From an uncultured Candidatus Saccharibacteria bacterium (lineage in GTDB: Bacteria; Patescibacteriota; Minisyncoccia; Phycocordibacterales; UBA1006): a stretch of DNA of 64,000 nt. Under the pieces are notes generated by a model. It made no database searches. It was given only the letters and a program-made list of their open reading frames with translations, and was not told the origin of the DNA. The translations under genes were made by a program, and so were the position numbers. Positions 1 to 64,000 of the stretch are shown here, piece by piece; position 1 is the stretch's first letter, and every line of letters begins with the position of its first letter. The stretch spans positions 79,541 to 143,540 of the forward strand of contig CAZQDL010000001.1 of assembly GCA_964592365.1 (NCBI GenBank). Reading direction: 5' to 3'.

Positions 1-1604
1 CTGATGAGGATCAATATTCTGATGTTCAAACAAGAGGAGATGATCTTGAAAAATATGTTGTTGACTATAGTCATGATGGAAATAAAAGTTTTAGTTATGA
101 CATAGATAACCTACGTGAAGATGAACGATATTACTTCCGTATTTGTGTTGAATATGATCGTAATGGAAGAGAAGAGCTTTCATGTGGTAGTGTTCGAGAT
201 TTTGAAACCAATGGGGATAGTAATGATAATGGTGATGTTGAAATTGAAACACTTTCTTTCGATGATGTCGGAAGAACCTTCGCTAGAATTTGTGGAGATC
301 TAGAAGATGATGGTGGAGACAGAAGCATTAGAACTCGAATGGAATTTAGAAGGGCTACTGGTGGACAATGGAATAACTCACAGTTTGAACAACGTGGAGA
401 AGGAAGATTCTGTGTACGGGTAAATAACCTTCAACAAGACACTCGATATGCCTTTAGAGCATGTACTGATGATGAAGTGTGTGGAAATATTCGATACTTT
501 ACCACTTTAGGAGATGATACAAATACTGAACAGATTGAGGTGAATACCTTATCGCCTTCAAATATTACAACTTCAACAGCTATTTTAAATGGACGATATC
601 AAGGTTCAGAAAATGAACCAACAGAACTTTGGTTTGAATGGGGAACAACCGCCAACCTTGGAATCAAAAAGAGAACTATTACTCGATCAGCACTTGCTGG
701 GAACTTTGTTGATGCATTTACTGGTCTACAGGCTTGTACTCAATATTTCTACCGAGCAGTAGGTCAAAACAGTTCTGGTATTGATTATGGAAACACTCTT
801 TCATTTAGAACCTCATGTATTATTAATACCGGAGGAGGACCTGATGTAATCATTAATAGAGATACAGTTGTTATTGAAGAGACCGTTGATGAAGATGAAA
901 TTAATCTTGATTTACTTGGTTTAGGTTTATCACTCATCCGTCTTGATATTGATAATAATCAGGATGTAGTCTACCGAGATCAGGTTGTAGTATATGATGT
1001 TCGTTGGGAAAATATTTCAACGATTGATCTTGATACTATTGATGTAAAAGTAACTCTTCCAGAAGAAGTTTCTGTTACCAGCGTAAGTCGTGGAAGATTT
1101 GATGCTAACGAAAATGTTCTCTTCTTTACCATCGATGAACTTGATGAGGGTGACGAAGGAGATATGCAAATTAGCGTTGTTGTATCAAATGGAAGATTAG
1201 GAGATTTAGTAACAGCAGAAGCAACTGCTGCATATGATAACCCTATCAACCAAGCAAAGGAGAATGCTACAGATTATGATGCTGACGAGTTTGTTCTTAA
1301 TACAAACTTCGGAACAGCTTCAGTATTTGGACTTTCAAATATTACCTTCTTAGGATGGCTAACTATCCTTCTTGGATTACTTATCCTCTTCCTTATTGCA
1401 CGATGGTTATATCTAGAACGTGAAGAATTACGTGCTCATGCATATGCAAGAGCATACTATCCTCCACAACCACTAGGATACCAACAGCCACCAGTACAAC
1501 CGTTACGAGCACCATACCAACAAGTGCAACAACCGTTACCTGGTACTGAAGTTTCAGAAAACACCGATGATGGATATCAACCATATCGACCAAATAGAAA
1601 CTAA
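1..1604 (+). CDS. Surface protein, 5'-truncated at the window edge, with repeated FN3-like modules. Recurring block Y(Y/A)FR(I/A)C...G...(Y/F)(E/T)T. C-terminal TM helix (FLGWLTILLGLLILFLIARWLY) and a Pro/Gln-rich tail.
   Basis: The frame starting at nt 3 stays open from the window edge into the 339..1604 ORF. There are three or more internal sequence repeats, and a hydrophobic helix precedes the PQ-rich C-terminus. Confidence 0.6.
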   Translation, partial: DEDQYSDVQTRGDDLEKYVVDYSHDGNKSFSYDIDNLREDERYYFRICVEYDRNGREELSCGSVRDFETNGDSNDNGDVEIETLSFDDVGRTFARICGDLEDDGGDRSIRTRMEFRRATGGQWNNSQFEQRGEGRFCVRVNNLQQDTRYAFRACTDDEVCGNIRYFTTLGDDTNTEQIEVNTLSPSNITTSTAILNGRYQGSENEPTELWFEWGTTANLGIKKRTITRSALAGNFVDAFTGLQACTQYFYRAVGQNSSGIDYGNTLSFRTSCIINTGGGPDVIINRDTVVIEETVDEDEINLDLLGLGLSLIRLDIDNNQDVVYRDQVVVYDVRWENISTIDLDTIDVKVTLPEEVSVTSVSRGRFDANENVLFFTIDELDEGDEGDMQISVVVSNGRLGDLVTAEATAAYDNPINQAKENATDYDADEFVLNTNFGTASVFGLSNITFLGWLTILLGLLILFLIARWLYLEREELRAHAYARAYYPPQPLGYQQPPVQPLRAPYQQVQQPLPGTEVSENTDDGYQPYRPNRN

Positions 1605-1647
1605 TTAAAAAAACACCAATATGGTGTTTTTTTGATATAGTTTGTAT

Positions 1648-2082
1648 ATGGAAATGAATATTCAAAACGAAGAGCAGTTACCTATACTTGTTGACCGTAT
1701 TATGAACATGATATCTCAATCAGATACCTTTGCTACAGTAATTTGTCTTGAAGGAGATTTAGGGGCAGGAAAGACTACCTTGAGTAAAGCATGGGCTCAA
1801 TATCTTGGAATATCAGAAACGGTAACAAGTCCTACCTTTGTTATCCTTAAAGAATATGAAACAGCTCATGATCAATACAAAAAGCTAATTCACATTGATG
1901 CGTACCGACTTTCATCAAAAGAAGAACTAGAGTATTTAGGTTGGGAACAATTACTATCTGATCGTCAAAATATTATTCTTCTTGAATGGCCAAGTATGGT
2001 TAAAGGTATATCAATGCCACATGTATACACCTTGAGTATTGAGATTAACAAAGATCATTCAAGAACTTTTAACTTTAAATGA
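1648..2082 (+). CDS. tsaE: tRNA threonylcarbamoyladenosine biosynthesis ATPase TsaE (YjeE family)
   Basis: P-loop GDLGAGKTTL followed by the SPTF motif. Size is about 145 aa. The ATG at 1648 is preferred; the TTG at 1642 in the ORF track lies inside the -10 box. Confidence 0.75.
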   Translation: MEMNIQNEEQLPILVDRIMNMISQSDTFATVICLEGDLGAGKTTLSKAWAQYLGISETVTSPTFVILKEYETAHDQYKKLIHIDAYRLSSKEELEYLGWEQLLSDRQNIILLEWPSMVKGISMPHVYTLSIEINKDHSRTFNFK

Positions 2083-2095
2083 TATACTGAGAAAT

Positions 2096-4447
2096 ATGAA
2101 GAAACCAATCATCTTACTCCTTGATGCTCATGCCATTATTCACAGGGCATATCATGCACTACCTGACTTCGCTACAAGAAGTGGTGTACCTACTGGAGCT
2201 ATTTATGGTTTTGCTACGATGGTTCTTAAAATCATAGATGATTTCAAGCCAACATATGTTGTTGCTTGTTTTGATCTTCCTGGAAAAACCTTTCGACATG
2301 AAAGTTATACCGAATACAAGGGAACTCGTTCTCAGACAGATACAGCTCTTAAGATGCAATTTGAAGCTACACGAGAGCTTTGTGATATTTTTGGTATTCC
2401 AATATATGATGCACCTGGATTTGAAGCTGATGACATGCTTGGAACAATCTGCACCCAATTAAAAGGAAAAGATTTTGATATTATCATTGCCTCAGGAGAT
2501 ATGGATACTCTTCAGTTAGTTGAGAAAAAAAGAGTGCAAGTATATACCCTAAAGAGAGGATTGAATGATACTGTGGTATATGATGAGCAAGCAGTATTTG
2601 ATAGATTTGGTTTCAAGCCAGCACAACTTATCGACTACAAAGGGTTAAGAGGAGATGCTTCTGATAATATTCCTGGGATAAAGGGTATTGGAGAAAAAAC
2701 CGCAGAGATAGCTATTCAGCATTTTGGAACCCTTGAAAATTTATATTCTTCCTTAGAAAAAGATGAGCAATTATTAATTGATGCTGGGTTAAGCAAACGA
2801 ATGGTTCAACTCATTAAAGAAGGAAAAGAAGATGCAGAATTCTCAAAGATACTTGCTACTATTCGACATGATGCCCCTATTGAGTTTTCATTACCCAAAC
2901 ACGCTTGGGGAGAACTTCTTGATATGGAAAAAGCAACCACCTTTTTTGATACATATGAATTGCGTGCCTTACCTGCTCGGTTACGAAGTTCAATGGGTAT
3001 TCAAGAAAAGATAGAAGAAAAACCAGAAGAAGTAATTGATCAAAAAGATTTTTCAAAAACTGCATTAGCGTTATGGCTACTTGATTCTGAAATGAAGGAA
3101 GCGAGTCTTGAAGATATGTTGATTTTCTCAAAGAAAAAAAGTTTTTTTGAAGCATCAGCATATATCACAGAACAGCTAAAGCATGATGAACCTTCGTACA
3201 AAATCTTTCAGCATATTGAAATACCATTGATGTCTGTAATCACTCATATGCAAGACCGAGGTATTAAGGTTGATGGAAATTTCTTTAAAAATCTTTCACG
3301 TGAATACCATCACAAACTTGATGCATTAGAAAAAGAAATTCAAGAAATGGCTGGTATGGATTTTAACCTAAGATCACCAAAACAACTCTCTGAGGTTCTG
3401 TTTGAACATATGGGTCTTTCAACAAAGGGTATTAAAAAATCAGGAAAGTCAGGAGTGTATTCAACCAATGCACAGATGCTTGAAAAATTGTTAGAAGAAC
3501 ACCCTATTATTCAACACATTCTTGATTACAGGGAATTGGATAAGCTGGTAGGTACGTACATTGATGTTATCCCTGACATGGTTTCTGATGATGGAAGATT
3601 ACATGCACAATTTATTCAGAACGGAACTACCACAGGAAGATTTTCCTCAAAGGATCCTAATATGCAAAATATTCCCACAAGAAGTGACCTAGGAAGAAAG
3701 ATACGAGAAGGATTTATCGCCGAAACAGGATATCAATTAGTTTCTTTTGACTATTCTCAAATTGAATTACGCTGTCTTGCTATGCTTTCATCAGACCAGA
3801 AACTCATTGATATTTTTAATGAAGGGAAAGATATTCATACGGCTGTTGCTTCTCTTATAGGAAATGTTCCTGAAGATGAAGTTGATAGGGAAATGAGAAG
3901 AAAAGCAAAGATTGTTAACTTTGGAATTCTCTATGGAATGGGAGTTAGTAGCCTGCGAAAGCAGATGGATACCGATAGGTTGGAAGCTCAAAAATTCCAT
4001 GATGGATTTTTCGAACAGTTCAAAGAGGCTACGGCATACCTAGAAGCAACGAAAGAGCATGCAAGAGCACATGGATACACCACAACTCTTTTTGGACGCA
4101 GAAGACAGTTTAAGAATATCAATTCAAAGCTTCCATTTATTAAAGCAATGGCAGAAAGAATGGCATTGAATGCACCTATTCAAGGAACTTCAGCAGACAT
4201 GATAAAGCTTGCAATGGTTGAGGTATATGAATATCTAAAACAAGAAACAGATATTGATGCACATTTTGTGTTGCAGATTCATGATGAAATTATTTTCGAA
4301 GTAAAAGATACAGATATTGAATTATTTACTACTAAGGTGAATGATATTATGGTTAATATATTGAGTTCTTCATATCTCTCGTATCATCCACCTATTCCTT
4401 TAGTGGTTCACTATTCAACAGGAAGACACTGGGGTGAGTTAAAATAA
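2096..4447 (+). CDS. polA: DNA polymerase I (5'-3' exonuclease plus polymerase domains)
   Basis: N-terminal 5'-nuclease motifs (LLLDAHAIIHRAYHA, GIPGIKGIGEKTA). Polymerase motif A DYSQIELR, motif B RRKAKIVNFGILYG and motif C QIHDEI. The ATG at 2096 follows the tsaE stop; the 2039 start would overlap tsaE. Confidence 0.9.
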   Translation: MKKPIILLLDAHAIIHRAYHALPDFATRSGVPTGAIYGFATMVLKIIDDFKPTYVVACFDLPGKTFRHESYTEYKGTRSQTDTALKMQFEATRELCDIFGIPIYDAPGFEADDMLGTICTQLKGKDFDIIIASGDMDTLQLVEKKRVQVYTLKRGLNDTVVYDEQAVFDRFGFKPAQLIDYKGLRGDASDNIPGIKGIGEKTAEIAIQHFGTLENLYSSLEKDEQLLIDAGLSKRMVQLIKEGKEDAEFSKILATIRHDAPIEFSLPKHAWGELLDMEKATTFFDTYELRALPARLRSSMGIQEKIEEKPEEVIDQKDFSKTALALWLLDSEMKEASLEDMLIFSKKKSFFEASAYITEQLKHDEPSYKIFQHIEIPLMSVITHMQDRGIKVDGNFFKNLSREYHHKLDALEKEIQEMAGMDFNLRSPKQLSEVLFEHMGLSTKGIKKSGKSGVYSTNAQMLEKLLEEHPIIQHILDYRELDKLVGTYIDVIPDMVSDDGRLHAQFIQNGTTTGRFSSKDPNMQNIPTRSDLGRKIREGFIAETGYQLVSFDYSQIELRCLAMLSSDQKLIDIFNEGKDIHTAVASLIGNVPEDEVDREMRRKAKIVNFGILYGMGVSSLRKQMDTDRLEAQKFHDGFFEQFKEATAYLEATKEHARAHGYTTTLFGRRRQFKNINSKLPFIKAMAERMALNAPIQGTSADMIKLAMVEVYEYLKQETDIDAHFVLQIHDEIIFEVKDTDIELFTTKVNDIMVNILSSSYLSYHPPIPLVVHYSTGRHWGELK

Positions 4448-4481
4448 ACAGCAATGCTGTTTATTTTGATATACTAAACAT

Positions 4482-5177
4482 ATGATTTTTTTAGTGTCAG
4501 GAAATAGTGAAGATAGGAAGTCTTATATTCATAAACAGATAAAAGAAGCAGGAGGAGATCCTGCAAAAGCTGTACGCATTACTGATACAGATATCAATGA
4601 GACCTGTTCCTTTAGTGATCTTGTTGTTAAGCAGGTAGGACTATTTGGTGATATTGAATACTATATTATCTCTGACCTTACTCGTTCATTGGATATAAGA
4701 AATATTCTGAATACCTTTAAAGAATCACCTCACTATTTATTCTTTTCAGAAGAAAGTGTAACAAAACCAATCATTTCAGCTTTTGAAAAAATAGATGCAA
4801 CCATACAATCTTTTGAGAAAGAGATTGTTGAAAAGAAAGAAGGAGGTAATAATATTTTTGTACTTTCTGATTTACTTGGAGCAAGGGATAAGAAAAATCT
4901 ATGGATTGCATATCATCAGGCATTGTCTTCAAGCTCCGTTGAAGAGATCATTGGGATACTCAATTGGCAGTTAAAAAATATGATACTGGTATATCAACAA
5001 CCTTCAGGGGTAGCGAGTATGAAACCTTTTGTATTTTCAAAAACACAGAGGTTTAATAAAAACTATTCTGAACATGAGGTTAGAGAATTATTAGTTTCAC
5101 TAACCAAAGCATTTCATTCACGAGATATTCATCACACACTTGAAGTTCAAGTAGAAGAAATTATTTTAGGATTATAA
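4482..5177 (+). CDS. DNA polymerase III delta subunit-like protein (HolA-like), short form
   Basis: The C-terminal helical region (LSDLLGARDKKNLWIAYHQAL...IIGILNWQLKNMILV) resembles the HolA C-domain. The gene sits next to polA. Confidence 0.4.
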   Translation: MIFLVSGNSEDRKSYIHKQIKEAGGDPAKAVRITDTDINETCSFSDLVVKQVGLFGDIEYYIISDLTRSLDIRNILNTFKESPHYLFFSEESVTKPIISAFEKIDATIQSFEKEIVEKKEGGNNIFVLSDLLGARDKKNLWIAYHQALSSSSVEEIIGILNWQLKNMILVYQQPSGVASMKPFVFSKTQRFNKNYSEHEVRELLVSLTKAFHSRDIHHTLEVQVEEIILGL

Positions 5178-5196
5178 AAAGCACAAAATGTGCTTT

Positions 5197-6165
5197 TTAT
5201 AATACGCCAACTATCTTTGCGATAAATACTGCATAGAAGAATAGCATAGCTATTCCTTCCCATGGTCGTACCTTATTATCAAACGTAACAAAGATGGCGA
5301 TAAAGGTTGCAATAACTAAAAAGGGTAGGCCAATAATGAATGTGGTGTCTGCAATTCCAAGAGGAGTTATGAGTGCTGGAATTCCTGCGATGAAAAGAAG
5401 GTTAAAAGTATTTGAACCAAGTACATTTCCAACAGCCATTCCGTGATTTCCTCTTTTTACCGCTGCAACTGAAGTAAGAATTTCAGGTAATGAAGTTCCG
5501 AGAGCAACTACGGTTATGGTGAGCATTGAAGAGGTGATGTTCAACAGTTGTGAGAGCATAAGAACACTATCAATAAGGTACTTAGCTGAAACTGAAAGTA
5601 TTCCAATACTAAGAACAATTGCTCCACTATAGATTAAGATACTCTTCTTTTTTGCTGATGGATCAGTATTTTCTTCAACAAGATCTTTCATTTCATCAAC
5701 ATCTATTAATTCAGGTTTTTGTCGAATGTTGTAAATTATGAAAATAATAAAGAATACTAACAGAGCAATTCCTTCAGGTGTTGAAATTACCTTATCAAGG
5801 GCAAAGTATCCAAATAGTGCCATCGACATAAAGAAGAAGGGAAGATCAACATCAATTAGGGATGTATTTATTTTTAATGTTTTAGCAGCAATTCCTGATA
5901 TCCCTAAAATTAATAACGCATTAGCAATATTAGAACCCACTATGTTATCAACAACAAAGGTTGTTTCACCTGCGTTAAGTGCGAATAAAGATGATACCAA
6001 TTCAGGAAGCGATGTTCCAACAGCAACGATGGTTGCCCCAATAATGAAAGAACTCATTCCAAAGAGTAATCCAATTCGCTCACTGTACTCGGTAAAGTAG
6101 TCAGCTGATTTAATTAAAAAGAATAAACTAGCGATAAGTATTCCTATCCAGATAATGATTTGCAT
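5197..6165 (-). CDS. Ca2+/Na+ antiporter, CaCA family (YrbG-like)
   Basis: Two alpha-repeat signatures GTSLPEL(V/I): GTSLPELVSS and GTSLPEILTS. About 10 predicted TM helices. Confidence 0.8.
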   Translation of the reverse strand: MQIIIWIGILIASLFFLIKSADYFTEYSERIGLLFGMSSFIIGATIVAVGTSLPELVSSLFALNAGETTFVVDNIVGSNIANALLILGISGIAAKTLKINTSLIDVDLPFFFMSMALFGYFALDKVISTPEGIALLVFFIIFIIYNIRQKPELIDVDEMKDLVEENTDPSAKKKSILIYSGAIVLSIGILSVSAKYLIDSVLMLSQLLNITSSMLTITVVALGTSLPEILTSVAAVKRGNHGMAVGNVLGSNTFNLLFIAGIPALITPLGIADTTFIIGLPFLVIATFIAIFVTFDNKVRPWEGIAMLFFYAVFIAKIVGVL

Positions 6166-6195
6166 ATGGAGGTATCATATCATTTTTTTCTCAGA

Positions 6196-6228
6196 GTAAA
6201 ATAAAAAGAAACACTAAGGTGTTTCTTT
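6196..6228 (-). terminator. Rho-independent terminator downstream of tRNA-Lys
   Basis: Hairpin AAAGAAACAC-TAAG-GTGTTTCTTT followed by a T-run on the minus strand. Confidence 0.6.
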
Positions 6229-6232
6229 CATG

Positions 6233-6305
6233 TCCCCCTGGAAGGGCTCGAACCTTCGACCGTCAGCTTAAAAGGCTGCTGCTCTACCGACTGAGCTACA
6301 GGAGG
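6233..6305 (-). tRNA. tRNA-Lys (anticodon UUU)
   Basis: Manual cloverleaf fold of the reverse complement. Acceptor stem CCTCCTG/CAGGGGG, D-arm GCTC-AGTCGGTA-GAGC, anticodon loop CTTTTAA, T-arm GAAGG-TTCGAGC-CCTTC, discriminator A. Confidence 0.8.
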
Positions 6306-6382
6306 ATGTCGATATGTAAGGCATTGCCGAACGTTGTAGATAGTATTACAGCATTGACTTAAGGTCAACACATATCTACAGT

Positions 6383-6868
6383 ATGAATATGCAATATTCA
6401 GTTCTCTTACATAATATTAGAAGCGCTCACAACGTTGGTTCTATTTTTAGAACTGCTGATGCAGCTGGTTTTTCTCATGTATATCTTTCAGGATATACCC
6501 CACTTCCCATTGACCGTTTCGGAAGAAAAAGAGCAGATATTGATAAGGTTGCACTAGGAGCACAAGAAATTGTTTCTTGGTCTGAAGTGAAAGATATTGA
6601 AATGTTTCTTCGTTCACATTATGTAGTTGCGGTTGAACAAGATGAACGTTCAATTCCATATGATAGCTTTGAAGCACCAAAAGAGGTACATGAATTAATT
6701 TTGATGATGGGCGAGGAAACTAAAGGAATTGAAAAAGAACTTCTTGTTGATGTAAGCTCTATTATTGAAATACCAATGAGGGGAGAGAAAGAATCTTTAA
6801 ACGTATCAGTCGCTTTTGCTGTTGTTGCTTATGAGATAACAAAAAACCACTTAAGAAAAAGTTCTTAA
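6383..6868 (+). CDS. SpoU/TrmH-family RNA 2'-O-methyltransferase
   Basis: SPOUT motifs (HNVGSIFRTADAAG, ESLNVSVAFAVVAYE). Size is about 160 aa, similar to TrmL. Confidence 0.7.
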   Translation: MNMQYSVLLHNIRSAHNVGSIFRTADAAGFSHVYLSGYTPLPIDRFGRKRADIDKVALGAQEIVSWSEVKDIEMFLRSHYVVAVEQDERSIPYDSFEAPKEVHELILMMGEETKGIEKELLVDVSSIIEIPMRGEKESLNVSVAFAVVAYEITKNHLRKSS

Positions 6869-6883
6869 GTGGTTGGTCTTTTG
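6846..6883. terminator. Bidirectional terminator between the convergent SpoU gene and the lipoprotein gene
   Basis: Palindrome CCACTTAAG-N8-CTTAAGTGG flanked by A- and T-runs. Confidence 0.55.
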
Positions 6884-6891
6884 ATTCAATT

Positions 6892-7449
6892 TTATTTTTT
6901 AACAAATTGAATATTTTTTAATTCGTTTTCAATTTGGTGTCCAATACCATTCCAATATCCATTCTCATATTGGTATAGGTCTGAATGGGTGAAGCAGTAC
7001 GCATCTATCTCTTCAGGAAATTCCGTTCTAGTTGTTACAATTAGTTGATATTTGCTAAATCTTTTTGGCTTAAAATGTGTAACTATTGGACTGAATTCAA
7101 TGCTCACATCTTCTCCATTAAAATCAAGATCATCAGGAAAGAAGTCATTGACGGTACCCTCCACGTTTACCAATTCCACTTTTTCGATGTAATCAGCAAC
7201 ATTTAAACTATTTTTATCTAAATGAATGTATTGCTCGATTTCTCGAACTGATGTTTTTGTCATATCGAAGACTATTTCGTAAACAACATTTCTTTTCCCT
7301 TCTTCTAAAATTGGGTCTATGTTTTGCATGTATACCTTATTAAAATACGATCCTTCCAAGGATTCTAATTCTTCAACATATGTTTCAGAGCAAGAGCTTA
7401 TTAATAAAGAGCTCAATAAGACAATCAATGGTAATAAAATTTTTTGCAT
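6892..7449 (-). CDS. Hypothetical lipoprotein
   Basis: Lipoprotein signal MQKILLPLIVLLSSLLISSC. Start trimmed to the Met that gives a canonical lipobox. A TTGACA-N16-TACTAT promoter is at 7481..7508 on the minus strand. Confidence 0.5.
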   Translation of the reverse strand: MQKILLPLIVLLSSLLISSCSETYVEELESLEGSYFNKVYMQNIDPILEEGKRNVVYEIVFDMTKTSVREIEQYIHLDKNSLNVADYIEKVELVNVEGTVNDFFPDDLDFNGEDVSIEFSPIVTHFKPKRFSKYQLIVTTRTEFPEEIDAYCFTHSDLYQYENGYWNGIGHQIENELKNIQFVKK

Positions 7450-7480
7450 GTGATATTTATTTTTTAAGTTATTTGATAAC

Positions 7481-7508
7481 ATAGTATCACTTATTTAGAA
7501 TATGTCAA
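7481..7508 (-). promoter_or_regulatory. Sigma70-like promoter (TTGACA-16nt-TACTAT) for the lipoprotein gene
   Basis: Read directly on the minus strand upstream of the 7449 start. Confidence 0.4.
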
Positions 7509-7562
7509 GTTATTTTATACATAATAAAACAGCTAATGGTCGAGCCAGAAGCTGTTTTTTGT

Positions 7563-8825
7563 TTAAAATATTTCAATTTCTTTTGATATATAAATATCGG
7601 GATCAAGTAACCTTTCATAGCTTTCTGATCCATTTTTATATTTTATTTTTTCAATGACACATTTATATTTTCCCTTAGGAAGTTGGGCAACGATTCCAAT
7701 TTGAAAATTTTCAGTTCCGTTTTGATCAATAATATAATCATTTGCATACACAAAAGCATTTGAACCCATATACACTGAAATATCCGAATCAGACACAGAA
7801 ATTTTTTGTTGAGTTCCAGTGTTAATAATCGAAAATATAATACTGCTCTTACCAACCTTTGAAATATATGCAGGTGCCTCAAAAGCTTCAATCTCTACTT
7901 GATATTCAAAGACTCCTTTGTTGTTGAAAGTAATAGCTTCACTTTTTATTAAAGCAACATCGATGCCTTTTGAGAATAAGAAATAATTTCTCATATCTGC
8001 TGATCCAGTAATATCTAAGCTTGAAAGTGTATTTGCCTCCTCATCGAATGCAACAGTTTCTTGAAGACTTTTTTCTGATACTTCAAAAGAAATTCCCTGT
8101 CCCTCTTGATAATTATTGTTCTGCTTCATATATGTTACAAAAACTTGTACATCATATATTTCACCATTACTTAAAAGCATATTTTGAGTATTGAAGATTA
8201 CAAGTTCCTTTGTGGTTCCTTGAATACTTCTATGATCCCATGCATTAAAATCTTTTCCATCAATTGATATAGACATATCAGAAATAATTAAATTAAAAGA
8301 TTTCCCATGAGTATCTACCTCAAAAGATATTTTACCTAAAAGAACATCTGCAGATTCAGCTGGCACCTCAAGACTAAAAACATATGATTCAATAGAATCT
8401 GAGATATCATTTTCATCTACCTCGTATCGAGTATATGAAATTGGGCAATTCTCTGAGCTTGAAATGATTAATTCAACCGGTAAGTTGGTCATTACCTTTT
8501 TTGAAAATAGGACTTCTCCCGTTTTTGTTTCTAAAAAAGTAATTGCTATTTCAGTTTCTGGCTCAAGCCCTGAGATAGTTTCAATTCCATTTTCTATAGA
8601 GCCTACATATTCATATGTAGTGATTTCAGTATTATTCTCGCTTTGTATTACAAGACGAGTAGTTTCTTTTTCTCCTGCCTTAATTGAAAATGTAATTTCG
8701 ATTTCTCGAGAACTTGTCTTGGTAACTTCAAATGAGGTTACTCTTGTTGGTTCTGCGATAATATCATCATCATTTTGACATGAAGATAAAAGTGAAAGGA
8801 AAAAGATGCATAAAAGTTTTTTCAT
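7563..8825 (-). CDS. Hypothetical lipoprotein (420 aa)
   Basis: Signal plus lipobox MKKLLCIFFLSLLSSC. No recognisable catalytic motifs. Confidence 0.5.
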   Translation of the reverse strand: MKKLLCIFFLSLLSSCQNDDDIIAEPTRVTSFEVTKTSSREIEITFSIKAGEKETTRLVIQSENNTEITTYEYVGSIENGIETISGLEPETEIAITFLETKTGEVLFSKKVMTNLPVELIISSSENCPISYTRYEVDENDISDSIESYVFSLEVPAESADVLLGKISFEVDTHGKSFNLIISDMSISIDGKDFNAWDHRSIQGTTKELVIFNTQNMLLSNGEIYDVQVFVTYMKQNNNYQEGQGISFEVSEKSLQETVAFDEEANTLSSLDITGSADMRNYFLFSKGIDVALIKSEAITFNNKGVFEYQVEIEAFEAPAYISKVGKSSIIFSIINTGTQQKISVSDSDISVYMGSNAFVYANDYIIDQNGTENFQIGIVAQLPKGKYKCVIEKIKYKNGSESYERLLDPDIYISKEIEIF

Positions 8826-8914
8826 GATGTTTATTATTTAATTGTTAGTGTTATTTATTTTAACAATATAATTTAATTTTAATTTGTCAATTTATATAAG
8901 GTATTAAAAAAGCC

Positions 8915-9490
8915 CTATGAATTACTTAGTATGTTCAGGGCTTCTTTTATTTTCTCATTCATTTGGGTTGTTTTAGTATCAATTTTTGCAAGAGCATTGA
9001 GTGCTTGAGCAGGACTATAGCCAAGAGCAACTAAAGCATCAATCACATCACGATCACCTTCATTTGTATGAATTTCTGTATTTCCTGCATAGTTTTTAAG
9101 CTTATCCTGTAGTTCAATACACATACGTTCTGCTGTTTTCTTTCCAATTCCTGGAACTGAACTAAGAAAATCAATATTCTTTGAAAGAATTGCTTGATAT
9201 AGGGTGTCAGTTGAAGCAAGACCAATGATGGCTAATCCTGATTTTGGTCCGATTCCAGAAACATCAATTAATTTCTTGAAAAAGAACAATTCATTTTGTG
9301 TTTCAAAACCATATAGATCAAGAGCATTTTCTCTTACCAAAGTATGAATCCAAAGAGAAATATTTTTCTGGGTTAATGCCCAAGCTAGGGTATTTTCAGT
9401 AACAAGAATTTGATACCCTACATCTCGTACATCGAGGATAATGGTTCCTTCTGTTGATTCAAATGCTTTTCCTGAGAGATATCCAATCAT
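8915..9490 (-). CDS. ruvA: Holliday junction branch-migration protein RuvA
   Basis: N-terminal OB fold (MIGYLSGK...GTIILDVRDVGYQILV), two HhH motifs (GIGPKSGLAII, VPGIGKKTAERM) and the C-terminal domain III. Confidence 0.85.
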   Translation of the reverse strand: MIGYLSGKAFESTEGTIILDVRDVGYQILVTENTLAWALTQKNISLWIHTLVRENALDLYGFETQNELFFFKKLIDVSGIGPKSGLAIIGLASTDTLYQAILSKNIDFLSSVPGIGKKTAERMCIELQDKLKNYAGNTEIHTNEGDRDVIDALVALGYSPAQALNALAKIDTKTTQMNEKIKEALNILSNS

Positions 9491-9504
9491 ATAACTAGTA
9501 TATC

Positions 9505-10455
9505 ATGGAGTATCTATGTATTATATATAATATGAACTTTAATCCAGAAAAAATTAATATTCCTGAAAAAAGGGGAATATTAGAAAATGAAAAGCATCTA
9601 AATATTCTATATGAAAGAATAGAGAAAAAACTTGCTAGTTATAAGCCAGATCTTGAAGATTTTCGGGATATCTATTTTGATGAAGTTGATAAAGATATGG
9701 TTTATGTTGAAGAAAAATTGAAACAATTTGATGAATCATTAAATAACAGAGAGGATGGAGATTTTTTTAAGAAAGAAAAAAAAATTGCTCTTATCACTGA
9801 GGGAATTCTTACAGACCAATTATCAGGAGAGTGGTTTAACTCTCTTAAAGAGGACGCTCCATATACTGTGGTTGCACATCCAACTTCAGATTTTGATGAC
9901 ATACGTAATGGGGCTGATTTGGTTCTAGAAGTTTTTAACAAAGACAAAGAGCAATCAAAACACTTGGGATTATCAATTGACGTTACTTTTTCTTCAGATA
10001 TTGAAAATCTTAACAGAAAGATGGAAAGGATAATTGGAGATATTACAGGAAAACATGGAAAACCTGCTCAAGTAAAATATTTTGAAAGTGATTTTGATGA
10101 TTACAAAGGTGCCGTAACCATCGCAAGAAGTGTTATTGTTCTTTCAAGAAATACCATAGAAGATCTCTTTAAAAAAGAATACTCAAGAGACAAAGACGGT
10201 CTTTCAAGTCACCAAGTTCAGCTTTCATTGCTCACCCAACTTCAAGAGCAAGCAGAAACTTTTTTACAGTTATGTAAGGTTCATGGAAATTCAGAACTTG
10301 GAAGTATTTATGAGGATATTTATAAAAATATCAAATATCTCAAAGACGAGAAAAAAATAAGTCATTTTGAATTAGAACAAGACCCAATATTACTTCAAGA
10401 AAAGTATGACGGTCTTAAATTACTGCATCGAGCATTACTCAATAACATAATGTAA
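9505..10455 (+). CDS. Hypothetical protein (316 aa)
   Basis: Long ORF with coding-like composition. No motifs recognised. Confidence 0.4.
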   Translation: MEYLCIIYNMNFNPEKINIPEKRGILENEKHLNILYERIEKKLASYKPDLEDFRDIYFDEVDKDMVYVEEKLKQFDESLNNREDGDFFKKEKKIALITEGILTDQLSGEWFNSLKEDAPYTVVAHPTSDFDDIRNGADLVLEVFNKDKEQSKHLGLSIDVTFSSDIENLNRKMERIIGDITGKHGKPAQVKYFESDFDDYKGAVTIARSVIVLSRNTIEDLFKKEYSRDKDGLSSHQVQLSLLTQLQEQAETFLQLCKVHGNSELGSIYEDIYKNIKYLKDEKKISHFELEQDPILLQEKYDGLKLLHRALLNNIM

Positions 10456-10457
10456 AA

Positions 10458-11222
10458 ATGAATATAGACATTCTTTTTGAAAATAAACACGTCCTCATCA
10501 TTAATAAGCCTGCTGGTTTAGTGGTCCATCCCGATGGGAAAACAACCGAACCTACTGTCGTAGATTGGGTTCTTGAAAGATACCCAGAAATCAATGGGGT
10601 AGGTGAAGATATGGAATTTGATTTCAAAGGAGAAACCATTTGTATTAAAAGACCGGGAATTGTTCATCGTATAGATAGAGATACTTCAGGTTGTTTGGTC
10701 ATCGCAAAAACTGAAGATTCATTTCAACATATCAAACAGCTTTTCAAAGACAGAAAAATATCAAAAACATATCAAGCTTTGGTATATGGTGCGATACCAA
10801 AAGATCAGGGAATTATAGATGCCCCTATTGGAAAAAGCAGAAAGGAATTTCGTTTGATGCAAGCTGGCCCTGATGCTCGCGGTTTACTTCGTGATGCTTA
10901 TACAGAGTACAAGGTACTACAGAGATTTGAAGATATACATGATATAGATAAACAAAAGCAAACAGCAAAATATACTCTTGTCTCTTTATCACCTAAAACA
11001 GGAAGAACTCACCAACTTAGGGTTCATATGAAATATATACATCACCCTATTGTTTCTGATTCTCTGTATAAGGGTAAAAGAAAGAATGTCTTGGGTATGG
11101 AACGCACAGCTCTTCACGCAATGAGCATTTCTTTTGTTGATCTTGATAATATGGAAATTAATGTTGTCTGTGATATTCCACAGGACATGCAACATTCTAT
11201 ACAAAGACTCTCTACAATGTAG
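10458..11222 (+). CDS. RluA-family pseudouridine synthase
   Basis: Catalytic motif HRIDRDTSG and the downstream HQLRVHM motif. Confidence 0.8.
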   Translation: MNIDILFENKHVLIINKPAGLVVHPDGKTTEPTVVDWVLERYPEINGVGEDMEFDFKGETICIKRPGIVHRIDRDTSGCLVIAKTEDSFQHIKQLFKDRKISKTYQALVYGAIPKDQGIIDAPIGKSRKEFRLMQAGPDARGLLRDAYTEYKVLQRFEDIHDIDKQKQTAKYTLVSLSPKTGRTHQLRVHMKYIHHPIVSDSLYKGKRKNVLGMERTALHAMSISFVDLDNMEINVVCDIPQDMQHSIQRLSTM

Positions 11223-11262
11223 AGATTTTTTGTATACTAATAGAAACAAAAAATAATCTGAC

Positions 11263-11718
11263 ATGAAAAAACTTAATACCTTTCCTCATCTGTATGGATA
11301 CAATAAATCTACACGGATATTTAATTTCAGTGAGCCAAATTGCATGAAACTAAATGAAAACTACTTCAGTAGTATTCTTGATATGATGCAACAAGAAATC
11401 AATACCATATATAAATGTAATATTATGCTTATCCACGATCTCTTTGATAGAGAATGTATTTCACAAGAGATGTATCATAATATTGTTGAAGTTCCGTTAG
11501 TTGATTTAAGTGCACAAGTAACTACATATTTTCAAGATGACTGTAATGAACAGATAACTCATTTGGTATTAGTTGTTCCACTTGAAAAAGAACATGAAAC
11601 AGTTGAGTTATTAGAAGCATATTTTCAAACATTCATCGTTGGTGTGAATAAATTTATATATGTTCCAACTGATGCAATAGAGACGCTCTTCTTTAGAGCA
11701 AAAAAGCTTATCAATTAA
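11263..11718 (+). CDS. Hypothetical protein (151 aa)
   Basis: ORF only. Confidence 0.35.
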   Translation: MKKLNTFPHLYGYNKSTRIFNFSEPNCMKLNENYFSSILDMMQQEINTIYKCNIMLIHDLFDRECISQEMYHNIVEVPLVDLSAQVTTYFQDDCNEQITHLVLVVPLEKEHETVELLEAYFQTFIVGVNKFIYVPTDAIETLFFRAKKLIN

Positions 11719-11730
11719 TGATAAGCTTTT
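11702..11730. terminator. Bidirectional terminator (12 bp perfect palindrome AAAAGCTTATCA / TGATAAGCTTTT)
   Basis: Lies between convergent genes and overlaps the stop codon of 11263..11718. Confidence 0.6.
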
Positions 11731-11733
11731 ATA

Positions 11734-11973
11734 TTACAAACGTAATAGTGAAACAATAGCAACAACCCCAAAGAAAACTTCAAGAGTTACGTTCGCCCAA
11801 TTTTTGTCAGCATATACTCTGATTCCTAATAACAAGGCTCCAATTAGGTTAATGAATGGATACCAAAAACCTAAAGAGGGAATTATTCCAAATGAATTTA
11901 ATGCATATGCCGTCATAATACAGAAGGTTCCTATCCATCCAATGACACGTAATAATGGGCTAATTTTCTTCAT
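11734..11973 (-). CDS. Small membrane protein (2 TM helices)
   Basis: Hydrophobic 79 aa ORF. Confidence 0.35.
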   Translation of the reverse strand: MKKISPLLRVIGWIGTFCIMTAYALNSFGIIPSLGFWYPFINLIGALLLGIRVYADKNWANVTLEVFFGVVAIVSLLRL

Positions 11974-12056
11974 ATTACCAATATCGTACCATGATAAGAA
12001 AAAAACCGTCTAATCTTCTTGATATTTTTACGTCCTGTGTTAATCTCAAGTTCATT

Positions 12057-12566
12057 ATGGCAACAACAGCAACACAATTTCTCCCTGCTGACGTACAAAA
12101 TCGAAAAGATTTTGATGTACGTGCAGGTGATACCGTAAAGGTGAATCTAAAGATTCAAGAAAAAGGTAAAACTAGAATTCAAACCTTCCAAGGTCTTGTT
12201 CTTGCGCGAAAGCATGGAGCAGAAAATGGAGGAACTATTACCGTTAGAAAAGTTTCAAACGGAATTGGAGTAGAAAGAATTTTCCCGTTATATTCACCTT
12301 CAATTGATTCAATCGAAGTACTACGACGAGCTAAGGTTCGACAGTCTAAACTATACTTCCTAAGAGATGTAGTATCAAAGACTCTACGATACAAACTTCG
12401 AAGAATTACTGATCTAGGAACTTCAACAGGAGATCTTGATCCAATTGAATCAATGACTCAAGGAGAAGATACAGAAATTTCAGAAGAAGATATGATGGAA
12501 GAAGCAACTGAAGAAGCAACTGAAGAAGCAACTGAAGAAGTAGCTGAAGAAGAAAAAGAAGCTTAA
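12057..12566 (+). CDS. rplS: 50S ribosomal protein L19 with an acidic repeat C-terminal extension
   Basis: L19 core (DFDVRAGDTVKV...GKTRIQTFQGLVLARKHG...ITVRKVSNGIGVERIFPLYSP). The start is trimmed to the ATG at 12057. The C-terminus carries an EEATEEATEEATEEVAEEE repeat. Confidence 0.85.
   Translation: MATTATQFLPADVQNRKDFDVRAGDTVKVNLKIQEKGKTRIQTFQGLVLARKHGAENGGTITVRKVSNGIGVERIFPLYSPSIDSIEVLRRAKVRQSKLYFLRDVVSKTLRYKLRRITDLGTSTGDLDPIESMTQGEDTEISEEDMMEEATEEATEEATEEVAEEEKEA
12498..12557 (+). repeat. 12 bp tandem repeat (GAAGAAGCAACT, about 5 units) inside the rplS 3' end
   Basis: Read directly. It encodes the EEAT repeats. Confidence 0.8.
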
Positions 12567-12580
12567 GCTTCTTTTTTTCT
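12555..12580 (+). terminator. rplS terminator (GAAGCTTAAGCTTC palindrome plus T7)
   Basis: Hairpin overlapping the stop codon, followed by a T-run. Confidence 0.6.
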
Positions 12581-12582
12581 TT

Positions 12583-12590
12583 GGTATAAT
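12583..12590 (+). promoter_or_regulatory. -10 box TATAAT lying 8 nt upstream of the ATG at 12599 (leaderless-type)
   Basis: TGGTATAAT-N8-ATG. Confidence 0.45.
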
Positions 12591-12598
12591 GTTGGTAT

Positions 12599-12850
12599 AT
12601 GACAAAAGATATATCAAACATTGAATTAAAAAAACATCTTAATCGTTTCCTTATGATCACAGAATTATTCTTTCTTGTGGTTGTTGTGCTTAATGTTTTG
12701 AATCCTAAAGAAGGAGTAAGTATTGAATTAATACAAAAGAATCTATCTGAGGGGGTAACTTTTACGATTACTATCGTAGCTCTACTCATTGCACTGATGG
12801 CTCATGTATACCGAGGATGGCTTAAAGATTTTGATTTTGTTGCAAAATAG
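12599..12850 (+). CDS. Small membrane protein (83 aa)
   Basis: Hydrophobic ORF directly downstream of a promoter-like element. Confidence 0.35.
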   Translation: MTKDISNIELKKHLNRFLMITELFFLVVVVLNVLNPKEGVSIELIQKNLSEGVTFTITIVALLIALMAHVYRGWLKDFDFVAK

Positions 12851-12887
12851 TTTTGAGTTGAGAGAAGGATAAAGGTATACTATATAT

Positions 12888-13889
12888 ATGGAACTTATTT
12901 ATACAATCATTACCCTTATTCTTAGTATCTCTGGATTTTTAATTGCAGAGAAAATTATTCTCATGAAGAAGAAACCTGAACCAATTACTTGTCCAATTGG
13001 TTATTCATGTGATGAGGTTATTAGAGGAAAGCATTCAACATTCTTTGGTATCCCTACTGTTAATATTGGAAGACTCTTTTACCTTGGTATGACATCCTTC
13101 TTTTTGGTAAATGTATTTCTTCCAATGCCTCAAGAACTTACATTTATTGCTTTGTTAATTTCTGGTTTTGCTTTGTTAACTTCATTTTACTTAACCTTTG
13201 TACAATTATTAGTAATTAAAAAGTGGTGTAGTTGGTGTTTATTCTCAGCTCTTATCAATCTATTTCTCTTTGTAATTGTTTTTCTAGGGTATTCTGAAAC
13301 CTTCGTTGAATTTCTTTTTAGTTATCGACATCTTCTTGAATGGTTATTTGTTGCATCAACACTTATCGGTACACTTGCAACAACACTCCATGCTTCACGA
13401 TTTATAATCTTCTTAAAAGATTTCAAAATTACGAAAGGTGAATACAAAAGATTAATTATGTATTCACAGACTGCTTGGGTATCCATTGCATTTGCATTTC
13501 TTTCTGGAGCTGGATTAATCCTTACTGATGTATATCGTGAGATTACTGGAAATTCTGAGTTCATGGTTATGGGTATTATCATTGGGGTACTCATCGTATA
13601 TGAATTTATCCAGAATATGATTATCGCCCCTCAACTTATTGATATTCATTTTGGTGACAAACCTAAACTTGATGATGTGGAACATAACTATCAGAGAAAA
13701 ATTGCATTTTCCTTTGTGATGGTAGGTGTAGTTTCATGGTACATGCTTCTACTGTTTTCAAACTTTTCATGGCATGAATATGAACCTCTTTTCTTACTAT
13801 GGATCTATACTGGTGTGATTATCGCATCAGTTGCACTAGCTCTTGTTTTTGAAAGACTTATCTACAAAAAATCATTGCTCGAGGAATAA
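12888..13889 (+). CDS. VKOR-family (vitamin K epoxide reductase-like) thiol oxidoreductase fused to an extra C-terminal polytopic membrane domain
   Basis: Loop cysteine pair (ITCPIGYSCDE) and a TM CXXC (KKWCSWC) in the N-terminal ~140 aa. About 4 additional TM helices follow. A TATACT -10 box sits 6 nt upstream of the ATG. Confidence 0.6.
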   Translation: MELIYTIITLILSISGFLIAEKIILMKKKPEPITCPIGYSCDEVIRGKHSTFFGIPTVNIGRLFYLGMTSFFLVNVFLPMPQELTFIALLISGFALLTSFYLTFVQLLVIKKWCSWCLFSALINLFLFVIVFLGYSETFVEFLFSYRHLLEWLFVASTLIGTLATTLHASRFIIFLKDFKITKGEYKRLIMYSQTAWVSIAFAFLSGAGLILTDVYREITGNSEFMVMGIIIGVLIVYEFIQNMIIAPQLIDIHFGDKPKLDDVEHNYQRKIAFSFVMVGVVSWYMLLLFSNFSWHEYEPLFLLWIYTGVIIASVALALVFERLIYKKSLLEE

Positions 13890-13955
13890 AAAGATGTATA
13901 CTACAAATGCCCTTATATGGGTATTTTGTTTACCGTTGGTGAATAAAAGATATAT

Positions 13956-14031
13956 GGTGACTATGGTATAACGGTTATTACTCGGGTTTGTGGTACCTGC
14001 AATCAGGGTTCGATTCCCTGTAGTCACCCCA
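13956..14031 (+). tRNA. tRNA-His (anticodon GUG) with a genome-encoded G-1 and an encoded 3' CCA
   Basis: Manual fold. G-1 at 13956. Acceptor stem GTGACTA/TAGTCAC, anticodon stem-loop CGGGT-TTGTGGT-ACCTG, T-arm CAGGG-TTCGATT-CCCTG, discriminator C, then CCA. Confidence 0.8.
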
Positions 14032-14044
14032 ATTGAGAATAAGT

Positions 14045-14070
14045 GAGGCGAAAGCCTCGCTTTTCTCTTT
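14045..14070 (+). terminator. Hairpin (GAGGC-GAAA-GCCTC) followed by a T-run, downstream of tRNA-His
   Basis: Read directly. Confidence 0.5.
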
Positions 14071-14169
14071 ATTTCCAAGCGTTTTATCCAGAGATTGCTT
14101 TTGCAAACGACCTTTTGATGATGTATAGTAATGGTATCAAATGTTAGGTTATAAATCAACGATATTTTT

Positions 14170-14367
14170 ATGAAAAATCAATCAAAGAACGATGAAAACA
14201 TTGAGTTACTGACCTTGCAAGAGGCTTGTGACGTACTCAAGGTACATCCCAACACCTTACGACAATGGGATAAAATAGGAACGCTTCCCGCTATTCGCAT
14301 TGGGACCAAGCGTATACGACGTTACAGAAAACAAGACATTATGAGTTTCCTTGAAGGTAACTCATAA
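14170..14367 (+). CDS. Small HTH DNA-binding protein of the excisionase (Xis/MerR-like) family. Possible island excisionase or R-M controller.
   Basis: LTLQEACDVLKVHPNTLRQWDKIGTLPAIRIGTKRIRRY matches the excisionase-family helix-turn-helix pattern. It is the first gene after tRNA-His and the first gene of the methyltransferase operon. Confidence 0.55.
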   Translation: MKNQSKNDENIELLTLQEACDVLKVHPNTLRQWDKIGTLPAIRIGTKRIRRYRKQDIMSFLEGNS

Positions 14368-14398
14368 GAATACCAAGACTCATCAGATTAAAATTACT

Positions 14399-15061
14399 AT
14401 GAACAATCTTACTAAATCAAAAAAACGAATACGTGACCATGGTGAAGTTTTCACCCCTGATTTTATTGTGGAAGATATGCTTGATTTGGTGAAAAATGAA
14501 ACTGAGCGTATAGAGTCACGCTTTCTTGAGCCCGCGTGTGGAGATGGAAATTTCTTGATCAAAGTACTTGAACGAAAGATGGAGGTTGTAAAAAAACGAT
14601 ACAAGAAAAGTCAATTTGATTATGAGAGAATGGTGCTCATTGCTGTGGGAAGTACATACGGAGTTGATTTACTAGATGATAACGTCAAAGATGCACGTGA
14701 TAGGTTACATGAATACTGTGCGAATGAATATATTAAACTATTCAAAAATAAGGTTCACGAAGAGGTATTAGAAAGTATGAGATACATTTTAAGTAAAAAT
14801 ATCTTACAAGGTGATGCTTTGAGTTTAAAAAACAAAAATGGCGAACCGATAACTTTTGCAGAATGGTCTCTTGTAAATGGTTCAAAAATAAAACGCAGAG
14901 ATTTCCAATTTGTAGACCTTGCTGAATTTGACCCAGCTATCCCAAGCTTGTTTTCTGTCAGTGAAGAGTCAGACACGGGTAAGGTAGTATTTTCGCCACA
15001 ACCATCAATAGATTATCCAGCAGTAAATTTTATGAAATTACATGAATCATATGAAAACTAA
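14399..15061 (+). CDS. N6-adenine methyltransferase-like protein. It has the SAM-binding motifs X and I but lacks the catalytic motif IV.
   Basis: GEVFTPDFIV (motif X) and FLEPACGDGNFL (motif I). A possible motif III is ILQGDALS. No (N/D/S)PP(Y/F/W) follows. Start trimmed to the ATG at 14399. Confidence 0.45.
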   Translation: MNNLTKSKKRIRDHGEVFTPDFIVEDMLDLVKNETERIESRFLEPACGDGNFLIKVLERKMEVVKKRYKKSQFDYERMVLIAVGSTYGVDLLDDNVKDARDRLHEYCANEYIKLFKNKVHEEVLESMRYILSKNILQGDALSLKNKNGEPITFAEWSLVNGSKIKRRDFQFVDLAEFDPAIPSLFSVSEESDTGKVVFSPQPSIDYPAVNFMKLHESYEN

Positions 15062-16565
15062 CCTTAACTACAATCCAGATGTACTTGATGCACTTGCTAA
15101 CCTTAGTAACGATGAGGTCTTTACACCACCAAAACTTGTAAATGAAGTCCTAGATATGTTACCTAGCGAACTTTGGAATGATAAGAATGCAACATTTTTA
15201 GACCCAGCAACAAAGTCAGGAGTATTTTTACGAGAAATTGCAAAACGTTTGATTGAAGGACTTGAAAAAGAAATTCCAGATCTACAAGAACGACTTAATC
15301 ATATCTATACCAAACAATTATTTGGCATTGGAATCACAGAACTGACTTCGTTACTCGCCCGCAGGAGTCTCTATTGTTCAAAAATAGCAAATCACGAAAA
15401 ATACTCGGTATGTACAGAATTTGAAAACCCAGATGGAAACATTAGATTCGAGCGCATTGAACATGCTTGGAAGAATGGAAAATGTGAAGACTGTGGAGCG
15501 AGCGAAGGTGAGTATGATCGACATGAATCGCTAGAAACCCATGCCTATGAATTTATTCATAAAAAACCAGAAGAAATTATCAGTTTATTTAATAAAAAAG
15601 ATATGAAATTTGACGTAATTATAGGAAATCCACCATACCAAATGGGTACTGGTGGTCCATCTGCTCAAGCAACGCCTTTGTACGATAAGTTCGTTCAGCA
15701 AGCAAAAAAACTAAATCCAAGATTTCTATCAATGATTATCCCCGCACGGTGGTACAGTGGAGGAATGGGTCTCAATGATTTTAGATCTGACATGTTGAAT
15801 GATCAACGTTTACGGAAGCTTGTGGATTACACAGATTCATCAGAATGTTTTCCTGGTGTTTCGATTAAGGGAGGTATTTGTTATTTTCTCTGGAATAGAG
15901 ATGACCGTGGTTTATGTAATGTTTTAAGTATTACAAATGGACAAAAAAAAGAATCAGATAGATTTCTAGTTGAAGAAGGAAGTGATATTTTTATTAGATT
16001 CAATGAAGCAATATCAATCTTAAGAAAAGTTAAAGATAAGAAAGAGAAATTATTTTATGAATTTGTTTCTTCACAAAAACCATTTGGATTCCCAACAAAT
16101 TTTAGAGGAAAATCAAAACCATTTAAAGACTCAATTAAAATTTATGTAACAAAAGGCATTAACTATATTGATCGCAACCTTGTTGAGAAAAACATTGATT
16201 TAATTGATAGTTATAAAATCTTGAATACAAAAGGATATGGAGCTGGAGAATCTTTTCCACATCAAATTTTAAATAAACCAATCTTAGCTGAACCAGGAAC
16301 TTGCTGTTCGGAGACATACATTGTATTAGGTATTTATAAAAATAGAGAAGAAGCTGAAAATGCAATTTCTTATATAAAAACCAAATTTTTTAGATTTCTT
16401 GTTATGCTACAAAAGAACACTCAGGATTCCTTAAAAAGGGTTTATAAATTTGTTCCAATACAAGATTTTTCAGAAGAATGGACAGACGAAAAGTTATATA
16501 AAAAATACAAACTAACCAAAGAAGAAATTGATTTTATCGAATCAATGATTCGACCAATGGAATAA
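15042..16565 (+). CDS. Gamma-class N6-adenine DNA methyltransferase (Eco57I/TaqI-like motif order X-I-IV) with a 4-Cys insertion
   Basis: DEVFTPPKLV (X), FLDPATKSGVFL (I) and FDVIIGNPPYQ (IV). A CxxxxxxxxC...CxxC zinc-ribbon-like insert lies between motifs I and IV. Confidence 0.75.
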   Translation: MNHMKTNLNYNPDVLDALANLSNDEVFTPPKLVNEVLDMLPSELWNDKNATFLDPATKSGVFLREIAKRLIEGLEKEIPDLQERLNHIYTKQLFGIGITELTSLLARRSLYCSKIANHEKYSVCTEFENPDGNIRFERIEHAWKNGKCEDCGASEGEYDRHESLETHAYEFIHKKPEEIISLFNKKDMKFDVIIGNPPYQMGTGGPSAQATPLYDKFVQQAKKLNPRFLSMIIPARWYSGGMGLNDFRSDMLNDQRLRKLVDYTDSSECFPGVSIKGGICYFLWNRDDRGLCNVLSITNGQKKESDRFLVEEGSDIFIRFNEAISILRKVKDKKEKLFYEFVSSQKPFGFPTNFRGKSKPFKDSIKIYVTKGINYIDRNLVEKNIDLIDSYKILNTKGYGAGESFPHQILNKPILAEPGTCCSETYIVLGIYKNREEAENAISYIKTKFFRFLVMLQKNTQDSLKRVYKFVPIQDFSEEWTDEKLYKKYKLTKEEIDFIESMIRPME

Positions 16566-16566
16566 T

Positions 16567-19071
16567 ATGTCTGACAAATACTTTTCACAACGGCCAGATG
16601 TATCGCCGATAATATATGTATATGAACTCCCAACTGCAGAGGACAGAAAGGGTCTCTTGAAGGTGGGTTACACCACTCGAAATGCCAGCGACCGAATCAA
16701 GGAACAAGTTGGGACCGCAGGGATTGGATATAATATCCTTTTGGAAGAAAGTGCAATTCGCAGTGATGGATCTACCTTTGACGATCATGAGGTACACCAT
16801 TATTTACGCAAAAAGAAATATCCTAACCCTGACGGTGAATGGTTTGAGTGTGGTTTGGATGATGTAAAAGCAGCTATTTATTCTATAAAGAATCGAAAAG
16901 AAAATACCGAAAATCGTACGCTTGATTTCAGAATGAGACCAGAACAAGAAATGGCTATGAATAAAGCATATAGCCATTTCACATCCATGAATGAAACTTC
17001 TCATTTTTTGTGGAATGCAAAAATGCGTTTTGGTAAAACATTTGCTTCGTATCAACTTGCAAAGAAAATGAAATCAAAAAAGGTCCTGGTATTAACCTTC
17101 AAGCCAGCAGTAGAGACCGCTTGGGAGGAAGATCTTTTGACGCATATAGATTTTGAAGGATGGCAATTCTATTCACGTAAAAGTACAGCAGAGTTTGAAG
17201 ATCTTGACATGAATAAACCAATCGTTTGTTTTGGATCATTGCAGGATTATCTAGGGAAAAGTTCAGGAGGAGGAATCAAGGCTCGAAACAAATGGGTTCA
17301 TGATACCCATTGGGATTTAGTTATTTTTGATGAATACCACTTTGGTGCATGGAATGATAAAACAAAAGATCTTTTTGATGAGACCGATAAGGATGATCAG
17401 AATACTGAAGAGAAAAAAAACGACAGTATCGCCAAAGAAGCATTTGCTGAGGGTTTGAAAAACGCTGAGGCAATAATGCCTATAACCACGGATAATTATC
17501 TGTATCTTTCAGGTACTCCATTTCGTGCTATAAATACGGGTGAATTTATAGAAGAGCAGATATTTAATTGGACGTATTCTGACGAACAGCGTGCAAAAGA
17601 AGAATGGAAGGGTTCCAATAATCCATATGAATCATTGCCAAAAATGATTATGATGACCTATCAAATGCCTGATTCTATCAAGCATATAGCGGAAGGGGGC
17701 GAATTTAATGAATTTGATTTGAATGTTTTTTTCTCTGCAAAAAAGAATGATACTGGCATGTATGAATTCGTGTATAAAGATTATGTTCAAAAGTGGCTAG
17801 ATTTATTGCGAGGTAATTTCATGCCAACGGCAGTTGATGATTTGAAACTAAGTAAGCAGAAACCGCCTTTCCCATTTTCTGATTCACGAATGTTGAGTAT
17901 CTTAACGCATACGTTTTGGTTTATGCCTTCAGTGGCCTCTTGTCACGCCATGAAGAATCTTATTGACGAGCGACAAAATGCATTCTATCAAGATTATAAA
18001 TTGATCGTCGCTGCTGGAAATCAAGCTGGAATGGGAGTAGAGGCTCTTGGTCCAGTACAAAAAGCAATGGGCGATCCATTAAAAACAAAAACTATTACAC
18101 TATCTACGGGAAAACTTACAACAGGAGTTACTGTGAAGCCTTGGACTGGTGTCTTGATGCTTCGTAATTTGAAAAGCCCTGAAACATATTTTCAGACGGC
18201 TTTTCGTGGTCAAAGTCCATGGGTGATTGATAATCCAGATGGAAAATCGCCTAATAAAAAAGAGATTTTGAAAAAACAATGTTATATCTTTGACTTTGCT
18301 CCCAATCGTGCACTTTCTCAAGTTGCAGATTATAGTTCAAATCTAAATGTTACCGAGAAAGATCCAGAGAAAAAAGTTGCAGAGTTTATAAAATTCCTTC
18401 CCATTCTTGCATATGATGGAAGCTCGATGAAAGAGATTGATGCAGGTGGAGTTCTGGATATTGCATTAAGTGGTACCACAGCTACCTTGCTTGCACGTCG
18501 ATGGGAGAGCGCATTATTGGTAAATGTAGATAATGAGACTCTTGCACGCCTTATGTCAAGTGATGAGGCGATGAGAGTTTTAATGAGTATTGAAGGCTTT
18601 CGTTCTTTGAACCAAGACATTGAGACGATCATCAACAAATCTGAATCGGTAAAAAAGACAAAGCAGGAAGCAAGTGAGCGTGAGTTAACCAAAAAAGAAA
18701 AGAAAGAGCTTAGCGATGATGAAAAAGAATATAAGAGTAAAAGGAAAGAGATTCAGGAAAAACTGATCAAGTTTGCAACACGTATTCCCGTATTCATGTA
18801 CCTAACTGATTATCGTGAACGCACACTAAAGGATGTCATCACAAAGCTTGAACCGTCGTTATTCAAAAAAGTAACAGGACTAGAGGTGAAAGATTTTGAA
18901 CTTTTAATGAGCTTGAATATCTTTAATAATGCCCTAATGAATGATGCAGTGTATAAATTTAAACGCTACGAGGATTCCAGTCTTGAGTATACTGGTGTTA
19001 ATCGACATGAAGGCGAAGATGTTGGGGGATTCGATACCGTAACTACAGAAAAAGAATACAAGCAAATGTAA
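16567..19071 (+). CDS. SF2 helicase of the type III Res (ResIII)-like family, with an N-terminal T5orf172/GIY-YIG-like domain. Putative restriction or defence ATPase-nuclease.
   Basis: N-terminus YVYELPTAEDRKGLLKVGYTTRNASDRI...GEWFEC. Helicase motifs: Q-like RPEQEMA, motif I RFGKTFAS, motif II DEYHFG, motif III LSGTPF, and C-terminal RecA-like motifs (LTTG, FRGQS). There is only a 1 nt gap after the methyltransferase stop. Confidence 0.65.
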   Translation: MSDKYFSQRPDVSPIIYVYELPTAEDRKGLLKVGYTTRNASDRIKEQVGTAGIGYNILLEESAIRSDGSTFDDHEVHHYLRKKKYPNPDGEWFECGLDDVKAAIYSIKNRKENTENRTLDFRMRPEQEMAMNKAYSHFTSMNETSHFLWNAKMRFGKTFASYQLAKKMKSKKVLVLTFKPAVETAWEEDLLTHIDFEGWQFYSRKSTAEFEDLDMNKPIVCFGSLQDYLGKSSGGGIKARNKWVHDTHWDLVIFDEYHFGAWNDKTKDLFDETDKDDQNTEEKKNDSIAKEAFAEGLKNAEAIMPITTDNYLYLSGTPFRAINTGEFIEEQIFNWTYSDEQRAKEEWKGSNNPYESLPKMIMMTYQMPDSIKHIAEGGEFNEFDLNVFFSAKKNDTGMYEFVYKDYVQKWLDLLRGNFMPTAVDDLKLSKQKPPFPFSDSRMLSILTHTFWFMPSVASCHAMKNLIDERQNAFYQDYKLIVAAGNQAGMGVEALGPVQKAMGDPLKTKTITLSTGKLTTGVTVKPWTGVLMLRNLKSPETYFQTAFRGQSPWVIDNPDGKSPNKKEILKKQCYIFDFAPNRALSQVADYSSNLNVTEKDPEKKVAEFIKFLPILAYDGSSMKEIDAGGVLDIALSGTTATLLARRWESALLVNVDNETLARLMSSDEAMRVLMSIEGFRSLNQDIETIINKSESVKKTKQEASERELTKKEKKELSDDEKEYKSKRKEIQEKLIKFATRIPVFMYLTDYRERTLKDVITKLEPSLFKKVTGLEVKDFELLMSLNIFNNALMNDAVYKFKRYEDSSLEYTGVNRHEGEDVGGFDTVTTEKEYKQM

Positions 19072-19094
19072 AAGAGCCCAAGAAGGCTCTTTTA
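19072..19094. terminator. Bidirectional terminator (AAAAGAGCC-N6-GGCTCTTTT) between convergent genes
   Basis: Read directly. Confidence 0.6.
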
Positions 19095-19104
19095 ATATGA
19101 CTAA

Positions 19105-19710
19105 TTAAATATCTTTTTCATCCATGAGTTCGCGAATAGTCTTATCTTTGTAGGTCCAGAATATTGAACCCTGAACCGCTTTCCAGTTTTTCTTGAATTT
19201 TTCCTTGAGGATTATTTTAGCCGACTTTGATAAAGATGTTTCTTTACCTTTATAAATAATACTATTTCCATTACCTACTGTTGCGATGATATCAGAGTAT
19301 ATTTCATCTCCTTCTTTAAATTTTAAAATCTCTCCTTTTTGGATATTTAATTTAGTGAACTTACCAAGGATTTTTTTATCTTCTTCTTTTCTAATCTTTT
19401 TGTTGTCTTCGATAAAGTCACATATCCTTTCTGGGTGTTCTTCAAAGAACTCTCGTTTTCTATTTACTCTCTTTTTTGCAAAATGTTGAAAGATTTCTTG
19501 TTCAAGAACCTCAGCATTCTTCATGTCAAATTTCTCATATACTTGAAATCTGGTAGGTAGTGATGTCCTATTAAGACTTTTAAGTCTCTGCTCTATATCA
19601 TTCGTCACTCCCACCTTGCATATATTTGGCATAGATATGTTGGTGATAATGTATAAGGTGCTTTTCATGTAGATAGTATAGCTTAATTTAATAAAATTTA
19701 TATTATTCAC
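19105..19710 (-). CDS. T5orf172 (MUG113/GIY-YIG-like) domain protein with a C-terminal extension
   Basis: YIITNISMPNICKVGVTNDIEQRLKSLN...RVNRKREFF matches the T5orf172 pattern. Confidence 0.55.
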   Translation of the reverse strand: MNNINFIKLSYTIYMKSTLYIITNISMPNICKVGVTNDIEQRLKSLNRTSLPTRFQVYEKFDMKNAEVLEQEIFQHFAKKRVNRKREFFEEHPERICDFIEDNKKIRKEEDKKILGKFTKLNIQKGEILKFKEGDEIYSDIIATVGNGNSIIYKGKETSLSKSAKIILKEKFKKNWKAVQGSIFWTYKDKTIRELMDEKDI

Positions 19711-19809
19711 ACTTCTTATCGAGATGTCATTAAATAAATTAAAAAATTTTTGAAGAAGCTTAGTATAAAAACTTGTTAAGGGATAGTAAAAAACTGATAT
19801 AATTTAGCT

Positions 19810-20376
19810 ATGGAAAATATTACTACTGAAGAATATGTCTTGCTTTTAGAAAAAGTTAATCAGCAATTAAATTTATTATCTAACCCTTACGGGGTTATGG
19901 TTATGGTACTCACTCTTTTAGTAGCTATTTTAGCTATAATAACCACTTTTATTATTTACAGGCAAGGGGTAGATTATAAAAATACATTAAAAAAATCACT
20001 CGAATCTCACCAAGAAATATTAGAGAAGAAACTCATAGAAATAGGAAATGAAGCAGAGCAGACCCTACAGTCTTATATTGATCAGAAAAATGAAGAGATT
20101 AGTGGATTAGCTGGTGAGGCAAAAGAGGAGGTAACAAAAGCGATTAGTAAATTGGAAGCCGAGAAGAATAGCATAACCTCAAGAATTAAATTTAATTCCA
20201 TAGATCATTTTAACAGTGTTGATAATAGATTAAGTGCTCATAACAGCCTGTTGCTACAAAATAATACAAATGCCCTAAGGACATGCTCATCTTGTTACAG
20301 GTCCTTAGGTGTTACAGATTCTTTAATTACAGGAAGGTGTAGTGACTGTGCTAGCCAAAAAATATTTCAGATATGA
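19810..20376 (+). CDS. Hypothetical protein with an N-terminal TM helix, a coiled coil and a C-terminal CxxC...CxxC zinc ribbon
   Basis: TM helix MVMVLTLLVAILAIITTFIIY. C-terminus CSSCYRS...CSDCASQ. Confidence 0.4.
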   Translation: MENITTEEYVLLLEKVNQQLNLLSNPYGVMVMVLTLLVAILAIITTFIIYRQGVDYKNTLKKSLESHQEILEKKLIEIGNEAEQTLQSYIDQKNEEISGLAGEAKEEVTKAISKLEAEKNSITSRIKFNSIDHFNSVDNRLSAHNSLLLQNNTNALRTCSSCYRSLGVTDSLITGRCSDCASQKIFQI

Positions 20377-20836
20377 AAAGAGATATAGTTAAAGAAGATA
20401 TTTTTCTTCAAAAGAAAGAGATGTTAAGCATCAGATTAATAACCTAAATCAAGAGAATTGGAAATCAAATATTCTAAATATAGGAGAATTGAGCAGATTT
20501 GGTTTCCTGCTGTTGGTTTTTATGATATTAGTGTTTATTGCTACTATTATTAATTTTCATTCTAAAAAATTGTATACTATTCAAATTTAGACGGTTACTT
20601 TAATGAAGAAGGTGATCATAAAAAAGATGGTCTCGACTCTACTTATTTTAATATAGTGAAGCTTTACGGACAAAGGTTTTTTTTGAATAAAACTGCTTCT
20701 ATTTTTGATTGGGGTAGTTATGGTATTTCTGATAATATCTAAAATATGAATAGTTTAGAAAAAGAGTTTGGTATAAGAGAGCCTGAAAGAGGCCCAAAGC
20801 AAAAGAAGAATTTAGCTTGATAGATAAGATATTTTT

Positions 20837-21391
20837 ATGACAAGAGAGGCAATATTAAACCATATAGATTTACAAGTATTTATTTTGAGTATTTTTGATA
20901 ATACCTTCCTCGGAAGTCTTTTTGCTGGTTTAATATTAGGATACATAGCATTTGAAACTTATAAAAAGCAAAAAAAAGTAGATCTTGAATTCTATTTTAA
21001 AAAGGAAAAAGAAATAGCTAAACGTACTTTTATTAATAAAATTAAGGCTTTTAGGAGAGAAGCAGTTCCTACACTTAAATCTTTTTTGTCACAAGAGAAA
21101 CACACAATTGATTATATTGAAGTAACGATGAGCGAACTAGGGGAAATTGAGGTTTTAAATAACTTTCAAAATATATACGATAAACACCGTGATGAAATTA
21201 ATAGAGCTTATGAGGAACTATGTACTCATTTTGAAATAGAATCTCTTAGTTCGCATATGGCCACTATTCAATTTTGCTTAATGCAAATGAGGTTAGTTTC
21301 AAAAACGAGCAATGAGGGTTTAAAGCTGACATTAAAAAATATTGAGAATGAAACCGAAGCCATTATAAAACATCTTGAATTTAAAGAATGA
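20837..21391 (+). CDS. Hypothetical protein (184 aa), N-terminal TM helix
   Basis: ORF only. Confidence 0.35.
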   Translation: MTREAILNHIDLQVFILSIFDNTFLGSLFAGLILGYIAFETYKKQKKVDLEFYFKKEKEIAKRTFINKIKAFRREAVPTLKSFLSQEKHTIDYIEVTMSELGEIEVLNNFQNIYDKHRDEINRAYEELCTHFEIESLSSHMATIQFCLMQMRLVSKTSNEGLKLTLKNIENETEAIIKHLEFKE

Positions 21392-21648
21392 AGATAAATA
21401 TGTTTATTCACCAAAAAGAAAACGAGAAAAAATATCTAACAAAAAAAGAAGAAATATATGATAAAGCCTCAATATGGGGTCAGTTTCATGGTTGGTTCTT
21501 GCTAGTGACATCTATAGGATTATATGTTTACGGACTTGTAGCCAATAACACCTTAAGTCAATCTATTAGTATAAGTTTCATTGATTTAGTACTAAATATT
21601 ATTGTTGCAATCATAATGATTCAGATTTCATCGAGAATTGACCAATAA
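21388..21648 (+). CDS. Small membrane protein (86 aa), overlapping the upstream gene by 4 nt
   Basis: ATGA overlap. Two TM helices. Confidence 0.35.
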   Translation: MKINMFIHQKENEKKYLTKKEEIYDKASIWGQFHGWFLLVTSIGLYVYGLVANNTLSQSISISFIDLVLNIIVAIIMIQISSRIDQ

Positions 21649-21841
21649 AATATCCAAAGAAAAAACCGATTAAAGTCGCACTAGTTTTTTGGTTAATATT
21701 ATTACTTATTTTAATGTTGACGGGAGCCTCTGTTATACAGAAGTTTTTTTGTTTCGTGGTTTTATATAAATTAGTGAACGCAAATACCAGTTTGAGAGAA
21801 ACTAAAACCTAGAGAATGAGTATTCTTATATTAAGTTAAGA

Positions 21842-22069
21842 TTATAAAAATGGTATTTCAGAATTAATTTCTTTCCAATTTAGAGTTCTGAAATCATCCA
21901 GCCATTGACCCATTAAGGGACATATACCCTCCAAACCTTGAAAAGGTCCTTGTTTATCAAGGGCTTTTTCTAGTTCGATTACAGGATACTTAGATTTAAT
22001 AGAATTTACTAATAATCGAACTTCTTTATAGGTAGGTTTTAGCTCAATAGTTATCTCCTTATCTTTCAT
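21842..22069 (-). CDS. Hypothetical protein. The frame is open further upstream with no ATG, so the true start is uncertain.
   Basis: Stop-to-stop frame extends to about 22235. Only the 75 aa segment is Met-initiated. Confidence 0.25.
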   Translation of the reverse strand: MKDKEITIELKPTYKEVRLLVNSIKSKYPVIELEKALDKQGPFQGLEGICPLMGQWLDDFRTLNWKEINSEIPFL

Positions 22070-22242
22070 GCTGTATTTGGTCCCAATTTGCCTTACAAGA
22101 AAACGCTTTTCAGTATCATCACCTGTTTCAAGAGCTTCTTCATATAATTCATTAAAATTAAATGCTTTCTCAATATCTTTATATAAATCATTCGAAGTTT
22201 CTGCTTCAATAAAATCAATAAATAATATAAACTTAAGATATT

Positions 22243-22980
22243 ATGATGAACTTTTTTACAAAATTATTAACTCCAGTATTTATTGCTCTGGGAATGGTTA
22301 ATCCTGCTCCTGTCATAGAAACACCAACACCTGATATACAAGTACAACAAGAGCTTATTGAATTACGTCAAAGAGTCCAAGAGTTTGAAAACCGAAATGA
22401 TCAAGAAGCGGAATTAGAGCCAAAATCACAAGAGACTAAAGAAAAAGTTATTGAAATAAAACCAGCAGAAGTGAAAAAGGAAAACCTTAATACCTTAACT
22501 ATTTTTAAACCTGAGTCGAAACCCACAGAGACTTTAATAGATGCTTCTTATCTAGATAAATTAGAGCTTTTCAATGTTAAAGTAGCCAAGCTAGATGAGG
22601 AATCTAGTAAGGAATTAGATGCATTAGATTTAAAATATGACTCAAAAATTGCGAAGGTTAAACAGGAGATTATTGAAATTAACAAAATGTTTGATGATTA
22701 CGAACAATCCATAACCTTAGGTTTTGTTCCTGGATTTTCGGGCGGCGGTAACGGTGCACCATCTTCAGTTACAAACAGTAAAATGCAAGTTGAATTGAAT
22801 CGAAGGTCTCAATGGCTTTTATCTACCTATCCAGTAGAGTTTGAAGCTTTAAAGTTAGAAATGCAGGGATATCTTGATGAAAAGATGGAAGCGATTAATA
22901 AATCAGAATCCAATTTAATTAAAGAGATTAAAGAATTGCAAACACAGTGGAATATAAAGACAGAAGATTGGTTATATTAA
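22243..22980 (+). CDS. Secreted or anchored coiled-coil protein (245 aa)
   Basis: N-terminal hydrophobic segment followed by a charged helical repeat region. Confidence 0.4.
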   Translation: MMNFFTKLLTPVFIALGMVNPAPVIETPTPDIQVQQELIELRQRVQEFENRNDQEAELEPKSQETKEKVIEIKPAEVKKENLNTLTIFKPESKPTETLIDASYLDKLELFNVKVAKLDEESSKELDALDLKYDSKIAKVKQEIIEINKMFDDYEQSITLGFVPGFSGGGNGAPSSVTNSKMQVELNRRSQWLLSTYPVEFEALKLEMQGYLDEKMEAINKSESNLIKEIKELQTQWNIKTEDWLY

Positions 22981-22981
22981 T

Positions 22982-23287
22982 ATGAAAAAACTAATAATAT
23001 TAATACTTATCATTTTTGTAGGGCGATATCTATATATAAATAATTTTAGAAAAGAAGAATGGACAGGATTTTTTTATCCTAATGCTGAAGATCTTTCAGG
23101 GTGGATCAAGTCAGATAGATTATTTGATAGCATTGAATCGTGTAGGGACTGGATTGATTATCAGGTTGATGTATCTATGTTAGAGAATCCAGAGTTTTAT
23201 GAAGAAGGCGGTGATTATGATTATGAATGTGGACTTAACTGCAGATTGAAATCAGGAATGAATGTTTGTGAAGAAACTATTCAATAA
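22982..23287 (+). CDS. Small secreted Cys-containing protein (101 aa)
   Basis: Signal-like N-terminus, four Cys residues. The start lies 2 nt after the upstream stop. Confidence 0.35.
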   Translation: MKKLIILILIIFVGRYLYINNFRKEEWTGFFYPNAEDLSGWIKSDRLFDSIESCRDWIDYQVDVSMLENPEFYEEGGDYDYECGLNCRLKSGMNVCEETIQ

Positions 23288-23288
23288 A

Positions 23289-23318
23289 TAAACGACTTGA
23301 TTGCTCTAGTCGTTTTTT
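23289..23318. terminator. Bidirectional terminator (AAACGACT-N10-AGTCGTTTTTT)
   Basis: Lies between convergent genes. Confidence 0.5.
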
Positions 23319-23321
23319 AGA

Positions 23322-23894
23322 TTATTTTTCATTAACGATCAACTTATGCTTTCCTGTAATTATAAAGAAATAAATATATCGAATACCAATCAGAATTATA
23401 GATACTATAAGAAGATGTAACAGTAAGTTTGTTGACCATTTTATCCACGACCCTTCTACAACCTTGTTTTCTATTGAAAGACTGAAATTTTTATCTTTAG
23501 GGATAATTATTTTTGATGGAGTATTCTCGCCGCCAATTGTTAAGTTGATGTCTTTTAGAAGTAATCTTTGAGCTAACTCATTAGCCTCAGTGTTGTTATT
23601 GCTATTATAATGAGATTTATGTATGTCTGTATTTTCACAAAAATATTTAACCGTTTTTTCTATGTACTCATCTTCGAATCCTTTCTTGTCGTAATTTAAA
23701 GTTGATCCACTGAATGAGCCAAAAGTATATTTATTTGAATTACATTCTACTATGTATGTACTTTCATATTCATTTATGTATGGAACTCTCTCAGAATAAA
23801 AGAAACCTATTAAGGTTAAGACCACTAGCACAATTAATACATAAATAACCATAAATAGCCTATGCCACCATTTATTTTTTATCCCGCTTTTCAT
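23322..23894 (-). CDS. Membrane-anchored hypothetical protein (190 aa)
   Basis: N-terminal TM helix, a second TM helix near the C-terminus. Confidence 0.4.
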   Translation of the reverse strand: MKSGIKNKWWHRLFMVIYVLIVLVVLTLIGFFYSERVPYINEYESTYIVECNSNKYTFGSFSGSTLNYDKKGFEDEYIEKTVKYFCENTDIHKSHYNSNNNTEANELAQRLLLKDINLTIGGENTPSKIIIPKDKNFSLSIENKVVEGSWIKWSTNLLLHLLIVSIILIGIRYIYFFIITGKHKLIVNEK

Positions 23895-23949
23895 GAACTT
23901 ATTATATAGTAGAATTACTGTGTTTTAAAGATTATTTATTGGAATTATT

Positions 23950-23988
23950 TTTACAAAAAGTTCCGTATCCTAACCACAAACTGACCCT
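23950..23988 (+). repeat. Intergenic repeat copy A (TTTACAAAAAGTTCCGTATCCTAACCACAAACTGACCCT)
   Basis: A member of the family that occurs at least 9 times between 23.9 and 33.9 kb. Confidence 0.85.
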
Positions 23989-24037
23989 ATTTAGTGCTAG
24001 CACGAGAAGGTTCGTTTTCTCTGGTCTCAGCACAAAT

Positions 24038-24064
24038 AAAAAGCACTATTTTGAGTGCTTTTTG
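24038..24064 (+). terminator. Terminator hairpin (AAAAGCACT-N6-AGTGCTTTTT) downstream of repeat A
   Basis: Read directly. Confidence 0.55.
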
Positions 24065-24077
24065 TGATACTTAATAT

Positions 24078-24644
24078 ATGAAAATATTAGATAATATAAA
24101 CTATATTTTGGAAAAAAATCTACTAGAAATTGAAGATGTCGTTTTTTTGCTCAATAGAGTTCGAATTATTATAGAAAATAACTCTCAAAAAGATAAATAT
24201 GAGTTGTTGCATTTTTATGGTAATTGGATCTCACATTCTAATATAGAGAATCTACCTAATAAGATCATTGATGAAATAGAAAATGCTAGCAAAACCAATA
24301 GAATACAGGATCACTGGATGCTCCGTTCAGAGTTGTGTATTTTTTTTCAAGAGTATTCTTTAGATAAGTCATTATTAAACAATAGGGATAAATGGTATAA
24401 ATTTTCAACCTCACTTTATAATATTTTAATCGATACTCCGTTGATACCTAAAAATAAAAGCTTTAGTTTTATTTTTAATAAAACGAATCAAAAAGAAAAT
24501 AGAACTTTTTCTTGCTCGTTTGTTATTGAATATAAAAACGCACTAAATGATATTAGAAAAATTTCAGGCACATACTCCGTTCAAGATTCATTAAACGAAG
24601 ACAAAAAAGCCAAATGGCTTACTCAACAGGGTATTTGTATATAG
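24078..24644 (+). CDS. Hypothetical protein (188 aa)
   Basis: ORF only. Confidence 0.4.
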   Translation: MKILDNINYILEKNLLEIEDVVFLLNRVRIIIENNSQKDKYELLHFYGNWISHSNIENLPNKIIDEIENASKTNRIQDHWMLRSELCIFFQEYSLDKSLLNNRDKWYKFSTSLYNILIDTPLIPKNKSFSFIFNKTNQKENRTFSCSFVIEYKNALNDIRKISGTYSVQDSLNEDKKAKWLTQQGICI

Positions 24645-24916
24645 TTATTCTTTCTGCATTGGAAGATATGGTTAAACAAGGAGTAAAGGTATTTTTTGTA
24701 AACAAAGAAGTGTATGAACAAATTATGAATGCTCCTGACCATGGTGAATCTATCGTAAATAATCTCGTAGCATATACAGGATAAATTTTGTTTGAGATAA
24801 GTTATTCAATATTTATTTAAAATAAATTTAAATTAAAACTGATGGAGGTTCAAACATCATTTTTAACAGCCATAGCTATAAACAACATCAAAATCTATAT
24901 TCTTTTTATATTTTGA

Positions 24917-24922
24917 TATACT
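24917..24922 (+). promoter_or_regulatory. -10 box TATACT (within TTTTGATATACT), 6 nt upstream of the ATG at 24929
   Basis: Conserved motif; see the leaderless-promoter finding. Confidence 0.45.
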
Positions 24923-24928
24923 TAATTA

Positions 24929-25564
24929 ATGAAAAAAATAAAGTATATAATTACTATTTTAGTTGTATTACTATCATTCATTTCTACACTCTTCGTAGAA
25001 AATGGAATAAGTTATGGCAACTGTTTTCACCATGAAGATAAGAAAGATTTATATAGAGATATACCTCATAGGTACTGTATAAGCGAAAGTATTGATATTT
25101 TATCGTTTATAAAATCAAAAAGAAGTATTAACCACAATCATGGATATGTAAATATACATATACAATATCAAAATATACTCCCTTATATTTTACTACCAAT
25201 ATTTGGCTTAATTACCTTTTTTGCTTTTTCAAGAAAACAAATTTATAAAATAAATGGATGGCTTGTATTTGCTTTAATAGTATTCCCTCTGCTGGCACCA
25301 TTTGGTTGGGCAGTATTTTTAACTAATAATTTTGCATTAGGGAATTCAATTGCATGGGGTTTGTATTTAGGTTTGTTAATTGCTCTTATTTATTCATTGT
25401 TTAATAAGCAGGGAAATAAGAAATTAGTAATTATTTATATTGTTATGGGAATCACCTCGGTGTTGTTATATTCGTTTATAAACAGTGCCATAAAAGGTGC
25501 ATTTTATAATTATGGTGGTCCTCCGATGCCACAAGAAAATATACCTCAACTAAGTTTCGATTAA
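24929..25564 (+). CDS. Polytopic membrane protein (211 aa)
   Basis: About 5 TM helices. Confidence 0.45.
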   Translation: MKKIKYIITILVVLLSFISTLFVENGISYGNCFHHEDKKDLYRDIPHRYCISESIDILSFIKSKRSINHNHGYVNIHIQYQNILPYILLPIFGLITFFAFSRKQIYKINGWLVFALIVFPLLAPFGWAVFLTNNFALGNSIAWGLYLGLLIALIYSLFNKQGNKKLVIIYIVMGITSVLLYSFINSAIKGAFYNYGGPPMPQENIPQLSFD

Positions 25565-25576
25565 CTATAATTATTA

Positions 25577-25623
25577 AAAGTTCCGCATCCTAACCACAAA
25601 CTGACCCTAACGGGTTAGGATAC
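25577..25623 (+). repeat. Intergenic repeat copy B, full palindromic form (…GCATCCTAACC-ACAAACTGACCCTAACG-GGTTAGGATAC)
   Basis: 9 bp inverted arms ATCCTAACC/GGTTAGGAT flanking a 17 nt spacer. Sits directly after the stop of 24929..25564. Confidence 0.85.
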
Positions 25624-25633
25624 ACTACTTATT

Positions 25634-25659
25634 AAAAGCTTTATTCATATAAGGCTTTT
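25634..25659 (+). terminator. Terminator-like hairpin (AAAAGCTTTA-N6-TAAGGCTTTT)
   Basis: Read directly. Duplicated at 33235..33260. Confidence 0.45.
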
Positions 25660-25719
25660 AATATAGTCAAAACTATTCTTATTGTCTCTATAACCATTAC
25701 CTATTACAATGTAATTATT

Positions 25720-26268
25720 ATGAACAACACTCATAAATCAAAAGGATTCACCCTCATAGAACTCCTCGTAGTAGTAGCCATCATTGGAATACTAGCTACG
25801 GTTGTGTTGGCTTCGCTTGGAGCAGCAAGAGATAGAGCAAGAATAGCAAAATTAACAAGTGACTTTAAAACTATTGAAAAAGCCTTAGTAATGACTCTTC
25901 TTGATGAGGGAAGAACTACTTTCTGGCTAGAATCAGAAATTGGATTAGGTGGCAATCCTACTTTTGATGCTATTCATGCAAAAACTTCAGGAGCCATGGC
26001 AACCTTTTCAGATAATTTAGCAACGGTTCCAGATAATCCATTTACCACCGATAGTTATCGCTACGACGGAGATGAAATAACTACCGCAACTTGTGGTTGG
26101 GCACCGGGTATTAATATCCTTATGTATGGCTGGGATTTTGATCTTGCATCTGATATTGACACTTATATTGATGGTTCAGCCTCAGCCACTTGTGGTAAGT
26201 TTAGATATAATACAAATAATACTGCAGGAGATGGTGGGTACCATATTTCAAACGGTGCTGACTTCTAG
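25720..26268 (+). CDS. Type IV pilin-like protein (prepilin-type N-terminal cleavage/methylation domain), paralogue 1
   Basis: MNNTHKSKGFTLIELLVVVAIIGILATVVLASL gives a class III signal with G|FTLIEL. The C-terminus has the CGKFRY motif. Confidence 0.8.
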   Translation: MNNTHKSKGFTLIELLVVVAIIGILATVVLASLGAARDRARIAKLTSDFKTIEKALVMTLLDEGRTTFWLESEIGLGGNPTFDAIHAKTSGAMATFSDNLATVPDNPFTTDSYRYDGDEITTATCGWAPGINILMYGWDFDLASDIDTYIDGSASATCGKFRYNTNNTAGDGGYHISNGADF

Positions 26269-26284
26269 CTTAGTATAATGGTAA

Positions 26285-26313
26285 GGTTCCGTATACTATT
26301 TACAAACTGACCT
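26285..26313 (+). repeat. Intergenic repeat copy C (variant GGTTCCGTATACTATTTACAAACTGACCT)
   Basis: Lies 17 nt after the pilin stop. A hairpin and T-run terminator follow at 26317..26348. Confidence 0.75.
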
Positions 26314-26316
26314 AAA

Positions 26317-26348
26317 ATAAAATCCACATGTTAAATGAGGATTTTTTT
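26317..26348 (+). terminator. Terminator (AAAATCC-N13-GGATTTTTTT)
   Basis: Read directly. Confidence 0.55.
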
Positions 26349-26372
26349 ATGGAGTCACTAAAACTAATTTAC

Positions 26373-26798
26373 TTATGCCTTTATATTTTCTCTACTCTTT
26401 GCAACCCCAATAGTAATCAATGACACAAAACTAATAACAGCAATAGAGCCAAGTGTTTTATTAATAGCATCACCAGAAAGAAATTCCCAGATTGAAAGTA
26501 CACCAACGAGAGCGAGTATCACAAGTGCAATAATTAAAACTGTTCCAGTTATTTTTCTAAGAAAAACAAAAACAGAATCATCTTTAATGTAGTTCTCTTC
26601 ATTTTTGCTCGCCATTGATTTTTCAGCTATTAAAATAATTATTGTTACAACCAGCAAAAAACCAACTGTCCACATTGATTTTATTAGTGAGTCACCACTA
26701 ATAAAATCCCAAATTGAAAAAATAGATATCAATCCTAAGATCATATTTGAGAAAATAAAAATCATTGCTGTTATATCTGATATTTTTGTAAATTTCAT
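26373..26798 (-). CDS. Small membrane protein with an internal ~60 aa duplication
   Basis: Two homologous halves (…SIWDFISGDSLIKS… / …SIWEFLSGDAINKT…). It overlaps the long-start version of the next ORF, so one of the two models is wrong. Confidence 0.35.
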   Translation of the reverse strand: MKFTKISDITAMIFIFSNMILGLISIFSIWDFISGDSLIKSMWTVGFLLVVTIIILIAEKSMASKNEENYIKDDSVFVFLRKITGTVLIIALVILALVGVLSIWEFLSGDAINKTLGSIAVISFVSLITIGVAKSRENIKA

Positions 26799-26835
26799 AG
26801 TGCTAATTATATTATATGTATTGTATAATTACTAC

Positions 26836-28065
26836 ATGATTGAAACTATTGAAAAAACTTTCTCGTATATATTCGTCATTCTGTTATTGATAGGCTCTTA
26901 CTACATTGCTTATTCCTCTTATAATAATTCATCTGCTAGAACTGAAAGCATATATTCTCTAATGGAAAATCATTTTATTAACAACAGCCAGCAGCAAGTA
27001 TCTTCTAAAAACAATATTGAATTGGGTTCTTTTAAGGTAAGTGCAAGGGATATGAATGAACTTATCTTGAGAATAACTAACAAACACCCAGAAATAACAG
27101 TCTCAATTTCTGAAACTGATTTAGGGGAAAAAATCATGTTCAACTTAATATTTGAAGGATCACCCGATTCAATCCGGTTGGATGAAATGGACCTATTTTT
27201 AAAAAATCTTGCCCTTGAGTATAACGCTGAATATGTTTCACCTATTTCTGATAGTGTCCATACCGATATTCAAGATAATAAGGTCGTGGAAGATGTGGCT
27301 GTAGTTAGTACTCAACACGTGCAGAGTGTTTATGATAATAGCGCAATAGTATGGGCAGAAGTAAAAATAAATGAAAGTAAAAGCGCAGATATATACTTCC
27401 TTTTGAGCATAAATGAAGAAAAAATTAAAGAAGCTATATCTTCAAAAAGCCTTGATGAACTCAATTCTTTGGGGAATGATTTAACATTGAAATTTGTTGA
27501 TGTAATTTATGAAGATAATTATTTAAATACTAAACTCACTGATTTAGAGAGTAGTAGAAAGTACTACTATGTAGCATGTATTAAAAATGCTCAAGGATTG
27601 TTGATTTGTGATCAAACTATTAATACTTTTGAAACACTCCATGCAAAAGACAAAAATTATCTCCCTCATGTAGTAACCGGGAACAGTTATTATAACGAAA
27701 CTGGTTTGAATCTTTATTCTCCAATACTTACAGGGTCTTTTGCTAATGATGCTCCTTATCCTGGATACACAGTACTGGCTTCATTTGTGATAGCAAATCA
27801 AAAATCATCTCTCGAAGATACAGATAGACTCTTTGATCGTAACAGGAAAAATGACATCGAGTGGCTTGGGGTTGTTGGATCAATAACAGATTTTAAAAGT
27901 GGTGATTCATTTGAAGAGATGGCACATGCTCAGCGCGAAACATCATTTTATTACAGGGCATGTCTTCATTACGATGTAGACGCTAGTGGCTCAGGTTATA
28001 GTTCAGATACCTATGTCTGCGGCAACATTAATTATAACCAAGCGAAGATGAATTTTTTTAACTAA
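26836..28065 (+). CDS. Hypothetical membrane-anchored protein (start trimmed to the ATG at 26836)
   Basis: N-terminal TM helix (FSYIFVILLLIGSYYIAY). No motifs recognised. The ORF-track start at 26605 overlaps the minus-strand ORF. Confidence 0.4.
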   Translation: MIETIEKTFSYIFVILLLIGSYYIAYSSYNNSSARTESIYSLMENHFINNSQQQVSSKNNIELGSFKVSARDMNELILRITNKHPEITVSISETDLGEKIMFNLIFEGSPDSIRLDEMDLFLKNLALEYNAEYVSPISDSVHTDIQDNKVVEDVAVVSTQHVQSVYDNSAIVWAEVKINESKSADIYFLLSINEEKIKEAISSKSLDELNSLGNDLTLKFVDVIYEDNYLNTKLTDLESSRKYYYVACIKNAQGLLICDQTINTFETLHAKDKNYLPHVVTGNSYYNETGLNLYSPILTGSFANDAPYPGYTVLASFVIANQKSSLEDTDRLFDRNRKNDIEWLGVVGSITDFKSGDSFEEMAHAQRETSFYYRACLHYDVDASGSGYSSDTYVCGNINYNQAKMNFFN

Positions 28066-28083
28066 TTCTTAACTTGTATATCA

Positions 28084-28110
28084 AAAAGAATCACGAAGGT
28101 GATTCTTTTT
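28084..28110 (+). terminator. Terminator (AAGAATCAC-GAAG-GTGATTCTTTTT)
   Basis: Read directly. Confidence 0.6.
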
Positions 28111-28118
28111 GATATAAT
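28110..28118 (+). promoter_or_regulatory. Perfect extended -10 box TGATATAAT, 6 nt upstream of the ATG at 28125
   Basis: Matches the TGnTATAAT consensus. Implies a leaderless start. Confidence 0.55.
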
Positions 28119-28124
28119 TACTCC

Positions 28125-30362
28125 ATGAAAAGCATTTTAAAAATTATTATCTTTACTTCAGTTTTGGTTACTATTTTTTTACCAGAAACCCTTTTATATA
28201 AAAGATGTGAATTGAATGTAGAGGAAGAACATCAAACAAGTTATGCTTTAAATTTACTTGAGAGAAAATGCCCAGAGGGTTACAGCATAGATTATCGTAA
28301 TAGAAAACGTGATTCAAGTCTTTTTGAGTACCTTATTTCGATTAGTGAATTGTCTGATGAATATAAAGATGTTCCTCTTGATTTTGATTTTCTACTATTG
28401 GGAAAATATTTATTAATTAATCTTATCTTTATGACCCCATCTTTATTTCTAATAAGATTTATAAAGAAGAATAAAGTAAAAAGATTTAAAAGGGGAAACA
28501 ATGTATTATTTTTCATAATTACTACTCTTACTGTTCTTGCTCTAAGCTTCTTATCGATACTTGATTCAGTAAAATCTTTTTGCATATCTGCTCCCTGCCC
28601 TCAGCCTGCGACACCTTTTAATGGTAAATTTTATGATTTAGTTAGTGAAATGTACCCAAGTATTCTTAGCTTTATTCCTGCTATAACTATTGGTATTCTT
28701 CTCGCTTCTTTGATTATCTATCGTAAATCAGTGACCTTCACACAAGAAGAAAAAACTTTGAGACTAGAGAAGAAAAAACTTTTTAAAAAGAGAGTTGGAA
28801 AGGTTATCGCATGGATACTTAGTATTATGATGCTCCTTCATGTCATTAATATTATCTATTTAGGTCTTGAGAAAAAAGAAAAAAATAAGCTTCTGATCCA
28901 ATTTGATGAAATTGAAGTTCTACATAAAGAAGTTTCTTTTAAAAATTGTTACGATAGCGTTTCTACAGAGACTACTTTATTTTATTATTTCCAAGATGGA
29001 GATATAAATAGAATCGTAGCAAATAGAACCGCTTCTTGCTCCTATATACCAGGAGTCGATTTATCAAGTGGAACATTACTTACAAATAGCGAAAAGATAT
29101 TTTTTCAGATAAAAGTTCATCCAGATTTAAATAACCCTAAGTTGCTTAGTTATAGGGGTGAAGAGTACCAAGTGGAAAAGATTGAAACCAGTGTTAATTT
29201 TGACTCTTTGTTATCATCAGCAAGTAAGTATTTGATCGGTATAGAAGATTCATTGCAAAATGATGTAAAAGAGTCTTATAAGGTCGCTTTGATAGATAAA
29301 TGTCTTGGTCTTGAGAGTGAACAAAAAAGACAGGATTGTCTGGCTTTGGGTTCAGTGTTTTTTGTTGATTATGAGTTTTGTGAATACAGTAGTGATTCAC
29401 TACGTTGCGGTAATTTATATCAAGGAAAAAAGAGTATTGTCCTTGAGGAAATTAATAAAGAAGAGATTAAGAAGAGTGACCAAGAAAATCGAAGGAGAGC
29501 AACAGAAGAAAAAGATCTAAGCTACTGCTATGATATTGTTGATGATAATATTCGATTTGATTGCTTTGAGTATTTACCAAACGAAGTTTTTATAGATATT
29601 TTTTCAGATCTTAATGATGACGGTGAGCTTAGACCACTTGAAGAAATACTAAAAAACATTGAAGATACTCGTAAGGTCTGTTCAGATTTTGATAGTCATT
29701 TATGCTATGTTTTAGGAAGAGAAAAAGTGCTTACGCCTTACGAGTGTACGGTCAACAGTAATCAAAAAAATTATTCAATCTCAACTTGTATTCCAATCTC
29801 AGTCATTCTTTATTCTACAACCGGTGATATATGTAATGATGTAAAAGATAATGCTGCTCAAAATTCTTGCTACCATGACTTATATCGATTTGAAGAAATG
29901 AATATAGATATTTCTCTTGGGGAACCATATACTAATTCTGAAATTCGCGATGAGTACATAGATAAAACAACGTCTTTACTTGATGATTCTTTTTATAAAA
30001 AAGAGATCATAAACGATTCACCTTCCATGGGTATATATGAAATACTTGAAAGCGAAAATAATAATATAGAAAATTTAAGAGGAACAAAAACAGAAGATCT
30101 CACACCTCGTGTTATGTATTGGTCAGGTAAGGTAAATCAGTATGTTGATTTGGAGTTTAGGGAATGGAGATCAGATCCTGACGGATCAAGTGGTGCGAGT
30201 ATCGACCTTCTTGATTATTGTAGAGAAAAATATCTAGATTTAAATATAGTTGATATTAAGGAGTATAAAATGGAAAGTATTAATACTTGGCGTGATTCAG
30301 GGAATGTGAATAGTTATTCAGGAACAAAACAGTCTTACGAGTGCGTCTTGTATAAAAACTGA
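28125..30362 (+). CDS. Large hypothetical Cys-rich protein (745 aa) with N-terminal TM segments
   Basis: Signal/TM helix at the N-terminus, about 4 TM helices between aa 90 and 240, and more than 30 Cys residues in the C-terminal 450 aa. Confidence 0.45.
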   Translation: MKSILKIIIFTSVLVTIFLPETLLYKRCELNVEEEHQTSYALNLLERKCPEGYSIDYRNRKRDSSLFEYLISISELSDEYKDVPLDFDFLLLGKYLLINLIFMTPSLFLIRFIKKNKVKRFKRGNNVLFFIITTLTVLALSFLSILDSVKSFCISAPCPQPATPFNGKFYDLVSEMYPSILSFIPAITIGILLASLIIYRKSVTFTQEEKTLRLEKKKLFKKRVGKVIAWILSIMMLLHVINIIYLGLEKKEKNKLLIQFDEIEVLHKEVSFKNCYDSVSTETTLFYYFQDGDINRIVANRTASCSYIPGVDLSSGTLLTNSEKIFFQIKVHPDLNNPKLLSYRGEEYQVEKIETSVNFDSLLSSASKYLIGIEDSLQNDVKESYKVALIDKCLGLESEQKRQDCLALGSVFFVDYEFCEYSSDSLRCGNLYQGKKSIVLEEINKEEIKKSDQENRRRATEEKDLSYCYDIVDDNIRFDCFEYLPNEVFIDIFSDLNDDGELRPLEEILKNIEDTRKVCSDFDSHLCYVLGREKVLTPYECTVNSNQKNYSISTCIPISVILYSTTGDICNDVKDNAAQNSCYHDLYRFEEMNIDISLGEPYTNSEIRDEYIDKTTSLLDDSFYKKEIINDSPSMGIYEILESENNNIENLRGTKTEDLTPRVMYWSGKVNQYVDLEFREWRSDPDGSSGASIDLLDYCREKYLDLNIVDIKEYKMESINTWRDSGNVNSYSGTKQSYECVLYKN

Positions 30363-30374
30363 TATATTAATCCA

Positions 30375-30403
30375 AGTTCCATATCCTAACCACAAACTGA
30401 CCT
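30375..30403 (+). repeat. Intergenic repeat copy D (AAGTTCCATATCCTAACCACAAACTGACC)
   Basis: Lies 13 nt after the stop. A terminator follows at 30408..30437. Confidence 0.8.
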
Positions 30404-30407
30404 AGAA

Positions 30408-30437
30408 TAAAAAGTCCTTATTTATAAGGGCTTTTTT
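30408..30437 (+). terminator. Terminator (AAGTCCTTA-N4-TAAGGGCTTTTTT)
   Basis: Read directly. Confidence 0.5.
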
Positions 30438-30534
30438 CCCTAGAAAATGATATCCCTTTCGAAACATATATATTGACATAAACATAATATGGTGTATTAT
30501 AAATAAAACAATTTAATAAACTAAATTCTAAAAT

Positions 30535-30944
30535 ATGAACTTAAATGTAGTATCCCCAGAAGTACCAATTTTTACTAATACTAAGAATGAAGCACTAAGC
30601 CTTAATAAGATTATTGAAGATAAAAAAATTACTTCAGTAACTATTGCTTATCTTTCGAAAGAAAAGAAGGTAAAAGTAAAAGGTATCAAAGGTTATTTCG
30701 GATTAAAAGAAATAAAACAGGAGGAAAAAAACTAACTATTCTTGATCCCAAGGGAATCATTCTTAATTTTGAAAAAGGAGCTGAATCTGCTTCTATTAGA
30801 TTCTGGGATAAAAATGAATTTGAAAAATTATCCGATGAAAATTATGATAAGGATACCTTATGGAAAAGATATGTAATGAGCATAGTTTGCCCGTATCAGA
30901 TTAATTTCCATATTGGGAATCTTATTTATGTTGATTGGAACTAA
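30535..30944 (+). pseudogene. Hypothetical gene interrupted by a +1 frameshift in an A7 homopolymer (30725..30731)
   Basis: The 66 aa ORF ends at 30735. The adjacent frame stays open for another 70 codons to 30944 with no start codon, and the reading-frame junction lies in the GGAAAAAAAC run. Confidence 0.5.
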
Positions 30945-30984
30945 TACCTCCACCTATAGAGAAATCTATTTAGGTGGATTTTTC

Positions 30985-31022
30985 TTTACAAAAAGTTCCG
31001 TATCCTAACCACAAACTGACCC
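30985..31022 (+). repeat. Intergenic repeat copy E (TTTACAAAAAGTTCCGTATCCTAACCACAAACTGACCC)
   Basis: Identical to copy A over 38 bp. A terminator-like hairpin follows at 31024..31055. Confidence 0.85.
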
Positions 31023-31154
31023 AGAAAAAATCCCCTTACTAAAAGCGGATTTTTGTATACTTTCTTTGGAAGAATATAGGGTTTATATTTGACATATTAT
31101 AAATTTATATACATAATATATTTAGATTATGTTTAACAATTAAATTATATAAAA

Positions 31155-31835
31155 ATGACAAAAAAAAATTCAAAATCAGAATTAAAAGCGATCGAAGGGT
31201 TTTCCGCAGGAGAAGTACAATCAGCAGAAGAAACCTTCGATAATTTATGTTTCTTTTTAGAAAATCTATTAAAAGTTTTTCCAGACAATGAGTTTGGAAG
31301 GTTGAATTCATTTTATTCAATCCCTTCAATTCGTAAATATCTGTATAACATAAATCGAGAATGGGGTTATTGTAGTCCAGCTGATCTTTCTCAAGGAGAA
31401 CTTGCTGATTTGAAGTTTACCTTGCATGTACTCGAGAATTTTATGGTAGAAGAGGCAACGGAATATATATCTGGTGTAGTAACTGAAGCAGCAACTTATT
31501 TTGCTTCAATTAATTTAAGCATTAATTTGTCTGGTAAAATTAATTTCAGATTAAATGAAGATGGAGATCTCGCGCCCTTACATTGCCAAGATGCCTTATA
31601 TTATGAAATGTATTTAAATAATATTGCACCTATAATAAAAAGCATTGAGCTTTCTCCTGATTCATTTTTGGAATATAAAGCGGCTCGAAAATCTATGTTC
31701 TTTAATCGTAACCGCAATACTAAATCATTAATAGAAGGAACGTTAACATTAAGTGACACACTTTTAGTTATGAAGACAATTCACACAACAGGTTTTGTTA
31801 TTGGAAGTTTTCCAAAAGTACAAGTTAGTTCTTAG
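31155..31835 (+). CDS. Hypothetical protein (226 aa)
   Basis: ORF only. Confidence 0.4.
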   Translation: MTKKNSKSELKAIEGFSAGEVQSAEETFDNLCFFLENLLKVFPDNEFGRLNSFYSIPSIRKYLYNINREWGYCSPADLSQGELADLKFTLHVLENFMVEEATEYISGVVTEAATYFASINLSINLSGKINFRLNEDGDLAPLHCQDALYYEMYLNNIAPIIKSIELSPDSFLEYKAARKSMFFNRNRNTKSLIEGTLTLSDTLLVMKTIHTTGFVIGSFPKVQVSS

Positions 31836-31858
31836 TCTGAATTAAAATTTAAAATAGT

Positions 31859-31896
31859 ATAACCCTTAGCATATATGTTAAGGGTTATTTATATTT
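31859..31896 (+). terminator. Terminator (ATAACCCTTA-N10-TAAGGGTTAT plus a T-rich tract)
   Basis: Read directly. Confidence 0.5.
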
Positions 31897-31901
31897 CAAA
31901 A

Positions 31902-31932
31902 TTCGTATCTTATTTATAAACTGATCTTAGCG
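31902..31932 (+). repeat. Degenerate repeat copy H (TTCGTATCTTATTTATAAACTGATCTTAGCG)
   Basis: Shares TTCGTATC…AAACTGA(C/T)C…TAGCG with copies F and B. Confidence 0.55.
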
Positions 31933-32024
31933 TGTTAAAAACCTCATGCATATTGAACCTTGAATTCTTATTTCGAGATTATAAAGGTATTATTTCATCT
32001 CTATCGTATCAAATACTGCATCTA

Positions 32025-32045
32025 ATCGTATCATTATGATACGAT
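32025..32045. promoter_or_regulatory. Perfect palindrome ATCGTATCA-TTA-TGATACGAT upstream of the RhuM/Fic gene (candidate operator). A further TCGTATC half-site lies at 32004.
   Basis: Read directly. The GTATC/GATAC half-sites also form the arms of the intergenic repeat family. Confidence 0.4.
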
Positions 32046-32052
32046 TTTGATA

Positions 32053-32076
32053 TATGTCCTATTTATAAACTGAATC
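32053..32076 (+). repeat. Degenerate repeat copy I (TATGTCCTATTTATAAACTGAATC)
   Basis: Similar to copies C and H. Confidence 0.4.
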
Positions 32077-32176
32077 AAAATAACAATGTTTATTTATATT
32101 CTGTATAACGGATATCCAGCTTCATATCGATAAAAACTTCCTACCTGCACATGATTTCTTCTGATATAGTAGGAAT

Positions 32177-33160
32177 ATGAAGGATGGAAACGTAAAAAAT
32201 AATCTTATTATTTACCAAGCGGAAAACGGAGCTATCGAGTTTCGTAGTGATGTTGATGCAGAAACGATATGGGCTACACAACAGCAAATTGCTGATGTTT
32301 TTGATGTAACAATTCCTACCATTAACGAACATATTAAAAATATCTATAGAACAGAAGAACTACAAGAAGATTCAACTATTAGGAAATTCCGAATAGTTCG
32401 AAATGAAAGTAATCGCGAGGTAGAGAGAGAAATTAATCACTACAATCTTGATATGATTATTTCTATTGGATACAGAGTAAATTCAAAAGTTGCTACTAAT
32501 TTCCGAACATGGGCAACCCAAACGATCAAGCAACACATCACCAAGGGATACACTATAAACGAGAAACTCCTCTCTCAGAAAAAAGATCTCTATCTTAAAG
32601 TTCTTGATGATATAAAGATACTTAATGCACAGGGAGACTTACTTGCAAGTGATGATATTATAAACCTTATCAAATCATTTTCAGAAACTTGGTTTAGCTT
32701 ACAATCATATGATGCTGGAACCATACCGGGTACAGGATTTACTAAAAAAGACCTCACTCTCTCAAGCAGTGAATTATATCTAGATATACAGACCCTTAAG
32801 TCTGAGCTTATGAAAAAAGGGGAAGCAACTGATATCTTTGCACAAGAAAAAACGACAGATTCATTGAAAGGTATCTTTGGAAATATTATGCAATCGGTTT
32901 TTGGTAATGATGTTTATCCAACGCTCGAAGAAAAAGCAGCTCACTTTCTCTATTTCATTATCAAAAATCACCCATTTAATGATGGAAATAAGCGAACGGG
33001 AGCTTTTACTTTTCTTTGGTTCTTGAAGAAATCAGGGCTTGATACAAGTATTACAATTACTCCAAATGCACTAACCACCTTAACTTTGTTGATCGCCCAA
33101 TCTGACCCTGCTGACAAAGACCGTATTATTGGTTTAATTTTGTTAATGTTTCATAAATAG
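32177..33160 (+). CDS. RhuM-family virulence protein (Fic/Doc-type domain)
   Basis: The N-terminal region (IIYQAENGAIEFRSDVDAETIWATQQQIADVF...NEHIKNIY) is RhuM-like. A Fic-like motif, HPFNDGNKRTGAF, is at the C-terminus. Confidence 0.65.
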   Translation: MKDGNVKNNLIIYQAENGAIEFRSDVDAETIWATQQQIADVFDVTIPTINEHIKNIYRTEELQEDSTIRKFRIVRNESNREVEREINHYNLDMIISIGYRVNSKVATNFRTWATQTIKQHITKGYTINEKLLSQKKDLYLKVLDDIKILNAQGDLLASDDIINLIKSFSETWFSLQSYDAGTIPGTGFTKKDLTLSSSELYLDIQTLKSELMKKGEATDIFAQEKTTDSLKGIFGNIMQSVFGNDVYPTLEEKAAHFLYFIIKNHPFNDGNKRTGAFTFLWFLKKSGLDTSITITPNALTTLTLLIAQSDPADKDRIIGLILLMFHK

Positions 33161-33182
33161 TGTTTATTTCAAATATGTAATT

Positions 33183-33224
33183 TTCGTATCCCATTCATGA
33201 ACTGACCCTAGCGGGTTAGGATAC
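33183..33224 (+). repeat. Intergenic repeat copy F, palindromic variant (TTCGTATCCCATTCATGAACTGACCCTAGCGGGTTAGGATAC)
   Basis: GTATCC…GGATAC arms. The following ~200 bp are about 93% identical to 25624..25830. Confidence 0.8.
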
Positions 33225-33320
33225 ACTACTTATTAAAAGCTTTATTCATATAAGGCTTTTAATATAATCAAAACCATTCTCATTGCCTCTATAACTATTA
33301 CCTATTACAATGTAATTATT

Positions 33321-33809
33321 ATGAACAACACTCATAAATCAAAAGGATTTACCTTAATTGAACTCCTCGTAGTAGTAGCCATCATTGGAATACTAGCTAC
33401 GGTGGTGTTGGCATCATTAGAAGGTGCACGAAGTAAAGCAAGAGATGCAAAAAGACTTTCTGATTTAAAACAAATTCAAATTGCATTAGAGATGTACTAT
33501 GGTGATAACGGTTCATATCCTAATAATGGTGGTGGTTGGTGGGGAAATTGCTCGACTTTTGGGTCTCGTGGGGTAACAGGTCCAACTGGGTATATTCCTA
33601 ACCTAGCTCCTAATTATATTTCAGTTTTACCACTAGATCCTAAACCCTCAAACGGAGCATGTTATTTGTATAGATCTTCTGATCCAAATTCATATATGTT
33701 TTTAATTTATCAAACCGTCGAAGGGGTTGTTCCAGATTCATTAAAAAGACCAAACTACCCAAATGAAAAGAACTACGCTGTTTATGCGGGGAACGGTTCT
33801 AGTTACTAA
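33321..33809 (+). CDS. Type IV pilin-like protein, paralogue 2 (its first 35 aa are nearly identical to paralogue 1)
   Basis: MNNTHKSKGFTLIELLVVVAIIGILATVVLASL, then a divergent globular part. Confidence 0.8.
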   Translation: MNNTHKSKGFTLIELLVVVAIIGILATVVLASLEGARSKARDAKRLSDLKQIQIALEMYYGDNGSYPNNGGGWWGNCSTFGSRGVTGPTGYIPNLAPNYISVLPLDPKPSNGACYLYRSSDPNSYMFLIYQTVEGVVPDSLKRPNYPNEKNYAVYAGNGSSY

Positions 33810-33872
33810 CCTCTATGCCACTTTTGTAAAAAAGATATCTATTTTCAGCTCAAAAATACTTTCTTTAAATTT

Positions 33873-33901
33873 GGTTCCGTATCCTAATCACAAACTGACC
33901 C
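33873..33901 (+). repeat. Intergenic repeat copy G (GGTTCCGTATCCTAATCACAAACTGACCC)
   Basis: Lies downstream of the pilin stop. A strong terminator follows at 33905..33937. Confidence 0.8.
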
Positions 33902-33904
33902 AGA

Positions 33905-33937
33905 TAAAAATCCCCTTAGCGAAAAGGGGATTTTTAT
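33905..33937 (+). terminator. Terminator (AAAATCCCCTT-AGCG-AAAAGGGGATTTTT)
   Basis: 11 bp stem plus a T-run. Confidence 0.65.
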
Positions 33938-34060
33938 CTATACTTTTCGGTAAAATAACCTTGATATATTACACAATACTATTTACAAATAGCAAGTATA
34001 TGTTAGTATTATAAAAAATTGAATTAATTTTCACATATACTAACAATTAAAACATAAATA

Positions 34061-34498
34061 ATGACAGGAAAAATTCCGATTACCCAAAAAATTGAACTAA
34101 GATCTAGTACTGACCAATGGAAAATGGTTGAACACAAACTAATCAACGAACTATCATGTTCAGGTTTGATTGAGATTCACAAAAACACAAAAGTTAGAAT
34201 TAATATCGTTATTAACTCCGTTAGAAGCCCACATAGCCATCATTTTGAAAGTGTTACTGAGGTGACTGGAGATAGTAAGAATTCAATGATTAATAAAGGT
34301 CTTGAAAGAATAACTGATTATTTCCAAGATCTTTGTAATAAAAAGACTTGGATACTAATTGGGTATATTCGTGGAAGTAATCTAGTTCCGATAATGATAG
34401 TTTATTATGAGTCATTTGATATCTCAATATATACAATTAAATTCAAAAAAGAATCGTATCTTGATTTTCTGCCAGAGGGAGTTTCACCTTCAGAATAG
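34061..34498 (+). CDS. Hypothetical protein (145 aa)
   Basis: ORF only. Confidence 0.35.
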   Translation: MTGKIPITQKIELRSSTDQWKMVEHKLINELSCSGLIEIHKNTKVRINIVINSVRSPHSHHFESVTEVTGDSKNSMINKGLERITDYFQDLCNKKTWILIGYIRGSNLVPIMIVYYESFDISIYTIKFKKESYLDFLPEGVSPSE

Positions 34499-34512
34499 AA
34501 TGCTAATTTGAT

Positions 34513-34538
34513 AAAAACCTACTAATGTAGGTTTTTTT
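34513..34538. terminator. Bidirectional terminator (AAAAACCTAC-TAAT-GTAGGTTTTTTT)
   Basis: Read directly. Confidence 0.6.
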
Positions 34539-34705
34539 AATATGTCTCGCATTCTCTCCCTAAGTTGACTCAATCCTTTTTGTTTAGATAAAGGGTGTAT
34601 CCTTAAAATTTTCATGTTGGAAATTGAAATACTATAAATACCATGCCATTCTATTTAGTTTATAGTAAACATAAGTATATGAACTTGAGTTTACATACAT
34701 AAGTT

Positions 34706-34732
34706 AAAAGCACTACTTTAAGTAGTGCTTTT
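34706..34732 (-). terminator. Terminator of the DEAD-box helicase gene (AAAAGCACTAC-TTTA-AGTAGTGCTTTT)
   Basis: Perfect 11 bp stem. Confidence 0.6.
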
Positions 34733-34780
34733 AACATCAGAACAAATACAGACTAGATATTCAAAAATTCTTACCGTCTC

Positions 34781-36307
34781 TTATTTATTCTTTGAGATAT
34801 ATGCATTCTTACCCCTCTTTTTACTCTTAAGGTTCTTACTATTCCCACTTCCTTTTTTTGGTGTTCGCTCTTGTGATCCACGAGATTGAGTTTTAGGTTT
34901 TGAACTACGGTTACTACTATCTTTAGGTCTACGGCGGTGAGTTTCTTCTGTTGGTTCGTGACTAATGTTTTCTTTGATAAACGTAGGGTCAAATTGTCCG
35001 CGATATGCGTCTTTCAGGAGAGCTGCAACAACATTATGTGCTTCTCCTTCGTCCAATAACATCTTTGCAATATCTTGAACCTGACTAAGATCTTCATTAT
35101 CAATAATATGTTCAATACGTTCTATAATCGAAGTTTGTCTTCTTTGTAAAATATTTTGAGCATCAGGTAGTGTTCCTTGTTCCATGGTTACTCTGAGATT
35201 TTTTTCAAAAAAGCGTAATTTACCTATTTCATCACGTGATACAAAGGTAATAGCTGTACCTTTTTTTCCAGCTCGTCCTGTTCGGCCGATACGGTGTGTA
35301 TACGTTTCAAATGTTTCTGGGATGGTGAAATTCACAACAAAATTTAAATTAGATACATCAATTCCACGAGCTGCGACATCAGTTGCAACAAGGATTCTTA
35401 ATGAACCTTCTTTGAAACTTCCTAGAATTCGCTGTCGTTTTTTCTGATCAATGTCTCCGTGAATTGCACCAACTGAAAGACCCTTAAGTTCAAGTTCTTT
35501 GGCAACCTTTTTTGTTTCATGTCGAGTTCGACAGAATACGATTGCGTAAAAATCTTCTTCAACTGACATGATTCTCATAAGGGAATCAATACGCTGACTT
35601 TTTTCTACAGTGAAATATTTCTGTGTGATACTTTCATTAGTCATTTCATTTGAAGCAACCTTCACCACGTCATATTCTTTCATGTGCTTTTGTGCAATAT
35701 CAATAATACTTTTTGGCATCGTAGCAGAAAACAGTAAAATTCTTCTCTGTTTTGGTGTGAGTTCTAGGATACTTTCAATTTCTTTTCGGAAACCAAAATT
35801 CAACATCTCATCAGCTTCATCAAGGATAAAATATTTTACCGTTCCTAATTTCAGAACATTAGTTCGAATGTGGTGTTGGATACGTCCAGGTGTCCCAACG
35901 ATAATTGTTGGCCGTTCTTTGATTCCTTGAATTTCAGTTCGCATTGGATTTCCTCCGTAAATAACTTGTACGGTTGCAGGATGTTCAAGAGCAAAGGATT
36001 GAATTTCTTCAGCGACTTGGATCGCAAGTTCACGTGTAGGTGTCATGATGATGGCCTGAATTTCTTTTTGTTTTGGATTGATAAGGTCTAGCAGTGGAAG
36101 AGCAAAGGCTGCAGTTTTACCTGTTCCTGTTTGTGCTTGGCCTATAATATCCTTCTTTCCTTTTAAAAGAAGGGGAATAACCCCAACTTGAATTGGGCTT
36201 GGTGTTGTAAATCCTTTGTCTGTAACAGCTTTTAGTATTTCAGCTGAAAGCCCAAGATTATTAAATGTACCTGATGCTTCAGGATTTTCTTTTGTTTGTT
36301 GTTTCAT
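34781..36307 (-). CDS. DEAD-box ATP-dependent RNA helicase with a basic C-terminal tail
   Basis: Q motif region, motif I AQTGTGKTAAF, motif II DEADEM, motif III SAT and motif VI HRIGRTGRAG. The C-terminus is K/R/S-rich. Confidence 0.9.
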   Translation of the reverse strand: MKQQTKENPEASGTFNNLGLSAEILKAVTDKGFTTPSPIQVGVIPLLLKGKKDIIGQAQTGTGKTAAFALPLLDLINPKQKEIQAIIMTPTRELAIQVAEEIQSFALEHPATVQVIYGGNPMRTEIQGIKERPTIIVGTPGRIQHHIRTNVLKLGTVKYFILDEADEMLNFGFRKEIESILELTPKQRRILLFSATMPKSIIDIAQKHMKEYDVVKVASNEMTNESITQKYFTVEKSQRIDSLMRIMSVEEDFYAIVFCRTRHETKKVAKELELKGLSVGAIHGDIDQKKRQRILGSFKEGSLRILVATDVAARGIDVSNLNFVVNFTIPETFETYTHRIGRTGRAGKKGTAITFVSRDEIGKLRFFEKNLRVTMEQGTLPDAQNILQRRQTSIIERIEHIIDNEDLSQVQDIAKMLLDEGEAHNVVAALLKDAYRGQFDPTFIKENISHEPTEETHRRRPKDSSNRSSKPKTQSRGSQERTPKKGSGNSKNLKSKKRGKNAYISKNK

Positions 36308-36539
36308 AGTATTTGGAATACATATATAAAACTATCCGTTTGATGGATGTTTTGTTAAAGATGTATTGTGTTTAGATTGATCGTGATAACAATCATGATC
36401 GTAGTAATGTCGCAAAGCGACCATACCTACAAGGAGAGTACATGTAACTTCGTTGGGTGAACAATACCACGGAAGGGATACAATGTAAATGAATAATCTT
36501 TAAATTCCATGAACACTAACTCAATATAGATATGATAGT

Positions 36540-39500
36540 ATGTATAGTATGTTTAATATTAAAATATCAACTTTAGTTGTCCTTAGTATGTGTATACTAA
36601 CAGGTATATTTCTTTCTGCTTCAGTAGCAAAAGCAAATACATCTAAAACAATTTCAATAACCTTTGATATAAATCCAAGTAGCCTTTCTGTTAGTAAGGC
36701 CCCTTTAAAATATAATAAAGAATTTGCCTTCAGTATGAATGCTGATGATGGAGTTAAAGATTCATATACTATCTTCTACAAAGCACTTAATGGAGGTCGT
36801 ATTGCTGACAGTGATATTTTTTCGAAGGGTGCATATTTTACAGATGGAGCAGGAAATAAAATTCCTTTTCGTGGTGATTTTCAACTTTCTGAAATGAGTC
36901 CTAACATCACCGATACTTTTGTAAATATCAGAAACATTGGAAATACAGGTTACGTTGATTGGGCTGAGGCAACGGAAGTTTCTGAAAAAGGGTGGGGAAT
37001 AACAAACCATGGATGGTCACAAAATGGATTTCCTGATCCTATCGATAGAATTTTTCCATATCCAGCTCCTCATAATCCATCCACAATCGATTATGATTAT
37101 GAAATTTCACAAAACCAAGATGCTATTGAACTAAACGTGGGGGTAAGACCAATCATTTTTGGAGCACCTGATGCTGATCCGGGTTACGAACCTTTTATCT
37201 TTACCGATCATGGTCTTTTTGCACAGTTTAAGAGTTTTAATAATACGAGATATTCAAGTTTTGGTGTAGATATTAATCAAATACTTGATCTTAGTTCATA
37301 TACTATTTTGGGATATGTGTTTATTCCTTTTGAAGATACTGTGTCTGATTTAATTAATTATGTAGATGGTATCAGTGAAAGTAGTACTAATGGAGCTAAT
37401 CATTGGGGTCGCTTAACCATGCATAGATTTTATGAAACAGAAGGTCAGAATGGTTTGGGTTACCAATCACTCAAACAATTTATTGAGCATATTGAAAGTG
37501 AATATGGTCACACAGGAGCAGATAACGGATGGATTGCTTCATCACAAGAAGTTTATGAATATTTATATGCTGAAGAAAATCTCACAATTGGTGAAAGTAT
37601 AGTTGGGAACACACTTACTTTAGATTTAGATTTCGGGAACTATCCAGAGCAATTTAAATTCCAGTCAATTAGTTTGTTAATTGATTCTAACGCAGAAATT
37701 GTTAGCGTTACTTCATCTGATATTGGATCAAATATTAGTTTTAATCCTGAAACAGGACTTATCAATGCAGACTTCAGATTCTCTAACAATGATGCTTTTG
37801 TTGAAGATGCTATTGAGCTTGTTGAGCTGGTAGAAGAAACAAAAAATCAAAATGACTATAACGAGGCAGATGCATATGTTAGTGCAATGGATCCTGGTGA
37901 TGTAAAAACAAGCTTAAGGACAAGATTAGACAATGTCGAACTCTTTGCTCGTGAGTGGTATATAACTTTTGGAACGAGTACAACTCTTTCAAGAGGTGAT
38001 ATCTGGAACTCAGTGAATACCTCCGCTGTCGTTACTAACAAGACATTAAATGAAGCAAGTGGGGTTGCTAGTTCACTTTTGTACAATACAGTGAGTCCTT
38101 TTGCTGGAATAGCTTCAAACGGAAAAACTCCAGAACCATCAGGGTCTGGAATATATGATGACAATATTGTTAAGGCTGGAGGATTTACTTCAGCTAGTCA
38201 AGCAAGTTATAAAATAAGTAATTTAGAGGAAGGTAAGGTCTATGATATTGAATTATTTGCATCTAATAGTTTTCCTGGAACATCTAATTTTTCTGTAGTG
38301 GGTGATCAAGCGAGTGACATTCAATCACTAAATATATTTGGAAATACAAATAACACTGTTATTTTTTACAGAGTTAAACCTAGCGAAAGCAATGATATCC
38401 AAGTTAACATTGCTCCAAATGGTCGAATGGGGGTACTTCATCTAACGGAGCGACCTGAAGTTTCTACTCCTTTGGCATCATCACCTAGTGGAACATACAA
38501 TACAACCCAAAACATAAATCTAAGTTCTACATATAGTGATTATATTAAGTACTCTACATCATCATTACCTGATACATGTGATGATGGACTTTTGTATAAC
38601 GATGTAATTTCAATTTCAAGTTCTGAAACACTGTACGTAAGAGCATGTGATGATGAAGGTAATTCTGCCACAGCAACGTTCTCATATGTTATTGATAGTG
38701 TTCCCTCAAACGTAACTATTAATCAAAAATCAGGAACAAACGATCCTTCAAACGTAGACGCTGTATTTACCGTTGTTTTTGATAATGCTGTATTGGCAGG
38801 AACGTTTACTAAAACTGATATCAGCACAGTAGGGTCTACTGCTACAGGTATCGATATTTCTTCAATCACTGAGATTGAACCTAATGATGGCACAACCTTT
38901 GAAGTTGTAATTACTACAACAGGAGACGGAATTGTTGTTGCATCAGTTCTTCCAGATGGTATCGCTGATTCACTGGGTAACACAAACAATGCTTCAACAT
39001 CAGATGATAATAGTATTACCATTGATACATCATCGAATGATACTGACGGAGATGGTATCTTAGATTCTGCTGAAAATTCTGGATTTAATGGAGGTGATGG
39101 AAATGGAGACAATATTCTTGATTCAGCACAGCAAGAAGTTTCAACGACACTCAATTCTGTTACCGGAGATTATTCAACTCTAGAAGCAACTGGTGACTGT
39201 TCAATCATTACTGAAAATGAATTTATTGCAGAAGGGTCACTTATCGTGTCTGATTCTACTTCTGAATACCCACTAGGCCTTGTAGATTTTCAAGTTGAAT
39301 GTGGTGTACCAGGACAAAGTTCAGATATCGTTATCTATTACTCACAAGAGTATGATACGTCAGGTTGGTCATACAAAAAATTCAACAGCTCTGGTAATGC
39401 TTATTCAGATATTACTGATTTAGTTACTTTCGGAACTCATACCTACACTACAGGACCAGAAACAGGAAATACCGTTACCACAATATCATTTACGGTTACT

Positions 39501-39935
39501 GATGGAGACCCTAGAACAGATGAAGATGCTACAGCTGATGGAATTATTAATGATCCATCAGGACCAGCAACATCAACTCCCCTTGTTGTAAAAACAAATA
39601 CAAGAAGAAGTTCAAAAAAACTTTCTTTTGATGAAATACTAAAAATATTTGGACCAAAAGATTCTGCTACTGACGACACAATTCAAGACGAAAAGAAACC
39701 TAATTGTTCTATTAGTTATAGTCGGTTGATTAGAAAAGGAATATCTGGAGCAGATGTAAAACAAGTACAAACATGTCTTAATTCAATAGGTTATGCATCA
39801 GGTCCTGAAGATGGAATATATGGTCCTTTAACTTTTATTGGAGTTACCTTATATCAAACTTATATGAAACTGAAATATATTGATGGTATCGTTGGTCCGG
39901 AAACATCTGCCTCATTAAATTTACTTTCAAGATAA
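36540..39935 (+). CDS. Very large secreted or surface protein (1131 aa) with a C-terminal peptidoglycan-binding (PG_binding_1-like) domain
   Basis: N-terminal signal or TM helix (LVVLSMCILTGIFLSASVAKA). Ser/Thr-rich repeats and a DTDGDGILDS calcium-binding-like motif. C-terminus GISGADVKQVQTCLNSIGYASGPEDGIYGPLTFIGVTLYQ. Confidence 0.55.
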   Translation: MYSMFNIKISTLVVLSMCILTGIFLSASVAKANTSKTISITFDINPSSLSVSKAPLKYNKEFAFSMNADDGVKDSYTIFYKALNGGRIADSDIFSKGAYFTDGAGNKIPFRGDFQLSEMSPNITDTFVNIRNIGNTGYVDWAEATEVSEKGWGITNHGWSQNGFPDPIDRIFPYPAPHNPSTIDYDYEISQNQDAIELNVGVRPIIFGAPDADPGYEPFIFTDHGLFAQFKSFNNTRYSSFGVDINQILDLSSYTILGYVFIPFEDTVSDLINYVDGISESSTNGANHWGRLTMHRFYETEGQNGLGYQSLKQFIEHIESEYGHTGADNGWIASSQEVYEYLYAEENLTIGESIVGNTLTLDLDFGNYPEQFKFQSISLLIDSNAEIVSVTSSDIGSNISFNPETGLINADFRFSNNDAFVEDAIELVELVEETKNQNDYNEADAYVSAMDPGDVKTSLRTRLDNVELFAREWYITFGTSTTLSRGDIWNSVNTSAVVTNKTLNEASGVASSLLYNTVSPFAGIASNGKTPEPSGSGIYDDNIVKAGGFTSASQASYKISNLEEGKVYDIELFASNSFPGTSNFSVVGDQASDIQSLNIFGNTNNTVIFYRVKPSESNDIQVNIAPNGRMGVLHLTERPEVSTPLASSPSGTYNTTQNINLSSTYSDYIKYSTSSLPDTCDDGLLYNDVISISSSETLYVRACDDEGNSATATFSYVIDSVPSNVTINQKSGTNDPSNVDAVFTVVFDNAVLAGTFTKTDISTVGSTATGIDISSITEIEPNDGTTFEVVITTTGDGIVVASVLPDGIADSLGNTNNASTSDDNSITIDTSSNDTDGDGILDSAENSGFNGGDGNGDNILDSAQQEVSTTLNSVTGDYSTLEATGDCSIITENEFIAEGSLIVSDSTSEYPLGLVDFQVECGVPGQSSDIVIYYSQEYDTSGWSYKKFNSSGNAYSDITDLVTFGTHTYTTGPETGNTVTTISFTVTDGDPRTDEDATADGIINDPSGPATSTPLVVKTNTRRSSKKLSFDEILKIFGPKDSATDDTIQDEKKPNCSISYSRLIRKGISGADVKQVQTCLNSIGYASGPEDGIYGPLTFIGVTLYQTYMKLKYIDGIVGPETSASLNLLSR

Positions 39936-40211
39936 TGCCTGAATCTTTCGTCTAATATAAAACTTTTCCTTATAAGTATTATTAATACACAATTAATTTC
40001 TTTTGGGGTAAGAACAAAGTATGGATATACGTTGAAGCAATGGCAGGTTATCACTAATACTTAAGCTAAAGCAGTGATAATGGATTCAGAAGGGAATTAT
40101 TTAAGTAAATTAAAATCTGAAAATCAGGTTTTTATTTTTTCCTCCTTATCTATTTTTTGCTATTTTAATTTTACATAGTATAAATGTAAAAAATAACTAA
40201 ATATATAAAAA

Positions 40212-40817
40212 ATGAGCGACAAAAAAGTTTTTATTCTCGACAGAAATGTCATCACGAATGATGCACATGTAATTTTTAATTTTGGAAACAATAATGATAT
40301 TGTTATTCCACTTCCAGTACTTAAAGAACTTGATAATCATAAGTCTGGAAGCAGACCTATAAATTACCAAGTAAGACAATTCCATACCCTCTTAGATAAG
40401 TTAAGCAGTAACAAAGATGACTCCCAAAGATTGTTTAATGGAGGTGTCGATTTAATTTATGAAGGTAAAAAAACAGGTGGAAAAATTTCGGTTAAATTCT
40501 TTGATCTCCATCCAGACTTAAAAGATAAGCTATCTGAAAAAAATGATTATCAAATTATTAATATTGCATATTGCCTTCAAAAAGAAGGCAGAAATGTTGA
40601 ATTGATATCAGAAGATCTTAATGTTCGGCTAATTGCCCGCACCTTAGATATTATTGCTAGTGGATCAAGATTTAATAGCACCTCAGAAGAAAATTTGAAT
40701 TATACAGGGGTCAAAGAAATAACTGATAATGAAGTTTTGGATAAACTTTTTGGTTCAGATTCAAAAACAATTATTTCTGAAAATCTAGTTGAAAAATCTT
40801 TCTCCTTCTCAAAATGA
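40212..40817 (+). pseudogene. PIN domain, N-terminal part of a YlaK-type PIN-PhoH protein, separated from the PhoH part by a frameshift
   Basis: PIN-like N-terminus (KVFILDRNVI…IPLPVLKELD). The ORF ends at 40817 inside the overlap with the next frame. Confidence 0.5.
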
Positions 40818-41544
40818 ATATTTTTATTCAGGAAATGAATTATTCTCATATAAAGGAAATAACAAATTCCAGAGAAAAGAATTTCAAAAAAGTGTCTATG
40901 GTATTTCTTCAAGAAATATTGAGCAAAGAGTTTTACTTGATTTACTTCTTGATGACAGCATTTCTGTAATAACAGCTTCAGGCCCAGCGGGAACAGGTAA
41001 AACACTTCTTGGATTAGCGGCAGGTTTTGAGAAACTTAGTAAAAAAGTATTTGAAAATATATTAGTTTCTAGACGTGAAATTGGAGCTGATCAAGAAGAG
41101 CAAGGTTTTCTTCCTGGTGATTCCAATGCAAAATCAGCCCCTTATATGGCACCATTCATTGATAACTTAAAGGTTATTAAAAATGCAAAAGCATCTAATG
41201 TTAACAACCTTAAGAAAATGAGTGGAGAGAATACATACCCGTTTGAGATACTATCCATGATGTATTTACGAGGAAGAACATTATCAAATTCTTTCATCAT
41301 CATAGATGAAGCTCAAAATCTTACCCCTAGTCTTGTAAAGACTATTATCACAAGAGCAGGTGAGGGAACTAAGATACTTTTTTGCGGAGATTTAGATCAG
41401 GTAGATGATAAGTATTTACGTAAAAACTTAAATGGCTTGTCCTATTTAATGGAAAATTTAAAAAATCATTCAATATATGGGCATATTGCATTACGAGAAA
41501 TTGAACGTTCTCCGTTAGCAAAATTAGGAACACTGCTTCCATAA
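40789..41544 (+). pseudogene. PhoH-family ATPase domain (second half of the split PIN-PhoH gene). The frame begins at a TTG, with no ATG.
   Basis: Walker A SGPAGTGKTLLGLAAG, Walker B IIIDEAQNL, and the motif GDLDQVD. Adjacent to and co-oriented with the PIN ORF. Confidence 0.6.
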
Positions 41545-41546
41545 GA

Positions 41547-41574
41547 TAAAAACCAGTAGAGATACTGGTTTTTT
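41547..41574. terminator. Bidirectional terminator (AAAACCAGTA-GAGA-TACTGGTTTT)
   Basis: Lies between convergent genes. Confidence 0.6.
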
Positions 41575-41578
41575 ATAG

Positions 41579-43183
41579 TTACCACGATCCACCTCCTCCT
41601 CCACCTGAACCACCACCTGATGAACCTCCACCACCAGAACCAGAGCTTTGAGTACTAGTATTTGACATAACCGTATGTGTTATATTTCTCAAAGAATTAG
41701 CAAGTAACAGACTTTCGTGTGACGAACCTCTGTACCAACTAGTGTCATCAATGGTGATATGTTTAAACTGAAGTGCCCATTTTTTTTCTACCCCGAAGGC
41801 AATAGCATATGGAAGATATTCCATAAATTCTTCGCCCTTCATCTCCGTTGGGTTGTTGAAGAATGCATAACGTTCTTTTTCAGTCATAGAAAGAAATCTT
41901 CTGAATCCTTTTAGGTAGTAGTGAATATTCCAACCTTCTTTTGTTAACCGATGCGTACTGAATCCTAGGAAACTTATTTTCTCAAGAAAATTCTTTTCCA
42001 TTAATTCATTTACTATATATTTCTTCGCTTCTTCTTTTTCATAGATTTTATTCCCACGCTTTTTTCTAATGTCACTGAGCTTTCTGTGTGGAATTACAGC
42101 AGAAGAAGTATCTTCTTGAAAAAGGATTGAAATGATAAACTCCATATCTTTAGGAAGAGGTTCATTTTGTTCATATACATCAGTATTCAAATCAAAAAGA
42201 AAATCTTCAGCTGAAAACATATTCTCTTTGGGTATATGAGTGATTGTTAAATATCCTTGCTGTGCCATATAGATGATACCAGCTGAAATATCACGGGGAT
42301 CAAAAGAGGTATCCATCAAATAACCGGTAAAAATCGGATTTAGATTTTTTAAAGGTTCAAATTCTGTAACTACTGGTTGATTATAGAAATGTTTTCTTTT
42401 TTTAATTTCAATTCCTATTTTCAATAGAAATGCAAATATAAAAGGAAAAATAAAGATAAACATCATAGACTGATTACCACCTCTATTTTGAACAATTGGC
42501 ACCAAACCCTTATCAAAACTTGATGCTACCGTGAGCCCTTCTCCTATAGATAAATTATTCTCAGAAAATATAATTTCAGTATCACCTTGTTTTATACGCT
42601 CACAGGTATTTACCGAACCAAATTCTCCTGCATAGCATGCACTGTTCTTGAATTGTATGGTTGACGTGGAAATTGATGCAGAAGCTTTATTGATAGGAAC
42701 TTCCCATTCGTTTCCAGTAACATTCCAATATAGTTCATCGTAATCATCAAAATATCTGAGCGCACCAGTTACCATGTAGGTAATTTCGTAGGTATGTAAA
42801 TCAGAAATAAATATATTTTCATTTCCAATTCTTACTGAAAAATACCCAGGCTTATTTTCTAATTGATAATTTTCTTCTAAGCCGTTTCTAGTAACAGAAA
42901 TAAGTTCAATATCCATCTGATAGACAGCATCTTTGTTATTCATATCAATTACATTGAAGGTATAGGGAATGTTTCTAAAGATTCCTCTTTTTTGATTATC
43001 TTCAAAATTATATTCAATCGTTTCTGTTACGATAATTGAAGCATCTGAGTTAATAACTAGATCACTATGAAAGGTATTAATTTCTTCTGCATGAATTAGT
43101 TGAGCTGAAAGAAATAGGATTGATGTGATAAGTATTTTAAGGAAGGTTTTAATCATGGTGGAGAAGAATGAAATCTTATACAA
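41579..43183 (-). CDS. DUF2207-family membrane protein with a poly-Gly/Ser C-terminal tail ending in W
   Basis: Signal peptide, a large extracytoplasmic domain and central TM helices. C-terminus [21 protein letters not shown]. Confidence 0.55.
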
Positions 43184-43252
43184 TTAGATTGTATAATGTA
43201 ATTTCAATTATCTCTAATTGAAAAAGAGCTTGTATATTGTTACAATGCATTT

Positions 43253-43762
43253 ATGAATATATCCAAATCAAAAGGATTCACCTTAATTGAACTATTGGTG
43301 GTAGTTGCCATCATTGGAATATTAGCAACTGTGGTGTTAGCGTCATTAGGTAGTGCTCGTGATAGGGCAAGATATACGAAGGTGCTTGCTTCATTGAAAC
43401 AATTGGAAACTGAATTACATATTCAAAATCCAGGATCATGGTGGCCAGAAACTTCTGGTGGAGGAATTCCTACAAGTAGCAATATTAGCTTATCTAAATA
43501 TAATTTTGGTTGGACCATTCATTATGATAATGATGGGGATGTTCTTCCTATCGTAGGAGATTGTGTCTTTACAGAAGGTGTTAGAGGCTACGGAGTTAAC
43601 ATATTCCTCGTATCATTATCTGCAGCAGATTTTGATACCCTCAATGATTATATCGATCCAGAAGAAAAAGGTGATACTGATACTAATAAACAATCTTGTG
43701 GAAAATTTAGATATGCTGGTACTACAGGAATATATAGCATAGCCAAAGATGCGAATAGTTAA
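43253..43762 (+). CDS. Type IV pilin-like protein, paralogue 3
   Basis: MNISKSKGFTLIELLVVVAIIGILATVVLASLGSARDRARY. The C-terminus has CGKFRY, as in paralogue 1. Confidence 0.8.
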   Translation: MNISKSKGFTLIELLVVVAIIGILATVVLASLGSARDRARYTKVLASLKQLETELHIQNPGSWWPETSGGGIPTSSNISLSKYNFGWTIHYDNDGDVLPIVGDCVFTEGVRGYGVNIFLVSLSAADFDTLNDYIDPEEKGDTDTNKQSCGKFRYAGTTGIYSIAKDANS

Positions 43763-43801
43763 AGTAATCAAAATACCTAGAATTCTTTTTTAGGTATTTT
43801 T

Positions 43802-43810
43802 TGATATACT
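43802..43810 (+). promoter_or_regulatory. Extended -10 box TGATATACT, 8 nt upstream of the ATG at 43819
   Basis: See the leaderless-promoter finding. The TTG at 43801 in the ORF track lies inside this box. Confidence 0.5.
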
Positions 43811-43818
43811 ACTACCTG

Positions 43819-45030
43819 ATGAAAAAAATAATTATTGCCTTATTCGCACTTCTTTCTCCTGTATTGTCATATGCACAAGAAATACCAAATCAAGAAATTC
43901 CCGATGCTCATGCTTACATCTTTGTAAGAGATGATTGTTCTCATTGTATAGACCTAAAAGAATTTATAGAGAAACATGATATTGAAACTGAAGATTTCGC
44001 TATTCACTATATTGATATTCAAACTCCAAATGGAGAAATACTCTTCAATGATGCAACAACAAAGCTTAGTACCGGAAAGGTTACTCCAATTACCTTAGTG
44101 AACAAAGAGGTGTTTGTTGGTTTTTCTGAAAAGGTATTAGGTAAGGTTCTTCTTGATGGTTCACAAAACGGTAGTGTAGAAAAAACTCCATACTATGAAT
44201 ACATGAACCTCGATACCTATCATCCTGGAGTAGGATGTACTGAAGAATCTGAAGTTTGTGAGGAAGATCTAAAAAGTACAGAAATGGTACTTCCTGTTGT
44301 TGGAACTATTAACCCACAAAATGTATCACTTTCTTTCCTAGCAATTGCTTTAGGTTTTGTTGACGGATTTAATCCGTGTGCCATGTGGGTACTTCTAACC
44401 TTCCTCGTTATTTTGTCTCAAATAGGTGACAGAAAAAAGATGATACAGGTAGCTGGATTATTCATGCTTGCTGAAGCGGTAATGTATTATCTAATTCTCA
44501 ATGTTTGGTATCAAACATGGGATTTTATCGCATTAGATAGGGTAGTAACACCAGCTGTAGGTGCTTTGGCATTAGGGTCAGGAATTTTCTTTCTGTATAA
44601 ATATATTAAGAGTAGAAATGAAGCATTAACTTGTGATGTAACGAGTTTGGAACATCAAGAAAAAACACAAAGTAAGATAAAAAATCTTATTTCAAGACCT
44701 ATGAGTTTTGTTGTAGCTGCTGGTATTATTGGGCTTGCTCTTTCTGTTAATGTTATTGAATTTGCTTGTTCTGTAGGTATTCCTCAAGCCTTTACCAAGG
44801 TACTTGAATTGAATAATTTATCTTTCCTACAATATCAAGCATATACCTTACTTTATACTGTATTTTATATGGTAGATGATCTTATCGTTTTTGGTTTGGC
44901 TATCTGGGGTTACAAAAAATTCTATGCAGTTGGTCAAAAGTATTCAAAAATATCAACAGGTATTGCTGGTATCCTTATGCTTATTTTAGGTGCAATACTA
45001 ATCTTTAATCCAAACATTCTTTCTTTCTAA
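43819..45030 (+). CDS. Thioredoxin/glutaredoxin-like CxxC domain fused to a CcdA/DsbD-like membrane thiol-disulfide transporter
   Basis: Signal peptide. Periplasmic domain DCSHC (CxxC). TM domain with a Cys in TM1 (GFNPCAMW) and in a later TM helix (EFACSVG). Confidence 0.5.
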   Translation: MKKIIIALFALLSPVLSYAQEIPNQEIPDAHAYIFVRDDCSHCIDLKEFIEKHDIETEDFAIHYIDIQTPNGEILFNDATTKLSTGKVTPITLVNKEVFVGFSEKVLGKVLLDGSQNGSVEKTPYYEYMNLDTYHPGVGCTEESEVCEEDLKSTEMVLPVVGTINPQNVSLSFLAIALGFVDGFNPCAMWVLLTFLVILSQIGDRKKMIQVAGLFMLAEAVMYYLILNVWYQTWDFIALDRVVTPAVGALALGSGIFFLYKYIKSRNEALTCDVTSLEHQEKTQSKIKNLISRPMSFVVAAGIIGLALSVNVIEFACSVGIPQAFTKVLELNNLSFLQYQAYTLLYTVFYMVDDLIVFGLAIWGYKKFYAVGQKYSKISTGIAGILMLILGAILIFNPNILSF

Positions 45031-45062
45031 TTTTTGTAGAGAAAGTCTGAACATAGTAGAAT

Positions 45063-47420
45063 GTGTTTATGAACTCAACAGAAGATCAATTACGATCATT
45101 ACAGGAATTTACACGACTTACTAATTATTTATCAGCAGCACAAATATTCTTGCGTGATAATATTTATCTTGAAAATCCACTAACTTTTCAAGATTTAAAA
45201 AGAAACTTACTCGGTCACTGGGGAACTTGCCCAGGTATTAATCTTATCTATGCTCATACCAATCGTTTGATTGTGAAAAATGAGGATAGGGATTTTTTAC
45301 TGGTTGTAGGTCCTGGTCATGGTTTTCCTGCATATCAAGCAGGTATCTTTGTCGATGGGGCGGTTTCTGAAATGAATGAGAACATTCCCTATTCCAAAAA
45401 AGGTTTGGAAGAGTTGGTTAAAAAATTCTCAATTCCTTATGGTTTTCCTTCTCACTTAAACCCTGAAGCACCGGGAGTAATTTTAGAAGGTGGAGAACTT
45501 GGATATTCACTTTCTGTTTCTGCAGGATCAGTACTTGATAATCCGAAGTTAATAACTGTCTGTATCGTGGGTGATGGTGAAGCAGAAACAGGAACCCTTG
45601 CTTCTTCTTGGCATATTAATAAATTTATCTCACCACTTACTGACGGAGCTGTATTACCAGTACTTCATCTCAATGGTTACAAAATATCAGGGCCTACCAT
45701 ATTTGGAAGAATGTCTAATGAAGATCTCTACAGTCATTTTAGTTCTTTGGGGTATGAACCACTATTTATCGAAGCAGATGCTTTTCCTGATATGCATAGT
45801 CATGCATTACCAGCTTTTGATATGGCCTATGAAATGATTGTTTCTATTCAAGAAAATTATAGAAAGGAAATAGATACAGCCTTTCCTCGATGGCCACTTA
45901 TCATTTTAAAAACTCCAAAGGGGCTTACTGCACCAACTGATGTATCAGGAAAGAGAATCGTAGGAAATCATTTCTCACATCAGGTAGTGTTTGATGATTT
46001 GCAAACTAATGAAAGTAATCTTTCTTTGTTAGAAGGATGGTTATCTTCATATCAACTTCATGAACTCATTAGCTTCAATGAAGATGGGGGAATAGTATTA
46101 AGTGATTCAATTCAAAAACTTATTCCAAGAAAAGAACGTTCGTTAGGTTGTTCTCCTTATGCTCATGGGAAATTTACCAAAGAAGCAAAAGTACCATCTT
46201 TTGATGAGGTATATACCGATCAAGAACCTGTGTTTGAGCATGGAGATAATGCTATGAAAGAAACAGGGAAGTATATGAAATCACTTATCGAACTCGGAAA
46301 TGATTTCAGACTTTTCTCCCCTGACGAAACGTATTCAAATCGTTTAGAAGATATTTTTGGAGCAACAAAACGAGTATGGCTTCTTCCTCAAAAAGATTTT
46401 GATATGGATATGGCAAAATCTGGTCGGGTGATAGAAATGCTATCTGAAAATGTTCTGTTTGGAATGATGTGGGGATATTCGTTAACAGGAAGACGTGGTT
46501 ACTTTGTTAGTTACGAGGCCTTTGCTCAAATTATTAGTTCAATGGCAAATCAATACGTAAAGTTCATTAAAATTGCTCGTAACGTACCTTTCAGAGAACA
46601 TGTCCCTTCAGTAAATATTATCCTTTCTTCATTATTGGAACGACAAGATCATAATGGATTTTCACATCAAAGCCCCTCACTTATTTCTTCCCATACAGAT
46701 TATGATTTAGATATTAGACATATCTATTTCCCAGCAGATAAGAATCTTATGAAATGTGCTATGGAAAAAACAATGACTTCGTATAATAAATTGAATGTTA
46801 TTGTTTGCGGGAAAAAGATGACGAGAACATGGTTAACAAAGGAAGAAACAATACAACAAGCAGATGATGGAATTATGATATGGAATAGTTACTCTGATGA
46901 AAATCCAGATGTAGTTGTGGTAACTGCTGGTGACTATGTTACCGAAGAAGCCATTGCAGGAATGAAAATTATCAAAGAAAAAATTCCAGAAGTTAAGGTA
47001 AGATTTATCAATCTCTTTGATCTCAATGTACTTTCAGAAACTGACGAACGTTTTAGTACCCAGGAATTGATTGAAAAATTTTTTACTGCAGATAAAGGGA
47101 TTGTATTTAATTTCCATGGATATCCTTCTACCATTAAAAAATTGTTATTCAATTATGGAATTTCAGAAAGAATAATTATTAACGGATATAAAGAAGAGGG
47201 CTCAACAACTTCACCGTTTGATATGAAGGCGCGAAATAATCTATCTCGATTCCATTTACTTGCAGATGTTTCTACCCTTGCTTGTAAGTTTGGTGATGTA
47301 TCTCAAAATACATGTAACCTTATGGTGGATTACGCAGAAGAACTATTAGGTTGGGAAAAACGATGTATTGTTGAAAATGCAGTTGATCCAGATTCAATTC
47401 AACAGTGGGATAAAGCATAA
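45063..47420 (+). CDS. xfp: Xylulose-5-phosphate/fructose-6-phosphate phosphoketolase
   Basis: LLGHWGTCPGINLIYAH signature. About 785 aa, with TPP-enzyme-like regions. Confidence 0.85.
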   Translation: MFMNSTEDQLRSLQEFTRLTNYLSAAQIFLRDNIYLENPLTFQDLKRNLLGHWGTCPGINLIYAHTNRLIVKNEDRDFLLVVGPGHGFPAYQAGIFVDGAVSEMNENIPYSKKGLEELVKKFSIPYGFPSHLNPEAPGVILEGGELGYSLSVSAGSVLDNPKLITVCIVGDGEAETGTLASSWHINKFISPLTDGAVLPVLHLNGYKISGPTIFGRMSNEDLYSHFSSLGYEPLFIEADAFPDMHSHALPAFDMAYEMIVSIQENYRKEIDTAFPRWPLIILKTPKGLTAPTDVSGKRIVGNHFSHQVVFDDLQTNESNLSLLEGWLSSYQLHELISFNEDGGIVLSDSIQKLIPRKERSLGCSPYAHGKFTKEAKVPSFDEVYTDQEPVFEHGDNAMKETGKYMKSLIELGNDFRLFSPDETYSNRLEDIFGATKRVWLLPQKDFDMDMAKSGRVIEMLSENVLFGMMWGYSLTGRRGYFVSYEAFAQIISSMANQYVKFIKIARNVPFREHVPSVNIILSSLLERQDHNGFSHQSPSLISSHTDYDLDIRHIYFPADKNLMKCAMEKTMTSYNKLNVIVCGKKMTRTWLTKEETIQQADDGIMIWNSYSDENPDVVVVTAGDYVTEEAIAGMKIIKEKIPEVKVRFINLFDLNVLSETDERFSTQELIEKFFTADKGIVFNFHGYPSTIKKLLFNYGISERIIINGYKEEGSTTSPFDMKARNNLSRFHLLADVSTLACKFGDVSQNTCNLMVDYAEELLGWEKRCIVENAVDPDSIQQWDKA

Positions 47421-47440
47421 TCACCGAAAGGTGATTTTTG
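47419..47440 (+). terminator. Terminator (AATCACC-GAAA-GGTGATTTTTG)
   Basis: Read directly. Confidence 0.55.
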
Positions 47441-47458
47441 TTATATACTAAAGAACGT

Positions 47459-48475
47459 ATGAATACCCTTGTAATCAATCCAGGATCAACTGGAATTAAA
47501 TACAAAATCTTTGATGCAAATGCTCAGGTTTTGGACGCAAAAAAGATAAGTCTTGTCACTTTAAATCAAGAACATCCCTTTGATCAGTATTCAGAGACTA
47601 TTAGCAAAATTGTTGTGAGAGTTGTTCATGGTGGAAACCTTAGCTCCCCTCAACTTCTTAGTGATGAAAATGAAAAGATCGTAACTGAGTTTTTAGATTT
47701 TGCCCCTATACACAATAAATTATCTCTTGAGGTGATTAATTTCTTGAAAAAAGAATTTACCAATATTCCTATTTATCTATATTTTGATACTTCATTTCAT
47801 ACTAATATCCCACTTCATATAAGAAGCTACGCTATTCCAAAAGAGTTAGCCTTGAAACATAAACTATACCGCTATGGCTTCCATGGAATTGCAATTGAAT
47901 CAGCTTTATCTCAAGTACAAGAAGATAATGATAGTTTACCTGAACATATTATCTGTGTTCACTTAGGAGGGGGTTCATCGGTAACAGGGGTTTTAGAAGG
48001 AAAATCTATATATACCAGTATGGGTTTAACACCTCTTTCAGGGTTGATGATGGTAACTCGCTCAGGAGATGTTGATCCTGATATGCCACGCATCATATCG
48101 CAAAAAGAAAACCTTGACATGCAATCAGTTTCAGAATTACTAAATTACAAAAGTGGATTTCTTGGCCTAACAGGAAGTACTGATACACTTGAAATATTTT
48201 CTGAAGCACAGGAGGGTAACAGTGAAGCAAAACTTTCATTTGATATGTATGTATCAGCAATAGTGCGAGAAATATTTTCAGCTTATGCTGAGCTCCAAAA
48301 AGTCGATGCTATTACCTTCTCGGGTGGTATTGGGTATGGAAATGAATATTTAAGATCATCAGTGATGCAAAAAATTTCACCACTTAATATACCTTCAGAT
48401 AATATATTTGTGGTTGATGTAGATGAAGAGCTACTCATGTATGAAAAGGTACAAAACTATGAAAAAGAGCGTTAG
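47459..48475 (+). CDS. ackA: Acetate kinase
   Basis: N-terminus LVINPGSTGIKYKIF. Motifs VVHGG and HLGGGSSV. The ATG at 47459 lies 9 nt downstream of TATACT; the TTG at 47438 in the ORF track is an artefact. Confidence 0.75.
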   Translation: MNTLVINPGSTGIKYKIFDANAQVLDAKKISLVTLNQEHPFDQYSETISKIVVRVVHGGNLSSPQLLSDENEKIVTEFLDFAPIHNKLSLEVINFLKKEFTNIPIYLYFDTSFHTNIPLHIRSYAIPKELALKHKLYRYGFHGIAIESALSQVQEDNDSLPEHIICVHLGGGSSVTGVLEGKSIYTSMGLTPLSGLMMVTRSGDVDPDMPRIISQKENLDMQSVSELLNYKSGFLGLTGSTDTLEIFSEAQEGNSEAKLSFDMYVSAIVREIFSAYAELQKVDAITFSGGIGYGNEYLRSSVMQKISPLNIPSDNIFVVDVDEELLMYEKVQNYEKER

Positions 48476-48486
48476 CTCTTTTTATA

Positions 48487-48858
48487 TTGCAGGGATATAA
48501 TATGGGTATGGCAGGAATATATGGAAAAAGAATACTCTTTATTTTTTTCAGTACTATTCTGCTTGGTAATTTTTTCTCCACCTTTTCTATCTATACATCA
48601 GTTAATGATGAAGCTTGTACCATTAAAAAAGCACACACTAATCCTTGTTCCTTTGTTCAGGTAGAAGGAGTACTCTATGAAATTCCAGAGGAAATTGATG
48701 CATCCTTCGATAGCTATCACATACCTACTATTCATACAGCGTACGTACCTATTACCCAACTTGTTATACAACCCTTCTTTCTTGATGAAGCTTATGTTCC
48801 ATATAAAACAAGGCCTCCATCTGAAACTGAATTAGCACGAAGTCATTTATTATCATAG
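48487..48858 (+). CDS. Hypothetical protein with an N-terminal TM helix (123 aa)
   Basis: ORF only. Confidence 0.35.
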   Translation: MQGYNMGMAGIYGKRILFIFFSTILLGNFFSTFSIYTSVNDEACTIKKAHTNPCSFVQVEGVLYEIPEEIDASFDSYHIPTIHTAYVPITQLVIQPFFLDEAYVPYKTRPPSETELARSHLLS

Positions 48859-48897
48859 GAAATATCAATTGTTATTAACCTATTAATTAATGAATAT

Positions 48898-49272
48898 ATG
48901 TATTTATCAAACGAACAAAAAAACTTTATCCTTTCTTGTGATGCAAAAGCACTAGGTACCTACGGTGATGAAATCAACGTTGTTCCTGTATCATCAATTT
49001 TTATACGAGAAGAAAACATCGTACTGTGTGACTATTTTATGAACAAAACAGCTAAAAATATTTTGGATAATCCAAATGTGAGTATCAGTTGTTGGTCAGG
49101 AATATCAGGTATTCAGATAAAGGGGGAAGCAAGTTATCATGAATCCGGTTTTCTCTTTCAGGAAATACAAGAGGAAATAAAAACAATGCATCCAAACAGG
49201 ATACTAAAAGGAATTATTATTATCTCCCCTCAGATTATTTACGACACTTCTTTGAACCCAGCACTTATTTAA
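48898..49272 (+). CDS. Hypothetical protein, possibly a PNPOx-like FMN-binding split-barrel fold
   Basis: Weak resemblance only. Confidence 0.3.
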   Translation: MYLSNEQKNFILSCDAKALGTYGDEINVVPVSSIFIREENIVLCDYFMNKTAKNILDNPNVSISCWSGISGIQIKGEASYHESGFLFQEIQEEIKTMHPNRILKGIIIISPQIIYDTSLNPALI

Positions 49273-49275
49273 ACT

Positions 49276-50259
49276 ATGAAAACAATACTTACCTTACTTC
49301 TTGGAATAATTACACTTCTTCCTAAAAATGCACTAGCCCATGTTCGATATCTTTCAAGTGAATTAGAACAACGTAACTATGGACAATCAAACTTTGATAT
49401 CTTTTTTGCACCACTTCAGGATCCTAAATATGTGGTTATGATCTTAGCAACAATATTTATTATCATCCTTGTATATTGGTACTGTGATCATAATAGGTAT
49501 ATCCATAAGTGGACAGACCATATGACAAAGATAGGGGAATCATACAAACAGTTCATCCCTTGGATTACCAGATTGTCATTGGGTATTCTTCTTATCAGTG
49601 GTGCAACCAATGCATTCCTTATTTCTCCAGTAGTTGAAAATGGATCGACGTTCATTTCATTGGTTCAGCTTGTCACTGGATTCTTCTTAATGGCTGGCTT
49701 CCTTACCGGAATATCAGCAGTTGTAGCTTTATTCTTGTTCACCTATGCACTTTTCCAAGATCCATACCTTATCGGATCATTTGATATTCTTGCCCTTATC
49801 TTATCCCTCTTCGCTTTAGATAGTAGAAGACCAGGAGTTGATGATATTCTTGATATACCAGATTGGTTACATGAAAAAAAGATACGAGAATATCTCCCTA
49901 CGATTTTAAGGGTTGGAGTAGGTATAGGAATGAGTTATCTTGCCTTTGTTGAAAAAATCCTTACCCCAGAATTAGCATCACTCGTTGTTGAACGATCAGG
50001 ACTTATTGAAGTTATTCCAGTTTCTTCTGGTATGTGGACTTTCTCAGCAGGAATTATTGAACTTCTTGTTGGGTTAATGTTGATTGTCGGTTGGAAAACA
50101 AGAATTGCATCAGTTGCAGCTTTAGTTATCCTTTCACTATCCTTCTTCTATTTTGGTGAAGATGTAAGTTCCCATGTAACTCTCTTTGGAATTCTTTCCG
50201 CTGTATTTATTCTGGGAGTTGGAAAGTTAGGTATTGATGCTCCTCATACGGTGAAGTAA
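49276..50259 (+). CDS. Polytopic membrane protein (DoxX-like?)
   Basis: Signal peptide plus about 7 TM helices. Confidence 0.4.
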   Translation: MKTILTLLLGIITLLPKNALAHVRYLSSELEQRNYGQSNFDIFFAPLQDPKYVVMILATIFIIILVYWYCDHNRYIHKWTDHMTKIGESYKQFIPWITRLSLGILLISGATNAFLISPVVENGSTFISLVQLVTGFFLMAGFLTGISAVVALFLFTYALFQDPYLIGSFDILALILSLFALDSRRPGVDDILDIPDWLHEKKIREYLPTILRVGVGIGMSYLAFVEKILTPELASLVVERSGLIEVIPVSSGMWTFSAGIIELLVGLMLIVGWKTRIASVAALVILSLSFFYFGEDVSSHVTLFGILSAVFILGVGKLGIDAPHTVK

Positions 50260-50312
50260 AAAGCGATGCTAAAAGCATGGCTTTTTATATAGGGTAATGA
50301 AGACATATCTTG

Positions 50313-50318
50313 TATAAT
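50313..50318 (+). promoter_or_regulatory. -10 box TATAAT (preceded by TG), 6 nt upstream of the ATG at 50325
   Basis: The TTG start at 50310 in the ORF track falls inside this box. Confidence 0.5.
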
Positions 50319-50324
50319 TTAAGT

Positions 50325-50663
50325 ATGAAATCATTTGATGAATTACGAGATCAGATTAAAGAATTTTGTGACAACAGAGATTGGGCTTCGTTCCACGACC
50401 CTAAAAATCTAGCACTATCATTGCAGCTGGAATCTTCAGAAGTACTTGAATTATTCCAATGGACAAAAGATAACGAAATTAATCCTGAAAAATTAAGTGA
50501 ACTTCCTTCAGAACTAGCTGATGTCTTTTATTGGCTTATTCTTCTTTCAGAGAAATATAACATTAATCTTTTTGAGGCACTTGAGGAAAAGATGAAGCAA
50601 AATGAATTAAAATACCCAATTGAAAAATCAAAAGGGGTAAGTACCAAGTACACTGATTTATAG
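50325..50663 (+). CDS. MazG-like nucleotide pyrophosphohydrolase (small YpjD-type)
   Basis: ELRDQIKEFCDNRDW…HDPKNLALSLQLESSEVLELFQW…ELADVFYWLILLSEKYNINL matches the all-alpha NTP-PPase pattern. Confidence 0.65.
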   Translation: MKSFDELRDQIKEFCDNRDWASFHDPKNLALSLQLESSEVLELFQWTKDNEINPEKLSELPSELADVFYWLILLSEKYNINLFEALEEKMKQNELKYPIEKSKGVSTKYTDL

Positions 50664-50664
50664 T

Positions 50665-52230
50665 ATGTCTCATATAAAAAAATTTAAATTTGATAAGCAA
50701 TATTTTAACGAAATTAGATCTTATCGTTTTGGAAAGAATTGGCCGGTTGTATATTTGTTATCAAATAAAAAAGAATTATATGTCGGAGAAACAATTAATG
50801 CTTTTTTGAGAAGTAAACAACACTATGAGAGAGAAGAACGGGCTAAATTAGATGATATACATATCATAACTGATGAGGAATATAACAAATCAGCTGCACG
50901 TGATATTGAATCATTGCTTATTCAAAATTTTGTAGCAGATGGAAAATATCTTATTCAAAATGGTAATGCAGGTTTACAAAATCACAATTACTATGAACGT
51001 GAAAAATACCTTGCAAAGTTTGAGGTAATTTGGGAGGAATTACGGAAGCTTGATATGGCTCATAAGAGCTTACATGAGATAAAGAATTCAGACCTTTTTA
51101 AATATTCACCATACAAATCACTTACCGATGATCAAATGTCTGTTGTGAATAATATTTTTCATGATTTGGTTCATGAGAATTCAGATACCTATATCGTTCA
51201 CGGTAGACCAGGAACAGGAAAAACTATTGTTGCTGTTTATCTCATGAAATTTCTTAAGGAACATAAGAAAACAAAAAATCTATCTATAGCACTTGTTGTT
51301 CCTATGACAGGACTACGAAAAACCTTAAAAAAAGTTTTTAGAAATGTAGCTGGATTATCATCCTCAATGATTATCGGTCCAAGTGATGTAATAAGAAATA
51401 AATATGATGTCTTGTTGGTAGATGAAGCACATAGATTAAAGAAAAGAAAAAATATCACGAATTTTCAATCGTTTGATCTAACGAATAAATATTTTAATTT
51501 AGGGAATGACGGTACTGAACTTGATTGGATTATGAGATCTTCGTCACATCAAATATTTTTCTATGATGAATTTCAAAGTATCAGACCTTCAGATATTGGG
51601 CACCAAGCTTTTAAAGAACTATCAGCAAAGAATATTGAATTAAATTCTCAAATGAGAGTTCAAGCTGATGGTGATTATATTCAGTTCATTGAAGATCTCT
51701 TTGATCCTGAATCTAAAAGGCAACATCACTTTAATGAATATGAAATACGAATGTTTGATGATATTTCAGAAATGTATCAAACCATTAAAGAAAAAGATAA
51801 AGAACATGGACTTTCACGAATGGTTGCGGGGTATGCATGGCCGTGGAAAACCAAGAAAGATAGGAATGCATATGATATTGAAATAGATGGCCTTAATATG
51901 CGATGGAATAGTACAACAGGGGATTGGGTCAATTCAGCAAATGCACTTAATGAAATTGGATGTATTCACACTGTTCAAGGATATGACCTTAATTATGTGG
52001 GGGTAATAATTGGATCAGAAATTTCATTTGATGAAGAACAACGAAAGATAGTTGTTGATAAGAGTAAATATTTTGATGCAAATGGAAAACGTTCAATTGA
52101 GAATAAAGAAGAGTTGCAAAGATATATCATTAATATTTATAAAACTTTGTTAACTCGTGGAATTAGAGGAACATACATCTATGTTATCGATGAGAAATTA
52201 AAAAAGTTTTTTAGGGAAACATTAAAATAA
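50665..52230 (+). CDS. GIY-YIG nuclease domain fused to a DUF2075-type P-loop ATPase
   Basis: N-terminus VVYLLSNKKELYVGETINAFLRSKQH (GIY-YIG). Walker A HGRPGTGKT, Walker B LLVDEAHRL. About 520 aa. Only a 1 nt gap after the MazG-like gene. Confidence 0.6.
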   Translation: MSHIKKFKFDKQYFNEIRSYRFGKNWPVVYLLSNKKELYVGETINAFLRSKQHYEREERAKLDDIHIITDEEYNKSAARDIESLLIQNFVADGKYLIQNGNAGLQNHNYYEREKYLAKFEVIWEELRKLDMAHKSLHEIKNSDLFKYSPYKSLTDDQMSVVNNIFHDLVHENSDTYIVHGRPGTGKTIVAVYLMKFLKEHKKTKNLSIALVVPMTGLRKTLKKVFRNVAGLSSSMIIGPSDVIRNKYDVLLVDEAHRLKKRKNITNFQSFDLTNKYFNLGNDGTELDWIMRSSSHQIFFYDEFQSIRPSDIGHQAFKELSAKNIELNSQMRVQADGDYIQFIEDLFDPESKRQHHFNEYEIRMFDDISEMYQTIKEKDKEHGLSRMVAGYAWPWKTKKDRNAYDIEIDGLNMRWNSTTGDWVNSANALNEIGCIHTVQGYDLNYVGVIIGSEISFDEEQRKIVVDKSKYFDANGKRSIENKEELQRYIINIYKTLLTRGIRGTYIYVIDEKLKKFFRETLK

Positions 52231-52257
52231 ACCTCAAAGCGAAAGCCTTGAGGTTTA
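52229..52257. terminator. Bidirectional terminator (AACCTCAA-N10-TTGAGGTT)
   Basis: Lies between convergent genes. Confidence 0.55.
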
Positions 52258-52845
52258 TTTTTTCTTCTTAACAGAACTAAGAAGGGATACAGATATTGAT
52301 ATGATAACAATAGCAACAACAACAAGTATCAAGTTGTCACCAAATAGTGATGATAGATAGTTTCCACCCCAGATTCCACCAATAGCCCAGAGGTATGAAG
52401 CAATAATAGTATATGATAAATATTTTAATGTATTCATTTTTCGAGCTCCTGCGAATAGGGAAGGAGTTGATCTAATTACTGGAAGTAATTTTCCTAAAAT
52501 GATAACGAGAGCCGCATGCCTATCAAAAAGATCCCACTTCTTAGCATGTTTTTCATGATAAACCATATCGTGTACCCATTTAATGTGAAGCATTTTTTTT
52601 CCAAAGAAGAATCCTACAAAGTCACCAATGGTACTTCCAATCGCTATGATATGTATAGCAAGCCAAGGATTGATAACACCTTCTTTAGATAGACCACCAA
52701 TAAGGATAGCAATAGTTCCCCCAGGAAGAAACGAACCAATGATTGGTAAACCTTCTCCAAAAGCTAGAAGGAAAATCATAATGTTTCTCCATATAGGAGA
52801 AACAGAGAGAAATATTTCGATGATACTATTATTTAGAGATTCCAT
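52255..52845 (-). CDS. DedA/SNARE-associated family membrane protein
   Basis: LLAFGEGLPIIGSFLPGGTIAILIGGL matches the DedA signature. Confidence 0.7.
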   Translation of the reverse strand: MESLNNSIIEIFLSVSPIWRNIMIFLLAFGEGLPIIGSFLPGGTIAILIGGLSKEGVINPWLAIHIIAIGSTIGDFVGFFFGKKMLHIKWVHDMVYHEKHAKKWDLFDRHAALVIILGKLLPVIRSTPSLFAGARKMNTLKYLSYTIIASYLWAIGGIWGGNYLSSLFGDNLILVVVAIVIISISVSLLSSVKKKK

Positions 52846-52913
52846 AGATACATCCAGAATATACTAGCTATGACTATTTGTATACTTATTTACTTTTTAG
52901 CTATACTAGGGAT

Positions 52914-53759
52914 ATGAAATTACTCAAAAATATAATTCTTTATGGTTCTCTTGTAGCTTCACTACTTCTGTACTATCACGTTGATAGCAAAAAACCATGT
53001 AACAGTGTAATAACCTATGACATAGGTCAATTTGATGAAGAGTATGGTATGACAAGGGATAGTTTCCTTACCTACATTGCACTAGCTGAAATACCTTGGG
53101 AAGAAGTAGCCCAAAAACAACTCTTTCGGTATGAAGAAGGTGCTGATTTTAAGGTTAATCTGATTTTCTCTGACAAACAAGAAAAAATTCAAAAAGGTAA
53201 TGAATTAGAGAATAGATTAGATGAAAAGGAACGATCATTAAGTTCAACAAAACAACAGTATGAAGATGCTGTAGAAAAATATGAGCGTGATAAATCAAAC
53301 TATGAAAGAAAACTAGCACGATATCAAAAAGAGGTTGATCGTTGGAATCAGCAAGGGGGTGCGCCTTCTTCTGTATTTAACCAACTTGAGAAAGACTTTG
53401 AAGAACTTCAAAAAGAGGCTGAATCTTTAAATAGTAGTATTACGAGAATTAATGATTTAGCAAGACAGAGTAATAGTAAGGTATTGGAATTCAATCAAAA
53501 TGCTGATGAGTATAATAATCTTTTTGATGGTACTGCGTTTGATGCTGGAAACACTGATGGAACTGAAATAAATGTATATAGTTTTTCTAATACTAAAGAA
53601 CTTGTTACCCTCCTTACCCATGAATTTGGTCATGTTCTTGGTATTGATCATATTGAAGATGAAGCATCAGTTATGCACTATCTTTTACATGATGAAAATG
53701 TTTCAGGTGAGTTGAGTTCTTTTGATAAAGAAGCGTTAATGACAAGTTGCCGTATATGA
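52914..53759 (+). CDS. Membrane-anchored zinc metalloprotease (matrixin-like HEXXHXXGXXH) with a coiled-coil linker
   Basis: HEFGHVLGIDH. N-terminal TM helix. Start trimmed to the ATG 6 nt downstream of TATACT. Confidence 0.65.
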   Translation: MKLLKNIILYGSLVASLLLYYHVDSKKPCNSVITYDIGQFDEEYGMTRDSFLTYIALAEIPWEEVAQKQLFRYEEGADFKVNLIFSDKQEKIQKGNELENRLDEKERSLSSTKQQYEDAVEKYERDKSNYERKLARYQKEVDRWNQQGGAPSSVFNQLEKDFEELQKEAESLNSSITRINDLARQSNSKVLEFNQNADEYNNLFDGTAFDAGNTDGTEINVYSFSNTKELVTLLTHEFGHVLGIDHIEDEASVMHYLLHDENVSGELSSFDKEALMTSCRI

Positions 53760-54886
53760 CCTCTATCTATGAACACCTTCTTACTCGACCAACATATTTA
53801 GAAATAGATTTAGGTGCTATTTCTCAAAATCTGAAAACGATAAGAAAATATATTGGAGATACTAAAATACTTTGCATTGTAAAAGGAAATGCATATGGTC
53901 ATGGAAGTATTGAGATTTCCCGAATCTTAGAAAGGGAACACGTAGATTATCTTGGAGTAGCAATCCCAGAGGAAGGAGTTGAATTAAGGAAAGCTGGTAT
54001 AACTACACCTATACTTGTACTTTCAGGGATTGTTGATCAGCAAATACCAGTATGTTTGGAATACAATTTAAGTATTACGATTCCTTCAGATATGAAACTG
54101 AAACGAGTAATCAACTATGCAGAATCTGTTGGAAAAAAAGCTCGCATTCATCTAAAAGTTGATACAGGAATGTCACGTATTGGAGTCAATTATACGCGAA
54201 TAGAAAAATTCTTTCCTTTTCTTGATTCAGAATATATTCATCTTGAAGGTCTGTATTCACACTTCGCATGTTCTGATGAAGATCATGAAATGAATATGTT
54301 ACAAATTGAACGTTTTCATGAAGTGATTAATCAGTTTAAAAAACACGGACATAGTTTTGATATCATTCATATGGCAAACTCAGGTGGAATTCTATTTCAT
54401 CCTTCATCTCATTTTGATATGGTTCGATTGGGAATGTCCTTGTATGGTTTATTTGAAGGAAAAGAATTGCCAAAGGAGATACATCTTATCCCGGCTATGA
54501 GTTGGAAAACAGAAGTAGTTTACTTCAAATATGTGGAACAAGGAGTAGGCATTGGTTATGGTCAAAAAGCTGTTACCGACAAACCAACAAGGATAGTTAC
54601 CTTACCAGTTGGATATGCAGATGGGTATCAACGTGCCATGGGTGAACAAGGAAAGGTACTTATTCACGGAAAGAAATATCCTATAATAGGGAAGGTTTGT
54701 ATGGATCAAATGATGGTTGATATTGGAATAACTGGTGAAGCATATCAGGGTGATGAAGTAGTACTTCTTGGAAATTCAGGTTATGAATGTATTAGTTTCT
54801 ATGATATTGCTAGATGGAGTAATACGAGTATCTATGAATTAATGTGTCAGATAAGTTACAGGGTTCCAAGAAAATATAAAGAATAA
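53747..54886 (+). CDS. alr: Alanine racemase
   Basis: PLP-lysine motif VKGNAYGHG. Size about 380 aa, plus the C-terminal beta domain. Confidence 0.85.
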   Translation: MPYMTSIYEHLLTRPTYLEIDLGAISQNLKTIRKYIGDTKILCIVKGNAYGHGSIEISRILEREHVDYLGVAIPEEGVELRKAGITTPILVLSGIVDQQIPVCLEYNLSITIPSDMKLKRVINYAESVGKKARIHLKVDTGMSRIGVNYTRIEKFFPFLDSEYIHLEGLYSHFACSDEDHEMNMLQIERFHEVINQFKKHGHSFDIIHMANSGGILFHPSSHFDMVRLGMSLYGLFEGKELPKEIHLIPAMSWKTEVVYFKYVEQGVGIGYGQKAVTDKPTRIVTLPVGYADGYQRAMGEQGKVLIHGKKYPIIGKVCMDQMMVDIGITGEAYQGDEVVLLGNSGYECISFYDIARWSNTSIYELMCQISYRVPRKYKE

Positions 54887-54909
54887 AACACCTGTATCCA
54901 GGTGTTTTA
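54885..54909. terminator. Bidirectional terminator (AAACACCTG-TATC-CAGGTGTTTT)
   Basis: Read directly. Confidence 0.6.
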
Positions 54910-56637
54910 TTCTTGCCACAGGGAATAATACAATCCCTTCTTTTCAAGAAGCTCATCGTGCTTTCCTGATTCAGATATCACACCGTGTTTCAATACATAG
55001 ATAGTATCTGCATGCTTAACCGTCGTTAGTCTGTGAGCAATTATTATCATTATCAAGTGAGGATATTCTTCTCTGATATGTCGTATTGTTTCTGTAATAT
55101 CAGCTTCCGTTTTTACATCAAGACTAGAACTTGCTTCATCGAAGATAAGGACATCTGGTTTTCGTAACAAAGCACGAGCAATTGCAATTCGTTGTCGTTC
55201 ACCACCAGATAATTTGATGCCGTGTTCTCCTAGTACCGTATCTAAACCATCAGCACTTCTGTTAAGAATGTCTTGAGCTTGAGCTTTTGTAAGTGCATCA
55301 ATACATTCTTCATCACTGGCGTGAGGTGATACAAAAAGAAGATTCTCTCTGATAGTTCCAGCAAAAACTTGTGTATCTTGAGGTACATAACCAACATTTT
55401 CTCTAATTGATGTCATATCAAGATCATCTGTTGATATGTTATTAAAACGTACCTCACCTGAAGTAGGGGAATACAGACCTAAGATAAGTTTAATAATAGT
55501 TGATTTTCCAGCACCACTTCTTCCTACGATAGCGATGGTCTTTCCTGATTGGATATTCATATTAATACCACTTAAGGTTTCATGATTGCCGTAATTGAAA
55601 TGTAGATTTTCTAATGCAATATTACTAATTCCTTCAGCTTTTATACCACCACCAATTCTCAGTTGAATATTAGGTACTTGCTTCTGGAGTATCTTCGTTA
55701 CTTCTTGAATTGAAGCCATAGATTCTTGGTAACTTGAAACCAATATTGATATTTGAGACAGCGGACCAAAAACAAAGAAGCCATAAAACCAAAGGGTAAG
55801 GAATTCTCCTAAGCTAATTGATGCTTGTGCAATGAGAATCATCGATACAAGAATGATAAGAGAGCTAATGGTATTAACTAAGGTACCTTGAATGAAACTT
55901 AATCTTCTTAAAATAACAACTTTTTTGATTTCAAGATCAAGTATTTTTTTATTAACTTCATTTAAGCGATTTATTTCTTGATTTTCTAATCCAAGTGATT
56001 TTACTAATCCCACATTACTTAAAGTCTCAGTTGTCGATGCTGCAAGCTCCGCGGATGTTCTTACAATATTTTCTTGTGCTTTCTTTACTCCCTTACCTAC
56101 ATATGAAATGACTATACTTATGACAGGGATAGCAAGAACAAATACTAAAGCGATAAGTGGATGAACAGAAACGGCATAGATAAGTACAAAGATAATTCCG
56201 ATAAGTGAAAAGAAACCTATATTAATTAAATCAGTAATGAAATTCTTTGTAGTATCACGTGCTTTTTGCATCTTTTGAAGAAGTGAACCTGATTGTTCAT
56301 CTTCAAATACTTTGTAGGGTAATTCAAAAACTTTCTTAACATAGTTTGCATACAGAGAAGTTCCAATTTTTTCTGAAACTACGCTTACAAGATAATCTTG
56401 AAAAGCTTTTGCAATTCGTGAAATTAAAGCAAATGCAATGTATATAATTAGTAATATACTTACTCCTACGATAAATTCTCTTTCAGTAAATTGGGAAATA
56501 TTTGAAGCATAATCATCAATTATTTTTCCAAAAACTTGTGGATTTAGAAGGGAGAATATTTGATTTATACTTGCTGCAAGTAAAGCAAGTCCGAGAGCTA
56601 ATTTTTCTGTCTTAAAAAAGGAAAGTATATTTTTCAT
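54907..56637 (-). CDS. ABC transporter, fused permease/ATPase (MsbA-like exporter)
   Basis: Six TM helices at the N-terminus. Walker A GRSGAGKST, signature LSGGERQRIAIARAL, Walker B LIFDEASSSLD. Confidence 0.85.
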   Translation of the reverse strand: MKNILSFFKTEKLALGLALLAASINQIFSLLNPQVFGKIIDDYASNISQFTEREFIVGVSILLIIYIAFALISRIAKAFQDYLVSVVSEKIGTSLYANYVKKVFELPYKVFEDEQSGSLLQKMQKARDTTKNFITDLINIGFFSLIGIIFVLIYAVSVHPLIALVFVLAIPVISIVISYVGKGVKKAQENIVRTSAELAASTTETLSNVGLVKSLGLENQEINRLNEVNKKILDLEIKKVVILRRLSFIQGTLVNTISSLIILVSMILIAQASISLGEFLTLWFYGFFVFGPLSQISILVSSYQESMASIQEVTKILQKQVPNIQLRIGGGIKAEGISNIALENLHFNYGNHETLSGINMNIQSGKTIAIVGRSGAGKSTIIKLILGLYSPTSGEVRFNNISTDDLDMTSIRENVGYVPQDTQVFAGTIRENLLFVSPHASDEECIDALTKAQAQDILNRSADGLDTVLGEHGIKLSGGERQRIAIARALLRKPDVLIFDEASSSLDVKTEADITETIRHIREEYPHLIMIIIAHRLTTVKHADTIYVLKHGVISESGKHDELLEKKGLYYSLWQE

Positions 56638-56701
56638 ATGGTCATCATAGCCTAATAGCTGTTTATAGGAAATAAAAAGAAGCTCTCATGAGCTCCTTTT
56701 C

Positions 56702-56905
56702 TTATTCCCATTCGTCTTCTTCGTCTTCGTCTAGGTCATCAAAATCCTCTAGATCATTATCTTCTTCTTCATCATCATCAAACTCATCCTCCATGTCCTC
56801 GTCATATTCTTCTTCAATAGGGTATCCATCTTCATCGTACTGCATTGTTAAGAAGGCATTCCCCCAAAGATTAATGTCTAATATATTCATCATGGTAATT
56901 GTCAT
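56702..56905 (-). CDS. Small highly acidic protein (67 aa, D/E-rich)
   Basis: GAA/GAT-rich codons read in the minus sense, and a terminator hairpin at 56676..56695 placed for the minus strand. The overlapping plus-strand Ser-rich ORF (56688..56930) is rejected. Confidence 0.35.
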   Translation of the reverse strand: MTITMMNILDINLWGNAFLTMQYDEDGYPIEEEYDEDMEDEFDDDEEEDNDLEDFDDLDEDEEDEWE

Positions 56906-57037
56906 AATGGTATTACGTAATTCAATATAAATAAGATTAATAACCTAGAAACTAGGTTGAGGGAATTATTTCAGATTTCAGGAAAAAATACAAATAGTTT
57001 TACTTGGTTTTTTCTATTCTGTTGGTAAACTCAATGT

Positions 57038-58186
57038 ATGAAAAAAAAACTTGTAATTGTAGGTGCTGGTTTTGCTGGCAGATTTACCTATCTTTCTCTT
57101 TCAAAAGCTGTTCGTAATCACTATTCAATTACTATCATTGATAATGATGATCATTTCCTATTCACTCCTCTCCTCCATGAAGTTGCTGTAGGAGGAATCA
57201 CTAAAGAAAGTGTTTGTCAGGATATCCATAGTTTCGTTGATTCATCTACGACTGTTTTAGTTGATAGGGTAGTTGCCTTTGATCATGTAAATCAGTTAGT
57301 AACCCTAGAACAAGGTGAAACTATCAACTATGACTGTCTTGTTTTTGCTATCGGTTCAAAAACTAATTTCTTTAGTACAAAAGGAGCTGAAGAGCATAGT
57401 AGTGTTCTAAAAAATGTACAAAATGCTTTGGATATAAAAGCAAAGGTTACTCAACTTATCGCATCTCAAAGAAAAGGAGTAATTAATGTTATTGGTGGTG
57501 GACCAACAGGAATAGAGCTTGCCTGTGAACTCGCTGACTGGCTACATCAAAAAAACTCTATTTTAGAAGTTAAGGTATACAACGGCGGTCCATCAATATT
57601 AGGTCCTTTTAGTGAAACATCTCAACAATATGCACAAGAAGTTTTAAAGAAGAAAGGTGTTTTTGTTTTTAACAATATACGTATCACTGAACTTTCTGAA
57701 GATACTATTTACTCAAGTGAAGGTGATGCATTCCCAAGCTCCTTAACCATTTGGGCTGCTGGAGTTCAACCAGAAGTTGTTGATAGCAAACATGATATTT
57801 TACATGTAAACCATCGACTTCAGGTAAATGAATGTTTAACCCTTCCTGATAATGAAAAGGTGTTTGTTTTAGGAGATGTTGCTTTAGCTCCTACCTCAGA
57901 TCAAAAGGGATTCCCAATGCTTGCACAAGTTGCAAAACAACAGGGGATACATACTGCTAAAAATATTGAACGTCAAATATTGAATAAACCACTTATTCCT
58001 TTTAAATATGTTCATAGAGGAAGTCTAGCTTCCTTAGGCCACTATCATGCAATTGTTGAAATTGGAAATATCAAAATATATGGTTTCTTTGCTTGGTTAA
58101 TTTGGAAAGCTCTCTACCTTATTACTTTCAATTCAATGAAGCACAGATTCACCCTCTTAAAAGAGTGGAATAAAAAACGATCCTAG
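57038..58186 (+). CDS. ndh: Type II NADH dehydrogenase (NDH-2), an FAD-dependent pyridine nucleotide-disulfide oxidoreductase
   Basis: FAD-binding GxGxxG motif KLVIVGAGFAG, NAD-binding VIGGGPTGIELA, and a C-terminal amphipathic or membrane segment. Confidence 0.75.
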   Translation: MKKKLVIVGAGFAGRFTYLSLSKAVRNHYSITIIDNDDHFLFTPLLHEVAVGGITKESVCQDIHSFVDSSTTVLVDRVVAFDHVNQLVTLEQGETINYDCLVFAIGSKTNFFSTKGAEEHSSVLKNVQNALDIKAKVTQLIASQRKGVINVIGGGPTGIELACELADWLHQKNSILEVKVYNGGPSILGPFSETSQQYAQEVLKKKGVFVFNNIRITELSEDTIYSSEGDAFPSSLTIWAAGVQPEVVDSKHDILHVNHRLQVNECLTLPDNEKVFVLGDVALAPTSDQKGFPMLAQVAKQQGIHTAKNIERQILNKPLIPFKYVHRGSLASLGHYHAIVEIGNIKIYGFFAWLIWKALYLITFNSMKHRFTLLKEWNKKRS

Positions 58187-58197
58187 GATCGTTTTTT
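58173..58197. terminator. Bidirectional terminator (AAAAACGATCC-TA-GGATCGTTTTT)
   Basis: Perfect palindrome. Confidence 0.6.
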
Positions 58198-58199
58198 AT

Positions 58200-59111
58200 T
58201 TAGTGGTCATGGTGATCTTCTTCAACATGATCTTCATGAAAATCATGTTCATGCTCTTCTTCGGTATGATATACCTCGTCATGAGCATGGTCATGTCCTT
58301 CTCCTCCATGTTCATGTCCGAAGCTTTGGCTAATTGTTAGCATAATGAGAATTCCTATAACAAAGGCAGCAGACATCGAAGCTCGCTTCTTTGACTGGAT
58401 AACTTCTTTCAGTGGGAATAGATCAGTAAATACGATTCCTAGGAAAAAAGTTGATGTCGCTCCAAGCATATATGCTTGAATAGACTCAGTTGTTATTAAT
58501 GCTAATCCTAAACCAATTCCTACGAATATAGAAAGTGCTGTAGCAACATTTCTATATACTGCTTCAGTATTGGTATATCCTGATTTTTTTAGAACAATAA
58601 ATTCAGAAATTTCTTGAGGAATCTCATGTAAGGCAATTGAAATTGCATTTGAGATACCGATACCGATTCCAAAACCAAAGGAACTTACGAGAAGTAACCC
58701 ATCTGCAATATTATGAAGGGTATCCCCAATTAATATTTTCCAAGCAGATTGCTTTTTATGCTCATGATGATGATCACTATTATCTCCATGACGATGGTGA
58801 TTAAATATTTCATGGATCAAAAGATAGAGGAGAAGTCCTATGGCGAAAGCCATGAGGGCTTGTTGAAGAGGAAGTAGTTTTAATGTTTCGAACATTAGAA
58901 GTACACTCGTTACGATAAATACTCCTCCACTGAGAGCTGAAAGTGATAGTAAATTGTTATTAACGAAGTTAGCTAAACGCTTAGAACTTTTTATAACGGC
59001 AATCCCTGCCATTGAAGCTGATGCAATAACAAGGGCACTTAATATAATATAATGTAATGCTGACATGCATCTAATATACGATAGAAACATATTTTTGCAA
59101 ATATTTTGCAA
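58200..59111 (-). CDS. zupT: ZIP-family zinc transporter (ZupT-like) with a His-rich C-terminus
   Basis: ZIP motifs HNIADGL and HEIPQEISEF. C-terminus HEHGGEGHDHAHDE…HDH. The exact start is uncertain; alternative Mets lie 8 and 16 codons in. Confidence 0.7.
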   Translation of the reverse strand: MQNICKNMFLSYIRCMSALHYIILSALVIASASMAGIAVIKSSKRLANFVNNNLLSLSALSGGVFIVTSVLLMFETLKLLPLQQALMAFAIGLLLYLLIHEIFNHHRHGDNSDHHHEHKKQSAWKILIGDTLHNIADGLLLVSSFGFGIGIGISNAISIALHEIPQEISEFIVLKKSGYTNTEAVYRNVATALSIFVGIGLGLALITTESIQAYMLGATSTFFLGIVFTDLFPLKEVIQSKKRASMSAAFVIGILIMLTISQSFGHEHGGEGHDHAHDEVYHTEEEHEHDFHEDHVEEDHHDH

Positions 59112-59112
59112 A
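59086..59112. promoter_or_regulatory. Candidate Zur (Fur-family) operator: tandem palindromes TTTTGCAAA-TATT-TTGCAAAA in the zupT/zur divergent region
   Basis: The 21 bp near-palindrome was read directly. It lies between, and overlaps, the -10 regions of the zupT and zur promoters. Confidence 0.45.
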
Positions 59113-59129
59113 AATATATACTACCCTAT

Positions 59130-59525
59130 ATGAAGGAATTATTAAAAAGAAACAAGCTTTCAGCTACATCAGCACGGATTGAAATGCTTCAATCATTAAA
59201 GGAAGCACATATTCCAATGACTATAGAAATGATTCGAGATGTTATGAAACAGCAAGTGAGCCCCTCAACCTTGTACCGTAGTCTGAAGGCTATGGTTGAT
59301 GCTGGTATTATATATCAAACTGATTTCAGAGAAGGTGTGTCATACTATGAATATCAAGGAACATCGCATCATCACCATGTAACCTGCACATCGTGTAAAC
59401 AACAAGAAGAGGTACCCTTGTGCTTTGTTGCTGATATACAATCACTTAAACAACACACATCATTTACCATTACTAGCCATATCATAGAATTTTTTGGATT
59501 ATGCAAAAATTGCTCACAACATTAA
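59130..59525 (+). CDS. zur: Fur-family transcriptional regulator (probably Zur)
   Basis: Winged helix (ARIEMLQSLKEAHIPMTIEMI), metal-site motifs HHHH…C..C…C..C, divergent from zupT. The ATG at 59130 lies 7 nt after TATACT. Confidence 0.7.
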   Translation: MKELLKRNKLSATSARIEMLQSLKEAHIPMTIEMIRDVMKQQVSPSTLYRSLKAMVDAGIIYQTDFREGVSYYEYQGTSHHHHVTCTSCKQQEEVPLCFVADIQSLKQHTSFTITSHIIEFFGLCKNCSQH

Positions 59526-60574
59526 TAATTGGAATTTACTTTTTTCTACCTAACCTTATTCACGCTCAGAATGTTGAAGGATTTCAAAGCGAATATGTAA
59601 AAATTGAAATTACCGGAAAGGAGCAAACTGATACTTATTCAGATCTCTTTTATTATCAGGGGGTAAATAGAAAAGGGGAGGTTATTGAATTTGAAGCGGT
59701 AGAGGATCATATTACTATTGGTTCAGAAGTGTACCTAGAACATTTTATTGATGCTGATGAGTATGTATTTGTTACTACAGATAGAACAGAAGTTATTATT
59801 GCTTTGGTACTTCTCTTTATACTTCTTGTTTTGTGGTTTACTGGAAAAAAAGGTGTTCGTGCATTGGTATCTTTGTTAGGTTCTTTTCTTCTTCTCATCT
59901 TTGGTTTAATTCCATTACTTCTTAAGGGTTATGACCCATTATTGATTTCACTAGGATTTGGTACCTTAATTCTTTTTTTGAGCATTTTTGTGACTCATGG
60001 ATTTACTCGACAAAGTGCGATCTCTTTCATCGGATCTGGTTTTTCAATTGTAATTGCAACCTTACTCGTTGTTGCTCTAACTAATTTTGGTTCTTTTAGT
60101 GGTATTACTGATCACAGTGCTTTTTTCCTCTCACAATATTCTGATGTTCAAATAAATTTCATACGTCTCTTTAGTGCCGCTGTTATTATTGGTACCTTAG
60201 GAGTTCTTGATGATATTACTATCACTCAAGTTTCAATTGTTCGTGAACTTGCACATTCATCAAATGAAAAAAGATCAGTTATGTTTGCTCGAGCCCTTCG
60301 TGTAGGAAAAGATCATATTAGTTCTTTGGTAAACACTCTTGTGTTCGCGTATGTTGGTTCTGCGCTTCCCTTAATTATGTTTGCAACTGAAGTTGATACT
60401 CCTTTTATGATATTAATTTCTCAAGAATTTATTGCCGCTGAAATAGTGAGAACTTTCGTGGGAGCAATAGCTCTTATCATTGCCGTACCTATCACTACTT
60501 GGTGTGCATGTTACCCATTCTTCTCATATCTAAAAAAGGATAGTTCTCGTCATGAGCATCATCACCATCATTAA
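59501..60574 (+). CDS. YibE/F-family membrane protein with a His-rich C-terminus
   Basis: Signal peptide, a ~90 aa extracellular domain, then about 8 TM helices. C-terminus HEHHHHH. Confidence 0.5.
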   Translation: MQKLLTTLIIGIYFFLPNLIHAQNVEGFQSEYVKIEITGKEQTDTYSDLFYYQGVNRKGEVIEFEAVEDHITIGSEVYLEHFIDADEYVFVTTDRTEVIIALVLLFILLVLWFTGKKGVRALVSLLGSFLLLIFGLIPLLLKGYDPLLISLGFGTLILFLSIFVTHGFTRQSAISFIGSGFSIVIATLLVVALTNFGSFSGITDHSAFFLSQYSDVQINFIRLFSAAVIIGTLGVLDDITITQVSIVRELAHSSNEKRSVMFARALRVGKDHISSLVNTLVFAYVGSALPLIMFATEVDTPFMILISQEFIAAEIVRTFVGAIALIIAVPITTWCACYPFFSYLKKDSSRHEHHHHH

Positions 60575-60600
60575 TAAATTTACTAAGTGAGTAGCTTAGG

Positions 60601-60606
60601 TATACT
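60601..60606 (+). promoter_or_regulatory. -10 box TATACT, 6 nt upstream of the tyrS ATG
   Basis: AGGTATACT-N6-ATG. Confidence 0.45.
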
Positions 60607-60612
60607 GTTATT

Positions 60613-61800
60613 ATGAATTATGATCAGCAACTTATCGAAACAATAGTTAGCCGCGGTGTTGAAAGAGTTTTTCCTAATGAGGATTTTCTTCGTTCTCGTC
60701 TATCTTCTGGTGAACAGCTAAAGATATATCTAGGAATTGATCCAACGGGGCCAACCTTACATATGGGGCATGTAATTCCTTTGATAAAACTTAGCCAATT
60801 ACAAAAAGCAGGGCATAAGATCATTCTCCTTATCGGGGATTTTACTGCTCGTATTGGTGATCCAGATAAGAATAGTGTACGAAAGCAGCTTAGTCACCAA
60901 GAAGTATTAGAGAATGCAAAGCTATATCAAAAACAGGCATCACGATTTTTAGATTTTGAAGGTGAAAATAAAGCAGAACTTAAATACAACGGAGAATGGT
61001 TAGATGCTATGAATTTCCAAGATGTTCTGAAGCTATCTTCTCAGATGACCGTACAAAGAATGCTAGATAGGGATATGTTTAGAAGAAGAATGGAAGAAGG
61101 ATCTCCTATTTATCTTCATGAATTTATGTACCCTTTGATGCAAGGATATGATTCTGTTGCCATGGAAGTTGATGGTGAGGTCGGAGGAAATGATCAAACT
61201 TTTAATATGCTCGTAGGGAGAGATTTATTAAAAAACATTGAACCACCCAAAGAAAAGTTTGTAATACCAATGAAACTTCTTGTGGATGAAAAAGGAGAAA
61301 AAATGGGAAAGACTACTGGAAACATGATTTCTTTTCTCGATGGAGCAGAACTTATGTTCAAGAAAATCATGACATGGTCAGATGACATGATTCTTCTTGG
61401 TTTTGAACTATTAACTGATGTTGATTTAAATAGTGTAAGTAAGCGTCTTGCTTCAGAAGAAAATCCACGAGATATAAAGTTTGATCTAGCCTCTGCAATT
61501 GTTGCTAGATTCCATGGAGAAGAATCAGCTTCAAGTGCAAAAGAAATTTGGATTAATGATGTTCAGCAAGATGCTGTTCCTCTTGATATTCCACAGATTG
61601 ATGATCAAGGAGAGATCATTGATACCTTAGTTTCTGCAAGCAACGAAAGCCGCTCACAAATAAAAAGACTATTTGATGAAGGAGCAGTTAAGGTAAATGG
61701 TGAAAAAGTTACAACAGAATATATATTAGTTTCAGGTGATATTATCCAATTAGGAAAGAAACGTTGGTATCAAATTGTAGGTAATAACTTGCAGAAATAA
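60613..61800 (+). CDS. tyrS: Tyrosyl-tRNA synthetase
   Basis: HIGH motif (HMGH in PTLHMGHVIPL), KMSKS motif (KMGKT), and a C-terminal S4-like domain. Confidence 0.9.
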   Translation: MNYDQQLIETIVSRGVERVFPNEDFLRSRLSSGEQLKIYLGIDPTGPTLHMGHVIPLIKLSQLQKAGHKIILLIGDFTARIGDPDKNSVRKQLSHQEVLENAKLYQKQASRFLDFEGENKAELKYNGEWLDAMNFQDVLKLSSQMTVQRMLDRDMFRRRMEEGSPIYLHEFMYPLMQGYDSVAMEVDGEVGGNDQTFNMLVGRDLLKNIEPPKEKFVIPMKLLVDEKGEKMGKTTGNMISFLDGAELMFKKIMTWSDDMILLGFELLTDVDLNSVSKRLASEENPRDIKFDLASAIVARFHGEESASSAKEIWINDVQQDAVPLDIPQIDDQGEIIDTLVSASNESRSQIKRLFDEGAVKVNGEKVTTEYILVSGDIIQLGKKRWYQIVGNNLQK

Positions 61801-61825
61801 GAGTGCAGTCATATACTTCATACAT

Positions 61826-62482
61826 ATGGGAAATACATCAAAAAAATACAGAAATAAAAAGTTAGCGAACATTGGTATCGCTGCTATCATTATCATATTA
61901 GTAGTTTCATTCTTTGTTTCACAATCAAGTAAAACCGTTGATCCATCAACTTTTGCAGATGTTGAAGTTCAAGCAATTGAACCAAGACTACGTGGTAACG
62001 AAGCATCAGAAATTGTTCTTACTAAATATTCTGACTTTCAATGTCCAGCTTGTGCTCAAGCATCAGTTGCCATTAAGAGTCTAAATGAACAATTTGGAGA
62101 TCAATTTGTACTTGAATACAAACACCTTCCTTTACGTTCAATTCACCCAAATGCTCAGATTGCAGCACAGGCTTCAGAAGCAGCTGGAATGCAGGGGAAA
62201 TTCTGGGAAATGCATGATCTTCTTTTTGAAAAACAATCAGAATGGTCACGAGCTCTAAATCCTAAAAAGGTATTTAACGAATATGCGGTAGAACTAGGTT
62301 TGAATCCAGATCGATTCGATTTTGATTTAGATTCTGAAGAAGTGAAAGAAAAAGTTAATAGTGATGCAGAAGAAGCTCAGGCTCTTGGATTCAGTGGAAC
62401 ACCATCATTCACGGTAAATGGAGAAGTATCAAGCTTCGATGAATTCTTTGGAATGTTAGATGTTGAAGTAGTAGAAGAATAA
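61826..62482 (+). CDS. DsbA-like thioredoxin-fold protein, membrane-anchored
   Basis: N-terminal TM helix and the CxxC motif FQCPACAQ. Confidence 0.65.
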   Translation: MGNTSKKYRNKKLANIGIAAIIIILVVSFFVSQSSKTVDPSTFADVEVQAIEPRLRGNEASEIVLTKYSDFQCPACAQASVAIKSLNEQFGDQFVLEYKHLPLRSIHPNAQIAAQASEAAGMQGKFWEMHDLLFEKQSEWSRALNPKKVFNEYAVELGLNPDRFDFDLDSEEVKEKVNSDAEEAQALGFSGTPSFTVNGEVSSFDEFFGMLDVEVVEE

Positions 62483-62506
62483 AAACCCGTTATGGGTTTT
62501 TTTCGT
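62483..62506 (+). terminator. Terminator (AAAAACCCGT-TA-TGGGTTTTTTT)
   Basis: Read directly. Confidence 0.6.
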
Positions 62507-62539
62507 GACAGGAATATTTGATTTGTGTAGAGTATTAGT

Positions 62540-63544
62540 ATGTTGATTCAACGAGATGTAGAACTAAGTACTTTTAGTACCTTTATGGTACAAGCACGTG
62601 CCTTATATTTTGCCACTATTACAAAAAAAGAAGATTTTTCTGAATTAATAGATTCTTCAGAATGGCAAGAAGTTGATCATTACTTTTTAGGAGAAGGGAG
62701 CAATACTTTGTTCATCGGAACAATTGAAAAGCTATTAATTAAAAATGAAATAAAAGGATTAGAAGTCTTAGAGGAAAATGATTCAGAAGTTATTCTTCGA
62801 GTTGGAGGAGGTGAATTATGGAATGACTTTGTGATTTTTTGTATAGATCAACATTATTGGGGAGTAGAAAATCTTATTCTCATTCCCGGAACCGTTGGTG
62901 CTGCTCCAGTTCAAAATATTGGAGCATATGGAGCTGAAGTTTCAGATACCATTGTTGGAATAGAATATATTGATACTAAATCAGGAAGTGATGGTTTTTT
63001 TGAGAATGAACAATGTATGTTTGGGTATAGGGATTCAATTTTCAAAAAATACCCTGGTGATTTTTTTATCACTCACGTACATTTCAAACTTTCTAAAAAA
63101 GCTAATCCAAAGGTACATTATGACAGAGTAGAAGAGGTACTTGGATCAAAGGAACATAGCATTGAAAATATTGCTGAATCAATTGTTTCTATACGTGATT
63201 CAAAACTACCAAGAATTGGTAGCCTTGGAACGGTAGGAAGTTTTTTCAAGAATCCAGTTGTATCAAAAGAGGATGCACAGAAGATGTTGGAAAAATACCC
63301 GCAGATGAAACAATTTCAAGTAGAAGCAGGAGTAAAAATATCTGCAGCTTGGTTACTTGATTATCTTGGTTACAAAGGAAAAAAGGAAAAACATGTAGGG
63401 ATGTATGAAAAGCATGCAATGGTTGTGGTTAATTATGGTGGTGCAACAGGAGAAGAAGTTGAGCATTTCTATCAAGGTGCCATTTCAGATGTATATGCTG
63501 AATTTGGAATTATTCTGGAACCAGAGATTAATATTGTGAGATAA
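62540..63544 (+). CDS. murB: UDP-N-acetylenolpyruvoylglucosamine reductase
   Basis: FAD-binding region (LGEGSNTLF) and the C-terminal MurB motifs (AAWLLDYLGYKG…KHAMVVVN). Confidence 0.75.
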   Translation: MLIQRDVELSTFSTFMVQARALYFATITKKEDFSELIDSSEWQEVDHYFLGEGSNTLFIGTIEKLLIKNEIKGLEVLEENDSEVILRVGGGELWNDFVIFCIDQHYWGVENLILIPGTVGAAPVQNIGAYGAEVSDTIVGIEYIDTKSGSDGFFENEQCMFGYRDSIFKKYPGDFFITHVHFKLSKKANPKVHYDRVEEVLGSKEHSIENIAESIVSIRDSKLPRIGSLGTVGSFFKNPVVSKEDAQKMLEKYPQMKQFQVEAGVKISAAWLLDYLGYKGKKEKHVGMYEKHAMVVVNYGGATGEEVEHFYQGAISDVYAEFGIILEPEINIVR

Positions 63545-63570
63545 GCGTTGCTTATCTTTTTTGATATACT
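63541..63570 (+). promoter_or_regulatory. Terminator hairpin (ATAAGC-GTT-GCTTAT plus T6) fused to an extended -10 box TGATATACT, 6 nt upstream of the ATG at 63577
   Basis: The canonical terminator/leaderless-promoter junction in this genome. Confidence 0.5.
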
Positions 63571-63576
63571 TTAAGT

Positions 63577-64000
63577 ATGATACTTCCTTCGTTATCTCAA
63601 TATACACACACGCGACCAGAACGTTATGATTTTGAACCCCCCTATTTAATTCCTGATATGAGAGAGTATGCTTCCTTTTGGAATACGATATATCATCGTT
63701 TGAATAGTCTTTCGTATTCGTCACCACTTGATACTGATGTTTTTGATTATATTAATACTGATATTGGATTTTATGGACCTAGACCTCATCCTAATAATCC
63801 TGCAAGAAAATATTTTCATATTGGTATCCAACTTGATATCCCTAAGGGAGCCAAGGTTACTCCAGTACTTGATGGAATATTAGAGTATTCTGGATATGGA
63901 GCAATTAACGGCTATTATGTTTTGCTTTCTCATCCTGATATACGAACTGAAGATGGTTATATTCTTCATACGATGTACTGCCACCTTAAAAAACCAGCAA
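63577..64000 (+). CDS. M23-family (LytM-like) metallopeptidase, 3'-truncated at the window edge
   Basis: HIGIQLD…GYGAINGYYVLLSHPD…LHTMYCHL matches the M23 signature. The ORF runs off the window, which is why the ORF track lacks it. Confidence 0.65.
   Translation, partial: MILPSLSQYTHTRPERYDFEPPYLIPDMREYASFWNTIYHRLNSLSYSSPLDTDVFDYINTDIGFYGPRPHPNNPARKYFHIGIQLDIPKGAKVTPVLDGILEYSGYGAINGYYVLLSHPDIRTEDGYILHTMYCHLKKPA

Follow-up and report, generated by a model that had tools for sequence, protein, structure and literature searches.

Frequent leaderless transcription is known from the bacterial genomes of GeneMarkS-2 group C (Mycobacterium, Streptomyces, Corynebacterium and Deinococcus-Thermus), in which 25–50% of transcription units are predicted to be leaderless; for D. 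deserti the figure is 167 genes out of 262 (PMC6028130). The group C genomes with genetic code 11 are almost all high-GC (MetaGeneMark-2 preprint, 10.1101/2022.07.25.500264), and they keep the Shine-Dalgarno (SD) sequence for leadered and internal genes. The DNA analysed here shares with them a Pribnow-type TAnnnT box 6–8 nt before operon-first starts in a large share of units. It differs in having a GC content of 33%, no SD at any of 67 starts, and a predicted promoter of the extended −10 type that is often fused to a terminator. The Mycoplasma and other code-4 members of group C are alike in their low GC, reduced genomes and 30–60% of genes predicted to be leaderless (MetaGeneMark-2 preprint), but they use code 4 and an SD-type RBS model for their other genes, whereas code 11 without SD is found here. 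Bacteroidota (group B; PMC7797042) likewise make no use of SD and have A-rich upstream regions, as do the leadered genes described below; however, their mRNAs are leadered and every gene has the motif upstream, also within operons, while the box described here is at 1 of 11 coupled and 34 of 56 uncoupled starts. In the archaeal leaderless systems (haloarchaea and Sulfolobus; group D) most units are leaderless too and first genes can do without SD, but the signal is a TATA/BRE element about 26 nt upstream rather than a −10 box of bacterial type at 6 nt.

A further published parallel is offered by SD-scarce Parcubacteria. Campbellbacteria and Wolfebacteria have been listed as SD-scarce and without CCUCC (class iv of PMC10783764), the anti-SD motif has been detected in only 48% of Parcubacteria, with a loss that overlaps the uL1-lacking group (PMC9297842), and in Campbellbacteria, Wolfebacteria and the uL1-lacking subgroup only 2–5% of genes have an SD and the anti-SD core is missing (PMC10783764; PMC9297842; PMC6107228). 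The present DNA resembles them in its SD count (0/67). On its contig no rplA comes after rplK; downstream of NusG and L11 there is a 128-aa ORF with no Pfam match, and then an opposite-strand gene. The papers cited describe the loss of SD and anti-SD and leave the replacement in CPR unstated; here we describe a −10 box 6 nt before the ATG, together with translational coupling.

The DNA analysed, called the window, is a 64,000-nt stretch which, judged from its sequence, is part of the chromosome of an ultrasmall Patescibacteria (CPR) member, of the Paceibacteria/Parcubacteria group. The best 80 PolA loci (49–54% identity) are all from CPR MAGs, titled Nomura-, Taylor-, Kaiser- and Lloydbacteria, Paceibacterota and so on. 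Genetic code 11 is used, with long ORFs free of TGA and TGA serving as a stop.

A first-pass annotation of the window had listed 15 ATGs preceded by an extended −10 box and had proposed that leaderless mRNAs are the norm. A TAnnnT box was present 6–9 nt upstream of all 15. The box at 6165 on the minus strand stood (TGATATGAT-acctccat-ATG) but its spacing is 8 nt and not the claimed N6; that at 1648 also stood, with TATAGT as its hexamer, and the TGn extension is found at only 7 of the 15 sites. Boxes were then defined as matches to TATAAT or TATACT at at least 5 of 6 positions, located 6–9 nt 5′ of the start codon. Another 20 starts carry such a box, giving 35 of 66 gene starts (53%); the start list originally held 67 entries, but position 339 lies inside a 906-aa gene. 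Roughly 20 genes lack both a strong box and tight coupling, and counting boxes that match at 4 of 6 positions would raise the number of qualifying genes. The spacing was 6, 7, 8 and 9 nt at 22, 5, 4 and 4 of the 35 starts, respectively.

The enrichment far exceeded what AT content provides, a check that the first-pass annotation had named. Among non-start ATGs, 102 of 2442 (4.2%) had a box, compared with 35 of the 67 listed starts (odds ratio 25, P = 2.5e-28). The string TATAMT-N6-ATG was counted 15 times, whereas shuffles that keep dinucleotide content had 3.0 ± 1.7 and 0 of 100 reached 15; at 14 of the 15 sites the ATG begins an ORF of 80 aa or more. The window holds 141 TATAMT hexamers; their distance to the ATG of a long ORF was 6 nt in 14 cases, 7 nt in three, 8 nt in three and 9 nt in one, with 0–2 cases at each other spacing from 0 to 30. 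All nine TGnTATAMT copies in the window lie 5–9 nt before a called start. The B. anthracis plasmid pXO1, of equal GC (33%), had the box at 0 of 37 starts, an SD at 23 of 37 and no 6-nt peak; ATG was the start codon at 29 of its 37 starts versus 65 of 67 in the window. The pattern is thus confirmed, and it is stronger than had been stated.

Many boxes are preceded by TGA. On the plus strand, tgaTATACT-N6-ATG is found at 4467–4484, 24914–24931 and 63562–63579 (M23 peptidase), and on the minus strand at 9488–9505 (RuvA); the same box with N7 precedes PolA (2080–2098, +), where the TGA is the tsaE stop codon, and with N8 it lies at 43802–43821 (+). The related tgaTATAGT-N6-ATG precedes TsaE (1633–1650, +) and Fic (32162–32179, +), tgaTATAAT-N6-ATG occurs at 19795–19812 and 28110–28127 (both +), and tgaTATGAT-N8-ATG belongs to a Na/Ca exchanger (6163–6182, −). 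TATACT with other preceding bases is found as aggTATACT-N6-ATG at VKOR (12873–12890, +) and TyrRS (60598–60615, +), as agcTATACT-N6-ATG at a T5orf172 protein (19666–19683, −) and an M10 peptidase (52899–52916, +), as ttaTATACT-N9-ATG at acetate kinase (47441–47461, +), as ataTATACT-N7-ATG at a Fur-family gene (59114–59132, +) and as tcaTATACT-N8-ATG at a DsbA-like gene (61809–61828, +). TATAAT appears as tggTATAAT-N8-ATG (12582–12601, +), ctaTATAAT-N6-ATG (23892–23909, −), taaTATAAT-N7-ATG (26796–26814, −), ggaTATAAT-N6-ATG (48493–48510, +; ATG at 48508) and ttgTATAAT-N6-ATG, the last both at 26821–26838 (+; ATG at 26836, for which the mechanical ORF list gives TTG 26605 as the start) and at a MazG-like gene (50310–50327, +).

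The remaining boxes deviate further from consensus. SpoU methylase has a weaker box with a −35 element present, TTGACT-N17-TACAGT-N6-ATG (6354–6391, +; ATG at 6389). AATAAT-N7-ATG (8823–8841, −) is weak at the first position, and TATTAT-N7-ATG (9516–9534, +; ATG at 9532) is divergent from ruvA, the two starts being 41 nt apart. CATAAT-N6-ATG of an RluA-family gene (10443–10460, +) is only 2 nt past the upstream stop, and this gene may be coupled instead. Further sites are TAAACT-N9-ATG (22225–22245, +), tgtGATACT-N6-ATG (24063–24080, +), TACAAT-N9-ATG at a pilin-like (N_methyl) gene (25702–25722, +) and again at its duplicate, a second pilin-like gene (33303–33323, +), tgtTACAAT-N6-ATG at a pilin-like gene (43238–43255, +), tagTAGAAT-N6-ATG at phosphoketolase (45054–45071, +; ATG 45069 rather than GTG 45063), ggcTATGAT-N6-ATG at an ABC exporter (56635–56652, −), tggTAAACT-N6-ATG at an NDH-2-like gene (57023–57040, +) and a weaker tgtTAGAGT-N6-ATG at MurB (62525–62542, +). 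Two are candidates: tgaTAGTAT-N7-ATG (36533–36551, +) would move the start of that gene from the called 36540 to 36549, three codons further in, and TAGTAT-N6-TTG (59109–59126, −) would serve a ZIP transporter with the non-AUG start of the public call (TTG at 59111). The box and spacer arrangement given for a reporter construct is TGATATACT-N6-ATG.

The box is, as far as base composition and position can tell, a σ70/σA extended −10 promoter. The bases before the hexamer in the 35 window boxes were T in 25, G in 21 and A in 20, with the TG at −15/−14, and the consensus for the window reads T-(A/T)-T-G-A-TATA(A/C)T, the −35 being weak or missing. In 382 box-type starts from 80 relatives the unselected flanks were T (56%), A/G (68%), T (61%) and G (60%), which we take to be the TRTG −16 motif of Gram-positive bacteria, and a weak −35 element was seen as T, T and G at 47%, 40% and 26% with a 17-nt spacer. 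A2 and T6 of the hexamer were required when the boxes were selected; positions 1, 3 and 4, which were left free, follow the σ70 hierarchy. The TRTG motif is seen only in the clade-wide logo: strict TRTG adjoined starts in 0 of its 14 window copies, with a T-run in its place. A pyrimidine at −1 was found in 84% of starts with 6-nt spacing, a weak argument that would lend modest support because the box-less starts also have 71%. A classical −35/−10 scan gave 59 sites versus 86 in shuffles, but is the wrong instrument because the promoters here lack a good −35. Two JGI contigs from the same species, at 99.5% identity, have every promoter unchanged, so they are uninformative.

The arrangement is shared by relatives. 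In 1.3 Mb from the 80 relatives the spacing peaked at 6 nt, with 249 cases over a background of about 40. The polA orthologues have a box in 45 of 69 species, at 6 nt in 29 of them and with differing hexamers, and the box adjoins the ATG nearest the aligned N-terminus. A 27-nt repeat gave no Rfam match at the gathering score, was absent from the relatives and in a single metagenome scan matched unrelated coding sequence only.

The first-pass annotation had described the −10 element as welded onto the preceding terminator, and this holds for 9 of the 35 boxes, in which the hairpin ends 4–12 nt before the hexamer. The nine terminator-like hairpins have stems of 7–12 bp and a 40-nt minimum free energy of −9 to −18 kcal/mol; as GC-containing hairpins with a T-run directly behind them at the downstream end of a gene, they are classed as putative intrinsic (Rho-independent) terminators. 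Over 1–20 kb, 22 terminator-like sites were counted compared with 9.6 ± 3.4 in shuffles. At 1648 the upstream stop (1602–1604) is followed by the hairpin after the 906-aa gene (1610–1630), whose T-run enters the TGn of the next promoter, then by TGA-TATAGT (1633–1641), a 6-nt spacer and the ATG. The other hairpins, all on the plus strand like the first, are after polA (4445–4463), at 12551–12578 with the upstream stop TAA (12564–12566) in its loop, at 24040–24061 (4 nt before the box), at 28086–28107 and 43771–43799 (each 5 nt before the box), at 47419–47436, beginning within the phosphoketolase stop codon, and at 48462–48483 and 63538–63558, with the ackA and murB stop codons inside. Gaps of 25–43 nt hold stop, terminator, promoter and start. 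A terminator so close upstream leaves no room for another promoter at these nine boxes, and since a promoter of this kind needs only about 15 bp, it can often be set directly on the preceding T-run.

The box was unevenly distributed with respect to operon position, being present at 1 of 11 translationally coupled starts, that at 10458, versus 34 of 56 (about 61%) uncoupled starts (P = 0.002). The operon-internal genes have their start between 4 nt ahead of the upstream stop and 8 nt beyond it, or share 20–31 nt with the preceding gene. Coupled junctions on the plus strand include TAAtATG at 16563–16569, with neither box nor SD, and at 22978–22984, TAAactATG at 49270–49278, TAGtATG at 50661–50667 and an ATGA stop-start overlap between the M10 peptidase and alanine racemase genes (53756–53759). 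A minority of genes have the −10 box 20–24 nt upstream, with an A-rich leader that lacks an SD, for example TGTATACT followed by a 24-nt A-rich spacer and the ATG at 11263 (11230–11265, +).

No SD was found by the 4-mer criterion (GGAG, GAGG or AGGA at −16 to −4) at any of the 67 window starts; this differs from the thermodynamic criterion of PMC10783764. The expectation that none lies between box and ATG was therefore borne out, and no SD spacing peak was seen in the window or in the 80 relatives, whose SD share of 7.5% is near the 6.6% at window non-start ATGs. A search of the window and of the relatives' loci for the conserved helix-45 region of 16S rRNA gave no real match, and no rRNA lies within the 8 kb upstream and 8 kb downstream of the window on its 228-kb contig. 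We infer that the anti-SD has been lost in this organism.

The reading depends on the start codons being correct. At 1642, 43801, 47438, 50310 and 59106 the mechanical ORF list takes a TTG within the promoter as the start, a side effect that the first-pass annotation had traced to the TGn motif; in the public gene calls these genes begin at the ATG further downstream. These calls may themselves follow the upstream motif, and the cross-check by profile alignment covers about a dozen conserved proteins. The N-terminal residue aligned to the family profile position as 1 to 1 for RuvA and the NDH-2-like protein, 3 to 4 for MurB, 2 to 5 for the Fur-family protein, 6 to 4–5 for PolA, 6 to 5 for TyrRS, 7 to 4 for phosphoketolase and 7 to 3 for TsaE (Pfam TsaE), and acetate kinase begins MNTLVINPGS.

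Three other explanations were weighed. The TATAMT element could act in translation rather than transcription, as an AU-rich enhancer or as a ribosome-binding motif other than SD, on leadered mRNAs like those of Bacteroidota; this would suit an organism without SD and with an AT-rich genome, in which leadered genes have A-rich upstream regions and starts of every kind often have T at −1. It fits poorly with a box that is nearly absent from coupled genes, that has the flanks of a promoter (TG at −15/−14, TRTG, and TTG at 17-nt spacing) and that follows the σ70 hierarchy at hexamer positions 1, 3 and 4. Nine boxes moreover lie 4–12 nt past a terminator, where the upstream transcript has already ended, and the TGnTATAMT copies precede genes in nine cases of nine. 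We regard this explanation as improbable.

A slightly less probable alternative accepts the boxes as promoters but takes the annotated ATGs to be wrong, translation beginning at a downstream codon behind an ordinary leader. Public calls do disagree for PolA (783 vs 802 aa), SpoU (159 vs 161 aa) and the gene at 9532 (307 vs 316 aa), and CshA and Alr have 10–14 surplus N-terminal residues relative to their profiles. However, the box-adjacent ATG corresponds to profile positions 1–5 in RuvA, the NDH-2-like protein, MurB, Fur, PolA, TyrRS, phosphoketolase, TsaE and AckA, the polA box is kept beside the N-terminal ATG in 45 of 69 species, and no SD lies downstream of the boxes. There is a negligible chance that AT-richness, together with T-rich terminators beside ATGs, produced the whole pattern: at 33% GC, TATAAT-like hexamers are indeed frequent (141 TATAMT), but this reading is refuted by the shuffles (3.0 ± 1.7 vs 15), the 4.2% of other ATGs that qualify, the sharp 6-nt spacing peak and the 0/37 of the Bacillus plasmid.

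We therefore favour, with a probability of roughly 0.85, extended −10 promoters whose position would make the A of the AUG the first transcribed base, the other genes being expressed by reinitiation or from A-rich leaders without SD. RNA polymerase usually starts 7 nt past the hexamer, and with a 6-nt spacing the A of the ATG would therefore be +1. In the proposed mechanism, σ70-type promoters relying on the extended −10 would drive most transcription units. The last T of the hexamer would lie 6 nt, less often 7–9 nt, before the ATG, and the mRNA would begin with 5′-AUG or 1–3 bases earlier; at the 12 of 35 boxes that are 7–9 nt from the ATG, mRNAs might carry leaders of 1–3 nt. With no 5′ UTR there would be no SD site, and ribosomes would recognise the 5′-terminal AUG directly with initiator tRNA. 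Direct recognition of this kind occurs in Actinobacteria, Deinococcus and many archaea. Box-less operon-internal genes would use termination-reinitiation at stop-start junctions, a minority of genes would have leadered mRNAs with an A-rich leader lacking SD, and the promoter would often sit directly on the T-run with which the terminator before it ends, a terminator whose hairpin may even include the upstream stop. The sequences themselves show the motif, its spacing and enrichment, the missing SD, the promoter-like flanks, the dependence on operon position and the conservation in the clade; the transcription start position and the mode of ribosome recruitment are what we infer here. Most mRNAs are probably leaderless or nearly so, a reading supported by motif identity, spacing, operon position, terminators, start codons and SD absence, and with 53% of all genes and about 61% of uncoupled genes bearing a box, to call predicted leaderless transcripts the norm seems fair.

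The leaderless habit in other phyla and the loss of the anti-SD in Parcubacteria were already known. New would be leaderless expression in this phylum, since no report of leaderless mRNAs in CPR, Patescibacteria, Parcubacteria or Saccharibacteria was found in open-access papers and bioRxiv. In surveys, abundant leaderless expression is nearly confined to Actinobacteria and Deinococcus of high GC and to Mollicutes with code 4; it would now extend to a deep-branching, low-GC phylum with code 11. For annotation it matters that start positions differ between gene callers within this species and that mechanical ORFs begin at promoter TTGs. A 2024 perspective suggests riboswitches and other UTR-based tools for Patescibacteria (PMC11665869); these would need rethinking if most mRNAs lack a 5′ UTR, and expression cassettes would carry TGnTATAAT 6 nt before the ATG. 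The finding would supply a positive mechanism behind the published anti-SD loss in Parcubacteria, and it suggests a testable link between the reduction of the CPR ribosome (no anti-SD, no uL1) and leaderless initiation. Whether Paceibacteria without anti-SD and uL1, a class-level lineage, have abandoned SD altogether, with transcription from the AUG as the default and reinitiation for internal genes, and so are the first bacterial clade with leaderless initiation as the main mechanism instead of a companion to SD, we consider an even bet. If true, a clade-wide leaderless default would explain both the anti-SD loss and the packing of terminator and promoter into gaps of 25–43 nt.

In the window, TATAMT (TATAAT or TATACT) is followed 6 nt later by ATG at 15 positions, compared with 3.0 ± 1.7 after shuffling that preserves dinucleotides; 15 was never reached in 100 shuffles, and 14 of the 15 sites begin an ORF of 80 aa or longer. 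For long ORFs, the TATAMT-to-ATG spacing was 6 nt in 14 cases and 7, 8 and 9 nt in 3, 3 and 1 cases, with 0–2 at each other distance up to 30 nt. All nine copies of TGnTATAMT, counting both strands, lie 5–9 nt before a gene start. The window belongs to a 228-kb contig (ENA ERZ22297736 NODE_23) whose public gene calls give 66 starts here; the enrichment count used 67, including position 339, which is gene-internal. We defined a box as a hexamer matching TATAAT or TATACT at five or more positions, 6–9 nt before the start codon. It was present at 35 of the 66 starts (22, 5, 4 and 4 at 6, 7, 8 and 9 nt), against 102 of 2442 other ATGs (odds ratio 25, P = 2.5e-28, 67-start count).

The first-pass annotation had listed 15 such ATGs, and a TAnnnT hexamer does lie 6–9 nt before every one. 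The spacer at 6165 (−) is 8 nt, not 6; the box at 1648 is correctly placed, the hexamer being TATAGT and not the one listed; and of the extended −10 claimed, the hexamer is found at all 15 sites and TGn at only seven. Twenty of the 35 box starts are new relative to that list, among them, by hexamer and spacing, polA 2096, ruvA 9490 (−), 19810, 23894 (−), 26836, 32177, phosphoketolase 45069, 48508 and 57038. Weaker candidates are 6389 (TTGACT-N17-TACAGT-N6), 20837, 62540, the TTG at 59111 (−) and 36549, an alternative ATG.

The first 50 kb of the Bacillus anthracis plasmid pXO1 served as a control. At the same 33% GC it gave boxes at 0 of 37 starts and no 6-nt peak, so AT-richness does not explain the pattern, and with the shuffles this bears out the claim that boxes exceed the expectation for the AT content. 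Shine-Dalgarno (SD) sequences were likewise absent, as proposed: GGAG, GAGG or AGGA at −16 to −4 occurred at none of the window's starts vs 6.6% of other ATGs, and SD motifs formed no spacing peak before window ATGs. Because 23 of the 37 pXO1 starts carried an SD, the test is able to detect SDs where they are present.

Searched against 185,579 species genomes, PolA had its 80 best relatives (49–54% identity) exclusively in CPR/Patescibacteria MAGs belonging to the Paceibacteria/Parcubacteria group. In 1.3 Mb of these loci, TAnAnT preceded the ATG of long ORFs by 6, 7 and 8 nt in 249, 112 and 73 cases over a background of about 40, with no SD 4-mer spacing peak. When every gene was simply taken to start at its first ATG, 382 of 1133 had a box and 7.5% an SD 4-mer, near the 6.6% of the window's non-start ATGs. 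For polA, 45 of 69 species have a box 5–9 nt upstream of whichever ATG lies closest to the aligned N terminus (29 at 6 nt), with hexamers that vary (TACAAT 14, TATACT 11, TATAAT 9): conserved geometry, drifting sequence. The window's own species (99.5% identity over 20 kb) also occurs in JGI samples 3300008002 and 3300025033; its proteins are indexed in about 50–65 blocks of the public collection, and the organism is therefore widespread.

Four observations support the box being a promoter rather than a ribosome-binding motif, as judged from sequence. The three bases before the 35 hexamers are predominantly T (25), G (21) and A (20), which makes an extended −10. The 382 starts from the 80 related loci were chosen by hexamer alone. 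The flanking bases, on which no selection was made, give T (56%), A/G (68%), T (61%), G (60%), n, TATAAT, the TRTG '−16' motif found in sigma-A promoters of Gram-positive bacteria, and carry T/T/G at 47/40/26%, positioned for a 17-nt spacer. Boxes mark 34 of 56 starts without translational coupling vs 1 of 11 translationally coupled starts (P = 0.002). Finally, a terminator-like hairpin ends 4–12 nt upstream of nine boxes; this interval has no room for a second promoter, and the −35 region would fall within the hairpin. RNA polymerase normally starts at the seventh base after the −10 hexamer; with the modal 6-nt spacer, the A of the ATG is therefore the predicted +1 nucleotide. The pyrimidine at −1 (84% in the 6-nt class vs 71% elsewhere) adds little.

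That −10 elements are joined to the preceding terminator, as the first-pass annotation held, is borne out by these 9 of 35 boxes. Co-directional genes with a box are preceded by a median gap of 38 nt. At tsaE, the stop codon of the upstream 906-aa gene (1602–1604, +) is followed by the hairpin AAAACACC-AATA-TGGTGTTTT (1610–1630, +), whose T-run continues into TGA-TATAGT (1633–1641, +), 6 nt before the ATG at 1648 (+) that begins tsaE. The TGA of the polA promoter is the tsaE stop codon, and in four cases the hairpin includes or touches the upstream stop codon (12551–12578, 47419–47436, 48462–48483 and 63538–63558). Phosphoketolase and acetate kinase adjoin (45069–48475), and both genes have a terminator and a leaderless-type promoter of their own. 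At 9488–9534, leaderless-type promoters stand face to face: the starts of ruvA (ATG 9490, −) and of a 307-aa gene (ATG 9532, +; at 9505 in the public gene calls made on other samples) are separated by 41 nt, and both genes have a −10 box of their own 6–7 nt upstream.

Operon-internal genes start at TAAtATG (16567 and 22982, +), TAGtATG (50665, +), TAAactATG (49276, +) or ATGA (53756, +), and others overlap the upstream gene by 20–31 nt. None of these starts in the window has an SD, which fits termination-reinitiation. In a few genes (11263 and 34061) a good box lies 20–24 nt upstream, followed by an A-rich spacer. Just past the window on the same contig, nusG and rplK belong to the short-gap class, and DHFR, SHMT, CYTH, dCTP deaminase and M3 peptidase genes have a box at 6–7 nt.

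Protein alignments indicate that the box-adjacent ATGs are the right starts. Family profiles match from the first residues (residue to profile position: RuvA and NDH-2-like 1 to 1, MurB 3 to 4, Fur-family 2 to 5, PolA 6 to 4–5, TyrRS 6 to 5, phosphoketolase 7 to 4, TsaE 7 to 3), and acetate kinase begins MNTLVINPGS. In five genes of the mechanical ORF list (1642, 43801, 47438, 50310 and 59106) an in-frame TTG within the promoter had indeed been taken as the start. ATG is the codon at 65 of 67 window starts vs 29 of 37 in pXO1, as expected if a 5′-AUG needs recognition, though gene callers favour ATG too.

Several other elements were seen. A 27-nt element, GTTCCGTATCCTAACCACAAACTGACC, has at least six copies, all on the + strand (23960–23986, 25580–25606, 26286–26312, which is diverged, 30376–30402, 30995–31021 and 33874–33900; chance expectation 0), in a low-GC (30%) stretch with pilin-like and hypothetical secreted-protein genes. 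Most copies lie just past a stop codon, and those at 26286, 30376, 30995 and 33874 precede an A-run and a terminator hairpin that varies. It was absent from the 80 relatives, matched nothing in Rfam at gathering score, and in the single metagenome scan gave no match except to an unrelated coding sequence; it could be a cassette boundary marker or recombination site. Two N_methyl (type IV pilin-like) genes, with starts at 25720 and 33321, share their promoter and 5′ portion through a 300-nt direct duplication (25578–25877 and 33179–33478, 85% identity). Between a ZIP metal transporter gene (TTG 59111, −) and a Fur-family gene (ATG 59130, +), a perfect 13-nt inverted repeat, ATATTTTTGCAAA / TTTGCAAAAATAT (59089–59117), overlaps the −10 boxes of both divergent genes and looks like a Fur/Zur operator of an autoregulated pair. 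The PIN_4 (40212–40817) and PhoH (40789–41544, called with a TTG start) ORFs overlap by 29 nt; since the two domains commonly occur as one PhoH-like/PIN fusion protein, the pair may reflect a frameshift, sequencing error or split gene. The block at 14170–19668, with genes for an HTH_17 regulator, an Eco57I-type methyltransferase, an 834-aa T5orf172/ResIII protein and a second T5orf172 protein, is probably an island for restriction-modification or defence.

A Pribnow box placed 6–8 nt upstream of the start codon, giving leaderless transcripts, is an established feature of Actinobacteria and Deinococcus-Thermus ('group C', PMC6028130), and likewise of code-4 Mollicutes; for code-11 genomes, a preprint (10.1101/2022.07.25.500264) describes it as nearly restricted to high GC. 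In Parcubacteria the anti-SD motif is detected in only 48%, its loss overlapping the uL1-lacking group (PMC9297842), and Campbellbacteria and Wolfebacteria are listed as SD-scarce and lacking CCUCC (PMC10783764); neither study identified a replacement for the SD in CPR. On the window's contig, 1.4–2.2 kb past its end (locus L081, 14771–16231), secE, nusG and rplK are followed by a 128-aa ORF with no Pfam match and by DHFR on the other strand. Absent there are rplA (uL1) from its usual place after rplK, and also rplJ and rplL; rplK without a following rplA is consistent with, and no proof of, membership of the uL1-lacking subgroup. The open-access full-text literature yielded no link between leaderless mRNAs and CPR, and an earlier report may exist beyond it; within that literature no leaderless-dominant organisation was found described for this lineage and base composition. 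The box pattern itself is confirmed, and the proposal that these mRNAs are leaderless or nearly so is supported at the level of sequence analysis. The bacterium would share its kind of gene organisation with the known leaderless-dominant bacteria, with two differences: no gene has an SD, and terminators and promoters are fused.

Follow-up and report, generated by a model that had tools for sequence, protein, structure and literature searches.

Gene content and layout of the locus

The window analysed here, a stretch of 64,000 nucleotides from an uncultured Candidatus Saccharibacteria bacterium (GCA_964592365.1 CAZQDL010000001.1:79541-143540), carries five ORFs between positions 14170 and 19710, all of them real and placed as a first-pass annotation of the sequence had described. 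Four lie on the plus strand, i.e., a small HTH gene (14170-14367, 65 aa) followed by the genes referred to below as M1 (14399-15061, 220 aa), M2 (15042-16565, 507 aa) and R (16567-19071, 834 aa). The fifth is convergent, on the minus strand, and encodes a standalone T5orf172/MUG113 protein (19105-19710, 201 aa from the GTG at 19710, or 187 aa from the ATG at 19668, which is the usual called start). Upstream of these genes, tRNA-His (13957-14031) is followed on its 3' side by a terminator (14041-14062) and by a promoter-like site (14100-14129), and the HTH gene starts 138 nt downstream of the tRNA, behind the terminator hairpin, rather than immediately after the tRNA as had been stated. The reported packing of two 1-nt gaps and two overlapping pairs stands only in part: M2 and R are indeed 1 nt apart and M1 overlaps M2 by 20 nt (11 nt if M2 begins at the alternative ATG 15051), but there is no second 1-nt gap and the overlap between the HTH gene and M1 is lost. 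This last overlap belongs to a longer M1 ORF from TTG 14351 (236 aa); given the gene callers and the homologues, the start of M1 is most likely ATG 14399, which leaves a gap of 31 nt behind the HTH gene. R and the convergent gene are spaced by 33 nt, and a G+C-rich hairpin between them (19069-19094, no strand assigned; a terminator-like scan gives it 11 pairs with a run of T behind them) is probably a bidirectional terminator closing the operon.

Evidence beyond tRNA adjacency for the proposed defence island is weak. The tRNA 3' end is not repeated within 10 kb, no integrase occurs among the called genes, and the GC shift is small (0.359 vs 0.333); a tRNA-linked integrative island was rejected for want of the repeat and the integrase. 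All contigs with an identical flanking VKOR gene carry the cassette, so that there is no empty site for comparison.

Predicted activities of the encoded proteins

R combines three parts, all encoded on the plus strand: a T5orf172/GIY-YIG nuclease domain (residues 15-105, 16609-16881; Pfam T5orf172 E=3.6e-8, above the gathering score, and MUG113), an SF2 dsDNA-translocase core (residues ~120-580, 16924-18306; Pfam ResIII at 121-266, E=5e-6) and a C-terminal domain (residues ~581-834, 18307-19068) that is all-helical in the AF2 model. This model, which is of moderate quality (pLDDT 67, pTM 0.51), gives the N-domain a beta-beta-alpha-beta-alpha-alpha topology and shows only helices in the C-terminus (residues 580-834). 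Both the Pfam match and the modelled topology agree with the earlier proposal of a T5orf172/GIY-YIG domain at the helicase N-terminus. The claimed lack of a C-terminal PD-(D/E)xK domain is likewise borne out by the all-helical modelled C-terminus and by the absence of any Pfam nuclease match past residue 266. The broader description, i.e., an ATP-dependent restriction-modification-type module with its nuclease at the motor N-terminus instead of a C-terminal PD-(D/E)xK, is thus supported by Pfam and by the model. The motor motifs are RPEQ (124-127), GKT (156-158), DEYH (255-258) and SGTP (315-318), the last three being invariant in the family alignments together with Y17, K32, G34, R43, H77 and E91; indeed, all motifs quoted in the first-pass annotation do occur, and in these alignments they vary little or not at all. 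The motor takes the fold of an SF2 dsDNA translocase, and Foldseek matched R to Snf2-like enzymes, ZorD, the Type ISP enzyme LlaBIII and SauUSI. Nuclease activity of a T5orf172 domain has been proven for ICP1 Gp88 (PMC8263062). R residues 657-829 align with the linker preceding the MTase in a fused Lactiplantibacillus enzyme, and in such fused relatives the helical C-domain is covalently continuous with M2; this domain probably serves R for coupling to M2 or for docking on it.

M2 matches the Pfam Eco57I methylase (E=5e-36) and shows the motif order X (FTP, residues 27-29), I (residues 53-62, the variant DPATKSG at 15198-15227) and IV (NPPY, residues 196-199, 15627-15638), all on the plus strand. 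This order agrees with the earlier assignment to the gamma class, as opposed to the beta-class Mod of Type III systems. A variable TRD follows at residues ~300-450 (15939-16391, plus strand), the part of lowest conservation in the alignment. Judged by these features, M2 is a predicted Eco57I-family gamma-class N6-adenine methyltransferase with a catalytic NPPY loop and a single TRD. NPPYQ is present in 36/36 family members, as are a Lys in motif I and a non-acidic motif II residue, i.e., the AdoMet motifs I and II of M2 are non-canonical in every member. A ligand-like cluster does exist where a '4-Cys insertion' had been noted (residues 112-151, plus strand), but its conserved residues are C112, H141, C148 and C151, and C124 is not conserved.

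M1 presents the complementary picture, with the canonical gamma N6A-methyltransferase motifs X, I, II and III, no motif IV (NPPY), and then two beta-hairpins. On the basis of these motifs it is, by prediction, that half of a gamma N6A-methyltransferase which binds AdoMet, a paralogue that keeps all canonical cofactor motifs. In structure comparison it is closest to the LlaBIII MTase domain. The earlier view of this small protein as a mere incomplete methyltransferase paralogue has to be revised, as M1 is a conserved subunit that is present even beside fused R-M2 enzymes. The Pfam MmeI_Mtase family matched M1 and M2 only under its gathering score. Searches of the PDB with R, M1 and M2, both as single sequences and as profiles, returned only coiled-coil noise or weak matches to MmeI, BseCI and PglX, so that none of the three has a solved relative at this level.

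The two outer genes are of a different kind. The HTH protein matches Pfam HTH_17 (E=6e-13), an excisionase/MerR-like DNA-binding type, and its gene opens the local operon as a lineage-specific accessory: no such gene was found beside M1-M2-R in 40 other loci (tblastn, phmmer), and the genes upstream of the trio elsewhere are mixed (Fic, HARE-HTH/PDDEXK, DUF6941, one Cro/C1 HTH). A role as conserved controller of the family is ruled out by this absence and heterogeneity; the protein may be a transcriptional controller of the operon in this lineage. It also gave a weak match to MADS mad1, under the NCBIfam cut-off. The convergent 201-aa protein does carry the standalone T5orf172 domain that had been assigned to it (Pfam MUG113 E=6e-15, T5orf172 E=2e-14), and it has no Pfam match to DUF4357. 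It matches PDC-S57 (PDLC05041 E=1.4e-38, PDLC05043 E=1.6e-28), which is only a candidate system in PADLOC. A derivation of this protein from the R N-domain by duplication was ruled out, as the two lack significant similarity, and its only matches in phages are weak T5orf172 proteins. The gene is missing from the 40 other trio loci; it is a neighbour and no conserved part of the system, would act independently, and has the look of a separate candidate gene for defence or for a selfish nuclease. Of the proposed five-gene module, only M1-M2-R is thus conserved.

The DrdVI/MaeIV family and related systems

The trio is orthologous to two REBASE-named systems, DrdVI (Deinococcus wulumuqiensis NEB 479, plasmid pDrdVI; PMC6430315) and MaeIV (Methanococcus aeolicus PL15/Hp; PMC10113651), which overturns the earlier statement that it is not a described named system. 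BLASTP alignments, essentially full-length, gave identities of 44.5% (M1), 50.5% (M2) and 55.5% (R) to DrdVI and of 63.6%, 64.5% and 74.4%, respectively, to MaeIV (CP104873). Both systems share with the window the same genes in the same order, the M1/M2 motif pattern and an R that joins GIY-YIG and translocase. When M1 and M2 of these orthologues are co-expressed, they mark a single strand of a short asymmetric site with m6A: the motif is GCAGCC for DrdVI (PMC6430315) and GCACY, modified on one strand, for MaeIV (PMC10113651). R of DrdVI had already been characterised as a "fused translocase and REase" of the GIY-YIG type (PMC4996451). The NEB label for the family is "split methylase/RM", and REBASE lists it as an atypical 'split methylase', Type IIG-like. 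The window differs in adding the upstream HTH gene and the convergent T5orf172 gene and in its host, a member of the Patescibacteria (CPR). Moreover, identity to either system falls to ~40% in the TRD region of M2 (residues 350-400), suggesting that the recognition sequence probably differs. In the searchable literature we found no published enzymology or structure for the family and no biochemical or phage-challenge data on a DrdVI-family R; a primary DrdVI enzymology paper could not be traced, reference '(29)' cited in PMC4996451 being an unrelated genome announcement.

The order M1-M2-R, co-directional, is kept in 33/33 genome loci (those whose flank upstream of R reaches some 2.3 kb or more), which span Saccharibacteria, Bacteroidota, Bifidobacterium, Lachnospiraceae, Planctomycetota, Melainabacteria, Alphaproteobacteria and Woesearchaeota, as well as in pDrdVI, in CP104873 and in more distant members on plasmids of Legionella (28% identity) and Mycolicibacterium. 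R occurs in 81 plasmid records and M1 in 77, and the taxon profile is the same for both. The family is very large, with 1052 clusters at 50% identity (E<=1e-30), and most of its database copies are named only hypothetical, GIY-YIG or DEAD helicase.

Plasmids of Lactococcus, Enterococcus and Lactiplantibacillus encode fused T5orf172-helicase-Eco57I-MTase enzymes of 1417-1452 aa, which resemble the window proteins at about 30-36% identity across nuclease, motor, helical linker and MTase. A small M1-like gene lies immediately upstream of them, at least in the Lactococcus and Lactiplantibacillus records inspected. Unlike in the window, R and M2 form one polypeptide in which R precedes M, and the Lactococcus form has ~200 extra N-terminal residues. 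The PADLOC profile PDLC03626 (REase_MTase_IIG) covers both R and M2, the latter matching positions 860-1359 (E=1e-50). A further three-gene operon with the same three activities, OspHL35III / DnmA(YeeA)-YeeB-YeeC, has several hundred REBASE members (PMC4752239, PMC9973331); there, nuclease and helicase are separate and a single full MmeI-family MTase is present, whereas the window has a nuclease-helicase fusion, an Eco57I-family M2 and a methyltransferase spread over M1 and M2. Membership in MADS was rejected, as the NCBIfam scores stayed under the cut-offs for both MAD1 (21 bits against 80) and MAD2 (13-23 bits against 720) and no other mad genes were present.

Interpretation, mechanism and significance

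Taken together, 14399-19071 is an intact copy of a known DrdVI/MaeIV-type RM system in a CPR bacterium, i.e., the architecture had been read correctly and the kind is not new. The idea of a previously undescribed five-gene defence system draws on the fact that R has no named-system match in PADLOC or NCBIfam beyond the generic 'REase_MTase_IIG' profile, on the lack of a solved structure detectable by sequence, and on the uninformative names of most database copies; we regard it as very improbable, and indeed as already refuted, given the orthology of the trio to systems with experimentally assigned methylation motifs (PMC6430315, PMC10113651, PMC4996451) and given that only three of the five genes stay together elsewhere. 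An assignment to Type III or Type ISP proper is, in our estimate, the least credible of the readings considered. The ResIII-type SF2 motor is shared with Type III (EcoP15I), and so is, for the DrdVI/MaeIV family, the modification of an asymmetric site on one strand (PMC10113651); the Type III methyltransferase is, moreover, a two-subunit assembly in which a single protomer methylates (PMC4490356). In the direction of Type ISP point the structural proximity of M1 to LlaBIII, the presence of LlaBIII among the fold matches of R, and the domain order of the fused relatives (nuclease, motor, MTase, TRD). Type III, however, requires a beta-class Mod (motif IV ahead of motif I), as a homodimer, and a Res with a C-terminal PD-ExK, and the window has neither, showing instead the gamma motif order and a helical C-terminus; Type ISP enzymes (LlaGI, LlaBIII) are single chains with an N-terminal Mrr-family PD-ExK nuclease, as against three ORFs and an N-terminal T5orf172/MUG113 nuclease here. 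Profiles of the window proteins did not reach LlaGI/LlaBIII or EcoP15I, and neither type has an extra M1-like subunit.

A domesticated or relic state, in which R has ceased to restrict and M1 and M2 are left as a regulatory methyltransferase of the orphan kind, along the lines proposed for B. subtilis DnmA-YeeB-YeeC, deserves more weight than these two readings and is still unlikely. In the conditions used, the related dnmA-yeeB-yeeC did not protect B. subtilis against phage (PMC9973331), the genomes of CPR bacteria are small and streamlined, and one metagenomic population variant (JGI sample 3300008002) has a frameshifted M2 (a 1-nt deletion at about position 15827) beside an intact R; if real, this deletion means that R may be tolerated without methylation. 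A truncated M2 in one locus, L001, is a scaffold gap of 100 N and not biology. On the other side, the three ORFs are intact, with R identical in the 24 contigs read, the catalytic residues of nuclease, motor (Walker A and B) and MTase are all retained, and the tight operon packing, together with an R that is 74% identical to its archaeal MaeIV counterpart across domains, argues for recent transfer under purifying selection. As a whole, we consider that the best explanation, with a probability of about 0.85, is an intact DrdVI/MaeIV-type RM system working by the mechanism outlined below, with the HTH protein as an accessory and the T5orf172 gene as an independent neighbour.

In such a mechanism, an M1:M2 complex would read the site and, where the site is unmodified, would recruit or activate R via the R C-terminal domain; R would then consume ATP to travel along the DNA, and its GIY-YIG domain would cut away from the site. 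As only one strand is marked, replication would yield one daughter duplex with fully unmodified sites, and self-cleavage would thus have to be prevented by a need for two suitably oriented unmodified sites, by analogy with Type ISP and Type III enzymes through collision or convergence. Movement driven by ATP, the place of the cut and the need for two sites are predictions for R, whose DNA cleavage is itself predicted from the intact motifs. A more tentative proposal, which we hold to be possible and on balance doubtful, is that M1 is the sole canonical AdoMet binder, either forming a composite active site with the NPPY/TRD half of M2 or acting as an AdoMet-sensing pseudo-enzyme that licenses R, and that the N-terminal half of M2 is a degenerate docking copy. 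If true, the DNA methyltransferase would work only as a hetero-oligomer, its tasks being divided in a way that has not been described among prokaryotic RM enzymes, and such a split enzyme would have been kept across >1000 50%-identity clusters alongside a GIY-YIG translocating nuclease.

For specialists, the points of interest are why all members retain the AdoMet-binding half-protein M1, those with fused forms among them, and how a GIY-YIG nuclease couples to a dsDNA translocase. With the correct label, thousands of entries called 'hypothetical', 'GIY-YIG nuclease' or 'DEAD/DEAH helicase' become one REBASE-named RM family, now found intact in the CPR, and this family crosses domains, R being 74% identical between this bacterium and a methanogen.

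The locus and its named relatives

Following tRNA-His (13957-14031) and a terminator-like hairpin directly after it (14041-14062), the locus contains four co-directional ORFs and a convergent one. On the plus strand are an HTH gene (14170-14367, 65 aa; Pfam HTH_17, E=6e-13), a small methyltransferase-like protein that we call M1 (14351 or 14399 to 15061, 236 or 220 aa), the methyltransferase M2 (15042-16565, 507 aa; Pfam Eco57I methylase, E=5e-36) and the nuclease-helicase R (16567-19071, 834 aa; Pfam T5orf172, MUG113 and ResIII). The minus strand carries a standalone T5orf172 gene (19105-19710, 201 aa; Pfam MUG113/T5orf172, E about 1e-14), separated from R by a hairpin (19069-19094). Profile searches confirmed the domains that the first-pass annotation had read in the HTH protein, M2, R and the convergent gene, and its five ORFs stand, but not its gap sizes, its starts (the probable ATGs are at 14399 and 19668) or its set of conserved Cys/His ligands.

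The top plasmid match, pDrdVI from Deinococcus wulumuqiensis NEB 479, has the M1-M2-R trio as well (DrdVI; M1, M2 and R of the window are 44.5, 50.5 and 55.5% identical, full length), and the homologues of Methanococcus aeolicus also form a trio in CP104873 (MaeIV; 63.6, 64.5 and 74.4% identical). DrdVI R has been described as "a fused translocase and REase" with a GIY-YIG domain, beside M1.DrdVI and M2.DrdVI (PMC4996451, NEB/USDA). Given this orthology to two REBASE-named systems and the earlier NEB description, the view that the locus matches no described named system was wrong, and the novelty claimed for it falls because the DrdVI/MaeIV family already has a name. More generally, Type IIG-like systems arise by permutation of endonuclease, methyltransferase and translocase modules around one target-recognition domain (TRD), and the published examples include a three-protein family of MmeI-like methyltransferase, translocase and GIY-YIG protein (Blow et al., PMC4752239), whose counterpart in B. 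subtilis is dnmA-yeeB-yeeC (PMC9973331). Literature searches found no enzymological work on R; the window trio is a member of a known, REBASE-named and biochemically undescribed family.

Conserved unit and genomic setting

R homologues number more than 8000 at 90% clustering; at 50% identity, an exhaustive search of the cluster representatives gave 1052 clusters at E<=1e-30. The best 120 homologues, each about 830 aa long with 67-100% identity, represent Patescibacteria, Methanococcus, Cloacimonadota, Bacteroidota, Ignavibacteria and Epsilonproteobacteria. All five window proteins were searched against 40 genome loci drawn from many phyla. M2 lies directly or closely upstream of R in the same orientation in 33/33 loci that have about 2.3 kb or more upstream of R, and M1 precedes M2 wherever the contig extends far enough. 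Plasmid records contain R in 81 and M1 in 77 cases, with matching taxon distributions. Since gene order and plasmid co-distribution hold, and the trio is kept even in the most divergent members, Legionella (28% identity) and Mycolicibacterium, the conserved unit, on comparative grounds, is M1-M2-R. The searches detected neither the HTH nor the standalone T5orf172 protein in any of the 40 loci, and the immediate upstream neighbours of M1 elsewhere are mutually unrelated genes; co-occurrence across genomes thus holds for the trio and not for the two outer genes, and the five-gene boundary is not sustained. The convergent gene matches the PADLOC candidate PDC-S57 (E=1e-38), its protein shows no sequence-level relatedness to the R N-domain, and we treat it as a probable independent neighbour.

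In four loci (Lachnospiraceae, Blautia, Melainabacteria and Bulleidia; L015, L019, L024 and L032), M1 is present twice in tandem upstream of M2; the additional paralogue has about 209 aa and shares 34-40% identity with window M1. R with long C-terminal extensions occurs in the same clade. Defence-type genes (GmrSD, McrB-EVE, YhcG, Bro-N, SLFN/AlbA2) sit between M2 and R or downstream of R. Insertions have a hotspot at the M2-R junction (comparison loci L003:4151-7741, L006:1309-2754, L009:3225-4070, L025:6992-8011, L032:3353-4246) and vary by locus: a ParB-like, Dam and Fic set, SLFN/AlbA2-HATPase, Bro-N, a YhcG PDDEXK nuclease, or a NERD-like gene (the ParB-like, Dam, Fic and NERD labels come from reading the sequences and not from profile matches). 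Downstream of R, GmrSD-type genes occur in four loci (three Bacteroidota, one Candidatus Enterosoma) and McrB-EVE genes in two. In Muribaculaceae (L040:8001-8510) the system has decayed: all that remains is an R fragment with frame breaks (residues about 401-652), and neither M1 nor M2 is close by.

The window is part of a Patescibacteria genome; repeated recoveries of this genome carry an identical cassette. A defence island had been proposed here; the cassette adjoins tRNA-His, but no att-like repeat was found near it, no integrase is among the called genes around it, neighbouring ORFs gave no domain matches, and GC shifts only slightly (operon 0.359 vs window 0.333); beyond tRNA adjacency, support for the proposal is thin. 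Horizontal transfer is nevertheless clear from sequence comparison, as R is 74% identical to an archaeal orthologue and copies occur on plasmids and in a few phage-like records. Upstream, an ORF at 11991-12566 includes ribosomal protein L19 (Pfam match in L044, a contig matching the window) and closes with an extended acidic tail made of EEATEEATEEATEE-type repeats. Downstream runs a series of six small ORFs (19810-23287) with no Pfam match on record in any matching contig, the first of which (19810-20376) ends in a CxxC...CxxC motif.

The nuclease-motor protein R

In R, T5orf172 occupies residues 15-105 (E=3.6e-8) and ResIII residues 121-266. Across alignments of 20 and 72 family members, Y17, K32, G34, R43, H77 and E91 of the N-domain are invariant, as are the SF2 motifs RPEQ, GKT, DEYH, SGTP and the QxxFR motif VI. 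Overall confidence of the AF2 model is moderate (pLDDT 67), but it is high for residues 10-110, which adopt the beta-beta-alpha-beta-alpha-alpha topology of GIY-YIG domains, and for both RecA-like lobes; nuclease chemistry of T5orf172 is supported experimentally in phage ICP1 Gp88 (PMC8263062). The prediction for residues 580-834 is helices throughout, so the R C-terminus would contain no PD-(D/E)xK core. The first-pass annotation was right about this architecture, both in placing a GIY-YIG-type fold at the helicase N-terminus and in finding no C-terminal PD-(D/E)xK nuclease. Foldseek retrieved SF2 dsDNA translocases generally (Chd1, ISWI, Rad54, ZorD, SauUSI and the Type ISP enzyme LlaBIII, the last at E=2e-9); nothing in its fold ties the motor specifically to Type III or Type ISP.

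Fused relatives on Lactococcus, Enterococcus and Lactiplantibacillus plasmids are single chains of 1417-1452 aa in the order T5orf172, motor, helical linker, Eco57I-methyltransferase. Window R residues 657-829 align with the linker ahead of the methyltransferase, and the PADLOC REase_MTase_IIG profile (1359 positions) spans R 107-761 plus M2 15-506; R would thus probably use its helical C-terminal domain as a coupler that docks on M2. The 1452-aa form of a Lactococcus lactis plasmid (L046:4401-8759) has about 200 extra residues N-terminal of T5orf172, which are lacking in the 1417-aa Lactiplantibacillus form; the gene upstream of the latter encodes 306 aa only 27% identical to M1. Many family members have R of 910-1003 aa with a small C-terminal domain (e.g., L018:7977-10988, L007:7992-10730), PcrA/UvrD tudor in Firmicutes-type and DUF4926 in Bacteroidota-type members; window R has no such extension.

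Two methyltransferase subunits and a proposed mechanism

The motif patterns of M1 (n = 40) and M2 (n = 36, fused and 28%-identity members included) are complementary in every member examined. M1 has motif I as LEPACGxGNF with both glycines (40/40), an acidic motif II residue (D/E, 40/40) and motif III as G(D/N)AL, with no motif IV, whereas M2 has lysine for the first glycine of motif I (36/36), A/G/S in motif II (36/36), a non-canonical motif III with conserved FIH, and motif IV as NPPYQ (36/36). Possible roles of M1 are to provide the cofactor site, to serve as a dimer partner (compare the Type III Mod2 dimer) or to sense AdoMet. Residues 300-450, the least conserved stretch of M2, we take to be the putative TRD; because it shares only about 40% identity with DrdVI and MaeIV, their recognition sites cannot be carried over to this system. 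A PADLOC methyltransferase profile of 348 positions covers M2 187-506 only, which suggests that a unit of catalytic half plus TRD may also exist as its own cluster. In one population variant (L042/L049, JGI 3300008002), a 1-base deletion at about window position 15827 (GGATTAC to GGA-TAC) splits M2 into ORFs of 294 and 114 aa while R is intact; either an assembly error or true loss of the methyltransferase beside an intact nuclease gene may explain it.

In orthologous systems, M1 and M2 together modify one strand of an asymmetric 5-6 bp site by adenine methylation. Nuclease, ATPase and methyltransferase catalytic residues are all intact in the window proteins, and in the fused relatives R and M2 form one continuous chain. 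We propose that an M1:M2 complex would recognise the site and that unmodified sites would activate R, which would translocate on dsDNA, fuelled by ATP, and cut with its GIY-YIG domain. As one-strand modification would leave fully unmodified sites on one daughter duplex after replication, restriction would need two suitably oriented unmodified sites, as in Type ISP translocation-collision (PMC3553950) or Type III; the alternative is cutting at a fixed offset as in classical Type IIG. The remaining interest of the family lies in the division of labour between M1 and M2, and in a translocating nuclease of the GIY-YIG type.

Follow-up and report, generated by a model that had tools for sequence, protein, structure and literature searches.

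A small open reading frame from an uncultured Candidatus Saccharibacteria bacterium is very probably the M1 half-methyltransferase subunit of a DrdVI/MaeIV-type restriction-modification system

How might half of a DNA methyltransferase function when it is encoded directly upstream of a methyltransferase that appears to be complete? This question is raised by an open reading frame (ORF) at positions 14399..15061 of the window, the 64,000-nucleotide stretch of DNA from an uncultured Candidatus Saccharibacteria bacterium analyzed here. The initial annotation recognized SAM-binding motifs in this ORF and offered three readings, namely a SAM-binding regulatory or specificity partner, an inactivated duplicate, or a remnant of N-terminal domain shuffling. 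Comparative analysis indicates that the ORF is very probably the M1 subunit of a three-gene restriction-modification system of the DrdVI/MaeIV type, in which the small subunit (M1) is followed by a full-length methyltransferase (M2) and a putative restriction subunit (R). The earlier two-gene view was incomplete, as both the helicase-nuclease third gene and the named family (M1/M2.DrdVI and M1/M2.MaeIV) had been missed.

The M1 gene lies on the forward strand and encodes a protein of 220 aa from an ATG start, with the N-terminus MNNLTKSKKRIRDHGEVFTPDF. An alternative TTG start at 14351 would yield a protein of 236 aa; both starts are used by gene callers on public contigs, and the homologue alignment favors the ATG. 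Motif X (GEVFTP, 14441..14458) and the canonical glycine loop of motif I (FLEPACGDGNFL, 14522..14557) are read directly from the sequence, as the initial annotation had described. It had missed motif II (YGVD, 14657..14668), which is identified from the homologue alignment, and motif III (GDAL, 14810..14821), which is identified from the sequence together with that alignment. Across 31 homologues, E16, V17, and T19 of motif X are invariant, as are E44, A46, C47, G48, G50, and N51 of motif I. Motif II places an acid, invariably Asp or Glu, at the end of strand 2 (YGV[DE] family-wide), and motif III takes the family-wide form G[DN]AL. Residues 1–178 of M1 comprise motifs X, I, II, and III and a β-hairpin, and are followed by a 42-aa tail. 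By domain content, M1 corresponds to the cofactor-binding, N-terminal half of a gamma-class N6-adenine methyltransferase; Pfam and PADLOC matches to M1 span only the N-terminal part of methyltransferase profiles. The AF2 model of M1 has a compact fold (pLDDT 80, pTM 0.78), and its best PDB match is to the N-terminal part of CamA only (147 columns).

The tetrapeptide (N/D/S)PP(Y/F/W) is absent from all 220 aa of M1 and from the approximately 85 M1 homologues inspected, and the motifs V–VIII and target-recognition domain are absent from M1 as well, as the chain stops 42 aa past the expected position of motif IV. The possibility that the M1 tail conceals a degenerate motif IV was considered, since by eye SDTG...P resembles the SDGG...P found after NPPY, and was rejected when a profile of the tail built from 76 sequences was compared with the motif IV region of M2 using hhalign (E = 0.5 to 0.86). 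The lack of an alignable motif IV in the C-terminal part of the ORF, on which the initial annotation had relied, consequently stands (E = 0.5). The tail is poorly conserved (31% mean identity) and contains no conserved catalytic candidate residues, and together with the C-terminal hairpin it is unique to the M1 family. From its motif content, M1 alone is predicted to be incapable of methylation.

The M1 family is large and is found in both bacteria and archaea. A word-indexed search returned at least 7,956 matches of approximately 220 aa, and the best 120 of these are nearly all 214–242 aa in length (two are shorter) and share 58–100% identity with M1 over essentially the whole length. An exhaustive search with M1 against 50%-identity representatives identified 308 clusters at E ≤ 1e-30 and 2,016 at E ≤ 1e-10, nearly all of which are stand-alone proteins of approximately 200–290 aa. 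The family has thousands of members in hosts that include CPR bacteria, gut Firmicutes, Actinobacteria, and archaea, and public labels on these homologues read "DNA methyltransferase" or "N-6 DNA methylase". An alignment of 31 sequences contains 41 invariant columns spread along the whole protein, and the mean pairwise identity of the N-terminal part is 59%. The ORF is neither absent nor disrupted in close relatives, where it is intact at 76–89% identity and 217–223 aa; the identity range that argues against decay extends across the homologues from 46 to 89%. Together, the sequence comparisons indicate that M1 is a conserved, intact half-methyltransferase rather than a decayed copy.

M2 (15042..16565, forward strand, 507 aa) belongs to the Eco57I family of N6-adenine methyltransferases and includes a target-recognition region (Pfam Eco57I, E = 5e-36; PADLOC MTase_II, E = 4e-54); public gene calls start M2 at either ATG 15042 or ATG 15051. 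Its N-half (residues 1–185, 15042..15596) is a divergent paralogue of M1. The likeness between the ORF and the N-terminus of the downstream enzyme, already noted in the initial annotation, is evident from both BLASTP (31% identity over 94 aa, E = 1e-7) and hhalign (M1 residues 14–104 versus M2 residues 23–111, probability 96.9%, E = 1.4e-10). Motif X of M2 (DEVFTPP, 15111-15131) is invariant among M2 homologues. Motif I (FLDPATKSGVFL, 15195-15230) is non-canonical and follows the pattern DP-x-x-K-[ST]-G, in which the invariant Lys58 replaces the first Gly of M1 and the canonical enzymes. At the motif II position M2 has Ala or Gly instead of the Asp or Glu of M1, and M2 homologue alignments contain no conserved acid at the position of motif III. 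The N-half also carries a Cys/His cluster (C112, H141, C148, and C151). The C-half (15597..16565) runs from motif IV onwards and includes the variable target-recognition region (about residues 301–440). The catalytic tetrapeptide of motif IV, NPPY (residues 196–199, 15627..15638), is invariant in 36 homologues. The N-half is the best-conserved part of M2, with a mean pairwise identity of 69% for residues 1–115 compared with 63% for the catalytic segment and 35% for the recognition region. The AF2 model of M2 has a pTM of 0.72, with strand 1, helix A, and strand 2 at pLDDT 81–96, and Foldseek gives full-length matches to CamA, BrxX, M.BseCI, and M.TaqI with E values down to 3e-14. The PADLOC profile PDLC03375 begins at motif IV, which had prompted the idea of an M2 consisting of the C-half only. 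The one candidate for such a protein, P0301 (323 aa), was rejected because it proved to be a piece of an ordinary M2 gene broken by a frameshift, on a contig of low coverage.

The third gene encodes R (16567..19071, forward strand), a putative restriction subunit of 834 aa. At its N-terminus is a T5orf172/MUG113 (GIY-YIG-like) nuclease (Pfam T5orf172, E = 3.6e-8), which is joined to an SF2 (ResIII) helicase/translocase (Pfam ResIII, E = 5e-6), and its C-terminal region (residues 561–834) is conserved. R matches the PADLOC profile REase_MTase_IIG (E = 3e-31), a fused profile that is matched by M2 as well. Upstream of M1, the window contains a 65-aa HTH_17/excisionase-like protein (14170..14367, forward strand; Pfam HTH_17, E = 6e-13; PADLOC mad1, E = 1.5e-9). 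Since only 3 of 139 loci have a homologue of this protein upstream of M1, it is not regarded as part of the M1-M2-R system, and its candidacy as a conserved controller of the three genes was rejected. A tRNA-His gene identified by ARAGORN (13957..14031, forward strand) lies immediately upstream of the cassette and is possibly an insertion hotspot; a direct repeat of its 3' end was not found downstream, and no island boundaries were located. Membership in MADS was rejected on the NCBIfam equivalog cut-offs, as M1 scores 23 bits against a MAD2 cut-off of 720 and the upstream HTH protein 21 bits against a MAD1 cut-off of 80, with both profile matches limited to generic motifs. Membership in BREX was likewise rejected, with scores far under the cut-offs.

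The association of M1 with M2 and R was examined from both directions. In 80 loci found through M1 patterns in one-genome-per-species contigs, M2 is the next gene wherever the contig continues past M1, and R is present wherever the contig reaches. The M2 proteins in these loci are approximately 500 aa, with NPPY near residue 187, and the R proteins are approximately 840 aa. The loci come from eight bacterial phyla (Patescibacteria, Omnitrophota, Bacteroidota, Bacillota, Actinomycetota, Planctomycetota, Verrucomicrobiota, and Spirochaetota) and from archaea (Woese- and Nanoarchaeota and Methanococcus). In the reciprocal test, 80 metagenomic loci were retrieved through the M2 N-half alone; after six with less than 700 nt upstream were set aside, M1 was found directly upstream in 74 of the 74 assessable loci. 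Overall, M1 directly precedes an Eco57I-type M2 in 154/154 assessable loci, with R following wherever the contig reaches. M1 is thus obligatorily linked to M2 and R. The initial annotation had also reported a 20-nt overlap between the ORF and the downstream methyltransferase gene and had proposed that the two are translationally coupled. With ATG 15042 as the M2 start the overlap in the window measures 20 nt, and with ATG 15051 it measures 11 nt; an overlap of the M1 stop with the M2 start is kept in about 129 of 150 related loci (mode 8 nt), in agreement with the proposed coupling. A stop/start arrangement of this kind is typical of co-translated subunits.

The assignment to the DrdVI/MaeIV type comes from comparison with two named systems. 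In a tblastn search of plasmids, M1 matched the pDrdVI coding sequence WP_114673821.1 ("DNA methyltransferase") at 44.5% identity over 98% of the query. The plasmid pDrdVI, from Deinococcus wulumuqiensis NEB479, carries an M1, M2, R cassette, the M2 and R of which are 50% and 55% identical to those of the window. Identities are higher in M. aeolicus PL15/Hp (CP104873), at 64% for M1, 64% for M2, and 74% for R, where the BLASTP match to M1 is the M1.MaeIV ORF, which lies upstream of the Eco57I gene in that genome. M1-2.DrdVI has been cloned and expressed and is a Type IIG enzyme with the specificity GCAGCC (m6A) (PMC6430315), and the published specificity of M1-M2.MaeIV is GCACY (m6A). The cloned M1 and M2 of these two homologous systems thus methylate one adenine in a short asymmetric site. 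DrdVI and MaeIV have been described as Type IIG "split methylase/RM genes", where "split methylase" is the term of the REBASE authors (PMC6430315, PMC10113651, PMC4996451), and DrdVI itself has been described as having a translocase fused to an REase with a GIY-YIG domain (PMC4996451). The family is therefore already known and named in the literature. In the literature searched, no paper on an M2 without M1 or on the role of M1 was found, nor was a biochemical study of the M1-M2-R family, including any data on NTP-dependent restriction of unmodified DNA. The window cassette resembles DrdVI and MaeIV in gene order, sizes, and domains, with a small M1, an Eco57I-type M2, and an R that joins a GIY-YIG/T5orf172 nuclease to a translocase. 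It differs from them in having the extra upstream HTH gene and in adjoining tRNA-His, and its recognition region shares no more than 54% identity with that of MaeIV. As this is the best recognition-region identity to the M2 of the window, the recognition sequence is not predictable by similarity. A more distant variant on the Lactococcus plasmid pCV56A encodes M1 together with a 1,452-aa R-M2 fusion; its M1 is still canonical (EPAAGDGNFL, YGIEFL), while the M2-type N-half is reduced to EINSKTG.

Additional insight into what M1 represents is provided by a group of 18 single-chain Eco57I-family methyltransferases of approximately 500 aa, referred to here as F-type. Examples include P0200, P0271-P0275, and P0387 (Niastella populi). 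The first ~180 aa of the F-type proteins align with M1 residues 1–178 at 45% identity (hhalign probability 100, E = 9e-68), and this N-half runs directly into FDVIIGNPPY and then into an M2-like C-half. The homology between M1 and the F-type proteins stops at M1 residue 178, just ahead of the F-type motif IV. By this alignment, M1 amounts to the complete cofactor-binding half of an F-type enzyme, ending just short of motif IV and carrying an added 42-aa tail. The C-halves of the F-type proteins are up to 83% identical to, and interleave with, those of M2; the C-half of P0273, for example, is 83.5% identical to an M2-type protein and 73% identical to the nearest F-type protein. In contrast to the window system, the F-type enzymes are one polypeptide without an M2-type N-half, an M1 tail, or an R gene. 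The six F-type loci examined all lack both M1 and R, and four of the six have a conserved ORF of approximately 197 aa downstream.

Comparison of pairwise-distance matrices over 88 non-redundant loci suggests that the system is composed of two evolutionary modules. The matrices for M1, M2 residues 1–185, and R correlate mutually (r = 0.42–0.77), and segments of M2 residues 186–507 correlate among themselves (r = 0.27–0.63), whereas the correlation between M2 residues 186–507 and the block formed by M1, the M2 N-half, and R is low (r = 0.04–0.25). The partial correlation of M1 with the M2 catalytic segment is about 0, and the M2 N-half gives r = 0.25. In 19 pairs of loci, the M2 N-halves are at least 90% identical while the C-halves are less than 60% identical, and in the ten discordant pairs listed, M1 is 82–99%, R is 89–98%, and the M2 C-half is 37–48% identical. 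Sliding-window analysis of the four most discordant pairs places the break in identity at M2 residue ~185–195, just before motif IV. These patterns suggest that the M2 C-half, which contains the catalytic and recognition elements, is a swappable cassette, and that M1, the M2 N-half, and R form a constant chassis. A role for M1 as the specificity subunit is ruled out, because the C-half is exchanged while M1, the M2 N-half, and R remain constant; M1 tracks the M2 N-half and R and not the recognition region. Of the regulatory or specificity partner proposed in the initial annotation, the SAM-binding partner is the part that fits best, and the specificity role fails, as M1 proteins that are 95–99% identical can accompany M2 C-halves and recognition regions that are only 37–48% identical.

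The best overall explanation, about which we are evenly divided, is that M1 binds SAM and serves M2 as an obligate partner, without setting specificity. In this mechanism, M1 would be made in step with M2 and would bind to it, and the nearest evolutionary tie of M1 would be to the M2 N-half. M1 would supply the canonical SAM-binding half and would for that reason be required for methylation. The M2 C-half, with NPPY and the target-recognition region, would provide both catalysis and specificity and would be exchanged between systems as a cassette, so that M1 would have no part in setting specificity. The M2 N-half, having lost the first glycine of motif I and the acids of motifs II and III, may have been retained for a function tied to R. 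A requirement for M1 in methylation is suggested because only the M1 half keeps the canonical cofactor-binding residues, because the single-chain relatives that lack R retain an M1-type half, and because M2 is never found without M1. On these grounds it is likely that M1 is needed for the activity of M2. That the M1 pocket is the working SAM site for the NPPY of M2 is a narrower claim, which we consider slightly more doubtful than not. Several findings run against the obligate-partner explanation. M2 looks self-sufficient, with an invariant motif X, a confident AF2 fold, and whole-enzyme structural matches, and as its model matches complete enzymes there is no obvious room for the M1 half in the same fold. 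Furthermore, the 69% conservation of the M2 N-half does not suggest a decaying pseudo-domain, and M1 shows no co-evolution signal toward the M2 catalytic segment, although the M2 N-half shows hardly more.

A tentative extension of the obligate-partner explanation, held with more doubt than belief, is that two N-halves serve each C-half. According to this proposal, M1 would supply the SAM pocket in trans, and the M2 N-half, with its Lys loop and Cys/His cluster, would have taken on a new role in linking the methyltransferase with the helicase-nuclease. The C-half would then be a plug-in cassette that recombines at the joint between the half-domains, both between such systems and with the single-chain methyltransferases.

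Some of the same observations can be read differently. If M2 is complete and binds SAM with its own N-half, M1 would be a non-catalytic pseudo-subunit acting as a structural or regulatory partner of M2 and possibly of R, for example by sensing SAM at a second site and so licensing restriction or switching the complex between methylation and cleavage. Such a role might be likened to the division of labor in the Type III Mod dimer or to pairs of catalytic and degenerate methyltransferases. We regard this alternative as possible but rather unlikely. It would account for the AF2 and Foldseek results, in which M2 looks like a whole gamma-class enzyme that already contains its own N-half, and for the extreme conservation of that N-half, motif X included. 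The co-evolution of M1, the M2 N-half, and R as one block, the compact M1 model (pTM 0.78), and the lack of a separate M1 subunit in the single-chain relatives without R are also in its favor. A pseudo-subunit would, however, lead one to expect orphan or minimal M2 genes without M1, and none is seen in the 74 loci selected through the M2 N-half. The single-chain forms without R hold an M1-type N-half and not an M2-type one, and the canonical acids for binding ribose and adenine are missing from the M2 N-half.

A second alternative, that M1 works independently of M2, as a SAM-dependent enzyme or SAM-binding protein that travels with the operon and acts on a protein, RNA, or small-molecule target or as a SAM scavenger, is quite improbable. 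M1 does have the full set of cofactor motifs without the DNA-adenine catalytic motif, as well as a family-specific C-terminal hairpin and tail. The poor conservation of that tail (31% mean identity), its lack of conserved catalytic candidates, the strict linkage and gene overlap with M2, and the fact that related single-chain DNA methyltransferases use an M1-like half as their own N-half all point away from an independent activity. The two remaining readings from the initial annotation, an inactivated duplicate or a domain-shuffling leftover with no present function, would fit the loss of motif IV and everything beyond it, and M1 could plausibly have arisen when an N-half was duplicated, but both are effectively refuted because thousands of full-length homologues (more than 7,900 of ~220 aa, from Patescibacteria to Methanococcus across many bacterial phyla and archaea) keep the invariant motif residues, close relatives are intact, the overlapping stop/start is conserved, and M1 is always beside M2, including in 74/74 loci chosen by the M2 N-half.

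Other methyltransferases provide a useful context for the M1-M2-R arrangement. The M2 model shares its fold over the full length with the solved gamma-class N6-adenine enzymes CamA, M.TaqI, M.BseCI, and BrxX/PglX. These enzymes work as single chains with one N-half, and none of them is known to need a separate half-methyltransferase subunit. The Type III Mod2-Res and Type ISP systems (EcoP15I and LlaGI) place their modification on a single strand of a short asymmetric site and use a helicase-like motor and a nuclease for restriction, with a single recognition module that serves both activities. The M1-M2-R family resembles them in the one-strand asymmetric motifs of its homologues and in the combination of a helicase-like motor with a nuclease in R. 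Type III systems combine a PD-(D/E)xK nuclease with two Mod subunits of the beta class that are identical and full-length, and Type ISP systems are single chains. In contrast, M1-M2-R combines a gamma-class methyltransferase with a T5orf172/GIY-YIG-like nuclease, and its second 'Mod' is only half a protein. Two polypeptides are also required for a single methyltransferase activity in M.AquI α/β and M.EcoHK31I α/β, but these enzymes methylate cytosine at C5, and neither of their parts is duplicated. The window system differs from them in that M2 retains its own copy of the part supplied by M1.

Beyond the family name already in the literature, the comparisons described here suggest three new features: M1 residues 1–178 correspond to the N-half of a single-chain methyltransferase, the N-half of M2 is a divergent paralogue of M1, and the C-half of M2 is apparently swapped as a cassette. 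The ORF can be labeled with confidence as the M1 subunit of a DrdVI-type restriction-modification system, in preference to labels such as pseudogene or free-standing "DNA methyltransferase". The locus also raises the question of how a half-methyltransferase works together with a seemingly complete one, a question that is framed by the divergent N-half that M2 has of its own, by the M1-type half present in the single-chain relatives, and by the exchange of C-half cassettes. This exchange suggests a route to new specificities in the family, in which C-halves would be swapped on a constant chassis.

The block formed by the HTH gene, M1 (the half-methyltransferase without motif IV), M2 (the Eco57I-type methyltransferase) and R (the nuclease-translocase) lies directly 3' of a plus-strand tRNA-His gene (window 13957–14031), and this direct adjacency suggests that the block is an island inserted at the tRNA. 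A tRNA-derived direct repeat was sought downstream of tRNA-His and was not found. The first gene of the block (14170–14367, plus strand) encodes a 65-aa HTH_17/excisionase-like protein that resembles MAD1 of the MADS systems (PADLOC, E=1.5e-9). Its presence next to M1 is not conserved, with homologs in only 3 of 139 loci. On the other side of the block, a stand-alone T5orf172/MUG113 protein of 201 aa is encoded on the minus strand (19105–19710), convergent with the end of R, and matches the PADLOC candidate defense family PDC-S57 (E=1.4e-38). Further downstream, copies of a 47-nt direct-repeat family with the core GTTCCGTATCCTAACCACAAACTGACCCTA are located between small ORFs (23943–23989, 25563–25609 and 26269–26315), with 87% and 62% identity to the reference.

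The architecture of the system varies among related loci. In some of these, unrelated genes separate M2 from R (L002:10212–11231 and L089:6683–7693); one such insert, in an Omnitrophota MAG, is a DUF1016/YhcG nuclease-like gene, and in another case, on a gut contig, the intervening gene belongs to the Abi_2 family and runs in the opposite direction. A distant variant is carried by the conjugative plasmid pCV56A of Lactococcus lactis, in which a 230-aa M1-like protein (L006:2824–3516) is followed by a single chain of 1,452 aa (L006:3518–7876) comprising R, a degenerate M2-type N-half and an NPPY-containing C-half. Matches resembling this variant are also found on Enterococcus and Lactococcus plasmids. 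The F-type relatives, which lack R, join an M1-like N-half and an M2-like C-half in one chain. In four F-type loci, a conserved ORF of ~197 aa lies 3' of the methyltransferase gene (L088:8795–9388, L092:6573–7166, L173:6521–7114 and L174:6520–7122); its aligned sequences share D..DY and VQERFR motifs and have no Pfam match. This ORF may encode a small restriction nuclease that forms a two-gene system with the F-type methyltransferase.

The two halves of M2 differ in their histories. Within an insertion that is absent from M1, the N-half contains a conserved Cys/His cluster (C112, H141, C148 and C151; residues 99–168, window ~15336–15545), which probably binds zinc; the AF2 model has low confidence across this insertion (pLDDT <50). 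The C-half (residues ~186–507, window 15597–16565) extends from motif IV to the C-terminus, includes the recognition region, and has been swapped among otherwise near-identical systems (e.g., L071 vs L078, L141 vs L164, and L017 vs L162). Between L071 and L078, identity is 97% for M1, 93% for the M2 N-half and 90% for R, but only 37% for the M2 C-half, and the break in identity falls just ahead of FDVIIGNPPY. Across 88 loci, the C-half distance matrix is nearly uncorrelated with those of M1, the M2 N-half and R. A Polaribacter MAG encodes, in order, a single M1, two M2 proteins (500 aa, L024:7638–9140; 463 aa, L024:9293–10684) and R. The recognition regions of these M2 proteins are unlike each other and share 30% and 40% identity with that of the window M2, an arrangement suggesting that M2 proteins of two specificities can share a single M1.
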